A DNA stretch of 64,000 bases, from contig CM114271.1 in NCBI GenBank assembly GCA_050084515.1, positions 43,586,001 through 43,650,000 of the forward strand, in the 5' to 3' direction. This DNA comes from Blasia pusilla. Taxonomy: Eukaryota. The notes under the pieces are model-generated. The model was given only the letters and a program-made list of their open reading frames with translations. It was not told the origin of the DNA and did not search any database. Within the stretch, counting starts at the first letter, position 1, and every line of letters begins with the position of its first letter. The position numbers and the translations under genes were made by a program. Of the stretch, positions 1 through 64,000 are shown in pieces.

Positions 1-1634
1 TAAGCTACTTGAGGGTCACCAATCCTTGTGAGATCGTCGACATGAAGAAGATCCTCGGTAAGAGCCGTCGCCACAAAACTCGATACAAAGTCCTGGCTCC
101 CGAGTGGAACTCCCAAGACGGGAAGCCCTTCAGCAGATGTCAAAAAACCGTCGGGTAAATGAATATCCGTTGACAAGCCTAATGAAGAACAAGCCTTGCA
201 CTTTCCCACCTTCACCGCGAGGCCGACGTGTGCCAACTGTGCTGAAAAGTGCTGAAATGCAGGAACAACCAAGTCTCCAGAGCCGACAATGTGAGTATCA
301 TCTGCCAACAAAGGGAAAATGCAACTCGGGAAAGCCTCCACCATAGAAAGAACCGCTCGATAATGAGCCAAAGCAAACGCACCACCCAGGGGATCACCCT
401 GACGCGTCCCGGTAGCAGACTCCAAGACCGTGACCTCCTCCTCAAACCTACCATGGTGAAAATAGAGAGCCAAGGGGGCCCCATAAAGAGCATGCACGAA
501 GGGGATCATGCTCGTTATGGGACCCCCTGCATCTCTCAGCTCCGTGAAGATAGTTGCCCGAGACACTGAGTTAAAGGCGTTCTCCACATCAACTTGGAGA
601 ACCACCCACTCATGATGTATATCTAAACAAGCCCTCAAACCTAAGGCTACAGCCTCACAACCGGCTGGCATGGCCACTCCGAACTGGTGGAGACTCATAT
701 GTGACTGGAAAGCCTCACGAAACTGCAAAGCGATAGTGCGACTCACCAACCGCAAGAGCACCTCCCCTATGGCAATCGGACGGATCCCTCCATCCTCCTT
801 CGATAATGCCAAAAGTCGCCCCGCCCCCAATACCTGGGCTACTGTTGTTGGCACTCTCCCCTGAGCTAGGTGAGAGGCAACCTGAAGCAACTCGGAAAAG
901 CCGCTAGCAGAGTCCTCGGAGGGAAAGCAATCACGAAGGTGTTCGTACATCATACCGGACAACCCTCCAGCTGCTATCCTAGGGGAACGCCCGAGTACCC
1001 GTGCAAAGAGGGACGGGTTTAGGCATAAGGTCGTGTCAGGATGGAAGTCATGTACAAATGCTGGGATGTCAACCACTAGACGAGGGTGTAGCCTCCGGAG
1101 GGCGTCGATGGTAACAGTGGAAGGAGGAGCCATATCCATGGGGCGGAGCGCACGAGCCGCTCGCGAGTACTCCCCGACTCGCCCAAGTCTCCTACATCGT
1201 CGCAATCTGGCAGCTACAAGATCGTATGCTAGGAAAGCACGTGGAGTGCTACCTCTGGCATATGCCACAAACTCGCTCTGCAGAGACTCCCAATCACCTC
1301 CTCGGAAGCGCCGCAATCGGGCCACAACCTCTCTATGGCCAGCCTTTCCTCCTCGGGTATAGCGAAGACACCATCATGGAAGGAGAAGTAGTAGATACCA
1401 CGAGAGCTCATCCATAGGATCAAGTGCGATCCTAGATAAGGGAAGGATGAGAGATTGGCGAAGCTCATCCCGAATAGCATGGGGGATCCTATGAAACAAC
1501 CTCGGGCAGGGAAAACGGGTCTCAAAGAGACCTGTGATACAACCAAGGTAGGACCTCAACCACTCCCATGCCTCGGGAGGGGGCGATGATGCATGAAGCA
1601 CCGGTGAGCATCCATGATCGACTAGAGGAACCAC
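1..1634 (-). mobile_element. Non-LTR retrotransposon (CRE/R2-like, early-branching LINE) reverse transcriptase ORF, truncated by the window edge
   Basis: Manual minus-strand translation in one frame: LLLLP*WCLR..., LLALSKEDGGIRPIAIGEVLLRLVSR (~740-815), HQFGVAMPAGCE, VLQVDVENAFNSVSR, GTRQGDPLG (~385-410) and catalytic LADD (~297-308). An in-frame TGA at 1374-1376 is probably CGA>TGA. The RT part is absent from the ORF track, apparently because the frame runs off the edge. Confidence 0.88.
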
Positions 1635-1640
1635 CCATCC

Positions 1641-1678
1641 GATTTTATCAAAGTTAGGAAATAAACTTTGATAAAATC
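1641..1678. repeat. Perfect 15-bp inverted repeat (hairpin)
   Basis: gattttatcaaagtt (1641-1655), 8-nt loop, aactttgataaaatc (1664-1678). Confidence 0.9.
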
Positions 1679-2421
1679 ACTCATTCAGGAATTCGGAACC
1701 ATTTAGTTGTGAAATCAACAACATGAGTTGTCTTGGAAACATTCAAAGCATTACAACAAAACGAGACAACAAAGAGGACCCTAATACCTACATGAGAAAC
1801 CCTAAAACGACAAAATCTACAAAACAAAATAAAATGAAAAATACTTCACTAGAAGATTGACACAACGGATCAAAACGTAGAGGAAGTCGGTATCTCCGTT
1901 TTAATATAACACACGACCCCCCTCCATCCTCCATCCCACCATCAATCTCCTTCCCATCCCCGCCGCCATCCCGTGGAGCTCTGCCGCGCCCTCCCGTAGA
2001 GCTCCGCCGCCGCCGACCCTCTTCTATCCTCTCGTCCCGGCGGCGCCATTGCTCGCGCCCGTCCCCCTGGGACCTCGTCCCCCCTTTGCGGGCGGGAACG
2101 GAGACTCGGTTCCCTCCGTGATCGGGAACCGAGTTTCTTAGCAAACTGAACTGGAAAAAGCTTCTTTGATACACCGGGAGGGGATAAAACAATTGTGTAT
2201 CTATATTTTAATGGGCGATCTTACATGTGAATATAAAAAAATCGTGGGCTAAAAGAGCACCGTCTTTGAATTTTGTTCTTTGAATCCGATTAAATGGGTG
2301 GAAGAACTAATTTGAATGGAAGAGAAACCTGAGAAAGTAATGAGTAAACACTTGTGGAAGACGTGTGGTTAATTTAGGTGGAAAGGGAAAAAAATATTAT
2401 AAATATTGTTATTAATAAATA

Positions 2422-5400
2422 CTAGTAGACCGGTGTCGTGCGATGCACCGGGCTAGAGTTATGGAGAGAATGTGATATCTTTTGAATATAGAAAAAAAGT
2501 TATCATGTCAAAATTTCTTTATAAACTACATTAGGCGTGAATACATTTTTGGTTTTGAGAGAAGCATCACTTCCCAACAGTATTCTAATGGAAGACTTAG
2601 AACTCACTCTTGATAAGGCAACGTAGAGTTGTCCATGTGAAAAAACACCAGTCGGAAGATAGAGACTGACATTGTGCAGATTTTGGCCTTGGGATTTATT
2701 GATAGTCATAGCAAAAGCCGGCCGAACGGGGAATTGAAATCTTCGTAAATCAAATTGTAAAGCAGAGTCCGATGCAATTAAAGGGATACGTGGAAAAAAA
2801 ATTGATCCCCAATATTCTTCCCAATCATGATCTCAGCCTCAATAATTGTTCTAGAGAGACCACGAACAACCAATCGAGTTCCATTTTCTTGTCCCTTGAA
2901 ACCATTTATATTCCGCAGAAGCATGATGGGAGCACCAAGTTTCAAGATAAGACGATGTGGAGGGAGACCTGAAGGGAGACATGTATTCAAGAATTATGTA
3001 GAATAGACATGACTCATACCTTCATCAGGGATAGAGTCATGACTTAGAAATGTGCATTCCTAAAGCAAACATACATGTATGAATGTTAGTAAGTTAAAGA
3101 AGGAATTTGGAAGAAATATGAAATAATTGAATGAAAGAAAGAAAATGTAGTTTTGCTTAGATATTACCTCTCCATTGCATCGAGCCGTAACTTGACCATT
3201 AATGTCATCAACATGTATGTTTCGTGGAGTCAAAATAGTAGTATCCCTTAGGAAATCGATATCATGAAACCTTTGCGTGTCATTCCTATATATTGTGTTA
3301 ATTAGATCAAAAATATTGTGTGTATCACATACCATATCGCATGGTAGTTGAATGATATCTTCTCCTAAATGAGGATGATGTGGAACACGACCTTCTCCCA
3401 GTTTCAACAACCAATAAGCGAATGCAATTTGGTCCTGTTGCGTGGCAGCTTGGAGTAATTGCACTCTCATATTAGTTGTAAGTTTGAAGACTTTTACATG
3501 AGGCTATAAGTAGGATCTCTTTAGGGTTTCTTGAATAATTTGTGCTCCTTGACCACGACGAACAACAGGAAGAACTTGGAAAAAATCACCACCAAAAATG
3601 ATTAGTTTTCCTCCAAAAGGTATGAAACTCCCCCCATAGTATCTTGAAGAGTACAATTCACAGCCTCAAAAGTATGATGATGAGCCATAGGTGCCCCGTC
3701 CCAGATGATAAGCGATGCCTTTTGAATAAGACACGCCTCCTCACTATTGATGGTTATTCTACATGTGGAGGTCTCATCAAGATTTAGAGGAATCTTGAAG
3801 CGTGAGTGAGTTGTAAGGCCACCCTGCAATAATAAAGCCGCAATTCTAGACGATGCAACAGCCAAAGCTAAACCTCCCTTAGAAGGTACACTGGCAAGAA
3901 GAAGATTATACAAAAAGGTCTTTCCCGTTCCACCAGGGCCATCCAAAGAAGAATAACTTGGGAGTGGGTGAAGCACAATTTTCAATATTTAGGAGCTCTT
4001 GATGTACAATATCCCAAACAATCCGTTGGCCTTCATTTAATCCAGCCTATCCAAGAAGAACTTCGTGAAATAAATTTTCTTGGTCATACAAGCGCTCCTC
4101 TTCTTCAAATCGCGATGGCATAATTGGGTCACAATGGAATATGGATTGGGGCATGTCAGGAAATGTAGAAATGTGCTTTCCTTGATCTTGTAAGTGATAA
4201 TGCACTTCTAATAAGGCAATATTAATGACATTCGCATTCAATGGGAGATCAAGAATTCCTGTTTTCTGCAAAGAAATGAAGGAAACAAACGAGCCAATAC
4301 AAAGTAAAGAATACATACAAAGTAAAGAAAACCTTGAATAAAATTGAAATATTGTGTGAGTAACCTCACGTTGTTTCCATAAGATATCCTCAGTCAATGG
4401 AACCATGAATTGTTCCCATAGTGATGCCGGTCGAGTTGGAGTGTTATAGGCTAAAATGACACTGAATAGTTGACGAAGTGAGGAGCCGACACGGATCTCA
4501 GAAGCCTCTTGCAAGCAAGAGAAAACCTCCCTATTATCCTCTAGGAGCCCTAACTGAATTGCAGCCTCCTTAAAAGTTGGATATAACACTCCATCAATAG
4601 TTCTAACATCTTCATAGCAAGTTGAACCTCAAACATGATGTAAGAGAAATCGTAGCCAATGTCGTTCTCCTTCTCCTATACAAACATAGAATTTGAAATA
4701 TGAGGTTGAGTAGATGATTTTGGCTACATCAGGTAGAGGAGATAATGAAGCAAAAGGAAAAGATGATATTTACCCGGGTGAGTTAGATACAATCGCCTGA
4801 TAGGTTGGCCTCAACCGTTACGCGCACAAACTCGACGTTTCCATGTTTTATTCCTCCAAGAATAGAAAGAGGGAAATTGAAGATATAAGTATCCTTGAGC
4901 CAAAGGATCCAAATGATTTGTTGCAAACCATTGTGTAAGGGTGGGTCTCTATGTTTGTGGCAAGGACCTCTGCAGGGGCGTGATGCTCACAATAGTATAC
5001 CATTTGTGCATTAGGAAGGTGCACAACCATTCTCACAATACTTGGTATCTCCTTGTGCAAAGTAAATTTGAATAGTCTCCAACATGCTTCAAAAGAAGAT
5101 ATATATCTAAAATGACATTGCAAGAAAAAAATTAGCTTATGATGATACAGAGTACAAGACCAAAGTGTAGAAGAATTAGAAACACGATAAAGCATAGGTT
5201 ACCTTGCATCAAGGTATGTTATAGTCTCATCGATAAGCAATTCGTTTCCTTCCATATTTGTGTCCTTAGAAACCCCAAAGGAAACAACATCATATCCTTT
5301 GTAGACATATTTGTAGAAGTATTTGACAACGGAGACGGTATTGGTGATCTCCAAATTAATGTGGCAATCAAAGAGCGTACAGAGGAGAGGATTGTATGGC

Positions 5401-8400
5401 ACAACCCATCGATTATCCAGAACTTTATCTTGTATTATTATTTTGGCACCATTGTCCAACCTAATACACAATCCCAAGCAAAAATGTATTAGCACAACAT
5501 ATTACTTGGAAGTAATGTAAAAGTATGCATGAAAATCAAAATATAGTCGTTGTAAATACCTTCAGTACATCGGATATCCATCTTCAATCTCTGTAGTCAT
5601 GCTTGCCAAAGGCTTTGGATATTCTTTAGTGCATTTCTTCGTCACTTTATCTATGCATGGCGCATGTGGATTTATATGCCCACGTGTGCCATGCAACATA
5701 CAATTAGACACATTAGAATAGAGCCTTGGATGAATGACCGGATTCGGGATTCCTGCTGATATGAGTGCATCAAAATCAGCTATTATACGTGGTTTGTCTT
5801 CCGCAGCAACAATAACCAAAACATGCACATATGGCAATCCCCTCTTTTGGAACTCCACCACATGAATGCATCCAACTACTTTGCCCAAAATATGCTTCTT
5901 CAAGATAAGATTCAATAATTCCTCTTTTTTTTTTTTTTTTCAAAGACTCGGGCGTCCAAATCAGGTCGATCACCACCACTCTGACCAAGAAATAGAGTTG
6001 ATGTTATTTCCTCCCATTTCACACTACAGGTCATGGTCAAGAAGTAGTCAAGCTCCAAAGTGTCGAACAATTGCCATAGCATCTTGATACAATCGTTGCA
6101 TATGACTTGGACCTCTGCTGAATGAAGATGGCAATATTACTCGCCGACCAAATGTCCTTCCATCACCATCATTCCTAAACATAGCATCCTTCATGCCTTG
6201 ATATAGCTCGGCACACAACTCCTTTTGATTTAAACGTTGCATCTCCACAATAACCGTTGCATCTCAACAGTTGCATGTACATCCATCATGTACTCTTGGG
6301 ACAATCGACCAAAGCGTAGTAATCAATTTCCATCTTCAGCAGGATATCTGGTTTGAAGGCGAAATGATACAAATTACAATGCAGTCACAATCTTCCCAAT
6401 GCGGCCTCCAACCTCCTCATTACAATCTAAAGAATTTTGATCTTCTTGTAGTAGTTCATTATTGGTGTGATTATCCGATTAGGGGTAATCTCGAGTAGAG
6501 TTGGAAACACTCTTGCAAGGACTCCTAAGATGCCAACTAGCCTCCCCAAAGGGAAATAAGAGGACAAAATGAAGAGGGATGTAAGCTTCATTCAAATCAG
6601 ATATACGCCGTACTTCTCCTCCATGTAATTGTATAAGAATATCACGCTTCTCTATTCCTTGTGTCTCATCACCACGAAGTATTGTAGCAACCTCAGAAGC
6701 AAGAGGCAAAGTGTACCTTTTTGCTTGGAGACTCGCTTTCTTGCCTTCATCAATATAGTCAAATTTGGACATGTCGCATCATGCGAGATTCGTCGGAATC
6801 TTTGAACATATGAATTGTGGTCATGTAACATTTTTTGTAGACCTCTAAGGATCTCTGGACGTAGTTCATCATCCATTACCCTACTCCGATATTGGAGCTC
6901 ATACTTAGTATCATGAATATAAATTTGCATAAATTGAGGGCACTAACTATGTTCAGGATGAAGAGAGCCAATTGAATGGTAAATGCCACCTTGAATTCTG
7001 AAATATCCAATCCCCCCAAATTTTTGGGCAACATGCACTCCAGTTGATGCCAATTGAAAAGTTGAATTATATGGTTGAGTATGACGCTGAAAGTGCATAC
7101 TTTCAAGCCAAACTTCAGAGATCAATGATTGCAAGAAAGGAGGACATGGCTTAAGGAAGGGTGGTTGAATTTGCCCATGCTCACAACATGTGCGGAAAGG
7201 AGAGTTTTTGAACCGTGTGTTCTTGACCCTTTCACATTTCCAATGCATAGCGTTGCAAGACGAACATACATCTGCCATAAACCCAAATGTATAACAAGCG
7301 TTGATGGAATGCACCTTCTCTCCAAGACCAAGATTGTAGATTTCCTTTTCTTGGAAGTTCCGGTTTCTTGCAATATTCCTAGATGTAGTCTGCTTTGGCA
7401 TTCTTGAAGTGTAGGTTGTAGTGGTAGGTGGCACCACTTCTTTGACTGTAGCGGTAGGAAACGATGTAGTAGGAGTATGAGGCATAGTAACATCATTGCA
7501 TACTTCAACATGCATTGGAGAAGGCAAAGGAGTTCCTAATGGAACAATGCCAATAGAATAAGCCATAGAATAAGATATATCCTGTGCAATTTCAACCCTA
7601 AAGAAAAAGACATAGATCGAGTTAGGACAATGATTAGAAAGAATGGGAAAAAAGAGGAAGATAGTAATGGTTAATGGAGAAATGAGCATACCTGAGTTCT
7701 TGTGGAATTGGATTAATAGATGTTGCAATATTCGTACTTGTGAGAGAAGGAACAATAGGATCATGAAGGTTTTGTAAAGCACGTCGCTTTCTTTTATAAT
7801 TTCGTTGGTAATCTTTTTCCTTTTGTTTTTTCATGGCTAAATTTGCAACACGTAGAGAACGTTTCCATTGTTATGCAACACCAAAAGGAGCCTTACAAAC
7901 ATCACGTATATCAATAGGGTTTGAAGGAATTGGAAGTCTGCAAGAATATACATAAATAAAAGAAAAAAAAAACACAAATTCTAACTAATAAATAAATAAT
8001 TCTGAATAAATAAATTAATAAGTAAAAGGAAGAAACGAATGGGAAGAAGCATATGTGAGAGATGGAATAATTGGTGAGACATATTGCAATCTAAGTGCAC
8101 GCCTTCTTCTTTGCGCCTTGCCTCGAAGAACCTTTCGAATATCTCGTATGTCTTCAGGGTGTGAAGGAATTGGTAGTCTAAAAAGAAAAACATGTAAAAA
8201 GGACGCATAACAAAGGTAGATAATCAAAGCCTTCCAAAGAAAGCAAGTAGAAAAGCATATATTTTTAGCCAAAGTAGAACATACGTGAGAGAGGGAACAA
8301 TTGGTGCACTTGGTTGTAATTAAAATGCATACCATCTTCTTTGAGCAATAGCACGTTTCTCCTTCCTTGAAAGAGTTATAATCGTTGCATTCGATACTAT

Positions 8401-8450
8401 ATTCGTAATGTCGCGTAATGGTTGTCGTGTTGCATCCTCCATAATGCGCT
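2422..8450 (-). mobile_element. Helitron 1: decayed autonomous-type element with a multi-exon Rep/PIF1-helicase (RepHel) gene; 5' terminus not located
   Basis: Zn-finger-like CSSCNAMHWKCE...CCEHG; VILPSSFSRGPSHM; Rep HUH-like VEFQKRGLPYVHVL; Y2 KYFYKYVYKG; helicase motifs DGPGGTGKT, IIWDGAPM, GLPPHRLILKLGAPIMLLRN, MTINKSQGQ, VFSHGQLYVALSRV. GT-AG introns, many stops and frameshifts. 3' end on the minus strand: ccggtgcatcgcacgacaccgg hairpin, then CTAG|T at 2425-2422. Confidence 0.93.
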
Positions 8451-8903
8451 TAAATGGTTGAACAATCCTGCATAATGTACAATGTCAATTTACTTTGAAG
8501 AATTAAATAAATGGACGGTTTGTAATTGAAATGAAATTTTTTTGTGCAAATTATTTGTATGAAAAAATTAAAATAAACCCATGGACGGAGAATATAAATC
8601 GTATGGAGCTCCATAGCCCATGAACGGAGCATGTGAATTGGATGGAGGGTCCTAGGTAGGTTGGAGTGAGGGAGGCGATGGACGAAAGCCATAGAGGAGC
8701 GGCTAGGATAATAGAGGCGCTAAAGCCGAAACCTAGGGAGCGGCTAGACAAAGGAGGCGTGATGTAGTGCAATGGCTATGGCAGAGAGGCGGAAGGAACC
8801 CTAAGTTTGACGCGACCTAAGAAGGCCGAATGAGGAGAGAAAGGTTGGGTGGCGGCTCTACAGGTTGCAGCAAGGAGCTCGATAGGTAGTGAGAGCCCAT
8901 GAT

Positions 8904-9033
<130 letters not shown>

Positions 9034-9395
9034 TAGAGTAGAGTAGATTTTTAGTCCCATGATTTCTTCCACATATGTGAAATTGACATCGCATCCGACA
9101 TGGCACCTTCACATCTAGATTTGGGGTTCTCACTCATGAGATTTGGTTTTTGTTTTTTTTTTTTTTTTTTGTGAAGGCCTGGAATTTTATCCAGATTTTT
9201 AACCTGGGAGCATAGTCAAGGCACACGAAAGGCACACAAAGCGTTCTCTCTCTCGAACATGGACCATCCATGCCCTAGGTAGGGGACGCCACGCTACAGG
9301 GTTGAGACGACCCCAGCCCAAGGGGAGAGTTGAACCCAAGACCTCTTCAAGAGGACCTTATGTTTGTTCGGCTAACCTCTTGGTCATCTCTACCG

Positions 9396-9398
<3 letters not shown>

Positions 9399-9473
<75 letters not shown>
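9399..9473. repeat. (GA)n microsatellite
   Basis: About 75 bp of GA dinucleotide repeat. Confidence 0.98.
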
Positions 9474-9474
<1 letters not shown>

Positions 9475-12400
9475 CAAGTCCGAGTGGGGGAAGTGCTCCA
9501 TGATTTCTTCTAGAGAGAGAAGTGTGGGTGGGGGAAGAACTGATTCATGTTGTAGCCACGCAACCTGCTTCAAGATTTAGAGTGAGAGAAGTGCGGGTGG
9601 GGAAGAGAAAATTCACGCCGTAGTAGCCGTGCAACCTGCTTACCGATTTTCAGTGAGAGAAGTGCGGGTGGGTTGGAGCAGCTAGACGTGTAGACAGTCG
9701 TCTTGCTTGAAGGATTCGTAGAGAGAGGAGTGCAGATTCATATTGATGATGAGCTCAATGTTGTAGCCACACTTCAAGGATTCGGAGCCCCACTTCAGGG
9801 ATTCGGAGAGAGGGCCGTGTGGATGGGAGGAAGATCCTTCCCTGACTTTGCTAACATTGTGTGAGGCCAATAGCCGCATTGAGATAGGTAGAGAGAAGAG
9901 ATTGTGAGAGATAGATTGAGGCTGGAAAAATCCGGGATGACTTATTTATGGCAAGGCATGCCATTGTGGATGGTAATTTTCATGGGTCTGGTTTGATTTG
10001 GATTGAAGATTGATGGATTGAAATCATGTTCAGAGAGAGAGAGAGAGAGAGAACTTCAGAGGGCGGAACTCTTGAAGTGCAGCAGATTTTGAAAGCCTAC
10101 TTGAGGATTCGACAGGGCTTGTCCCGCATACTTCTTCCTGCTTCCACCAAGTCTGGTCCTTCATTTTCTGATTATTCTGAACAGAAATAGAAAGATTCGA
10201 GCTCCGAATTTGTTCTAGATTTTGTTAGTAACAGGGTATGCAGTAAACCGTCTCATGGGGAGCATGTTATACACACACTGAATTCAATGTGTGTATAAGC
10301 ACAGTTCTGTGTATACCCAAAAGAATGTGTGCACATGGAAGTGAAATCCTCAAGTAGAATGTGTCATACAATATTTACCCCATAGTAGAGAATCATAATT
10401 TTTGGACTACACAACCGAGAGTATTTTTAATGCAGATGAAAAATTATAGCAAGTAAGACTCCTTATATATTTGAAGCTAGAATAGAACAACTGGTTCACT
10501 CCAATGTATTGTACATTAGAGTAGATATCTATGCTGGTAGAACTCTTCACGCAAGAGTACAAGTTGATGAGCATTCATCAACTTCAGTGTTGTTCTAATC
10601 GACCAAGAAGTCAATTTGAGCAAGAATCATCTAAACTCGCAGAGGAGCTCATGTGGAAAGGATCAATCTTACAAATATCCGGCCCAAAAGTGTCTATATT
10701 TGGATGTGGGGACAAGTGAGTGAAAGTGGTCTTTGTAGATCTCTCAGAGGGCTCTTGTTTTATTGGGTAGAATTTCATTCCCTTGTTATAATGTCTGTAC
10801 TCGATGGAACCTCCGTGCAGCAATTCCAAGTCTTTTGCATTGAGAAGCACAGGAGTTGGATAGTATTCATCGTCATCTTCAAAGAACGATGTTGCATTGG
10901 CTAGATTGGAGACGAGATTCGTTGAGTAAGCACACTCTCCATCACTAGTACAACTAAAGTGATGAATCTCCTTCATAGGTGATCTCCGTGGAACTAGAGC
11001 GATTTCAAGTATTGGAGAGTGATGATTTGCACATGAAGAGTCCTTCAGTAGGTTGATGAGTTGTTCTTGGCCAATCCGCCAAGAGGGTCATTCTATACCC
11101 CTCTCCTAGGTCTGCTTGAACATTGGTGATGCTTGCACCTTGGAGATGCTCTTTCCTTTGGTAACAACAGATTTTCAAGGAATGAAGCGGGTAGTCATGA
11201 TTTGGAATAAGTGCACTTACAGGAAGTAGATTGCAGATGATAGTCGTCCTGCATTTTATTACAGTTTGAGGTAAGAAAAAACTGAAAAGAAATAAAGTTT
11301 GTAAATTGAAGGTGGATGTAAAAGATTGGAAACTTACTTGTGGATCCTTGTCTTTGGTAGAATGTTGGTATTGGAAGCAATTGAACTGTTGTATGGTCTT
11401 ACATATAAATGTAATTGTAGCTTGTCCACTGTTAGGATAGACGTTCTCTCCCAATACCAAAATCTGGGAACCCTATAGACTCTGGATATTTAACCGATAG
11501 AATATAAAGTGAAGCTTGAAAGAATGTGTGGCCTTTTATAGTAGAAATTAGAGAGGGGACCAATATGTTTGAATAAAACCTGAAAAAACTCATGAATTGT
11601 TTTGAAGAGTGGATTCTTATTACTCTTCTAAGATTTAAGAAAGTAGAAATTAGATTTAAAATTTGAAATTAAAATAGGATTATTTTTTAAAATAATCATT
11701 TTAGTTCAGATGCGATATTTTGGGAAAATAAAATGAATTTGAATGGAAAAGGGAAATGATTGCATTAATTAAAATTATCTAAAAATTTAGTTAGTGAATG
11801 TTATTTTGGTGGGAAGAGTAGAAGGGGATAATTATGTATTGTTAAAACTTTTATGAGGAGTAAATTTACTTAGGGGAGTTGGGTATTATTTAAAAGTGAA
11901 ATTTCTTATTCTTTTAAGATTTAAAATTTTTGAAATGAAACATATTTGTCAAAAATCAGTTTTTTGGGCAGGTACATGCATGCTAACTAGTGTGTGAAAG
12001 ATATAGACTGGATGGGAAAAAAAAAAAAAGAACAAGAAAAAACTAATGAAGAGCTTGGGATTTCTAGGGTTGTTGATGTGTGTGGAACATGGGGACATGA
12101 AGGAAAAAGTTTTTTCACAAAATAATTAATTTGTCCCCCTCTTCATTTAGGGTGAGGTAGCATAGTAGCACATGACTTGTGACACAAATTTTGAAAAGAA
12201 ATTAATTGGGGAATGGGATTGTTGATAAACTTCAGTTTTCATTCATCGTATAACATATATTTTGCACCATGTAAGGGGATGCTAAATGAGGGGAGGGTCA
12301 TTGATCATGGGCTTATCAGGAAATAAGATTAGTAAAAGATTTCACAACACTAGTGCAAACTCAATTTCATGTAATATAGTTATACTTCCAAAATCAGTCT

Positions 12401-14808
12401 TCAAAATTATTTAAGTGTCATGTTCTAAGGACATAAGCTCTCAAAAATTCAAGAATCAAGCCTATGTTAACAACATAAATAAATATAGACAGATATTTTT
12501 GCAAGAAGAAGATCTCTTCCTCATGGATTCATGCCCTCTACAATTGAATAATACTTACCAATCAAGATGCACATTCCATGTATGATAAAAATCCTTTAAT
12601 CCTCCTTTCGAAAACACATGAGCGCCTTCTCCTCTTCCTTGGGTCTGCTCTTCATTTAAAAACACCACACCAAAATCCATTCATGTCTTTGGAAAGCCCT
12701 TGATCCCACCTAGTTTTATGGGAAAAAAACCCCATGTTATCACCATCTCGTCATTTGAAATCAAATCATCCTATTTTTGCTTGGCCCTCCTTGTGTATAA
12801 ATCAACTATTGTACCATGCTCGTGTTGTGCACATAGTAATTTTTTCCTCATTCAAAAAATTCATTACTTACCTATCGGAGTTATCCAAAAGACAAGTGTT
12901 AATCAATGTTAGTCCTAATATATAGGAGTCAGAAAGTGCTTCTCTTTTCATAGTATAAGTTGCTTCATCTTTCCTCCTTTCCTTCCATTTAAACTTTAAA
13001 TGTGGACTATTTAGTCTTGTAGTTACTCTCTAGACCAAAAAAATCCCACAAAATTTCAAAACAAAAACTTTCAATTTGCAAGTGTCAAGACTCAAGAGTT
13101 GCAAATTATGCCAAAAAAAAAATCACATTCAAATCTGCAAATGTTGCTTGTAAACTTGGTACTTTGTGAGGATTTGTACTCTAAAAGTACTTGCTCTTTG
13201 GATCCATGTTACTCACAAACATTTTGCTATTGTTCCAAAGACATTTCTCCTTTTTTTCTTTTCCTTTTACGCCTTTAAGGCCATATTTTAAGGATTTATA
13301 ACCCTAGATATCATGTTCATTCCCAACTTGCCAACTCTTCCTCTTTCTTAACATGGGGGCAGTTTGAAGGATAAGATGCACATCAAGGAGCTACATCCTC
13401 AAGCTAATAACCTTACAAAGGATTGAAAGGAGCTACAAGAAATTCTCTTCTCTCAATAATTTGTCCCATTCGAAAAATTCCACATGAGGTTGATAAAACA
13501 TAATTGTGGCCAAGTTCATGCATATAAAATCCAACTATGAGGTCATTTGAGCTATATATACTACACCTAACTCGAGGGAGAGTTTGATAAGGATGGGTTT
13601 TTTGGGAGAGAGTGCACAAATGATGAGAGATTGAAACAATCACAATACATGCAAGCAATGGAGAAGCCTTAAACATTAGAGGAGAACTATTAGTAATAAT
13701 TTGACGTTGGTCTTTAAGGAGAATTTCATTTGGTGCCGATAGAAACTAATGGAAGTGATGAGGGAGAAATAAAAAGAGATAAATAGGAGAGGAGATGAGT
13801 GAGAATTTGGTACTACAATATATCAATGATTTAGAAAATCACTATGAATTGACTATGTTGTTATCATTGCTATTTCATGCGTGTTATACCTAACTCTCTC
13901 CTACATGGTCCTCCAAATTTCAATACATTCTATGCACCCATTGAAAGGCTTTTTTACTATGAATATATTTTTGTGCATATTCTCTTTATTTTCCTAGTAA
14001 TTATTGGTGCCCCATATAGAATCATCACTCTACTTACAAGGGAAACATAAGAAAAAATCATTGATTTCATTCTTGACTTTCTTTTTGGTAATACCACATG
14101 TCAAAATTGAATGCACCAATCTCATCTAAAATTATGCATTGGGAAAGTAGGATCATTTGATACAATCAATATAATTTTGGGGACTTAGTGAAGGTTTTTT
14201 TTTGTAAAAGATGGTCTAAATATGACTAGTTTGATGCATCATTATGGTGTTGATCTTTTAGTGTTTGCATATCATTGTTTCTTGCTATTTTTCAAGAAGA
14301 TTTCATCGCCCTTTTTATTTGTTTCCCCATGAATCTCTTTTCCATTTCTAATGCATATGATCCATCTTTTTCATCCCATTTGTTAGCACATCTTGGATAA
14401 ATGACATTTGTTGTTGTTTCATAGCTTCCCCATCCACTATATCTATTTCTTATAATGATTGCTATAGGAATAGATGAAAGAAAGAAAGAAAATGAATCAA
14501 TTTATCTCTCTACTCATTTCTATAATCTAGTTGGCATGCTCATACAGTGAACACTTTTAAAACCATCTAATCTTTGATCCTCCATCCCTAATTTTTTTCA
14601 ACATTTAAAATCATTATAAGAGTTATGAGTTTTTTTTTCTTAGAAATATGTACAAACTTTCAATAATATTATAGATTAGTAGTATAAGAAAAAATCCTTT
14701 TTTCCTCAATTTATGCACTTCTCCTCTTAATTTTAAATTATACTTGTCCCCACCTCGTATGTACCCTCTCCCTTTCTCATCTAGAAAATCCCCCTCTTCT
14801 ACAATATT

Positions 14809-14882
14809 CAAACTTCCTTGATAGTTTAGGGATGCGAAGGGACTAATGTCATTTCGCGTCCCTGAACTATCAAGGAAGTTTG
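14809..14882. repeat. 30-bp inverted repeat (fold-back)
   Basis: caaacttccttgatagtttagggatgcgaa (14809-14838) pairs with ttcgcgtccctgaactatcaaggaagtttg (14853-14882); 2 mismatches, both T:G on the + strand. Confidence 0.9.
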
Positions 14883-14949
14883 TCCCAAATCTTGAATGAC
14901 TTCATAGTGTTGGGGAGTGAGAGATTAGGTTTGACATGTCCAAATCAAT

Positions 14950-16350
14950 TAAGCTTCAGGGATAAATCAAGATGCGAACTCGGGATACATAAGGTTGGTT
15001 GATCCAAAACATGGCTAATATGAGCATATTTGGGTATAGACCATTAGGATGAGCGTGACAGCTCAACGTAAGGTTTTATGACACACAAGATCAAGATTCA
15101 AGGGAGTATGTGCACGACATCTTAGCAAGGCCACAAATTTCTTTGTTTGGAGCCAAAGAGGTAAATTGTAGTTCACCAAGAGCACCGGCCATGTGGACCA
15201 AGAGTTAGATTTCTAAGAAAAGGGATTAACCCCATCAAGGGCTAATCCAAATCTACAATTACTAATCTCTTTTGCAAAATCTGGATACAAATTATTCACA
15301 TGACACCATGCCTTGCTGTTCGTAGTGTATCTAACTTATCCATCTACACTCTTATTTTCTAAAGCCCAATTCAACAATTGGGATAGAACTCGACACCGAA
15401 ACATCTGTTGTATTCTAGGGATTAGAGGAAAGTGTGGGAATACCTTACAAAGTACCAGCGATTGTCCCACTTGCTTGAATCTAGACTTGCTACATATTGG
15501 GCAGGTTTTGAAAATCGGCCAAATCTTCTCGAAAAAAAACACAGCCATCCGGACAAGCATGGATAGAATTATAACTCATGCCCAACCTCCCAATCAGCTT
15601 CTTTGCAGTGTAGTAGCTTGATGGGACAAGATTATCAATAGGCAATACCAATCTACCAAGAAGTTTTAATATTTCATCTACTGCTATGTTTGACACATTA
15701 TGGGTTGTTTGGATATTAAACAAGAGCATGAAGAATGCAAGAACTGATGTCTTTTTAGTAGGGAGCAATGGCTTGCATGCATCAGCCAGCTCTTGGTATT
15801 CATCTCCCTGACTATTCGTATCAGGATCTTGTTTAAAGACCAGTTCTGATTCCACCCCATCTCCCAGGGGCAGAACATAATCTTCATTCTCATCCTCATG
15901 GAAATGGTCATACTATTGGAAGATATCATTGAGCATTTCATGGACATCAACGTTATCATCCAACTAACCATTGTGTAAGCTTTCTTCATGACGAGGTTGG
16001 ACGGTGTAAATAGATCTCATGACCTTCTCACCATGCTCCTTCCTCTCATGTTGATCATAAGTTTGCCAATCCTCATCAGAAGAATCCCACCCATCCCTAC
16101 TTTTGGGCACTCAAAAAAACTATAAGCGCCCATGTTTCCTTAAATGCCCCTCCAGTTTCTGAATGGACATTGTAGCCCCACCCTTACATAGACTACAAGG
16201 GCATCTAATTCTTTTCCTTTGAAGTGCTAGAGCTTGCGCATATTTACTTCGCCACAATTTCAAATCATGAGCATTGGTTCTTTCGGGATGATTCAAGTCC
16301 AATCTAGATGGTTTCCTTATCACGAGAATTGTTACAAAAAACAACAAAGA
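14950..16350 (-). mobile_element. CACTA/En-Spm transposase (Transposase_21/Tnp2-like) pseudogene fragment
   Basis: IRCPCSLCK (transposase-associated domain), PSSYYTAKKLIGRLGMSYNSIHACPDGCVFFR, CPICSKSRFK, FPLIPRIQQMF, and downstream DGVNPF...STWPVLLVNYNLP (~15160-15240); several frameshifts and stops; no CACTA termini found. Confidence 0.85.
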
Positions 16351-19300
16351 AATGACTCAAAACTATGACGCACACCATACCTAATCGATTATCGAACAAG
16401 CTTAGTAAAACGAATGTATGGCATTCTTTCTTGGGGTATGTTTAACTATGCAGAATTAATAGTCACTAACCTATGACATACAAAATAATACAAAAATATG
16501 TTTCCCTAAACATCCTTAAGGCCCAAAATGGGTATAATATATTGTATAATTGTACACACCTGATAATCATCCGCACTCTTCTCAACCTTCCCTGTCAAGT
16601 CAAACACTAGAAAAATCTAAACACCTGAGTATAAAAAAAAATAGTGAGTATGGTTTTTCCCATTTCCATATTGTGGCTTTACATTTGCCTTCTTCGATTT
16701 TGAGAGTCTATGATATGACTTCCATACGAATACAATGAATGAATATGAATAAATTGTACCAACTTTTCTTTACTAACAACAATTTATTGTATTAATCACT
16801 GAGTGATTTATTTGAGGATCTAAAATTATCAACTTACTTTCAAACGTCCTCTACAGTAGCTTTGTATGTTTTTGGTATTAGCATGGGAACTTAAATGGCA
16901 GCTTTGCATTTTAGGGATTATCCTTGTTACAGTTAGAATGGACTAATCATTTAAATTCTCGAGTATGTCTTTCTAATTGCATGCCAGAAATATTCCTCAT
17001 TAAAAAATGCGGATAGAGGGTAGAGGGTTATAACACCACACAAGATGAACCCACGCAACAATACTTCTCTTGCACAAAGAATCCTCATAGCAAATACGAG
17101 ACGTCACATCTGGATCGAGTGTGGAAAGCATATCAAATACCTTCTGGTCAAATTTTCCCAACGGAATCTCTCCTTGTAACCATTTGAACCAAGTAGTATC
17201 AGGCATATTCCAAATGAAGAACAAACTCACCCTACTTCAAATCCAATATACAATCGGCCATACTTGTGTCAAGTTCCCACGTCTGCCCCTAAATATAATC
17301 GAGAACTCCTCTACATTCTCGTAGAAAACTAGAACTACACATTTACACATCAGTCTATTCATACCACTCAGGAGATGGATTTTACCAAGGTTCACACAAG
17401 GCAGTACATTTTACCAAGGTTCACACAGTCACATTTGGATTGGAAAGAGTGATTGACAAGTACAAACGTTCAAACAGAGCTAATACAACAACCTCGTGTG
17501 ATCAGCATGACACTAGCAAACCTTGACATTTCTGGTCTAAAATCTTGCAAAGAAAATGTGCAATTCGTCTGTTCCAGGTCGGATTAATGGGAGAGACAGG
17601 TTTAAATAGTCGGGATCTTCCTTGTCGCATGACAATGCAACGTCAAGAAATTGACACAATAGTTCTAGCGCACAGGGCTACTCGAATGGAAATAAGTGAT
17701 TCTAAACAACCTCATGAAGGAACAAGGGTGCAATGAGAATCAGGCCACATCATCAAATTCTCACTGCACGCAACAGGACTCTGGATCTAAGGGATTTGCC
17801 ATACTTGATCTCCACAAAAGCGTATTTGATTAGGTCAACCAGAGCGAAGAACAGGGCCAGAGAACAAAGAAAACATCGGAGGCCAAAAAACCGACATGTT
17901 TCATTGATCTCCACAATACACCCGTTACTAAATTTTCCAACAATCGGAGGAACGATGCCTCATGGTCGCGCAGATCAGGAGGCGCATCCCTCGCTCGAAT
18001 ATCGTCCACTCTCAACACAAAACCCGCCTGAGTCGCCAACACCAAACGCTGCCGTAGTTGTTAGCTCTTGTCTTGGCTGTCACAGTTGTTAGCTCTTGTC
18101 TTGGAGAGTACCGTGGTCACCAATGTCTGTCGATCTTCAGTTTGACACCAAGCTTGCAAGATCGATCACTCTCCGCACGAGCCAGTTGAGGGTCGAGTTT
18201 GGGGCCAATTTCTAATGCTCGAATCCATCTCATGTCTTGTTTGCCTCTGGGACATTCGAGAGAGAGAGACTAAATATTGTCACCAAGGTCTGTTGATCCC
18301 CAGTTTGTTACCGAGCTTGCAAGATCGATCACTCTCCTGAACCAACATGCAGCTTGGATTTGCACGAACCTCCCCACTCCATAAAAACTCCAAAATTTCT
18401 ACTCCCCACTCAATGAAACTCCACTCCACCAATGCACTCTTTGCGCGCTCACTCTCTCCCGCCAAAGACAACACACCATATCCGCAAGCAAGTAACCAAA
18501 CATTCCAAACTACAACATTCTATGCCATATCAACGATCAACATTCCCTCCCATGCCACATCATTCACAATGCTTCCAAGTCAACCCTACATATGATATGC
18601 AAAATATTATAATTATGCCTCCAAAATTATCCTCTTTTCGATGTCTGATACTATGTTGAAGGTGACCTACACTATGCAAGGCGGATTGAAAATTCCTCTT
18701 TGAATTTGACTTCTACTATCATGACAAGAGTCTTGAAAGGATAGTTGGAGTTTCTCTGAACACATCCTCAAATCTTCAAACTTTATGTCAACATGCACTT
18801 AAATCTCATGACTCCGTGGAAAGAAAAGCCTGCAAATGACCACCCACACATTAAATGAAAAAACGTAAACCCTAAATAAGGTCTTTCATTTTTTGTATTA
18901 GCATGAGGGGATCATTGGCACATCTGAACCGTTGAAGTTGGGAACGGATTTATTTCAAGGCTATTACCAAGTTTCATCATCATCCAATAGTTGGAATGAA
19001 TGTTATCATCATGTTAACGTGAAAATGCCACAACGACTCGAAAGATTCCTACTCAATGCCCTCTTGCTCATTCTTGACCCCTCATTTTCTCCCCTCCCAG
19101 TAGGTGTGCTACTTTTCAACTTAGTGAAAGTACTCATATCTACAATGTTTGATCTTGTTCATTACTTTAACTTTATTTTCTCTTTAGAGTACATGAGAAT
19201 TTAGTGTCATTTCATTTCAGGTTGTATTAAAAATTCACTTTAGTTTCACACTCATACTTGTAAGATTATACATAAATAAATTCTCCAACTATTGATACAC

Positions 19301-21361
19301 TTGATGGTCAATCTAAAGGAACCACTTGCACTCATTCACAAACCAGCTTCCACCTGCCTAACTATTATCAGACTCTACTATTTTATAAACCCAACCAATG
19401 CTCACTTATGAGACTCTACTATTTCAAGTAGAACATGATACCTTAAATTATTATTCATGTCCATCCAATATTCTTCACATGAATTTAACCATTGCTACCA
19501 AATGCCTCAAATTACCATTCATATCCATTTAATAAACTTCAAATAAATTTCACCCCCAATTTTACTTAGATGCACATTGTACGAATCTAATCCATTTGTA
19601 TATTTAATTACACTAATAAACCTTCCTTATTCATACTTCATGGGCTGCATACTAGTTTAGTTTGATATATCTTAATTATTTTGTAGCTCTATACATGTCC
19701 ATGGAAATATTGTGCGGGATAGTGATCATATGTAACAAGTTACTCTTTGTGCATTCTTGAGCACATCTTCTAATTATCAACTCCCATAGGAAGTTGTGAA
19801 AAAAAAATGAAACCTTTGCTACAAGATTCAAGAGGAACTCTACTTGAAAGAGTCTTTTAATATGTAGATATTTTCAAATTTGTCTGTAGGACTGAACCCT
19901 CTAAATAATCCTCTCTAGATCCTAAATGAGCACCAAAGGATCTTTCAAGATCCCCCTGATCTTGATTGAAATCAATGCTCAAAATTTGAAGGTAGTCTAG
20001 TCTAGAGTCACGTGTACTCTCATCTTCGCATTGTAGTCCTCCAGTTGATGTCAAACTCATGCTCGTTTCTCAAGGAGTATTAGAGAAAATTGAGCTTGCA
20101 TTAGAGGTCATATACAAAACATATTGAGATGGTTTGACAATGTAAAATGGTCTTCAAACTTGAGAAGCTTGCTTCTCAAGTTGGACTTGAGTTCTAGCTT
20201 TCTTGATGAGTCTTCCAAATCCAAGTGGCTCTAAAGTCAAGGCTCAAAGTTGGACACAATTTCTCTTCAATATATCATTGACTCCTTTATGATAAATAGG
20301 AGTCTTTACATCATCTTGTTTGACCTTCCCTTATATCTTGTAGGAAATATATTGACTAAATCTAGTAACCTTTCTAGTTAAATATTTCTAAAAATTTGGA
20401 GTAATACCTCAAAGTTGGGTGGAATACTCTATAAAGCTCTCTCTTTCATGGTGGATTGAAATTTTCAAAGCTTTATTTAAAAGTTTCAAATTTTTTTCCT
20501 TTCCTTTCTTCCATTTTCGGAGTGTCATTCTATTGTCTTTTAACAAATGAACTACTTGTGAGTTGTTGCTTAACACTCCATTTTGAAAAAAGGCCCACAC
20601 TTTAATGTTGAATCAATCATTTTGGCAAAGAAATCCCATTCTTGCGATTCATAATCTCACCTTGGAGTTTGGTTACCACTATTTTGCCCACTAATTTGTA
20701 GATGGTCTATAAGGAACCAATGAACATCTTGAAGATACGATAAGCCAATTCAACTTTATCTTGTTTTTTCAACAAGATAGTCTCCAAAGTCCAAATATGA
20801 AAGATTTCAAGTTATAGAAGGAAAATTTTGATAGCAGTTGTCAAAAATCAATGCATAGAGCTTACATCTTGGATTCTCAAAATCTTAGAAATGACAATAG
20901 AATGACAAAGTACATACTATAGTTTTACAAAGTCTTACAAAGATTTGAAATGGAATATATACTATTATGGGAGAACACCTTCTTGATTTTCAAACACTTG
21001 TTTGATTGACATATGACACTCAAGCAACAAGATTTTTTTCTCATACTTGGGGCAACAAGAAAATCTTGTACGGGTGGCAAGATTTTTTTTGGAATTTGTA
21101 TGAAGCATGATTAATCATGTGGAGGGTACAGGATGTACACTAATATCTAGTTCTATAGAATTGCACAACTTGAGTTCTGTAAATGTGAATGGTTTCCTAC
21201 CACACGAGTCTCGCAATCTCAAGATGAATGCTATGTAAGCATAAGGTGATTCCCCATTCGTAAAATAAACTAGCCTTGTGGCCCCTAGTGGCGGGGTGTG
21301 GATTGGCACAGGATGCAAATTAATAATGAGAGTTAGAAAAAATAGAGGGAATCCCTACACA

Positions 21362-21566
21362 TCTATATTATTATGGCATTGTGCCCCTTCAACTTTCAAA
21401 CTCATCTTGGGTCGACATGTAGCATTTTTAACTCATTAAGTCTTGACAAGTATTCTTGACTAATTTTGAGGGAATTTTGGGAGGTTTGTTAAAGATTAGT
21501 TAAGATAATGATGGGTAATTCAAATTACCCATTGTTAGCCCCATGCAGTGCACGCTTACCTACTAG
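21362..21566 (+). mobile_element. Putative non-autonomous mini-Helitron (~205 bp)
   Basis: Starts A|TCTATATTATTATGG, the same 5' end as the minis at 23.9-24.6 kb; ends with a degenerate gccccatgcagtgcacg hairpin and CTAG|T. Confidence 0.6.
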
Positions 21567-23855
21567 TGTGTTTCATATGCATGCTTAGGAAGGTGGCTAT
21601 GCATCCATACGTGGTAGAATCCAAGGGGGATGAAAGAAATATGCACTTTGGATATCAAAGTGGCAAAAGCATAAGGATAATAAAGTGGGCCAAGAACATA
21701 ACTAAAATAAAAGAGGAGGGAAAAACCATTAGTTTTTCACGGGTGTGAAAGAGAACCATACACAAAAATGCAAATTTGAAAGAGAGGATGATCAACAAAT
21801 GCGCGTTTCAAAACTTTTGTAATGTTTTATATATTATATTGAATAATTTTTTAATGTCTTTTAAGCATCAGACGACAAAGGGTGAAACCGTTTCAAAAGG
21901 AGGAGGAAGGATGGCGGGATATATGGAATGGGGATGCAGGGACGTGGGTCGAACTCACAACGAGAACAAAAACAGGATACTGCCGACGGCGGTTTGGATC
22001 CTGCAAGAAATGGAATCTTGCACGGACGGAGCAAATTCAACTAGACCGGGAAGATCTCGAGGTAGATCTGTTTGGCTCATCGCGTCCGGCCAACGATCTA
22101 TCGTTGCGGGTCATGGTCAGGACAGCCCGCCCTTTCGTCAGCTGCTCGGAGGCGGAGCCTCGGAGGAAGACGCAGACGAAGATTGCGCCGCGGGCAATCA
22201 ATCCCTGGTTGTCCAGTTTCCGCAGGGTTCGGAGATCCCGACGCCACAATTGTCATGGTGTGACAAGGTATGTCCAATTTAGTTCAATTTCACGGAAATC
22301 CGAAAAACCACGAAGTATAGAGGTCCATGGGTTGAGCGTTCTTCGTATTCGACAGTTCTTCAAAACTTCACTCCACGAGATCAAGCGCGTCGAGGATAGA
22401 CGTTGTCGGTTGGAGTTCCAAATGTTGGTTCGTTCTTCCAAATGAAAAGCTAGACCCGCTAAATCATACGAGTAGACGATTCGTGGGAGTTCCAAAGATT
22501 TTGGTCAGTTTTCCAAAACGAAAATGTGGTTCCAAGTTATACGGAGAAAATTGTGTGGAGTAAGTTTCACCTTTAGGACAAGTTCTCCACAACGAAAATA
22601 CAAAAGTTGAAGGGTATGCGGAGTCACGTGTGGTTCTTCTATCTAAATCTGCAAAACTTAAAAGTTAAATTAGGGCCGGGTCCCATGGGCCTCCCTAGAG
22701 ATCATGGCGACCTCATTTCCGCGACCAATTTGTATTTCCCTAGGACAAAGTACACATGTTTTGAGCAGAAACCGTTAGATATGCAATGAGAAGCGTTGCC
22801 AGGACGCCAGACAATTTCTGGGCCCAAAAAATTTGGGTGCAGAAAAAGTGGCGACCCTTGAAGGTTGCCGCGACGTCCTGCCCATGGGACTCGGCTCTTA
22901 AGGGCTACATCCCATGCGCTCCTATGGTCGCAGAAATGACCCAACGTCCTCGTGACCCCTGACTATTACCGAAAGGACGAAAGTATTTTGGTCTATTATT
23001 CAATGGTAACTTACTTTGGTGCGCATCCATGGGATAAGGCCATAATCCCATGGATGACCTAAGTAAGTTTGGTCTTTAATAACTAGCCAGATTGAGGTCG
23101 TGAGGATGGAATTGCTTCATGGGGTTGCGAGGTCATTTATGCTACCAAAAGTTTTGGACGCAAAAAAATTGGCAACCCTCTAAGGACCCGGTCTCATGTG
23201 GCCGGATCCTTGCCCAGTCGCAATTGGGGTCGTTGCGGTTGCAGCATAGCAATAGCAAGAAAAGCAAGAAAAGGATTATTTCCTTCTCGCCGGGTGGTAA
23301 CAAGGTGGCAAGAAACTTGCGCCCTGTGTTCTAACAACACCAATTTTCTTAAAGTCCCATGAATCCCATCCGCCAGATCAACCAAAATCCGGAACCCTGG
23401 GGCCAGGTCGTGGCGACCTCGGCCACATGGGACCGGATGCTAAGGCCCTTATCCCATGGCATAGAAACCGACCCCCAGCCCTCCGGGTGGCTAGCTGTTC
23501 TCAGCCGGTTTCATATTGAATACTAGGGCTGAAACCGCCCCTGCCCATCACTCTAACAAATCGTCCCCTCATTCACTCTCTAGAGCGAACAATCACACGG
23601 TCGTAGTTCTTGCGCCCTAAATTTCTGGGCGCAAGAAATGTGACGACTCTGTCAAGTTTCTAGGACTCCGGCTACAATCTATCATACAATTTACAATCTA
23701 CAATCAGACAACTTTGGGCCGTGGGATGAAGTTGATCTAACATGGTGCAACGTCTGTGAGCTACGCTCGCCCATAGAATATGGCTCTACTATGGCCATGA
23801 ACATGGGATAAGGCCCTAATATGCGATTTGGCTGCAAGTAACACAATTATGGATA

Positions 23856-24610
23856 CTAGTAAGGTGCCCGTGCGATGCACGGGAAATTAAAAAGTGTTTG
23901 AAGAGTTAATGTATAGCTCGTGAAGGGAAGAGATTAATGATATTGCACATAAATTCAAATTTTTATTTGCTGCCCGTAACATGTGAAACATTTTCTTGTT
24001 ACCACGAGTCAAACAAAGAGGTGTTTGCAAATCATGAAGGCACTCTCCCATAATAATATATATAAAGTGCCCGTGCGATGCAAGGGAAATAAAAAAGTGT
24101 TTGAAGGGAAGTGGTCAATGATGCCGCACATAAATTCTAATTTTTATTTGCTGACTGTAGCATGCGAAACATTTTCTTGCTGCCCAGCTGCCACGAGTCA
24201 AACAAAGAGGTGTTTGCAAATCATAAAGGCACTCTCCCATAATAATATAGATAAAGTGCCCGTGCGATGCAAGGGAAATAAAAAAAGTGTTTGAAGGGAA
24301 GAGGTCAATGATACCGCACATAAATTCTAATCTTTATTTGCTGCATGTAGCATGCGAAATATTTTCTTGCTGCCCAGCTGTCATGTGTCAAGCAAACAGG
24401 TGTTTGCAAATCAAGAAGGCACTCTCCCATAATAATATAGACTAGTGAGATGCCCATGTAGATTTCAAGATCTCCATCATTAGCTCTCCTCAACCATAAA
24501 CGACCAGAAGAACGAAAAAAAGGCATACTTTAGGGTGGCTCGAAGAAAAAATAATTCGAACTTATGGACGAGGTCCGAATCGAGAGGGGGTTCGCTAATA
24601 ATAATATAGA
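23856..24610 (-). mobile_element. Tandem head-to-tail array of mini-Helitrons (three related ~190-200 bp units plus one different unit)
   Basis: Repeated gtgcccgtgcgatgca(c/a)ggg hairpin at 23864, 24067 and 24256; outer 3' CTAG|T at 23859-23856; outer 5' A|TCTATATTATTA at 24610; internal junction CTAG|TCTATATTATTATGGG at 24442/24441. Confidence 0.85.
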
Positions 24611-25714
24611 TTTCTCAATAGGTACTCTTAGGAAGAGAACGAGCAGAAAGAAAGGTCGGACCGTGGAAGACGGAGATGCGGACAATCTAGCAATGGAGAA
24701 GATGGGGACTTCGAAGCAATACAGTACCAGACTCAATGGCCGAGAAGTCGGGCACTTTAGACACTTGGCAGTGTGGAAGGCCTTCAAGGTTTCGCGCTGG
24801 CAGCACCCACTCGCATTGAAGCCGACAGCTTAACAGACTTGATGTAGTGGAAGGTGTCGTGAAGCCTCATGAAGAGGAAAGGAGAACGTCTGAGTGGAAT
24901 TTGGCGTCGTAAGATTCACCGACCTGAGGACGAAGGGAACCAGAGCCGTCCGGTTGGACACCGTTGGTCTTAATTTGGCGTCGGCACGGCTGCCCATGTC
25001 CAGAGAGCTACCACGATTCGCTTATGCGCTACATATAAGAATGGAGAACCATTGCTAACATACGTCGGCTGGTTCCCTTGCAGATCAATGACCCTCCCCC
25101 AGCGGAAATCCTGCCTCGCAGGTTCCGAGATGCGGCGGCCGTAAGTTTGTTGGAGCGTGTGCACTATTGGAAACGTGTGCCTTTGCTGGCCATTGAACTT
25201 CTGCTACCTTCAACGTTGACTGGAGTTCATTTCTAGATGGTTGTCTGACGGCTAAGCACATTCTTGGAACAAGTGTCTTCCAAAAATTCTGGACACAACT
25301 TACTCAACCTGACGTCACGGAATCCAGACTAGCACAAAATCTTGACCTAGATCAAGATTATGTCCAATTCGGTGTCAAATAAAATGCACTCCTGAGTCAT
25401 CATATAAAACGTAGATATGGACACTTTCGTAATTACAAATTCGGCTACTTTTTTCTTAGTCGCACATAACTTGTTCCAGAGCTTGACGGAGATGAGTTTG
25501 CTTTAGACTCATGACGCTGCTGAAAAACGGCAATCATTGAGAGAAGGAAAATAAATAAATTTGGAGATCCTCTAGAGCTAATGACTGGGATTTAAACAAT
25601 TTCTGAGCTCCACATCCTGACAGTGGAAGACAACTCCGCCAGTTAAGGTCGAATCATTCGCTGCTTGTTTAAGTCAAATCATAGAAAAGTGAGGGATAAA
25701 CTCAGATTCAACTG

Positions 25715-28707
25715 TCAAGCCTTTATTGATGCTATAGACCACTCTAGGATTTCACCAGCACACATGGGAACAACCGTGCCGGATCCAAAGGTGTATTCAG
25801 CTGGTACACTGGATGGAATCCTTTCAAGCATTACTTTTGTTGAGTTTCGGGGAAGTCCATAGAAATCGGGACCATTGAAACTGGCAAACGCTTCGAGTTT
25901 GTCAAGTGCACGTGCCTGATAACATTAAAGAAGACGGAACCAGAATAGAGAGAGTCAGCGCTCACTAAAGCTGCTCAAGGTGAGTTCAGTTGGGTACATC
26001 TCGTGCTTGCTCTCACAAGGTGCGATTCCAAAAGAACTTCATTAGTCATTCAGAATTTTAAACATGCAACATACAGTTCTTGGGTAGTTTATGCTGTTAA
26101 CACATACATGGAAGTCAATGGGGCCTGTACACACCTGTTCGAACACTCGTGCATAGAGAGGCAAGGCAATGGGTGACGAATAGATGCCAGCGCAGCCACA
26201 CAAAGCCTCCTTGGTACCACGCTCATGTGGAGCACTATCCGTTCCCAAAAAATACTTCTTACTTCCGCTGGTAACAGCAGCAACTAGAGCTTGTCCTGAT
26301 AATATAGACAGAGTGAAGGACAGAATAACAAAGTAACGAAGAGGATGATTGAGATATAAGTAATTCCTCCCATAACTTTGGGCCAAAGGGCCTAAATTTA
26401 TGCAGGCATCACTCCGCAACCTCAGAACAAGATACTTTTTTACAGACTATCTCATCAGAGGGACACGCTCTTAACATCAAAATCGCCAGTAGATGTGCTA
26501 CCAACAGCGGTGAAGTAGAGCTATTTGCCACAAATCTTATTAAAAAGCGTATGAGAAAGTAACTTACTGTGCTTCTCTCTTTTGAGTACAGGTAGACAAT
26601 AGTTGTGTGGTCGTAATCCACCTTGGAAGATGGCATTTCTATTCAACAGCAAATGTTGTGGTGTTACAGTGGCCCCAATAGATCCTGCCATGGCGGAAGG
26701 AGGTACATTAGTAAGACAACAGTGTACAGCCCGTGAGACCAACAATCATTCTGCCCAAAAATTCAAAAAGAAGTCTTCTTGCTGCCCGTGCTAGCAGAAT
26801 TGTTCTTCCTCCCCCACAGCCAAGTGTCAATCCAAGAGATGTTGGCAAATCAAGAAACTATCTTCTTTGTATAGAGTCCCCTGCTCAGTGGCCACATATG
26901 AAGCACTTCTACTTCATGCTGAAAGACTCTCAATTGTCTGATTCAAATCAGTGTTCCATGAAACGCTATGAAGAAGTGATTTCAATATTGCACGGATTCG
27001 CAATTGCCACAGCATAATCAGACTAAAGCACAACCATATCCCTTGATAAATGGACAGCCTTAAAGTACTGAAACATGCTGAAGTTTATGAGATCCTCTCT
27101 TCTAGAAAGCTAGCGCTACCTGTAACACCAGCTTTATCCAATTGATGGCAAATCATACTTTCACCTGTACCACATATGGTTGAAAGTTCGACACTTCGTA
27201 GCCTCTCATTCAAGAGAGAGCCAACCAAGAAATCCACGTCGATTCTCTCACTGTTTGTGACCAGTCCATGCACAGGAAAATACACTACCTTCGGGACGTG
27301 ATTCGATGAACTGCACAGCATCTTGGGTGGTGATGTGCTCCATGACAACCCTAAGCTGTGGTATCCTCGTGACAAGAGGTATCAGAACAGTTTCAATAAA
27401 CACGCGCTCACGATCAAAGATGTCGACTGAGGAATCTGCCACTTCTCCGTGCACCTGCAAGGGGTTGTCATTCTTGATGTAGGATGGCCTCCACATATCA
27501 ATGCAATGCTAACAAACTGAGAAGTTGTAGATAAAACTTCTACCTTTCCTTCACAGCCACGTACAGGGCAAGAACATCTAGACTTCCAACTATTTAATGG
27601 AATTTGTCCATGACGTTTGCCTTTGTGTTTTATGATTAGTTGGCCAACTCCGCTGAGTGACCAGAGCCAATATTTTGCTGAGTAGATTTGACCCTGAATT
27701 GTGAGGAAGCTTTTACAACTCATGCTCCTGTTTTAACACTAATAACTGATCCTTCATCACTTCACTTAAAACTTCAGATGATTTCCTTTGTACCGCCCTG
27801 TTCCTGGCCTAGTGTGAGCATGAACTTCACCACGAGAAAGGAAAATATTTGTACCAGAAGTGGGAGGCCCTGGACAGCCATTTCTTCCAGAACTGGGATA
27901 CACTTGTTGAACAGATCAGTAACGCCTGCTTGTGAATTTGTGGTAGCGCCTGCTGGGTATAACTTCACAGCAACTACCACTCCGCTCTCCTCTGCCAGAC
28001 AGTAAGGGAAGCTGATCAGTATCCCTTTTTTCCCACAACCTTCCCTAAGCCAACTCGAGGCGTTTCCCCACGCTGGCGGTTGTAGGAGCTTAAACCCTAT
28101 GATTGCTCTCTCTTGAGGTGGATACCTGGCATCTCAAATTTTCCATTAGCATCTTCTTTAACTTCTATAAGTCAAATTTTTGACGGCGGGATTCGCTGAC
28201 TTACTTGCGAGTTTGATCTCAGAAGTAGTTGTGGAATCCGTGAGGTAAAGAGTCATCAGAGGCTTGAAATCGGTCGTGCTGGGCAGAACTGACATGATGC
28301 GCTCGTGATAGTCAAGTGCTGCAGCAACTGTCGTGACGGGGGGCTTCAAGTTGGGCATGATGATTGCTCTACCGAATGTCAATGCACTGCGTGCGAGTTG
28401 TCACATATTAGTCTCTAGACAATTGCAAAATTTTGGCTTCAGAGGGAAGCTGAGGTATGTCCACTTCGTTTCTCACATTAAGGAACCTCTCAGCTACGAC
28501 CCTTTCTTCATATCGCTCGATTGCCAACTCAGAGGTGAGAAACTTCGGAAATGAGAGAAAAAAGTACCTGTGGGGTACAACGGAGGCAAGAACATCTCCA
28601 TCACGGAGATGAAGATGCCAATCATCAGGTCTGGTGATCACGAGCCGTTGAGTCTCATTTACAGTGCGCTCGAGCCGTTCCTGCGACATGCTTGACTCTT
28701 GGGCTGT
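25715..28707 (-). CDS. PYR4: Dihydroorotase (plant PYR4 / pyrC type II), multi-exon; N-terminal exon(s) and start codon not resolved
   Basis: Exons approx. 28707-28568 ([14 protein letters not shown]), 28386-28205 ([11 protein letters not shown]...PLMTLYLT), 27991-27855 ([11 protein letters not shown]), 27454-27289 (VHGEV...DRE...MEHITT), 26684-26568 ([12 protein letters not shown]...YCLPVLK), 26295-26135 (FLGTDSAPH), 25915-25715 ([18 protein letters not shown]...stop). All GT-AG introns; a probable extra upstream exon lies at 29020-28971. Confidence 0.96.
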
Positions 28708-30265
28708 CTGCACACTGCAACATTGTACACATTCTCATATTGTGTAATGGACACGTAGTGCAGGGGAAATCGCGAAGTCCCACGATCTTGTGTGGATTTT
28801 GCGATGAGTTGGGGGTTGATATGGTGCTAGCTTCCCGCAACAAACGATCAAATACATTTTCCGATCAGAGCTTCATTTGAGACAAAAAATTCAAATGGAG
28901 GCCACAATGATTGCTCCACCATGCATCGAGATTCGAAGCACTAGATTCGTTGGGTGGTAGCAACTCTGACCTGCGCGGCTCGAACTCGGAAGGCGGAAGA
29001 AGTACAGAAATCCCTTCCATCTACCGAAAAAATCAAGTCAGAAATTCGCAATGTACCCAAGAGTCGGACATCATGATTTAGAAGGAAAATTTCTGCACCA
29101 AATTGACGAAAGCTTAAACATTGCTCATTGACACCGCTAGGAAAGTCCAAATTCTACGAACGAAGATCCCGATTCACACGATGAGGGACTTACTTTTCGG
29201 AGCGAGCCACTTTGGCAGCGAGCTATGCAGGGAGGCGGAAGGCTGTAGCTGGATGGACTCCATCGCTGCCGCTCCTTATCCCACTTTATCACTTTAGCAC
29301 TTTCTGGCTGGGAATTGGAATAATCGTAGCTGCTGCCCACACTGCTAATAATATCGAGTGTGTTAAGGTGACTATATTCTCGTGTCCATACGAATCGATA
29401 GCGCTTCCAATCTAGCGCTCTCCTGAAGGTCTCAAGAAGAGCAGGCCTCGCAGATTTGGAATGTCCTAATCTACTTCGTACCAATAGCAGTCGACTCGCT
29501 TGTTTGTGCTGTCGAGCCGCTCAGGGCTTTTTTCTTCTCGGCTGAGGCACTGTACCCATCCTTCATTCATCTGTTATGCCCTTCTCATCCATCCTCCTGG
29601 AGACACACCTCGAGCCTTCAGTCAGCTACAGTTGATGAAAGTACTGTAGGAGTTACGAAGTAGGGTCGCAACCGCTGTGGGGAGCTTTAATGAGGTTTGC
29701 GGAAACCACAAAGCTGAGTTGAACTGCGTTACCGAGTTACCAACAGGTGCGCAGTTACAGATGTGGTGACGGCTGCCAACGGTCGTCACAGGAAGGAGAC
29801 GCCAAGCACGTCACCACCTCTAGATTTTAAAGATCGACCGGTCTTGCTGCTTCCTATTCTACGTTTCCTGGCGCATTTGCTTACTCGCGACTGGAGTCTG
29901 ATGGCTAATTGAGTCGCGGTAAGCGATTCGCCCAGTTTCGCGGCGTCGTGCACTCTGTCAGACGTAGTCTCCACAAACGTCGCCCGATGCTACCTACTGT
30001 CTGAGACTCGGGAGCACTACTATTCCTCAGCCCCGCCATTTTGGAGGCGCGGTTGGGGAATATTAGAGCTGTCCACATCGCATTGACAGACTGTTCGGCG
30101 CGGGCCTTAAAAGGAGTTGCTAAATTTCTGTCTTGCCTAATATGGATCCTCAGAAATACTCTGCGAAATGCGCTTGCTAGCATTCGAAATTTTCAATTTC
30201 GGGTTGGACACCTGAACGATCTCTGTGCACCTCCTTCATTTTATTCTAGTCATACTTTTGAAATT

Positions 30266-33045
30266 ATGGCTGGGGAAGCGTTATCGAAGAAGAGATCAAG
30301 GGAAGCATCTCTGAAATCGTGTGAGACTGATGTTGCCCCGGGAGTATCTACGGTCCCTACAGGCGAAACTCCCGAGGAGAATCAGGATTTGTCAAAGTAA
30401 GTTATGCAGCTTCTCGAAACGAATGACTTGCACTTTTAAACACTTTCCCGATTAATCTGTGGAAAAAATATTTAAGTAAATGTATGTTTTCGATGGCTGC
30501 CTGTGAGCAATTTGTAATTTTGTTAAACGACTTGCGTGCTTGCTTAATTTGTGACGACAGGGAGTTTGTACTCGTTGGTGCATTGCATGGTTTGGAAAGC
30601 TGAGTTGCGATGGAACCGTACATATTAACGTAAAATGATTGTGGAGTGCTCAGCGATATAAAAGGTATTCTTGCAGCTCTTCATCAAGTTCGTCAGAAGA
30701 CTTTATCAGAGGGACAAAAGAAGAGCCAAGAGCTTCTCAACAGGTATGGACTTCAACGATATACTTTCTCCTTCAAATAGTTCAAGAAGCTACCATGATG
30801 AGAAAATCTAGCATCTCCTTTAAATAGTTCAGAAAGCTACCATGATGAGAAAATTTAGCATCTCCTTTGAATAGTTCAGAAAGCTACAATGATGAGAAAA
30901 TCTAGCATTGGATAGCAGAGTTTTCATGTCATTTACCTCCGCCAAAAGACACAATCCCCTCAGACGGTTCTAACTGAGATCTGCAAATTAGACTTATCAT
31001 TTAACGTGCGTTATACTTTCTTAGCTTGAGCAAGGTGGACCGATGCATGGATTTCTAGAATTTCGTGTAACATTGTATTAAAAAGCTACGAGTACAAGCT
31101 TTGGATTCGGAGGTTGTCATGATATGCACTGACTTTGATCTTCTTACAGCGCAACTGCTGAGATTAGAGCCTTAATCGAAGAAGCTAAGGACAAGGTAGA
31201 AAAGGAAAGGTCTGTTATGAAACTGCAACTTACAGCGCTGACTCAGAGTAGGTTTTGAAGTTATTGAGTACGGCCATAATTGAATCATGAGTCTTGATGG
31301 AGTATTCATAAGTTCGAAAAATCGGCCAAAACTTGACAAGTTGCTAGAGATCAACATATACCTGGTAATTTATATAGCAGTTTCACATTCATCATCAAAT
31401 CGGACTGATAGGAGGTTATCAGGTCGGCTGGATTACACCTGAATGCGTGATGCGCGCGCAAAGACTGACATTTATTTTCGTCTTGTGTGCATGACTAGGG
31501 AAAGTCTCACGAAACAAACTTCCAAAGTTTGCAAGGAAGTAAGTCGTCGTGTACATACCACAAAATTAATTTTACCAGTTAGTCAATTAGCACGAATCGG
31601 GTGCAGATATATGTGACGTACTCAATCTTCAAAGATTCCAGGCGATTGTTCCACGGTCAGGACAGTTCAATATTTCTTTACAGAATCTGGCAAATTTCAG
31701 ATCTCTGCGACCTGAATTCTTTGGCCACTGCTCTATGAAGCTAAAATGAGACTGTCATATATAACGTTGTAGTCTCAGCTTTTGCATCATTTAATTATCT
31801 ACGGTAGAATCTGAAAACTGGAAGATTTGTATACATTTTACTGGTTAGTGTAGCAGCTCCTGTAGTGACAATCAGACTTGCAACGTATTGAACGCTTTAG
31901 AGTAATAATCTCGTGTTTGTTCTCGGAACCTGTTACTGGATTTTGTTTGAGAGCTTGCTAATTGTAAAAACTCCACATGTTGCTTGTGATCCTGGAATAC
32001 AGTATGAAACTGCTCTGAAGGATGAAGCAACTAGGTACAAAACGGCGTATGCTGCATTTTGCAGTTCGAAAGACTCTCATCTGCAAGCTTACGAAGGTTC
32101 GTCTTAAATACAGCGATTTAATCATGTTTCACAGCAGGATTCTGATGAACTAATGGCCCCTTTCTTCAATTGTAATCTCAGAACCAGTAGATATAACCAG
32201 AGAATGGAAATTTTAATTTCAATGGTGCTGATGCAATTGTTGAGAGTTTTGTAGCATTTTTTCAGAAATGTTGTTACCCTTGTTCTTGTCAACGAGGGGT
32301 ATTTTCCTTTATTCGACCATACGGTGATACTGTACTTACTTGCAGACATTTTTATCAAGTTTGAGGATACGAAAGAAAAACTACTGATCAAATTCGAGCA
32401 GCAGAGTGAGCATCGTTGTGATTTGCGGCCATATTACGTGTACTTGTTTGCTTGCTACGAGCACAATTCTGGATGTATCTGTAGTTCAGGTCACAGCAGT
32501 AAACGAATGATGACCGAAATCATGTGTTCATAACGTTGACTCAGAAGTTTTCCTCGTAAACTCTATGTAAACTTGTGAGACTATTCTTGCAGTTTCAAGA
32601 TCGAGCTAGGCTTCATCCCGATATCGATACGTACACGTTCTTCTTGGAACTCATTTTCGATTGGACGCCGTTTGACTGACATCCTTCGAACGTTGTGACG
32701 GTCGTGGAGTTTAGGGAAGAAAGAAAAAGCTGCGTATGCTGACCTTCAAACCATCTGTACTCAGAAGATTGGCGCAGCAGAGCAGTTAATCAAGAAAAAG
32801 AAACAGGTAGGAAAAGTTCGGACTACCTTTCCGCAAGAGTATAAAACTGAATCACCTAACTTTCGAAATCGACGACAACTTACTAATTTAAATCGAGACC
32901 GGTGCGTGCCAAGTTAAACCATATTTGCTTCGATTTCGCTCCTGATTTGGTTAATGTGTCGCAGGATGAGAAGTCATTCCACATGCTGCGAAAGTCGTTA
33001 GGTTCAATTCTGGAAGGTAGCTCTGATGAGGAACCGGATGAATAA
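30266..33045 (+). CDS. ASY4: ASY4-like meiotic chromosome axis coiled-coil protein, about 9 exons
   Basis: Manual splicing gives MAGEALSKKRSR...ALHQVRQKTLSEGQKKSQELLNSATAEIRALIEEAKDKVEKERESLTKQTSKVCKEYETALKDEATRYKTAYAAFCSSKDSHLQAYEDIFIKFEDTKEKLLIKFEQQRKKEKAAYADLQTICTQKIGAAEQLIKKKKQDEKSFHMLRKSLGSILEGSSDEEPDE*. The C-terminus matches the ASY4 family pattern as I recall it (KKKKxxDKTFSILRKTLGSFLE...SDE). All GT-AG introns; the boundary of the small second exon (~30561) is uncertain. Confidence 0.85.
30775..30909. repeat. 47-bp tandem repeat, about 3 copies, in an ASY4 intron
   Basis: aatagttca(ag/ga)aagctac(c/a)atgatgagaaaat(c/t)tagcatctccttt repeated. Confidence 0.9.
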
Positions 33046-34163
33046 AACGGTATTAAAATCTGAAAGCACCATTGAAGATTTCGTCTCCCAGAAGGAGAAC
33101 GATGGAATCACGAAAGCAGACCCGATCTCTAGCCCGATCTTTATGACCCAAAGATGGATTCATAAAGATGAGTTAATGGTTACGTACTTCTAAAATCATC
33201 CTCGAATTAAATCCAACTTTAGGATCCAACTTTGCCATACGCAATTTATGATCGACTTAAACCTTTCCAGAAATTTGCCTTGATTTGTTTCAGTAATAGG
33301 GCAGGTAAACAGGAGATCAATGAAATGCTTTCGAATTTCTAACCAGAAATATATCGTTTTCTCCATTTTCAGTATGTAGGTTATTCAACGCGTTCTATTG
33401 TCCGTCATAGTACCCATTTGTTCGTGTCTTGTCATTATCTGATTTGATGACTGCCACAACGAAACCTTAAAATCCACATGCACAATACTTACCACCGCTT
33501 GGCACACAGTGTTTAGATTTTTCTCCTTTCCTCCCTCTTCCTACCCCGCCGCCAGTATACCTATCGAATTCTGGGATGACGATCTTAGCTTGCACGTACA
33601 CACCTTACATGAACACAATCTTGCGATGATCTTTGTACGTATTAGTACGAGTTCAGTTGCACGCAATGATATATAAAAGTAAATCGAGAATCAAAAACTG
33701 TTATCTTTACTGTCAACAATGTTTCTGTACATAATCGACGTATTGCTTGTTCGATTCCTCTAGCTGTCTGTGCCTCAGCATTCGCTAATCTATGGGCTAA
33801 GATTATCTGCTACTCACTTAAATTGAATGCAATGGGCTACATGTGTTTTGGATTCCCATACTCCAGATGGGTCCGTGAGTCTATTTCTGTTGTACAGCCA
33901 GAACGTTGCAGTGATGGAAGTACATTGGCAAATCAGGCCAGACACGTGTGAAAGTTCCCAAAAGGTTTTTCGTTTGATGTATCGAATTTTAGCTCTTGAG
34001 CAAGCCAGATTATTTGACATGTATGCAGTCATAAGGGTACTCAAGGTGACTCACGGAGGCTTTACTATACGATTTGAGAAGTCCCAGTAGTACCACCAAC
34101 GTGCGCAAAGCATTCAGTACAGCCACGCACGGAGGAGATTTCGAGAAATCGTGTTGATCCAGG

Positions 34164-37156
34164 TTACTCTTCCACGATCTTATTAATACAGATCATGACA
34201 GGTTTTCCTTCCAACTGCAGCATAAGGCTGCCGAGGACCTGCATCATGCATTTTTCAAATTCTTCTTGACTGATATTGCCACCTTTATCCAAGTCAAACT
34301 TCTCAAACACGGACTGTAGCACTTCATCAATCTGTCCAAGCACCCGGTTGTGACTTGTTAGTTGAATCCTTTCTGATAAAGATTCCGAAGTCAGAGTCCC
34401 CTTCTACGAAAAACAATTCACCCTTAAATCTTAGCTAAAGGCCCAGCCCTCGCTATAGTTGGGCCATAAAACCATTGGAATTTCTAACCGTAGTACTACC
34501 TTAAATAATTACTTCTTCCTCTCCCATTTGAGTCTCTTGGGTTGTGGCACACCCAAGAGTTTGCATTGAGGCAATTAAAAAGGTCTTGGTTACAGTCCCT
34601 CCCGGTCTAACCTGAAGAGTATTATAAATAGGTCAATCAAAATATTTGAGGGTGATTCCGTGCCATCTACCCTTTCCATCATTTTTTGGAAGTCTGCACC
34701 AAATATGGACGTTTCACCACATTGATATCTTACGGATTGGACAAAGCAATAGGATCCCCACCCAGGACAGCTATGGATTGACCAGTCCTCATTTGCCATT
34801 TTAACATCAATGACGGCTGCGACTCTCATGAGTTCAGAAGTCTGACGTACCTCATCCACGGCACCGACAGGAGGCAGTCCAGCTGCTGGTGAGATTTCAT
34901 CAAGCGCTACACGAAGGTAGTTTTTTGAAGCTTGGTGACGGTTGTTCTTAGGCAGCAGCTGCCAAGTTTCATCCAAAGCCTGCGAACAACAATTGTGCTC
35001 ATCTACACGCCTTTCGTGATTGACAAATAGGATGCGAATGTTCCACTACCCACTTCCTAACAATTCGAACTAGAACTTTAAAGAAGATAATATCGTTGGG
35101 ATAATCTGCGATACGCAAACCCTCAGGTTTAATTTACGGATTAATCTCACCTTGCGCAAAAGCTCCTCGTTCTTGATCAGCTTCTGTACGCTCTTTCCGT
35201 CGAAAATCTTCTCGCTGTTCGCTACTTTTAAGGGATGTTGTTGCAAAGCTTCGGCCATTGCCAGCGACACTCTCCTAAGACAATCCACGAACTGCATCTG
35301 ATCTAAGCTTCTCCCTGTGTCTACCCGAGCTGCGTGGAAGCCGTATTCTATCAACCCTTTCATCTGCGTGGGACGAGGTCCTCCAGAGTAGTCAGTCTTG
35401 TTGTCATGAGATAGATATCCATCGGTCACCCACTCGTTCAAGGTTGAGACTAAGATCCTAAAGCTTAAGTACTCATGAGTTATTTCTGAAATTTGGAAAC
35501 TCTTACGATAATCCACGAAATGCATCAGATCTAGACTTCTCCCTGACAGTGTGCATAGCCAAGCTGTAAGCCTACGTACACTGGTTATTGCGATAAGTTC
35601 ATCTCATTGAAATTGGAAAGAGTTACGCACTAGCATAACTATCTCCAGATCACGTCGTTCGAAACTGCCCCTGGGTATCCATCGCTGTTCGAATTCCTGT
35701 CTCCTAAGTACTGTACTAAACACTAAGCCCTAAACTGCTCTCTCTCTAGTCATGCACATGCATATGCAGCAGCAAACTTTGTTGCTGTCGGTAGATGAAA
35801 ACACATGCCTGCAGGTGTGACCATTTCACGTACCTAATGATGGCTGTCGACAACAATGTATGGATGTATGCAATGCTGATTAGAAGTACAGCATGGAGTG
35901 CAGAGTAATTGAACGGTTCGATCAATTGAGTACTGTATGTATGCATGCTTGAGTGTCGAGAAAGCAATACTGAAACAAGTTTTGCCTAGACAAATAGGTC
36001 GTCTCTGAAATTTGGAAGTCTCAGGCTAGGTGAACACCAAAATCCTCACCTTTGGGTCTGTTACTGCTGGCATCCCTTTGACGATCGATGAGGTGGGAAG
36101 TGCTCCCACCAAACGGTTTGTTTGAACATAGCCTTCCGATTTGGCATCGATTCGCGTGAAGATGGAAAATGTATCCGCTTCGAATTTCGAAGACCTTGCA
36201 TACTCGAGCAATGCTGTACCGTCGAATGAAATAATGGATATAGGGTCTCTCTCGAGTCCAGCGGCCAAACCCAGCAGTATGTCCTTCAAAACCATCCCAA
36301 AGACATCTTGCGTGACGCCGCCTGCATCTCCACAACGGAATTCCGAAAATACCTGCAGGGAGGTGATGAGGCATAGTCAGCTTACATGCAAATGCAGGTG
36401 ACAGAAGGTCCACAGCTACTGAGACGCACTCGCTTGTTCCGTCAAGCTAATAATCTCAAATTGAACAAAGTCCTTCCCGTGCACTTTCAAATTTTCGTCT
36501 AAGTTTTTTACTCTATGCTCCTGCGTATGTCCATAGAGGTAGTGCTTTCGGACTGAAATTAAATTCCCGGTGAGAGTCTGTCTTCCAATGTCTCTCGAGC
36601 ATTAATTAGGATTGATAACCGCAATCGCTCGACTGAAACGCTACCTGACAGGCTCGAACAATGCCGCTGACAGCTTTAGCTACTAGCTATGCAGCCCTAC
36701 CTACACGTTAACCGGGGAGGAAGGCATGTATCGAGGGCTCCCACGCCACAGAATCTCAAAGGTCTGCAGAAGTACTTCTATCCGGCCGAGTTGGCGGGTC
36801 CTCGTCAAGTTTCTCGAGAAATCTTGAGCTAGCTAGTGAGAGCTACGTAGCTACTGGTGTCCGGCAGTACTTTCCGACTGAATGCAGTATGGTGCACTGC
36901 CTGTATGCATAGTGAGTTGAACTGCAGGGTCGAGCCGGTTTACCTCCTTGTACATGTGGTCGGTCTCTGGGGATGAACCGACGGGAGGGATACCAAGAGC
37001 ATCTGCTAAACTCTGCACCATCGGCTCAAGCTCCACCTCCGTAAGCCTTCCGTCGTGATTACAGTCCAGTGCGTTGAACTTCTTTTCGACGTACTCGTTG
37101 AACGTAGCGTCATTCTCCACGAACTCCTTGATTCGGGACCCATCCATGCACTGCAT
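34164..37156 (-). CDS. SCS: EF-hand calcium-binding protein, SnRK2-interacting calcium sensor (SCS)-like, 5 coding exons
   Basis: Exons approx. 37156-36944 (DGSRIKEFVE...LDCNHDGRLTEVEL...ALGIPPVGSSPETDHMY), 36352-36050 (LKDILLGLAAGLERDPI), 35363-35151 (HPLKVANSEKIFDG), 34979-34851 (SKNYLRVALDEISPAAGLPPVGAV), 34331-34164 (FDLDKGGNISQEEF...LGSLMLQLEGKPV...stop). Collinear with the Arabidopsis SCS-type protein as recalled. Confidence 0.88.
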
Positions 37157-38506
37157 TATCGCTACGTAGCTTTTAGCTCAAAACACCCTCCGCTTGAAAA
37201 TCTCCGGTCGGCTTACCTCTTCGTCTACCGGTTGGAGATCTCAAAGCCCCGGATTTTCGGTGACGTATGCTGAACCTCCCAAAAATAATTCCAACTCGCA
37301 CAAGAACAAAATTAACAACGTATCGCTTTCAAAATTCTCCAGATTGTCACGAATTTGTCTTGCCCACTCTGAATAAGTACGGTGGCGTCGATGGTGGTTC
37401 GAGAGCTTCTCAAGTGGCGCTTGTTAAGTAGGAGTCCAGCCCTCTCTCTCGAGCAAAGCACCCTCCGGCTGCTGGGAGGCAGGTACGTACCGGCGCTTGC
37501 GTCTCCTCCAGGGCTAGGTAGGTCTGGATTCCATACATGTGTAGACATAGCGTGTCGCCAGCTGGCGCCTGGTCCTAGTATATGTAATGTACTCGTGGCA
37601 CCTAGACGGCAATGCCAATATCGGCCGCTCCAGTACGCCCCGGCGAGCAAGCACTACCGAGGAGACGCCCACTCACCCCCCACTCAGATACAACCGGCAA
37701 TAAGATAGATATGCGTGCCCGGGGACTTCTGAGACCGGTTGAGTCGTCATACCAGCTCCGGTCCAGTTTGGGGAGACGTACGCTCCAGGTGATCGAGGTG
37801 GCACACCGGTACCCAGGAATCAGTTTAAGAGATCTTCGGATTGTGAAATATTGTAACCTGAAATATATCTATACTATAATGCGAGGAGGGGGTTACCTCT
37901 TTTGGAAAAATAAATGGTTATGTTTTTTCCCAAGCAATCGTCTTGAAATGGCAGCTTTGAAGAAAAAGTTTAAAAAAAAGAAACCAAATCTATGGGAAAG
38001 TTCGGAGGGGATGTTATTTCACGAAAGAGTTGAAATTTTTAGACGACCTTCTATTTGTTTAGAAAATCTTATATTTGGAGGGGTCCTATTTCACGAAGAT
38101 TTTATTTGATCATACCCTTTCGAACTAACGAGCCGTAATATGACACCTGGTAGCTCACTAGACGAGTAGAGAAATTTAGAATGGCCTCTCTAAACTATGC
38201 GCTCTCTCTAAGTAGGAGCAGTCATCACACTATCCCACACAGAGGACCTGAACGTGACAAAGGAGGTGGTGAAAAGGCAAAGTGGTGATTCGCGGCAAAG
38301 GGGCGGAGGGAATTTCAAGGTTTCTGTCAAGTACTTCGAGGTACAGCTCCGCTCTCTCGTTCTCTGGACTCTCAGATATTATCTCCTGTTTCTCTCTCTT
38401 TCTGTGTGCGGGCATTCATAGTCGGCGAAACCCATTCTCAAGAGTTCCAGTGGAATTCTGGTCGACCTGAATTTTTCTTTCGATCGCTCCTGTTTGGTCT
38501 TCGATC

Positions 38507-39390
38507 GCTCCTATTTGGTCTTCGATCGCTGTCAGTCTTTTTCTTCTCCAATCGAATCACATTGAACACCATAGTTCCAACCGCTTTTCCGTAGAAACAA
38601 TTCCTTTGTAATTTGTGAGCAGCGTTTTCGCAAAGCTACGCTGATAGATTCCGTGACCAGAGACAATCTCTTCGATCGTAGATCGACCGAGTGTTCAGAG
38701 GCGGATGGTGTCAGTTTTAGTGGAAAGGAAAACTTTGCGCATGGCAGATTCGTATCAAGGACTAGGATATCTAGGGGAATTCTGATTCAGTCTATCTTCT
38801 CCACTTTGGGGTGTGCGATGACCGTTCGTTTTATCTGAAAATGTGATTGAGAGCCTATGGGTCGAGAGATTCCTACTCAATCCCACGAATGGAAGCTCAG
38901 GTGACCCATCGCGTGTCTTGAAACACACCAAATTCACACCACACTTCAAATTCTTAGTGGAATTTGAAGAGATGGCTACTGAGTTGCTATTGGAAATTGC
39001 TCCTGTTTGGTCTTCGATCGCTGTCAGTCTTTTTCTTCTCCAATCGAATCACATTGAACACCATAGTTCCAACCGCTTTTCTGTAGGAACAATTCCTTTG
39101 TAATTTGTGAGCAGCGTTTTCGCCAGGCTACGCCTGATAGATTCCGTGACCAGAGACAATCTCTTCGATCGTAGATCGACCGAGGCGTTGAGGCGGATGG
39201 TGTCAGGTTTTAGTGGAAAGGAAAACTTTGCGCATGGCAGATTCGTATCAGGACTAGGATATCTAGGGGAATTCTGATTGATCTATCTTCTCCACTTTGG
39301 GGTGTCGATGACCGTTCGTTTTATCTGAAAATGTGATTGAGAGCCTATGGGTCGAGAGATTCTGCTCAATCCCACGAATGGAAGCTCAGG
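38507..39390. repeat. Direct duplication of about 390 bp inside the Helitron 2 5' region
   Basis: 38507-38901 recurs at 38999-39390 with small indels; a 21-bp tandem unit (gctcctgtttggtcttcgatc) sits at the start. Confidence 0.92.
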
Positions 39391-41600
39391 CTTCTCTTCT
39401 TCGTTGGTCGTTACGGATCTAGATCCATGTGTATGGGCACGTATGTCGAATTCTTTACAAGAAGATCGACCTTAGATTCTGGAGAGTTGATGTTCAAAAG
39501 ATCCTGGTGCGGTGTAGGTGCGTGTGAGTCCAAAGTGTGCCTTGACGCGCGCAGATTAATCGATCTGCGCAGATCTGAAAGCTGCAGTGACTCGAGACTT
39601 AAAACTGAAGATTGTGCGCTTGAGAACTCAAGTTTGCGTATGTACGTGAAAGTGAGATCCTGGGCCTCACAATATCAGCAGGTCATTCCTTGACGGTCGC
39701 ACCTAGAGTTCCCTCCCTCTCCTTACTCCTAAACTTCTGCAAGTATTTACTCTATGTATCAAGCAATAGAATGTTGGCCCTCCCCCTGTCCATCTCCATG
39801 AAGCACTCAAGCCCCATTGAGCTCACACTCTCCCATGCCTCTGATTTCCTGCCACCAGCCAATGGTTTCAAACAAGCTCCTCCCTCCTCTCCCGTCCTGA
39901 ACCCGGCCTCTTCTTCTACCGATAGCCCGAGCTACCGGTAGAAGAAGGGTTTACCTCTTTTGGAAAAATAAATGGTTATTCTTTTTCCCAAAGAAGTGAA
40001 GCCTTCCATAAGCAATCGTTTTTCTTACTTGCAATCTACTCTTGGTGGTCCCTCTTTTTTTTTACTATAATTATCTAATTGTATTGAAATTTTAATATGC
40101 TCTTTTTAAATTTGCAATGAAAAATATTGTATATGCGGAGTGAGGCTAACTAGCTTACGCCATGTCAACTCTCTCATCAAGAGGCCGATAATTGTGGAAG
40201 AAATTGTAATAAATAGGAGTCCTGAATATTTGGTAGAGAGAGATGAACATAGATTTTCATTATCTCGCTCTGAACGAAAACGAAAATTGTTTGATGTGGA
40301 CCCTATATTTTTTGCTCCTATTTCAAATGGTTTCAATGAGACTGAGGAGGTTAGAGAAGTCTCAATAGGCGAGGAAATTGTGATTACTCTCAATAGTAAT
40401 GAGAGATACTCTGTAGATATTTGTCTTGGTCTTAAAGAACTTGACGATGGAGAATATTCCTCCACTTCCCTCTATGATTCTGAGGGATGGTATATTGGTG
40501 ATGAGTTCGACCTCGAATATAGGTGTATGGATTATGGGGATTTAGACATAAGTGCAGATAGTCATAGTCGAGATATTGGAGATAAGTAGCCTAGAGAGTA
40601 CTATCTATTGTGTATATCCGATTAATCATCAAATCCATGTTGGTTTTGTTCTCGAGATATGTCTTTGAGATTATTGAGTTGAGCAAACGATCAAGTTTCA
40701 TTTCTTTGGGAGTGGTGTGACTCAAAAAAGTAAGTCTTCTTTGCTTGTGTTCTAATATTCACGTGTGGAGATTTAGTATCCTTTTCTATTGAGTATTTCA
40801 TTATTTTGATATATTCCTTTATTTAAATAATTGTGTGGATAATGCAGAATACTGTATAAATGAGTGTTGACGAATTACGCTATAGCGATGGTGAGTTCTA
40901 CGTTCCTCTTGATGAACAAGAAAGGGATTATACACCTATAGATGTTGACGTCATAGAGGTGATACAAATAGCAAGTCCGGAGTATGTCCCCTCGCCGATC
41001 GTTGAAAATAGGAATAATGCTTCAAGTCCTGGCTATGTTCCATCACCGATTTTTGAAAATATGGATAAGGCTTTAAGTCCTAGCTATGAACCATTGCCAA
41101 TTTGCGAAAATGGGATTAATGCTCCTAATGTTAGCATAAGCCCTTTGAGAAATGGTCAGAGTTGTAGTTATGATGAGAGTGCATCTAGGATTTTAACCAC
41201 ACCTGTGGTGAATCATCATTCTATTTCACAAGAAGTAGTTGGAGGTCAGGAGGGAGAAGGAGATACAGATTCCACACATGATTGCATCCCTTCATCAGAC
41301 CCTATAGCATCTAGCCACTCATTTGTACGTGATTGTTACGGGTCGGGGTCATGGGAAATTAGTGATTGTCATTCAATTTGCTTTGAGGACTCAAGTGAGA
41401 TGAGTACGGCCGAGTCTCATTGCCCGTTAGAATGATTTTCCTATTTCATTTTTTTATAAAAACTTCAGTTATGTGTAAATTTATTTTTTAATATAGATTA
41501 TAATATTCACAGTTTTCAGTACAAATTTTTCTCTTTTTTCTATTATTTTTTTATATATTGACAATATATATTTTGGTCGGATGGTTGATATTATCACAAG

Positions 41601-44600
41601 ATGCATGAATCTCAAGAGGAACCATCGAGGCGAGATGAAAAAAGACCATTCGCAGACATCACCAATGTAGTCTCCTTACCTAATGTGGAGAATGATCACC
41701 ACTTTTCATGTAGTGCTCCATCTTCTATACGGATTTCGGAGGAAACAGAGAAGCTTGCATATAAGAAGGTTAGAAGGGTTGCTTCTCAAAGAAACAGAAG
41801 GGCGCTTCATGATATGCGATTCGTAACTCATTCAACGGCTTTGTCATCTCCAATGTAAGGATACTTAGCATTATGATTATAGAATGATATCGTAACCATA
41901 TGTGCACACTCTAGATTTGTTGTGTGACTTTAATATCTTTCATGTTTGTGATGTAGACTTCCAAATCCATTGAACCCGAAACGATTACGTGATATACATC
42001 AAATTGTGAGAGCTCAAGGACAAAAGCGAAGACATGCTAAATTAGTTGAATTGAGATCTATTGAAGCTGTTGTGAATGTTCCATTGATGGAAGAATTACA
42101 ACCAACCATCATCGATGGCCCACCAGACGCAAATATTAGAAGGTATTTATTTATGTATAACATTTCTACTTTTTATTATAATAATATTTATAATTTATTT
42201 TCGTATTATGACTTTTTTTATTCTTTGTTCAGGTTGGTAGCAACACCTTCCAATCGAAATCTTCATGCTTTAATAGACTCTACATCGTCTCCAATGTACG
42301 TTTCATCCACTCATTAATTTCTTTCTTTTTATTGGTTTTTTTTAATTTAATTATTCTGACTTGATTTTTTTTAATATTGTTTTTCTTAGTCTTCCACTTC
42401 CGTCCAACCCTCGGGGATTACATGCTATGCTTCAAGTTGCACGAACACAAGGCCAGAGAAGAAGGCACCATAATTTGGCCCAAGCGAATGTTCATCAATT
42501 GTCTGTGAATGTTCTTCCTAGAGAGGAAGTTGAGGCTATGACTAATAATGACTTTCATACTCAAGCTAATACAAGGTATGCTTTACATACTTCTATTATC
42601 GATGCTTCTTATTTGGTCTTAAATTTTTATGAATGATCTCTAATAAAAAAAATTTTGCAAGCCAATTATGGTACGTCATGAAGTTGAAGCTATTCCAAAC
42701 TCTGGGAGTATGGTCTTTCCATATCCAATGTATATTTCTAAACTATATATTCAAATTTAATAGATATATGTTTATATGTATATTTATTCTTATTATAATT
42801 ATATATATTAATTTCTTAACCTCCGCTTGCAGTCTTCCAATTCCTACCAATCCTCTACGATTATCTCACATGCTTCAAGTTGCTCGAGTTGAGGGCCAAA
42901 GAAGAAGACATGCTCATTTGGATGAACTACATGAGATTGCACATGTTGGCGATTCGTTGATAAGGAATGATGCCAATGGACCTAATCGTGAAGGCCACAT
43001 GGAAGTGAATGAAGACAATGTATCTGCCTGGATTCCAAATGTGGGATCACATTTGGATGAAGTACATGAGATTGCACATGTTTGTGATCCGTTGTTTAGG
43101 AGCGATGCCAATACAGCCAATCGTGAAGGCGACATGGAAGAAAATGAAGACAATGCACATGCCTCGATTCCAAATGTGGGATCTAGAAGGGTTGTGAACT
43201 TGAAAAAGTTGCTCAATATTGCACGTATTCCTAACTTTGAAGAGAAGCACATTCGAATTCTAAGGTTGGGAGATCGTATTGATAGTATGACTGGTCGTTT
43301 TAGTGTTGGACTTATGAATGTTGTTTGTCCGACTTGCAATGCTCTACATTGGAAGTGTGAGAGAGTGAAGTATACTAGGTTTATAAGCTCGCCTTTTAGT
43401 ATGTGTTGTGGGCATGGTAAGATTCAATTACCATATTTGACAGCTTCACCTTCTATACTAGCAGAATTACTTTCTGGTATGACTGCAAATAGTCTTCATT
43501 TTTTGCGTAATGCACGTGCCTATAATAGTGCTCTTCAATTGGCATCTACTGGGGCACATGTGACAGAGCAACGAGGCGGTACAGGAAACTTCAGGATTCA
43601 AGGTGGTGTGTATCATTCTATTGGACCTCTACATGCTGAAAGTGGTGCTCCTCCACAATTTGCGCAAATTTATATTCATGATGATGAGCATCAGATGGAA
43701 CATAGAAGAAGGATTATGACTGGAGATTATCGGGATCAATTGAGGCCAGAGATCTTAAGGGGATTACAAGATATGTTACATGCCCATAATCCATATGTGG
43801 CTTTATTTCGAAATGTGGCTATTGATCCATGTAATTCTGACTTTCATATTGTTCTTAAGGGTAGTAAGCGAGGTCTTGATGCAAAACGATACACCTTGCC
43901 TGTTGCTTCAGAGATTGCAGCTATCTTGCCTGGAGATGGGAGTGAGCCAGTAGAAGGACGTGATATTATTGTTCGCTTACATGGAGGAGGGATTCGTCAT
44001 CTGTCATTAGACTTGAATGAAGCATATATCCCATTGCACTTTGTTTTGCCTTTTGTTTATGGTGAAGCAGGTTGGCATCCTGGGATACCTTTGCAAGGGC
44101 AACATGATCATAGAGATGATCCTCCGTTAAGAGGGTATGCTATGATGGATGAAGATAGAGATGATATTGTACAAGGTGAAATTCAAGGTGAGGTTACCAC
44201 TCATGAGGCGAGTTCAAAGACGATCACTGCTTTATAATTTGCTTCATTCAGAATTCAAATGCGAGCTAACGGTATGGATAATAATCGGTTGTTGAGGTTT
44301 GGTCGTCTTACTCAAGAATATATGGTGGATATATATGCGACTATCGAAATGCAACGACTAACTTGGATACGATTGCATCAAAAAGAGTTGAGAGCTGATT
44401 TACACCAAGGGGTCAGAGATGCCATGACTTGGCATGATGTGAACGGTCAAGGCATAGGGAGACGTATTATCTTACCTTCGTCTTTCATAGGAGGACCTCG
44501 TCACATGCATCAATTGTACCATGATGCTATGGCCATTGTGAGACATTTTGGGAAGCCTGACTACTTTTTGACAATGACTTGCAATCCTAAATGGCCAGAG

Positions 44601-47600
44601 ATTACCTCTGCTCTACTGCATGGTCAATCAACGTCCAATCGTCCTGACCTGGTTGTACCTGTTTTCCAACAAAAGAAGAAGGAGTTGTTGAGACTTATAT
44701 TGGATAAGCATATTTTGGGTCGAGTGGTGGGATGCATTCATGTGGTCGAGTTCCAAAAGAGAAGACTTCCACATGTGCATATCCTAATTATTGTTGCTTC
44801 TGAGGATAAGCCAAGGACAACCTCTGATTATGACGATATTATATCAGATGAGATTCCAAATCCCATGACTCATCCTAGGCTACATTCTACTGTAAGAAAT
44901 TGTATGATTCATGGTCCGTGTGGAGTAGCACATCCAACTGCACCTTGCACGGATAAAACGACAAAAAAATGTTCCAAAGGATACCCAATGCCGTTTGCAA
45001 CAATGAAAATTGAGAATGAGGATGGATATCCTATTTATAAGAGGTAATTCATTGGTTTTGTTGTTTATTTTGTCATTTGATGTTCTTCTATTAGTGTGGT
45101 ATCTTTTTTCCCCAACTATTAACATACTTCTATATGTGTTTATGCAGGCGAGATAATGGCAAATTGATAAATAAGTCCAATCATGACTTTGATAATCGTT
45201 GGGTGGTTCCATACAATCCAATGATATGTACTTTATTTGATTGTCATATAAATTTGGAGATAACAAATAGCATCTTGGCAGTAAAGTACTTTTATAAGTA
45301 TGTGTACAAAGGATCTGATGCCATATCATATACCTTGGCAAATACTACATCAGGAGAGGATACTATTGATGAGACATTATTATTGATGAGACATCTTGAT
45401 GCAAGGTATTTTGATCCTTTCTATCTTTCAAGATCTTGCAATTTTTCCTAGAATATATTGCGGGAGTCTAACAATATTTATATTGTATGGTATGAAGGTA
45501 TGTTTCTTCTTCACAAGCATGTTGGCGAACCTTCAAGTTTAGTCTACATGCAGAGCAACCAAGTATTGTGAGATTGATTGTTCATCTTCCAGACAGTCAA
45601 ATGGTATATTTTCATGGGCAAGATTCATTGGGTAATATTTTGGAGCGAAGTAAGGAAACCACTCTTACTCAATGGTTTGCAACCAATGTTTATGATTCGA
45701 CTGCGCGACAATATCTTTATTTGGAGTTCCCTTCTCATTACTCTTGGAATAAGAAGCAATGGCATCCGCGTAAACGTGCGCGAAAAGGATGTGGACATCC
45801 CATTGGACGTCTGTATATGACAAATCAGGTAAACTTTTGATACTTTGTTAAGATACAATTTTTAAGGAAAAAATTGAATATCTGAGAGTCTTCATGCTTC
45901 CTTCCTAATTTTTTTTTTTTTTGCTAATCCTAGCTGAAGGGGAGCGTCATTGGTTACGATTACTTCTCCATCATGTGAGAGGAGCTCAATCATATCAAGA
46001 TTTGAGAACCATCGATGGTGTAGTTTATCCTACCTTCAAAGAGACCGCTATTCAGATGGGACTTTTGGAGGACGATAGAGAGATCTTTTCTTGCTTTGAA
46101 GAGGCGGTTGTCATTCGTACTGGCTATTCATTACGTCTACTCTTTGCCATTTGTCTTCTATATAATACACCTTTCCTTCCGGCTATGGTGTGGGAATATT
46201 TTTTGGTTCCACTGATAGAAGATCTTCTACATCAAAGGCGTGAGGTAATAGGCATGGCTTTTGTTGAGTCAATTTTTTTCTTATTTCTCTTACGAATATT
46301 TTAGGTACTTTATTTATGTTTTAACTTCTATATTTGTTGCTTGTAATAGAGAATTGGTATTCCGACCCTTCCATTGGATGTTCATATTATTAATCTTGCG
46401 TTATTGGAGGTCCATTACCATCTTCAAGATCATGGTAAAAGTATGGCGGACTTCCCCGACATGCCTCAACCAAATTTCCAAGCTCGTGATTTATCTATTT
46501 CGCGTCTAGAAGAAGAAGAGCTCTCCTACGATCATGATATTCTTTGTGAACGTGTGAGAGCAGGAGAGATGTCTTTAAATGATGGACAACGCGCGATTTG
46601 GGAAGTTATTTGTAATGATTTTCGCGATATCTTACCCTTCTGTAAGTGGATATTATATATAGTATATTTTATTATTAATTTCTTACAATTTTTATTTATT
46701 TATGTTTTCTTTTAAAGTGCTTTTCTGTAACCAAAAATATGGATTTTTCAAGCAAAACTTTTTTTTATCGATGGTCCTGGCGGAACAGGAAAAACATTTT
46801 TGTACAACCTTCTTCTTGCAATGGTACGGAGCGAGGGTCATATAGCTCTTGCAGTTGCATCTTCGGGGATTGCCGCTTTATTATTGGATGGAGATCGTAC
46901 TTCTCATTCTCGATTCAAGATTCCTATCCAAGTACATGAAAGTTCCACTTGCAAGTAAGTCTAGATTTAAGATTTTTTTTCCTTTTATGGCATGCATATT
47001 ATTGTTTTATTTTTTGATTATCCTTCATAAATGTTCCTCAGATATTGTTTTGTTATTGATTTTCCAGCCTATCGGTCAATAGTCATATGGCCCGTCTTAT
47101 ACAAAAGGCGAAGTTGATTGTGTGGGATGAAGCTCCTATGACCCATCGTCACGCATTTGAGGCTGTTAATCGTACTTTCCAAGATATCATGGGTTTGATG
47201 GATCCTCGATTACGAGATTTTCCTTTTGGGGGAAAAATCATTTTATTTGGTGGTAACTTTCGACAACTTCTTCCAGTTGTTCGTCGTGGAGATCGTGCCA
47301 CAGTTGTGCGTGCAACATTTAAGAGATCTCCTATTTGGTTTAACGTGAGATTATTGAAACTCACTACCAACATGAGAGTCAATACGGTACAAGGTATTAA
47401 AGAATAAACCTAAGATTTCACCTATTTCATTTCATGTGGTTTTTGTTTATTTTTAATATTTACTAATTTCTTCATCTTATATTTATTATCAGGATATGCA
47501 CGAGAAGAGCAAGAAGCCTTTGCAAAGTGGTTATTAGAGGTAGGAGAGGGTTGTGTACCGCTACATTTGGACCTTGGAGAGGATTTTATACAAGTTCCGG

Positions 47601-48443
47601 ATGTGATAATTGTTAAAACCACAAGGATCAATGATTTCATTGATATTTTTTATGGACACGATATTCATAAGTGGAGTGATATTGATATCTTGAGGGGTAC
47701 ATCCATTTTGTTAACCAAGAATACTACTGTGGATATTATAAACGGAGAAATCATGTCTCGATTTCCAAGAGAGGTAATATTCATATTCTTGAATATCATT
47801 ATTCTATTTTGATTGTTCTACTGCTATATTTTTCTATGATCTCTCTTATTATTAATGATTTATTTTGTTTTTGCAGGAGCATATTTTCTTGAGTGCTGAT
47901 TCTGTTTCCGACGATGAGATGAGATTTGTTTATCCAACAGAATTTTTGAATACATGTTTACCATCTGGATTGCCACCTCATTGTTTGACTTTGAAGATTG
48001 GAGCTCCGATAATGCTATTACGGAATATGAATGGAGCAAAGGGACAAGCAAACGGGACTCGGCTGGTGATAGCTGGATTTAGTCGACATCTTATAGATGC
48101 AACAATTATCACGGGAAAAAAAATTGGAGCTCGAGTTTTCATTCCACGCATTCCACGCATTCCATTGATTGCTTTTGATTCCGGCCTACCTTTTGATTTA
48201 CGACGATTTCAATTTCCTATCCGTCCTGCTTTTGCAATGACTATTAATAAGTCTCAAGGTCAAACATTAGATAGAGTTGGTATTTATCTGCCCAATCCCG
48301 TATTTTCTCATGGGCAATTGTATGTTGCCTTGGCAAGAGTAGGCTCGAGGAATTCTATTCATATTATGATAGATAATGAAAATGCTACTAACAAAAAAAA
48401 AATTTATACTAGGAATATTGTATATAATGAAGTGATAAATTAA
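41601..48443 (+). pseudogene. Helitron RepHel gene (Zn finger + HUH Rep + PIF1 helicase), multi-intron, with frameshifts and stops; N-terminal exons may extend to ~40140
   Basis: CPTCNALHWKCE...CCGHG, FRIQGGVYHSIG, FAQIYIHD, IILPSSFIGGPRHM, FLTMTCNPKWPEI, VEFQKRRLPHVHILI, KYFYKYVYKG, DGPGGTGKT (~46770), IVWDEAPM, GNFRQLLPVV, QFPIRPAFAMTINKSQGQTL, VFSHGQLYVALAR. Confidence 0.95.
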
Positions 48444-50321
48444 ATTAAAATAACATTATATATATGAAGTTTTATATTGATAGGCATTTCCTAAATTTTG
48501 TAATACTTCAATTTTTGATATTCACTTACTGGTATGATTAATTTTACATGTGCTAAATTTTGATGCCCGTGCATCGCACGGGCATTCTTAAGAGTGCAGA
48601 TTACAAGTATAGGATGTTCTTGCAAATTATAGCATGTCCTATTGCAAAAAGAAATCTGGAGCCTCATTTATTTCTTTCCATTTCGTGAAAATTACTGTTC
48701 GTGGTCTTGCTCCTGTTCATAAGTCTTGCCTTCCACGTGGATTCATGCAGCGTCTCACGACCACATGTTGATCTAGCCGGCCTGGAGGTCTCGATGCGTT
48801 TCGTAACAATCATAGGAGGGAAGCTACATAGACGTTCGTATGGATCATGACTCCAGTTCCTCCTGTTCGGAGACAGCCATTTCATGGAGTTCCAGGAAAG
48901 CTGCGAGCGTTTCAAGTGCAAATCATGTCCCGCAGAGGCATGTGTCTCCTGCCGCGACCGATTGCTGGCTACCTGACGTCCAGCAGTAATTATGAGATCT
49001 ACATTAGGCGGTGCGTCGGACTACTAGGTGTTCTACCTGTCATCGCCACACAGGGGAAATGCAGCGAACACTTCAGAGATGGATCGGGGGAAACATGTCA
49101 TGGGGCAGATCAATCTCGAGCGCTACGCTACGTGCAAAGTAGCTATTGGGGGGGGGCAGTAGAGAATCCTCGCTCGAAGGTCTTCTTCTACCGTGGCGAG
49201 CCAGATACCGCCTAAAGGAACGTGGTCGTTTAACGTAATCGGTTACGTTAAATTGTTGATCACGGACGGACGGAATCGATAACGTCTATCTCTATATTTT
49301 TTAACACCTCAACTTCTGACATGTGTCACCTCATACCCAAACTTTCGCCACGTGTTCTCCGAGGACACGTTTCTTATTCTTCTCGATAGAGCCTGCTAGC
49401 ATTGGCTTCGAGGAAGGAGTCGTTTTGGATGCAATACTTGAGCGGATTCTCCTGTCATAAATTTGAATTGAGTCGGTTAGAGATTCAAGGAGATGGCGGA
49501 AGGGGTTCTTGATTTCAGTGAGTTTCTACAAGCGCTCCGTGATCGTCTTCAGCGAAACATTGATTGAGGCTACTTTCTCAACATCCTTTGCTGTGATAAG
49601 CTTTGTACATGTGCATCCTATGCTTCTGCCTTTAACCTCTAATGTTAACCATCTAATCTTTCCATGAAGGGTAGGAGAACGTGGAAAGGAGCGGTTGACT
49701 CTCTTGTCGTTTACCAACATCTCCTTCGTATGGTATCTCCAACTCTATAGCTCCTTCGTTTGCTCTCAAAAGCATCACTATGACGCTATTAGCTCCTTCA
49801 TTTGCCCCAAAAGTTGCACTCCAACCGGGGAACTTTTGAATGCTCCACACTTTGTCGCTCCATCGTCTCCTCCCTCCCAACCAGACGAGTGATACTATCA
49901 ATCTTCACTTTTGTTATAGACATACTTGACAAACGGTCATGGCAACTAGAAGAACAAGGATTTCTATGTTGTTGCTATCTATAGATTTTATAGACTTCTG
50001 TACTATATACAAATAAGATTTATTCATGTATTCTCTAACGTCATCGTGTTGTTGTTGGAGAGGACACGAAAGATTACTATGCATTCGACTCTATTGCTGT
50101 CGAGAGAATCATTGACCCTCTTGTTCACGCAATTATTAGGGGGTGGTCAGAACTTTTGGATTAATCCATTGGATGAGTGAAGTACAGATACTTCAAGTCA
50201 ACAAAATCTGTTGGTAGTAACTCTTAACAAGAGTCACAGCCAACCAAACACAACACCCCACAACCAAACACAACACAGTTTTGGAGGGGATTCATGTATT
50301 TTGGAGTGTTGGAGGAGTTAT

Positions 50322-50584
50322 CAAAGTTGGACTTATGCACCTTCCAAGTGATTTCGCTATAGTGCTAATGGTATTGAATACCCCTTCGAGGCCCAACACC
50401 CTCCATCACCGAACATTGTGGAGTGTTTAAGATGAACATGTGATTCCACCAACAAAGTTGGACTTATGCACCTTCCAAGTGATTTCTCTATAGTGCTAAT
50501 GGTATTGAATATCCCTTCGAGGCCAAACACCCTCCATCACCGAACATTGTGGAGTGTTTAAGATGAACATGTGATTCCACCAAC
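50322..50584. repeat. 131-bp tandem duplication
   Basis: caaagttggacttatgcacc...gtgattccaccaac present twice with few mismatches. Confidence 0.92.
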
Positions 50585-53500
50585 GGGACAATAGAGAGAG
50601 CCATGAACCCTTCAACAATCCCCGTCAATTTTTACTAGAATGTCTGATTTAAAATATTTTTTGACGTTGTTGTAGATCGTGAAGCTGTGCACGTTGTGCA
50701 ACAAATATTGCGCAATTTGGAGTTGCGAGCAAAAATTTATGGTCAATCTTGCAAAACTGCCATTGCTTGGCGATTTTTAGGGTTAAATTGTTCAAACCCT
50801 AAACCAACCGCCACCGTTATCGTCACCGTCAACGGTCCGACGTCAAAGGTCAACCATCACTATCAATGGTCAACCGTCACCATCACCATCACCGGTTGAC
50901 TGTCACCGTCAACGGTCCACCGTCCATTGTCCACCCTTTAGTTGCCATTGCCGCCATTACGGAGTAGAGGGTCTTCCACAACGTTGGTTGATTCTCTGAC
51001 TTGCATCGCCACCACGTATTTTCTTTTGGCCGCCATCGTCATCGTAGTGTCGTCCTCAACCAGTGATGGCAGATGACTTCCGGTTATGGTGTTTGAGTTT
51101 TGATTTCATGCTGCTATGTTGTGATTGGTAGCCGCTCGACGACGATCGAGTATTGTGCCGTGACGCCTGTAGCGGCAACGTGTCGCCGATTGCTGCGCAG
51201 TGCCGCTCGTGGCCACACCGCACTGTCTCGATCCCGGAACCGCTCCTTCACTAAGGAGCAGAGTGTGTGAATTTCTGATTGAGGAGGGTATGTCGCCGAA
51301 TGCCGCACCCCATTCTCGAGTGTTGTGTTGTTTGTAGCCGTTCCGTGCCCCCAGTGCCGCACCAGACCGCTCGACTTGCACCGCACATCGAGGAGGTTGA
51401 GCAACGTCAGTACGAGAGGAGTACGACTTGCTGATTGGAGGAGTTGTCTTCACGATCGAGTTGGGATCGAGATTTGCAGTTGCTGAGGAGCGACATCGAC
51501 ATGTGTTCAGGTTACCCATTCTAGTCCTTTATCCTGCACATGTGAGGGATTCTAGGATTTGGGTAGTTTATTTGGGGATATTGGGTTGTATGGATGCAGA
51601 GAGCATCATTCATGTATGTGGTTTAGGGGACATAGACCTATGTGGGATGTCCAGAGTTGAGGGTAGGTTGTCGATGAGATGATAGCCTGGTCGATTTGCC
51701 GCACCATGCCGTGTGTTGCCACACATTACACGACGTCCGTTCGGGATCATCACGGCGTCCGTTCGGGACTTTGAGAGGCGAGATGGTGAACCTGAGAGTA
51801 GCTTTAGAGGTTTTACGCGGAGTGGCGCGAGGTTCCCAGGGTCTCCACGTGAGGAACCACCTCGACCTCCTTCTGTGTCATCGTCAGACAAGGGGGAGGG
51901 TGTAGAGAAGTTTGTGAGCACATCGCCACACATTGTGAGTGGTCCTATTAGTTTTGCGTAAGAGATGGACGATTAGGGTAGAGGATCGCGTAGGTTTTCA
52001 GGTGCAGTAGGCACGATTGAGTTGCACGATTTCAAAACAGAGTTCAGGAGTTGGTGCGACTCCCAACGGGCCAGGAACTCTAGAGAGTTCAACCCGTTTA
52101 CAGCATGGAACGGTATATTCGAGCATTTAGAGGGGACGCCCATGGACGATTACCATGAGTTCTCCCACAGATATGCCCAGGAGATTGAGGCATGGCGACT
52201 CAACTATGACCCACACTATGTGTCATAGACGGAGTCGTTCCTAGATGAGGAGGAGAAGTCAGGAGAGGCTACTTCCTCTTCCACTAGTGATGTTTTAGGA
52301 GGGGTCACTCGCACTAAAGCAGTTGCACCATCTAGTCGGGTTCGTCCCAGGCTCAACCTCGTGGTTGAGTTCTTCGCTGAGTTGAGGGCCAGCTACCAAG
52401 GGGTGCGGATGGAGAAGTTGCGGAGCATCCACGACTTCCAGAGGCGCCCGGGTGAGAGTTTACATGAGGTTTAAACTCGATTGCGTCAGTTGACCAACGT
52501 CACTCAGGGGGTGACGGAGGCTCACGCTATCTATTCATGGTACGCAATGCTCAACCTGACCCTACGGACACGGGTGCGGGAGGGGATGCTTCTTATGAAC
52601 ACCTCCCCTACGTTGAGAGATGTTTTTAGGACCGCCAAGAACATTGAGCGCAACATGGTGGAGGAGAGCGTAGCCACCATGGGTTCTGGGTGAGAGCAGT
52701 CAAGATTGGCCTCACCACCTATGCAGCAATGTGGACTTCGAGATAGGTTAATTGTGGCACCATGAGCTCAGGGTGGATACCGGGAGGCCGTGCCACAAAG
52801 ACCTGCGCCTTCATATGCAGCTTAGCAGCAGCCGCCTATGATTACTTGTTGGTCATATGGTGGAACCCATCATCAGCGCGATTGCACTCGTCAAGGTTAT
52901 GGACGTGTGCCTCAGCATGGAGGAGGAGATGGTGTTGCAGCAGGAGGTTATCAGTGTGACTATTGTCAGAGGTATGGTCATACACACGCTAGGTGTTTCA
53001 GTTTACATCTTGAGTTACGTCCGGACCGAGGGCCAGAGAGTGCATCAGAGCGAGTAGCCGGTCCGGGTGGGCCTAGAAATCATGCATCATGTGGTCCCGT
53101 TGGGGGACAAGGAGCTGGATTTGCCCTACAGGGTGGTGGAGCTGCTCGTGGAGGAGGTAGAGTACCACCACCTAGACGCGTCAAGGGAGACGTCGAACGT
53201 GAGGCTGGGATGGTTGCTCAGATACAACAACTACAGGAGCAGATTTCCGTTATGGCATTGAGGTTACCCAATGCCGGATCCGTGGCATCGACATCATATG
53301 GAGCAGCCAGAGATATGGAGGATCTTGGTTGGATGTGCGGGGTTGCCCAGATGGAGGCCGCCATAGTTGTGACGCGTGGAGTAGTCGCAGAGTTGGATCC
53401 ACAGCGAGGGGAAGTCAAAAAAATAGACTAGGCTTCCTCAGTCTTTCACGTTGTCCGAAGCGATGAGGACCCCATCGATGGTTCCTTATCAAAGTTTGTG

Positions 53501-54599
53501 AAGAGTTGGTGATGTTGTTAGTGTGCAGGCAGAGAGGGCGATGGGAGAAGTGAGTGTGACGACTCCTATTGTTGATGCTCAAGAGGGGCATGTGTCGAGC
53601 ACGTTGTTGTGGGCGGCCACCGTTGTGTACCGCACTCCTTTATTTTCTGCTTCCGGCATCACGTTCAGAGGTGATTGCAGAGGAGGTGATGGACCTGCCC
53701 TTGGAGCAGATGCTCGGGCCGTCCATGTCAAATTCATGGCAGGTTGCGGCTACTAGGATGGCGGAGATGCCCGCTAGACCCGTGATAGAGCGTGCCATGG
53801 CTTCTCTTTGTGTTGTATTGCTGGATAGCCGAGGAGAGATCTTCCAGTTTGTGAGTCCCGGAGGTAGAGCTTTTAGTTCGCAGTGTGTCTTGTTGGATTC
53901 AGGAGCGCAACCCCAAATATTGGGGAAAGCGTCATTCAGAGTATTAGGCTTGACGAGAGTCGATGTGGAGCCTTGTCCTTTCCGGATACAGACATCCTTG
54001 GGTGGAGCGAGTACCACAGAGTATATCACCCAACAGGAGGTTGTGGTGAGAATTCGCTCCAGACATCCTACAGATGAGTCCGTGGTGCGAACCAAGGCCA
54101 TAGTGACTGATGCTGAGTCCTACGACGTCTTGGTTGGTGGAGCAGTGTTATACCCGATGGGGTTTTCCCTGGATTACTGGGAGGAGTCAGCGTCCTACAG
54201 ACCAAGATGGCAATCAGGCGATGGGCGCATTAGCTCATTAGCTCATTCGATTCAGAGGTGCAGTGGTCGAGCGACGGCTTGGAGAGGTGGCGACCTTAGC
54301 AGCATTTAGCAGTGCCATCACTTGGCCTAGTGATTTGATTGAGGGATATGTCCATGCAGAGGATACTCCCGTTCCTGACATTTCTATGGAGAGGAGTGTT
54401 AGTTGCATCATTATGTGGAGGAGAGGTGCCGTTGTGGGGCTTGACTGAGGAGCTTCGACGATTGGCAGATGAGCACGTGCAGACCGCGGGGAGCAAGCCG
54501 TTTGAATCGAAGCGTGACGGGTCTGAGGACCCCGAGGTAGGAGGGAGTGCTATGGTGACACCCTTGGATACCACATTGATTATGTGGTGTACCCGGGAG

Positions 54600-55560
54600 G
54601 AGGGTATTCGAGTGTTAGATCTCTTTGGAGGGATGAGCACCGGATTACCTGGTATTTTGCAGGCAAGAGAGCGAGTACAACAGTACCTGTATGTGGAGAG
54701 TGATGATGTTGCGAGGCGCGTCTCACTATGACATGTGGCGCAGTTACGCCTATATTTTCCCAACTTATTGTCTGCATCCGCGGTACAGGGGTACTATGGT
54801 TCCCTATCGAGGGATATTTCGTTGTTGGGGGGCAGGACTTAGAGCGGTAGGGACCATTGATTTGGTCATTTCCGGTTGGCCATGTCGGGAGCCAATTGAG
54901 TCTTTGAGGCAAGCGGGTTGGGTGACACTCGGTCCAGGTTATTTTGGGAGATGTTGAGGATCTTACGGCAGTTGCAGGAGCACCAGTCTCGTTCTCCAGC
55001 CTACATTCTGGAGAATGTGCCGATCTTAAGAGACTCCAGGTCACGGGGGGTGACGAGTGCTCATCAGGTGCGTGCTTGGATCGGCCCAGCTGTGTTCTTG
55101 GATGCGGCGAGTGTAGGTTCTAGAGCCCATCGCTCGCGTCTATGGTGGACCAACTTGGTGCCCCATGCGGTGTTACGGAGGGCGTATGCGAGAGTGGAGC
55201 GCCCCTCCCATTTGTTAGTGAATTCCATTCTTGATCTAGGTCGTCGCTTATAGGCAGTGAGGCAAGATGATCGACCACCGTTGATTGTGGTTAACACGGT
55301 AGGGAGGCCGCGGGCAGCCTTTCCCACGTATGTGAGTTTTCCCGCTTCCTATGCATACAAGGAGGCCGGTCCTAGATTGGTTTGGGATGACCAGGTTCAG
55401 AGGTTGGTGGAGCCCAACGCCGACAAGAGAGAGCGGGCAATGGGATTTCCCACAGGATTGACGGCAGTACCGTCAGTATCAGAGGCCTCACGACACCATG
55501 TCTTGGGTCATGCAATGGATCTGAATTGTTTGACATGGATCTCCAGCTTGGGAGTGGCTG
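54600..55560 (+). pseudogene. C5 cytosine-specific DNA methyltransferase domain embedded in the retrotransposon pol region
   Basis: Motif I IRVLDLFGG (~54606-54632), motif II YVESD, motif IV IDLVISGWPC (PC at 54880-54885), GLGDTRSRLF, motif VI YILENV (55011), motif VIII AHRSRLWWTN (~55125-55155), motif IX ERAMGFP (~55430), motif X LGHAMD (~55503); disrupted by stops at 54729 and 55251 and by frameshifts. Confidence 0.9.
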
Positions 55561-58397
55561 AGCAACGTTGTATGAGATGGCGACAGATCACAGCGGTTGC
55601 GTTGGTGAACCCCATGCGTACCAAGACGGTGGAGGCAGTGGCAAGTGGCGAGACCTGAGGAGATCTACACACCAGGGCAGATCAGGAGAGACACCCTTGG
55701 ACTTCTTGGGATGTTTTGCAGGTACGTCAGGAGATGATAGCCACAGCATCGAGTGTGGTTCCGGGCACTACACGTGGAGGAGATCGGAGTTTGCACTTGG
55801 CTACAGGAGAGCGGCCAAGTGTTATTGTTCGAGACGGGGTTGCACCATACCAACCACCGATATCCGTGCCCGAGAGTCCTACTGTAGTCACAATGGTGAC
55901 TTGGGAGCCAGATATGGGCCCTAAGTTGACAGGAGGAGAACGGCGCCGAATACATCAATTCCTTGGGAGTTATAGGAGCTGCTTTGCGTTTAGCATGGAG
56001 GATTTGGGTACGTTGAAGGGACCGGGGCTTCGCATTGAGTTGTCAAGTGATATGCCGATCTTCCGACGACCCTACAGGTACAGTGATATGGAGAGGGCTA
56101 TGATTCAGAGTAGGAGCCAGGACTTGGTCAGAGCAGGACTACTGGAGATGTCGCATGGGGAGTATGTATCTGCCATTGTCATGTCTGCTAAGAAGGATGT
56201 GCATGGCAAATGGACAGATAGGCGGATGTGTGGGGATTACCGACCTATCAATCGGCAGACAAAGTCCGATAGGTATGCCATACCCACCCGTGAGGAGATC
56301 TTTGATACGATTGGTCATGCAAAGGTCTTCAGTTCATTGGATTTGCGAGCCGGATACCATTAGCTGCCTATCAGATTGGTGGACATGCAGAAGACGGCAT
56401 TTTGGGGCATCGATCCTCACGAGAAGGATTGTTTGTACTAGTGGCATTTGGGTTAAAGAACGCCCCGGTTGAGTTTGAGAGGGTCATGGATAGAATCTTG
56501 GCTCGTTTGGATTTTGCTAGGTGTTATATTGATCATATCGTAGTCTTTAGCGCCACGGTTGAGGAGTATGAGCGACATCTGGAGGAGGTATTTTGAGTAC
56601 TTGGGTCATACAATATACCTAGGGGGCCTTGGTGTTTAGCACACGAAGGTAGAAGCTATCTCTCGCATTGCACGCCCTACAGAGTGCTTGGCTACAGTGT
56701 GGGCAATCGCGCATTTCAAGTGTTACTTATTCGGCAACTCTTTTACCATCATCATTGATCATCAACCACTAAAGTGGTTGATGGGGTCCGACAAGCTTAC
56801 AGGGAAGCTTGCGAGATGGGCTCTGTTGTTGCAGGAGTATGATTTTCAGGTGGTAGATAGACCTGGGACGCTCAACCAAGATGCACATGGGTTGAGTTGT
56901 AACCCATGCCCGAGTCAGCGAGATGCGATTGGAGCTCGGTGGCATGGAGAGATTAATGAGGAGTCAGTGTCAAGATGGCACGCGTCAGCCTATTTAGGCA
57001 TGTTGGCTATGGAGAGCCAGAGTGTGGAGACTTCGATGGCGAGGTCTAGTGGAGAGTCCTTGGATCCCGAGGCCAATGAGGAGACGAAAAGTGGCCGAGA
57101 TATTCATGATGATGGAGTAGTCTTGGAGTACCTTCGATCGGGCACGTTGCGAGCACCGTGGGTGCTAGAGAGCGGGATCGGATCCTACAGAGGGCCAGAC
57201 GGTTCCGTTGGGAGGGGACACATGTTTTGAGGGTTTGGGAGGATGGGAGAGTATGCATAGTGCCGCATCCTTTGCAGAGAGCACGAATAGTACAGCATGC
57301 CCACGAGGAGTTGGGTCACTTTAGGGTGAAGCACACGTACAGCTTTCTCCAGATTTAGTATTGATGGCGAGGCATGCAGACTGATGTTCAGCAGTTTGTT
57401 GCCACGCACATGGTATGTGATCGGGTTTGAGCATCGTTCAATGCTTCGACTCCACAATTGCATCCATTACCTATCATGGGCTTAGGGTATAGATGGAGTT
57501 TGGGTTTTGCATGACCTTTGCCTTTAACGGAGCGTCACAGTCGTTATGTGTTGGTGATGATCGAACACTTCTCGAAGTGGATCGAGTTGGTTGCATTGCC
57601 TGACAAAGCGAGTGAGGGAGTAGCTTATGCCTTCCTTGACAGAGTGCAAAGTCATTATGGCGCACCAGCTGAGGTGTTGACAGACCAGGGTACCGAGTTT
57701 CGCGATGAGTTCTAAGCCTTGTGTGATCAAGCGCTGATCGACCATCGCACGACTTGGCGAGATCATCCAGAGGCGGATGGATTAGCGGAGAGAGTTGTGC
57801 AGATGGTGAAGAGGGGTTTACACAAGAACGGCTTGTTGAGAGGTCACCTAGGAGATTGGGACCTCCAGTTTCCATGGTTGGCAATGGGATACAAGTAGCA
57901 AGTAGGCATCCTTAGCGTCTTTTTCACCATACTTGCTACTTTATGGCCGAGAGCCAGATTTACCAACGGCCATTCGTTGAGATGCTGGTGAGGTGCTGCA
58001 CCTTGATGACACAGATGTATGGATGCGAGCATGTTCTCACAGGGCTTAGTTGTTTTGGAGAGTGATGCCCATGGCGTTTGAGAACTTGGCGATTGCGCAA
58101 CATCGGGATACGTTGATGTATGCAACTATTCGAGGTGGTGGTTATCGACCAACTATCTTAAGGTTTCATCAAGGAGATTATGTCTACTTACAGGAGATGA
58201 CACCAACAACGCTGTATGTGACTGCAGGACGCACTATCCTGAGAGTACGTGACGTTTTGCCATCCGGTGTTCTCTTGCTGGAGGGACGCGATGGTATGGT
58301 ATGGAAGGACCATGTGCGTAATTGTGCGCCATGTCACCTTCTTAACATTGATGGTACAATAGATCCGAGCTCAAGAGTGGTTCTTGCAGGCTTGCGT

Positions 58398-58533
58398 TGT
58401 ATGTTGTGTGGTTCTGCTCGTGATGCGGCCACAATACTAGTCTATGATGGATGTTCGAGAGATTGGCATATGGCGTGTCTGACGGCACCTCGGACACATC
58501 CATCGTCTCGGACGATGGATGTGTCCCAGATGT
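58398..58533 (+). other. PHD finger at the integrase C-terminus (frameshifted)
   Basis: CMLC...LVYDGC...WHMACL then, after a frameshift, GRWMCPRC: a Cys4-His-Cys3 pattern with one Cys replaced by Tyr. Confidence 0.82.
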
Positions 58534-58855
58534 ACATAGAGGAGGTAGTAGGTAGGTTTCAATTCTGACTTTTTGTGTGACATGGATGACAGGAAGTCCA
58601 CTAACGATGGGGCCATATGAGCACCCGGCCTTTCTACTCTTAGCGTGCTAGAGATGTATGTCGTGGTAGGTAGGAATAGATGGCTATCTAGAGTTAGAGG
58701 GACCTAACCACCACCTACGGGGGCGATTGGAGATATTTTGGTACTTCTCGCCTCTGTTTATGGATGTCATGAGTTAGCATGGGATCGTGTGTGTTTGTGT
58801 GTGTGTTCGATGACAACGATGTATGTTGTGTAGCGATGTGTATGCGCACGACAGC

Positions 58856-59491
58856 TGTCACGATTGTTAGGATAGATCGGTGGGATCTAGCAGAGCGTCC
58901 GCACAAGTAGTGGAGGACATGCCTAAGAGGTTGAGGATGACCTGTTGAGGCCCCGGAAAACCTGAGAGAGCAAGTATCCCTTTCGTTTCGGCTCATTTGG
59001 AGCCATATTGAGAAACTTACTATTTTAGATAAGTAACATTTTGAGTATATGATTGACTTTCTATTTTTGGTAAGTGGCCCTTGACCTCCTACATCAGGTC
59101 AAGAGCCAAGGAGGTGACTTGGGAGCATAGGTTACCATGGAGAGAGCTTGGGATAGGGGAGGGGTATACCTCAATGAGCTTGAGAGCTCATTCTCTCTTT
59201 GTTGAACCTCTTGGCATGAGGCGGCGGAGCTATGGTCCCTTGCCTTGTGAGTGTAACCCAAGCCTCTCATTAGGAGAGTGGGTTTGGTTTGACATGAGTG
59301 AGAGTGCACACCTTTGAGAGCTATGGTGTGAGATGGTATAGAGAGAGATTAGATCTCACTTTTATTGGAGATATTTTGGTACGTCTCGCCTCTATGTATG
59401 GATGCCATGAGTTAGCATGGGATGGTGTGTGTTTGTGTGTGTGTTTGATGACAGCGATGTATATCATGTAGGGATGTGTATGCGCACGACA
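58856..59491 (+). repeat. LTR copy (~636 bp, TG...CA) with a partial LTR 3' end just upstream (58725-58853) and another partial copy downstream (~59530-59870)
   Basis: Starts tgtcacg and ends tgcgcacgaca. The 3' block attggagatattttggtac...atgagttagcatggga...tgcgcacga recurs at ~58727, ~59365 and ~59744. Confidence 0.75.
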
Positions 59492-61509
59492 AGATGAACT
59501 ACAAGCATACGTTATCGTGGCGATGGCTTGGGAGATGGAAGGGGGTATACCTCAAAGAGAGAGAGCTTGAGAGCTCATTCTCTCTTTGTTGAACCTCTTG
59601 GCATGAGGCGGTGGAGCTATGGTCCTCTTTGCTTTGTGTGTGTAACCCAAGCCTCTCATTAGGAGAGTGGGTTTGGTTTGACATGAGAGAGAGAGAGAGA
59701 GTGCACATCATGGAGAGTTTGGTGTGAGAGATTTGATCGATTTATTGGAGATATTTTGGTACTTCTCATCTCGTTGTTTGGATGCCATGAGTTAGCATGG
59801 GATCGTGCATTTTTATGTGTATGCTCGGTGATAGCCATGTTTGTTGTGTTGCGATGAGTATGTGCACGAAAAAGCACTAACTATTACGCAAGGGGGCTTC
59901 AATAGATTAGAGGAAAAAAACTCATAAATGCCCTCAACTCTCAAGGCGGCTTGAGCTTCTATTGTGAAGTCAAAATTACATATGAAAAAGTTACATCAAC
60001 GAAATATTTTATGACCTATCTAACTCATAAAACTTATGTGGAGGCTTTGGTAGTTGTTTTTACTTACTAACATCTACATAGTGAGTACATGCTACAGGGA
60101 TCTAATAAAAAAAAACAAGACAAAATGAACAAAAAGACATGTACATATAGATAACAAGACTATCACAAAATGAGCCTCCAGCCTCTTACTCAAGGCTCTA
60201 AATCTATCACTAATCATGGATATGTCCGCGGAGTCATGTCCATCCTATGGATGGACATGTCTGTACGGGCCCAAGCACCCGCGGCCCGCACTCGAGCTTG
60301 CCGCGTAGATCGGGCTTGATGGAGCTTGCATACGTTGCGTGGCCCACAACGAGGCCTGTAGGGCGGGCTTAGGCTCGTGCAGGGTCCCAAGCTCGCACTA
60401 CCCAAGTCTACGCGAAAGGCTCGGCTGCAGCGAGAGCGCTGGCGCTTGGGTGTGGGCCAGGCATGTCCTTCCCATGGGCGGACTTGTCCGTTTCCATGCA
60501 ACCTTGTGCACATTCATGTCTCCTCCTCTACAAGTGCTCAAATGAAATGGGGAAATAAAAAAATAGGTTTGAATAGGGATAAGTGGAAAATGCTCAAGGT
60601 TGCCAATCAAAGAGGGCAAGAACAAGAAACGAGCAAATCACAAGCACAAAATTGAATCTATACACAATCAACAACATGGTAGACAAGGAGCACGATAGGT
60701 TAATGATCAGATGCAAGAGAAGAGCGAGAGGGAAATATCCGTGAGAGCTTTGTGAGGTGGAGTGTGCAAGTACCGCAATTCTGTGGTGACAATGGCTTCT
60801 ACAAAGCAAGAAGCCGCCGGCTTGGAGTTGACTTGTGCAAGAGGGATAACTCATCGAGTGTGTTGTTGGAATCCGCCAAGTAATGAGTGGGTCTCATGAG
60901 GGCAAATCTCCTACAATGTCAAATATAGATCAAAGGCATAAGAGTTAGAGTAGACTCGCTAGAGGCAGACAACGGTCCCCAGTCTAAATATTAGAGATGG
61001 GCCCAAGGTCTGAGTAGGGTAGAAGGTTGAGGTAGGTTTGGTAATTGGGATTGGGTTTAGGGTGGGAGCTCAAGGTTTCAAGTCTTGGGAATTTTTTTAT
61101 TTCAATATTTTATTTCCACTACTTTTTTCATTTTATAAGGTCATTTATTTCTTTATTATATTTTTCTGATTTTTTAATTTGACTCCAAGGTTTGTAGGGA
61201 TATTTTTATTCCATTTTTCTAGGGTCTTTTTTTCTTTTTTTCATCCAAAATACTTTTTCACAACTCTCCTCTTTTTTGCATTATTTAGATGCCAAGTCGT
61301 GATCACATATTTGTTGACATGGAGAGAAAAGCACTTTATGATATCACTAATGAACCACTTACACTTCATAGTACAAGGAGAAAATTTTCCTTATTAGATT
61401 ACACATCTCACATATAAGAAAAATTATTTTCCTTCATATATATGAGAAGATTTATTTTATGTGTTGAGAAAGTAGTGTTGAATTAGAGAAAGGCATCTTC
61501 TTAAGAAGA

Positions 61510-62158
61510 TATCGTGCGCATACACATCGCTACACAATATACATCGCTGTCACCGAACACATACACAAATACGCACTATCCCATGCTAACTTATGGCATC
61601 CAAACAACGAAACAAGAAGTACCAAAATATCTCCAATAAAAGTAAGATTCAATCTCTCTCTACACCATCTCACACCATAGCTCTCAAAGGTGTGCACTCT
61701 CACTCATGTCAAATCAAACCCATTCTCCTAATGAGAGGCTTGGGTTACATTCACAAGGCAAGGGACCATAGCTCCGCCGCCTTATGCCAAGAGGTTCAAC
61801 AAAACAAAGAAAGAATGAGCTCTCAAGCTCTCTCTCTCTTTGAGGTATATCCCTCCCCTCTCCCAAGCTCTCTCCATGGTAACCCATGCTCCCAAGTCAC
61901 CTCCTTGGCTCTTGATTTGATGTAGGAGGTCAAGGGCCACTTACCAAAAATATAAAGTCGATCACATATTCAAAATGGTACTCATCTAAAATAGTAAGTT
62001 CCTCAATATGGCTCGAAATGAGCCGAAACGAAGGGGAAACCTGCTCTCTCCAGTGTCCCGTGGCCTCAACAGGTCATCCTTGACCTATTGAGCTTGTCCT
62101 CCGTTACTCATGAAGGCGCTCTACTAGATCTCACCGATCTATCGTAAGAGACGTGACA
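61510..62158 (-). repeat. Solo LTR of the same family, inverted, with target-site duplication
   Basis: Reverse complement aligns end to end with 58856-59491; flanked by AAGA (61506-61509 and 62159-62162), or AAGAT if the terminal base was lost. Confidence 0.8.
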
Positions 62159-64000
62159 AAGATCTCTTTAAATTTTGATTTTCTTCATTTCCCCTAAAAT
62201 TTGCACAGATTTCCTACTCCTTTTGATCCTACGGAAATGCTTGATTTTAAATTTTTCTTTCTTGCGGAAGCTTTAAAAACATTGTGCTATTTTAGTGAAG
62301 AAAAAAGCACACCGAACGAAAATAGAACAAGTTTTCTTCATTGGAACATCTCCAATGTAAGTTCATTTGATACTCAACTTTCCATTCAATCAATAGGTCA
62401 AAAGTTTCCTTTCACATTATTTTTTACATATCTTCAATAATTATTTATTTATAAATTTTTCATATTGTTCCAGGCTTATGATCCATCAAATCTTGTAGAT
62501 ATATATTTTTTGGAAGGTTTTGTATGGCGAAGCCCAAAAACAAAAACATGCTAATTGCTCTCATAAGATGGCAGTTCTAAAACCAAAAACTAGACCTACC
62601 AACAAGAGTATAAAAGAAGAAGGAAATCATGGTTGACAATCCAAGTCCATTTATAAGTTATACTTAAATATAAATGTCCCTATTTAGATAACTTTCTTAT
62701 TTTTTTGTTTTTCTAGATCTTTGCTTATGAGGATTCACCATTCATATCGTTGCATTGTCTATTCACATAACTTTTGGATCTTATTTCAAGCCTTTGAGCG
62801 AGGATGCAATTACGGATGTGATAGATCATGGTGTTCATCTTGGAGCTAGGAAAGATGAATTTATTTAAGATGATTCTATACTTTAAGTGAGAGGTTGCCA
62901 CTTATGTATCATCAAGAGTTCAGCAACTTAACATCACATCCTATGAAGTTTTTGGAGAATGCTTTTGCAATTGGGCCAACTACTTATGTACTACATAGAG
63001 TTGAGATATCTACCATTACCCCTACTATTCACGATGATTTCTTCACACATATAGATGAAGTCATTGAGAATGCGTCTATACTTTGTATAACTCAAGATGA
63101 AGTTATCTTAAGAGTTGATCAAATGTCTTCTATAATTCATGGAATTGTGTCACAAATACAAAGTGCCACCATACCATATGCTTCTATAATTTATATTTCG
63201 TCTAATATTAATATAGTTTTAAGAGTAAGAAAATAACTTCCTTGAAAGTGGTGTAGGAAATTTGCAATTACAAAGATTTTGGATCAAATAAGTGGTTCTC
63301 ATATCTTGAAGCCATCTTTTGCATTCTTGAAATCATTGATTTCAGGTGTTGATCCTTGAAGCTTTCATTTTCTTACTCATGTCTTGGCTTATAATTTTAC
63401 ACTTCAACTAGCTTCTACACAATAGAGTGCAAATAAATGAGCAAGTTGGTAGATACAAAGATACACAACCACACCATGGCTAGCTGAATGTGCTCACATT
63501 CTGAAAATCATCAATAGAGAACCGAACATGATTTCCTTCATCAAAAGAAAAGAATTGCCGTTTTTTCAACCAATGTCCGGGTCCAACTAGTGCATTCCAT
63601 GAAAAATTTCATTACTCAGATATGATGAGATTCAATCCTAGAAAGAGAGAATGAACATGGTAAGAGAATACCTCAGAACCCACAAGCAAGATGCAGGGAG
63701 AGTCCCACACAAAACTAAATTCAATTCCTTCAACAGGATTTGAACGAGCAAGATATTCTAGTACAAAACCCTGCCGGAAGTTTCCCATGTGTGTGGGCTC
63801 AATAAAATATCTATTTCATATTCCCCATAGCAGCAGTGCTGTTTGGAACAAGGGCGCAATAACTAACCTTCATATTACAAGTTGCCAAAGCACTTTACTG
63901 TCCAATGATGAAACGGTAGTTGTTTGAAAGGGAGCTCATTGAAGGAAAATTCACAATGATTCAGGATTCGCCAGTATTCCTTATGAAAGAACACAAAATT

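Follow-up and report, generated by a model that had tools for sequence, protein, structure and literature searches.

A dead Ty3/Gypsy-like element with a DNMT3-like cytosine methyltransferase domain inside Pol, and its relatives in bryophytes

The 64,000-nucleotide stretch of Blasia pusilla DNA analysed here (hereafter the window) contains, at positions 51960-58570 on the + strand, a decayed Ty3/Gypsy-like element bearing gag, protease (PR), a C5-methyltransferase (DNMT), reverse transcriptase (RT), RNase H, integrase and a PHD finger. The best explanation overall, to which we assign a probability of about 85%, is that this is a dead, LTR-less copy of a Ty3/Gypsy family whose polyprotein has the order gag(CCHC)-PR-DNMT3-like-RT-RNase H-integrase-PHD. 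Elements of this kind have already been published: de Mendoza et al. (2018, PMC5890265) described Gypsy-Dnmt3 in Klebsormidium nitens, a charophyte alga; the additions made here are the land-plant hosts, the detail of the architecture and the abundance of the family.

Anatomy of the element and of its methyltransferase domain

The stop-to-stop open reading frames of the + strand between 51900 and 58600 contained the full set of retroelement domains, which were located by tblastn with proteins of relatives, by motif search and by Pfam scans of the window's own ORFs. The features of the element, including the motifs of the methyltransferase, are as follows.

51962..53443, + strand: gag region, decayed (tblastn of P0162, P0164 and P0161 from Marchantia and P0174 from Sphagnum, 34-39% identity over about 500 aa)
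52955-52996, + strand: CCHC zinc knuckle within gag (C-x2-C-x4-H-x4-C pattern)
53668..54240, + strand: aspartic protease region, frame 1 (tblastn of P0162, 50.5% identity over 192 aa)
53890-53907, + strand: protease active-site LLDSGA (motif search)
54582..55655, + strand: DNMT3-like C5 cytosine methyltransferase domain (assigned from motifs, Calypogeia and PDB matches, and PF00145 on 54900-55253)
54615-54632, + strand: motif I, LDLFGG, frame 0
54690-54704, + strand: motif II, YVESD, frame 0
54874-54885, + strand: motif IV, GWPC, with the catalytic cysteine; frame 1, unlike the other motifs
55011-55019, + strand: motif VI, ENV, frame 0
55131-55154, + strand: motif VIII, RSRLWWTN, frame 0
55431-55448, + strand: motif IX, ERAMGF, frame 0
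55503-55520, + strand: motif X, LGHAMD, frame 0
55881..56668, + strand: reverse transcriptase, decayed (66% identity over 143 aa to Marchantia P0167; RVT_1)
56682..57149, + strand: RNase H domain (RT_RNaseH, E 7.2e-17; tblastn of P0167 and P0014)
57179..57895, + strand: integrase, zinc-binding part and catalytic core (rve, E 7.5e-10 on 57515-57715)
57894..58568, + strand: integrase C-terminal extension with a PHD finger at its end (PHD, E 0.0013; match to P0029)

The order PR, RT, RNase H, integrase is thus present in Pol, with the methyltransferase between PR and RT. A first-pass annotation, made from the letters of the window, had placed the domain between the protease and the RT on the same strand and had listed the C5-methyltransferase motifs I, II, IV, VI, VIII, IX and X in this order; the positions of LLDSGA and of the RT bear out the former, and all seven motifs were recovered on the + strand within 54615-55520. 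Their order is unpermuted, in agreement with its remark that the domain differs in this respect from plant DRM.

The Pfam scan of the window's own ORF for the protease gave no match, and RVT_1 scored E 1.5e-6 on 56306-56596; the Y-x-D-D box of the RT reads YIDH in the window (56525-56536). In tblastn the integrase matched P0014 with 45% identity over 239 aa and Sphagnum P0174 with 76% identity over 126 aa. The PHD finger of the window reached 19.2 bits (E 0.0013), under the cut-off of 24 bits, and the integrase tail as a whole aligned with the C-terminus of P0029, a protein of the second architecture described below, at 42% identity over 200 aa (E 8.7e-40); P0029 itself contains a PHD finger at E 8.3e-10.

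The window copy is dead and LTR-less. A seed search for direct repeats found no LTRs or terminal repeats flanking the element in the window, and blastn at word size 7 of 48000-52000 against 58400-64000 gave no match; a tRNA scan found none. The homology to the family extends past 51000 and 58700, as judged from read depth. The copy is also heavily rearranged, and an unexplained block of direct and inverted repeats starts at 58726, directly after pol.

Six of the seven methyltransferase motifs lie in the frame of the RT, and motif IV sits in a short segment bounded by two frame changes: the frame shifts at a G-run (54827-54832) and returns to frame 0 between 54886 and 54911. True in-frame stops in the domain are TGA at 54729, TAG at 55251 and TGA at 55656; together with the two frame changes they agree with the earlier description of this copy as dead.

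When raw genomic reads of the source organism were mapped to 51000-58700 at 85% likeness, one-base indels relative to the window were seen in 42-90% of the family reads at four places within 54845-54911, and RNase H and integrase had several such places as well. The frame breaks around motif IV are therefore not common to most copies. In addition, the window had A or T where the reads had G or C at 377 places, the reverse being found at 174. This asymmetry fits C-to-T decay of the window copy, which we infer to be a consequence of methylation.

Type of the methyltransferase

For homology searches, the frame-0 piece 54900-55655, with the stop written as X, was compared with 1.84 billion cluster representatives. 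It matched 904 representatives at E<=1e-3, 457 at <=1e-10 and 66 at <=1e-30, the top match being a Calypogeia fissa protein (E 6.3e-85, 60% identity) and the third a Marchantia polymorpha protein, so that the likeness to methyltransferases is far beyond chance. The Pfam profile PF00145, which the first-pass annotation had proposed as a check, gave a divided answer. In the window, one of the four methyltransferase fragments was matched (54900-55253, E 4.1e-4), with 20.3 bits against a cut-off of 22, and the other three were without a match; the expected hit was therefore not obtained above the cut-off on the decayed copy itself. Intact relatives did give it, 10 of the 14 scanned scoring 25.6-46.1 bits. 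Among the remaining four, P0029 reached 20.1 bits, also below the cut-off of 22, and P0161, P0174 and the ORF of the metagenome locus L001 had no match.

As for the type of enzyme, 25 of the 26 PDB matches of the window piece were DNMT3A, DNMT3B or DNMT3C, at about 20-21% identity. A profile built from 27 family members matched 53 PDB sequences, of which the first 29 were all DNMT3A/B/C (3.9e-24 to 2.1e-17), followed by DRM (1.6e-14 to 5.7e-11), M.HhaI (1.7e-8) and others, and DNMT2 (1.7e-4). An AlphaFold2 model of the relative P0158 (mean pLDDT 82.6, pTM 0.81) had DNMT3A 6w89_A as its top Foldseek match (E 2.3e-18, target TM 0.82), and every row among the Foldseek matches listed was DNMT3A/B/C. 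Judged by this ranking and by the predicted fold, the catalytic domain is of the DNMT3 type, unpermuted and in this unlike DRM; its probable descent from DNMT3 is likewise read from the PDB ranking and the modelled fold, and not from a tree.

The domain resembles host DNMT3A/3B/3C in its best profile and fold matches, in the unpermuted order I-X and in the alignable motif VIII and C-terminal helix regions. It differs from them in the low identity (about 20-21%), in being embedded in a retroelement polyprotein and in its motif X, which is G-x-A-M-D here, unlike the DNMT3 sequence. DNMT3 subfamily proteins have N-terminal PWWP and/or ADD reader domains. Neither PWWP nor ADD was found in Pfam scans of 14 relatives, which had a PHD finger after the integrase instead. 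Plant DRM also has a DNMT3-related catalytic domain and gave the second-best PDB matches, but its motifs are circularly permuted and its match covers only part of the profile.

Conservation was counted over 150 family rows. The catalytic Cys was kept in 146/150, Glu and Asn of motif VI in 149/150 and 145/150, both Arg of motif VIII in 146/150, the Trp and Asn that follow them in 149/150, Gly of motif IX in 146/150 and Asp of motif X in 141/150, whereas Pro of motif IV was found in only 84/150, with Glu in its place in 55/150. That the Cys, ENV and the Arg residues of motif VIII are kept in 145-149 of the 150 rows argues for catalysis on cytosine.

An inherited domain in an abundant bryophyte family

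The methyltransferase has been passed down with the family and did not land in the window copy as an insertion. In tblastn with Marchantia, Calypogeia, Sphagnum and metagenome proteins, gag, PR, DNMT, RT, RNase H and integrase were colinear over 51962-58133, and the identity to Marchantia climbed from gag (39%) through PR (50%) and DNMT (53%) to RT (66%). The first-pass annotation had regarded the domain as an integral, intronless part of pol and had suggested a search of other bryophytes for an uninterrupted PR-DNMT-RT reading frame. Such proteins exist in Marchantia, where P0161 and P0166 have gag-PR-DNMT-RT and P0167 and P0238 have PR-DNMT-RT-RNase H in a single protein; these are gene models, in which a predicted intron could mask a break. 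The 2188-aa metagenome polyprotein P0014 has the same gag-PR-DNMT-RT order, with zf-CCHC present. The window domain aligned to the Marchantia gag-PR-DNMT(-RT) proteins without gaps suggestive of introns, and both views of the domain, as integral and as intronless, are thereby upheld.

An alternative is that a piece of a host DNMT3, or a foreign gene, landed once in the window copy. This could be suspected from the LTR-less, heavily rearranged state of the copy and from the genomic read depth over the DNMT, which was 74% of that over gag/PR and 69% of that over RT-integrase. However, 69-74% of the flanks at a depth of several thousand-fold is still a sustained signal, no joint skipping the DNMT was present among the read joints listed, the domain is in the frame of the RT, and its position is the same in proteins of Marchantia, Calypogeia and Sphagnum as well as in polyproteins from metagenomes. 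The probability of a single landing is negligible; one-off insertion and host pseudogene were both rejected on the grounds of the colinearity in relatives and the sustained read depth.

The inherited domain occurs in two arrangements. Among 101 proteins of >=900 aa with the domain (jackhmmer seeds; a pool drawn from our own searches, with some near-duplicates), it followed gag/PR or preceded RT, as in the window, in 36, lay after RT/RNase H but ahead of the integrase in 62, as a rule with a PHD finger at the end of the protein, and stood alone in 3; in 23 of these 101 long proteins the chain ended right after the DNMT. A scan of metagenome loci (594 pattern matches, 108 tblastn relatives, 80 kept) yielded one close full-length relative, L001. 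Most of the other 79 loci matched a short motif IV stretch only, at E 1e-9 or weaker, and from these scores they were taken to be ordinary Dcm-like genes. L001, the only full DNA locus, is of the second architecture, with a 2027-aa pol ORF and, upstream in the frame of pol, a gag ORF separated from it by one stop; no repeats were found within its 11 kb.

In a FastTree tree of 154 domain rows, the RT-RH-DNMT-INT-PHD kind formed one clade of 87 rows (support 99), and the window fell in a clade of 22 rows (support 100) together with Marchantia, Calypogeia and Sphagnum-like metagenome rows, the named members of which are only Marchantia and Calypogeia. A quick IQ-TREE run on 63 of the 154 rows, picked by hand so as to represent the clades, with two dinoflagellate rows as the root, placed all 27 rows of the second kind in one clade (27/27, support 98) and the window in a clade of 16 rows (support 99). 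From the shared DNMT clade and the matching integrase-PHD tail it follows that the two architectures share backbone and DNMT lineage. The simplest reading of these trees is one acquisition followed by a move within Pol; the root, and with it the direction of the move, is insecure.

All named relatives of the family are bryophytes as judged by sequence matches: Marchantia, Riccia, Calypogeia and Sphagnum. Of 25 proteins at E<=1e-10, 16 were from Marchantia polymorpha, 2 from Calypogeia fissa and 2 from Sphagnum, and 5 were without an organism name. In a wider search, with 120 of 230 matches listed, 24 rows had an organism name and all were bryophytes (15 M. polymorpha, 1 M. paleacea, 1 Riccia sorocarpa, 4 Calypogeia and 3 Sphagnum). 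The land-plant lineage supposed at the outset is thus seen in 20/20 and 24/24 named matches, all of them liverworts or Sphagnum. A metagenome-led cluster includes proteins of Sphagnum jensenii and S. troendelagicum. An alignment search restricted to longer proteins (1456-4155 aa) gave 11 matches, none of them named as plant, and look-ups in the Atlas returned the same Streptophyta-labelled cluster together with phage methylases and were silent on the hosts of the second architecture.

With an identity of only 60-68% even to the best named relatives, one may ask whether the window came from an alga or a contaminant and not from a land plant. We hold this to be very improbable: the family is present at very high depth in genomic Hi-C and RNA runs that share one species label, the window belongs to a clade of support 99-100 whose named members are all bryophytes, and the land-plant claim stands for Marchantia, Riccia, Calypogeia and Sphagnum regardless.

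In the source organism the family is very abundant, taking about 2-3% of the genomic reads. In the mapping to 51000-58700, 365,365 of 12,895,792 reads (2.8%; 1.85% of the bases read) fell on this stretch, with a depth in the thousands, and most of the family reads were only 85-95% like the window copy. In two RNA runs of the same species label, 4572 of 10.13 million and 4285 of 11.97 million reads mapped there, with strand biases of 13:1 and 40:1, the direction of which is that expected of sense RNA if the libraries were stranded in the usual way. RNA depth was about 38-47 over the DNMT and increased toward the 3' end. Only 5+5 of the RNA reads were >=99% like the window copy, indicating that the RNA stems from other copies. 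Three RNA-only joints (56018/56707, 56819/56914 and 58417/58512) were considered as introns and rejected, as they are without GT..AG ends; they were taken as mapping of diverged copies.

Related elements, possible action and significance

Among known systems, the closest is KnitGypsy-Dnmt3 of Klebsormidium. The likeness covers the Gypsy type, an intronless and unpermuted DNMT3-like domain in Pol, conserved key residues and many copies, whereas the hosts here are land plants (liverworts and Sphagnum) and the family is far larger. KnitGypsy-Dnmt3 is described there with Ka/Ks < 0.2 and DIRS-like repeats (PMC5890265), and no terminal repeats were found for the window copy, the two being compared by description only. 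SymbioDIRS-Dnmt3 of dinoflagellates, according to the same paper, also has a Pol with a DNMT3-like domain and two coexisting domain orders, but its backbone is of the DIRS type, with a tyrosine recombinase where the present family has an integrase; the dinoflagellate rows in our DNMT trees (Prorocentrum and Cladocopium) were distant outgroups. A further comparison concerns the tail of the integrase. In chromoviruses, a group of Gypsy elements, a chromodomain follows the integrase; here, too, a chromatin reader is fused to the integrase C-terminus, but it is a PHD finger and not a chromodomain.

The bryophyte family most likely shares its lineage with the Gypsy-Dnmt3 elements of Klebsormidium nitens. 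It may instead have gained its DNMT3-like domain independently, by convergence, which we regard as rather improbable. No Klebsormidium protein was named among the matches listed, and independent capture of DNMT domains is a recurrent pattern according to PMC5890265 and the preprint bioRxiv 10.64898/2026.05.21.726589. The former point is tempered by the nature of the searches, which were limited word-index searches with 120 of 230 matches listed and most rows without an organism name; moreover, the family is very deep (904 representatives), and its two architectures have one DNMT clade and one integrase-PHD tail. A deep family with a shared DNMT clade and tail fits one old acquisition.

The first-pass annotation knew of no description of such an element in land plants, and we found none either, from liverworts, mosses or other land plants, in a literature search that had subscription papers and supplements outside its scope; four Marchantia gene identifiers that were looked up appeared in no paper. 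A 2025 paper (PMC12344493) and the 2026 preprint (10.64898/2026.05.21.726589) speak of 'streptophytes'. Relatives are already present in public databases as hypothetical proteins.

In live copies, the DNMT domain would be produced as part of Pol and would work as a de novo cytosine methyltransferase. In the mechanism that we prefer, it would methylate the element's own new cDNA or its recent insertions, an idea put forward for elements of this sort by de Mendoza et al. (PMC5890265); we hold to it tentatively, at short of even odds. The PHD finger attached to the integrase would recognise histone tails, thereby choosing or marking insertion sites.

The domain may, on the other hand, be conserved without methylating the element's own cDNA, acting in trans on host chromatin (for example, by blunting or mimicking host silencing), methylating RNA or serving as a DNA-binding module only, which we consider somewhat unlikely. 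In yeast, no DNA methylation was seen with the Gypsy-Dnmt3 domain of Klebsormidium, a result that its authors called inconclusive because human DNMT3B failed too, and RNA methylation was raised by the same authors for another class (both from PMC5890265). In the present family, the replacement of Pro by Glu in motif IV (55/150 rows) and the chains that end after the DNMT (23/101), by which the domain may be made with gag-PR and not with the RT, point in the same direction. Against this stand the Cys, ENV and both motif VIII Arg, kept in 145-149/150 rows, and a fold and a profile that are nearest to the DNA enzymes DNMT3A/B/C, not to DNMT2.

The broadest reading is that of a single old Gypsy lineage with a DNMT3-like writer and a PHD reader that has persisted in liverworts and mosses, is transcribed, makes up about 2-3% of at least one land-plant genome and has an enzyme that methylates its own cDNA or host DNA. 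Taken as a whole this is a speculative and distinctly unlikely combination; if it were true, a transposon would write part of the bryophyte methylome, and a genetic model would be at hand for a direct test, since Marchantia polymorpha has many copies.

At the level of annotation, many bryophyte gene models named 'DNA (cytosine-5)-methyltransferase' are transposon genes. The kind of element was previously known from one alga and from dinoflagellates, in which genetics is hard, and is now found in land plants, the model liverwort Marchantia polymorpha among them; the family can be a major, transcribed component of a genome, with two domain orders and an integrase-linked PHD finger. DNA methylation is the main weapon of the host against transposons, so a transposon with a de novo methyltransferase of its own would invert the usual picture. 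The activity and the target of the enzyme, its benefit to the element or to the host, and its share in bryophyte methylomes can now be tested.

RNA joints and the integrase tail

Joints in the RNA reads were observed at three places within the element, the decayed Ty3/Gypsy-like copy of the window (56018-56707, 56819-56914 and 58417-58512, each with at most one DNA read), and GT..AG ends were absent at all three, which probably reflect diverged or deleted copies. At its 3' side the integrase ended in a PHD finger.

Feature of the integrase tail
57894-58568, + strand: C-terminal stretch of the integrase, with a PHD finger at its end (E 1.3e-3, weak)

Whereas the match in the window was weak, the PHD finger was unambiguous in the relatives, with E values of 1e-7 to 4e-11. 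In chromoviruses a chromodomain stands at the integrase end, and it is this place that the PHD finger occupies here.

Repeats and neighboring sequences in the window

A repeat block (58726-62158) began directly after pol, and it may be part of the element, in the manner of DIRS-like repeats, or a separate insertion. A tandem repeat was also present upstream of gag.

Repeats around the element
50322-50583: tandem repeat, 131-nt unit in two copies, 98% identical
58726, 59364 and 59744: direct repeats, 128-nt unit in three copies
58856-59489 and 61512-62158: inverted pair of about 630 nt, 87-91% complementary

Elsewhere in the window we observed two Helitron-like elements in opposite orientations, an open reverse transcriptase (RT) frame that looks like a non-LTR element, and an exon of a host gene.

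Other features of the window
3-1373, - strand: open RT frame of 457 aa, running off the window end (RVT_1, E 3.4e-16)
3060-7830, - strand: Helitron-like element, identified solely from similar peptides in the ORF list
26042-26446, - strand: host gene exon coding for a portion of dihydroorotase (match to PDB 5vgm, E 7.3e-20)
42633-48443, + strand: Helitron-like element (Helitron_like_N, E 4.8e-55; Pif1 helicase 2B domain, E 2.2e-17)

An additional exon of the dihydroorotase gene is likely at the candidate stretch 27774-28133. The GC skew was strong (0.32) over 8001-10000, the stretch holding a long dinucleotide repeat (8776-9108) that was translated as SLSLSL in the ORF list.

A second domain order and a possible further carrier of the methyltransferase

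Among the long metagenome polyproteins, the order RT-RNase H-DNMT-integrase-PHD was the commoner one (62 of 101), and the DNMTs (DNMT3-like C5 cytosine methyltransferase domains) of these polyproteins formed a single clade.

Examples of the second order
Database proteins P0019, P0029, P0033, P0183 and P0187
Metagenome DNA locus L001, 1400-7483

In one of these polyproteins, P0183, a weak, sub-cut-off G-patch match lay between DNMT and integrase (residues 1276-1325). In L001, the gag ORF (2-1399) and the pol ORF (1400-7483) shared an identical frame with one stop between them, the same layout as in read-through retroelements.

In the catalytic Pro-Cys motif, glutamate replaced proline in 55 of the 150 rows of the family alignment. 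The DNMT profile was also matched (E 5.8e-22) by P0190, a database protein of 2112 aa with a Copia-type RT by precomputed PF07727, and this sequence match suggests a Copia element likewise bearing a methyltransferase.
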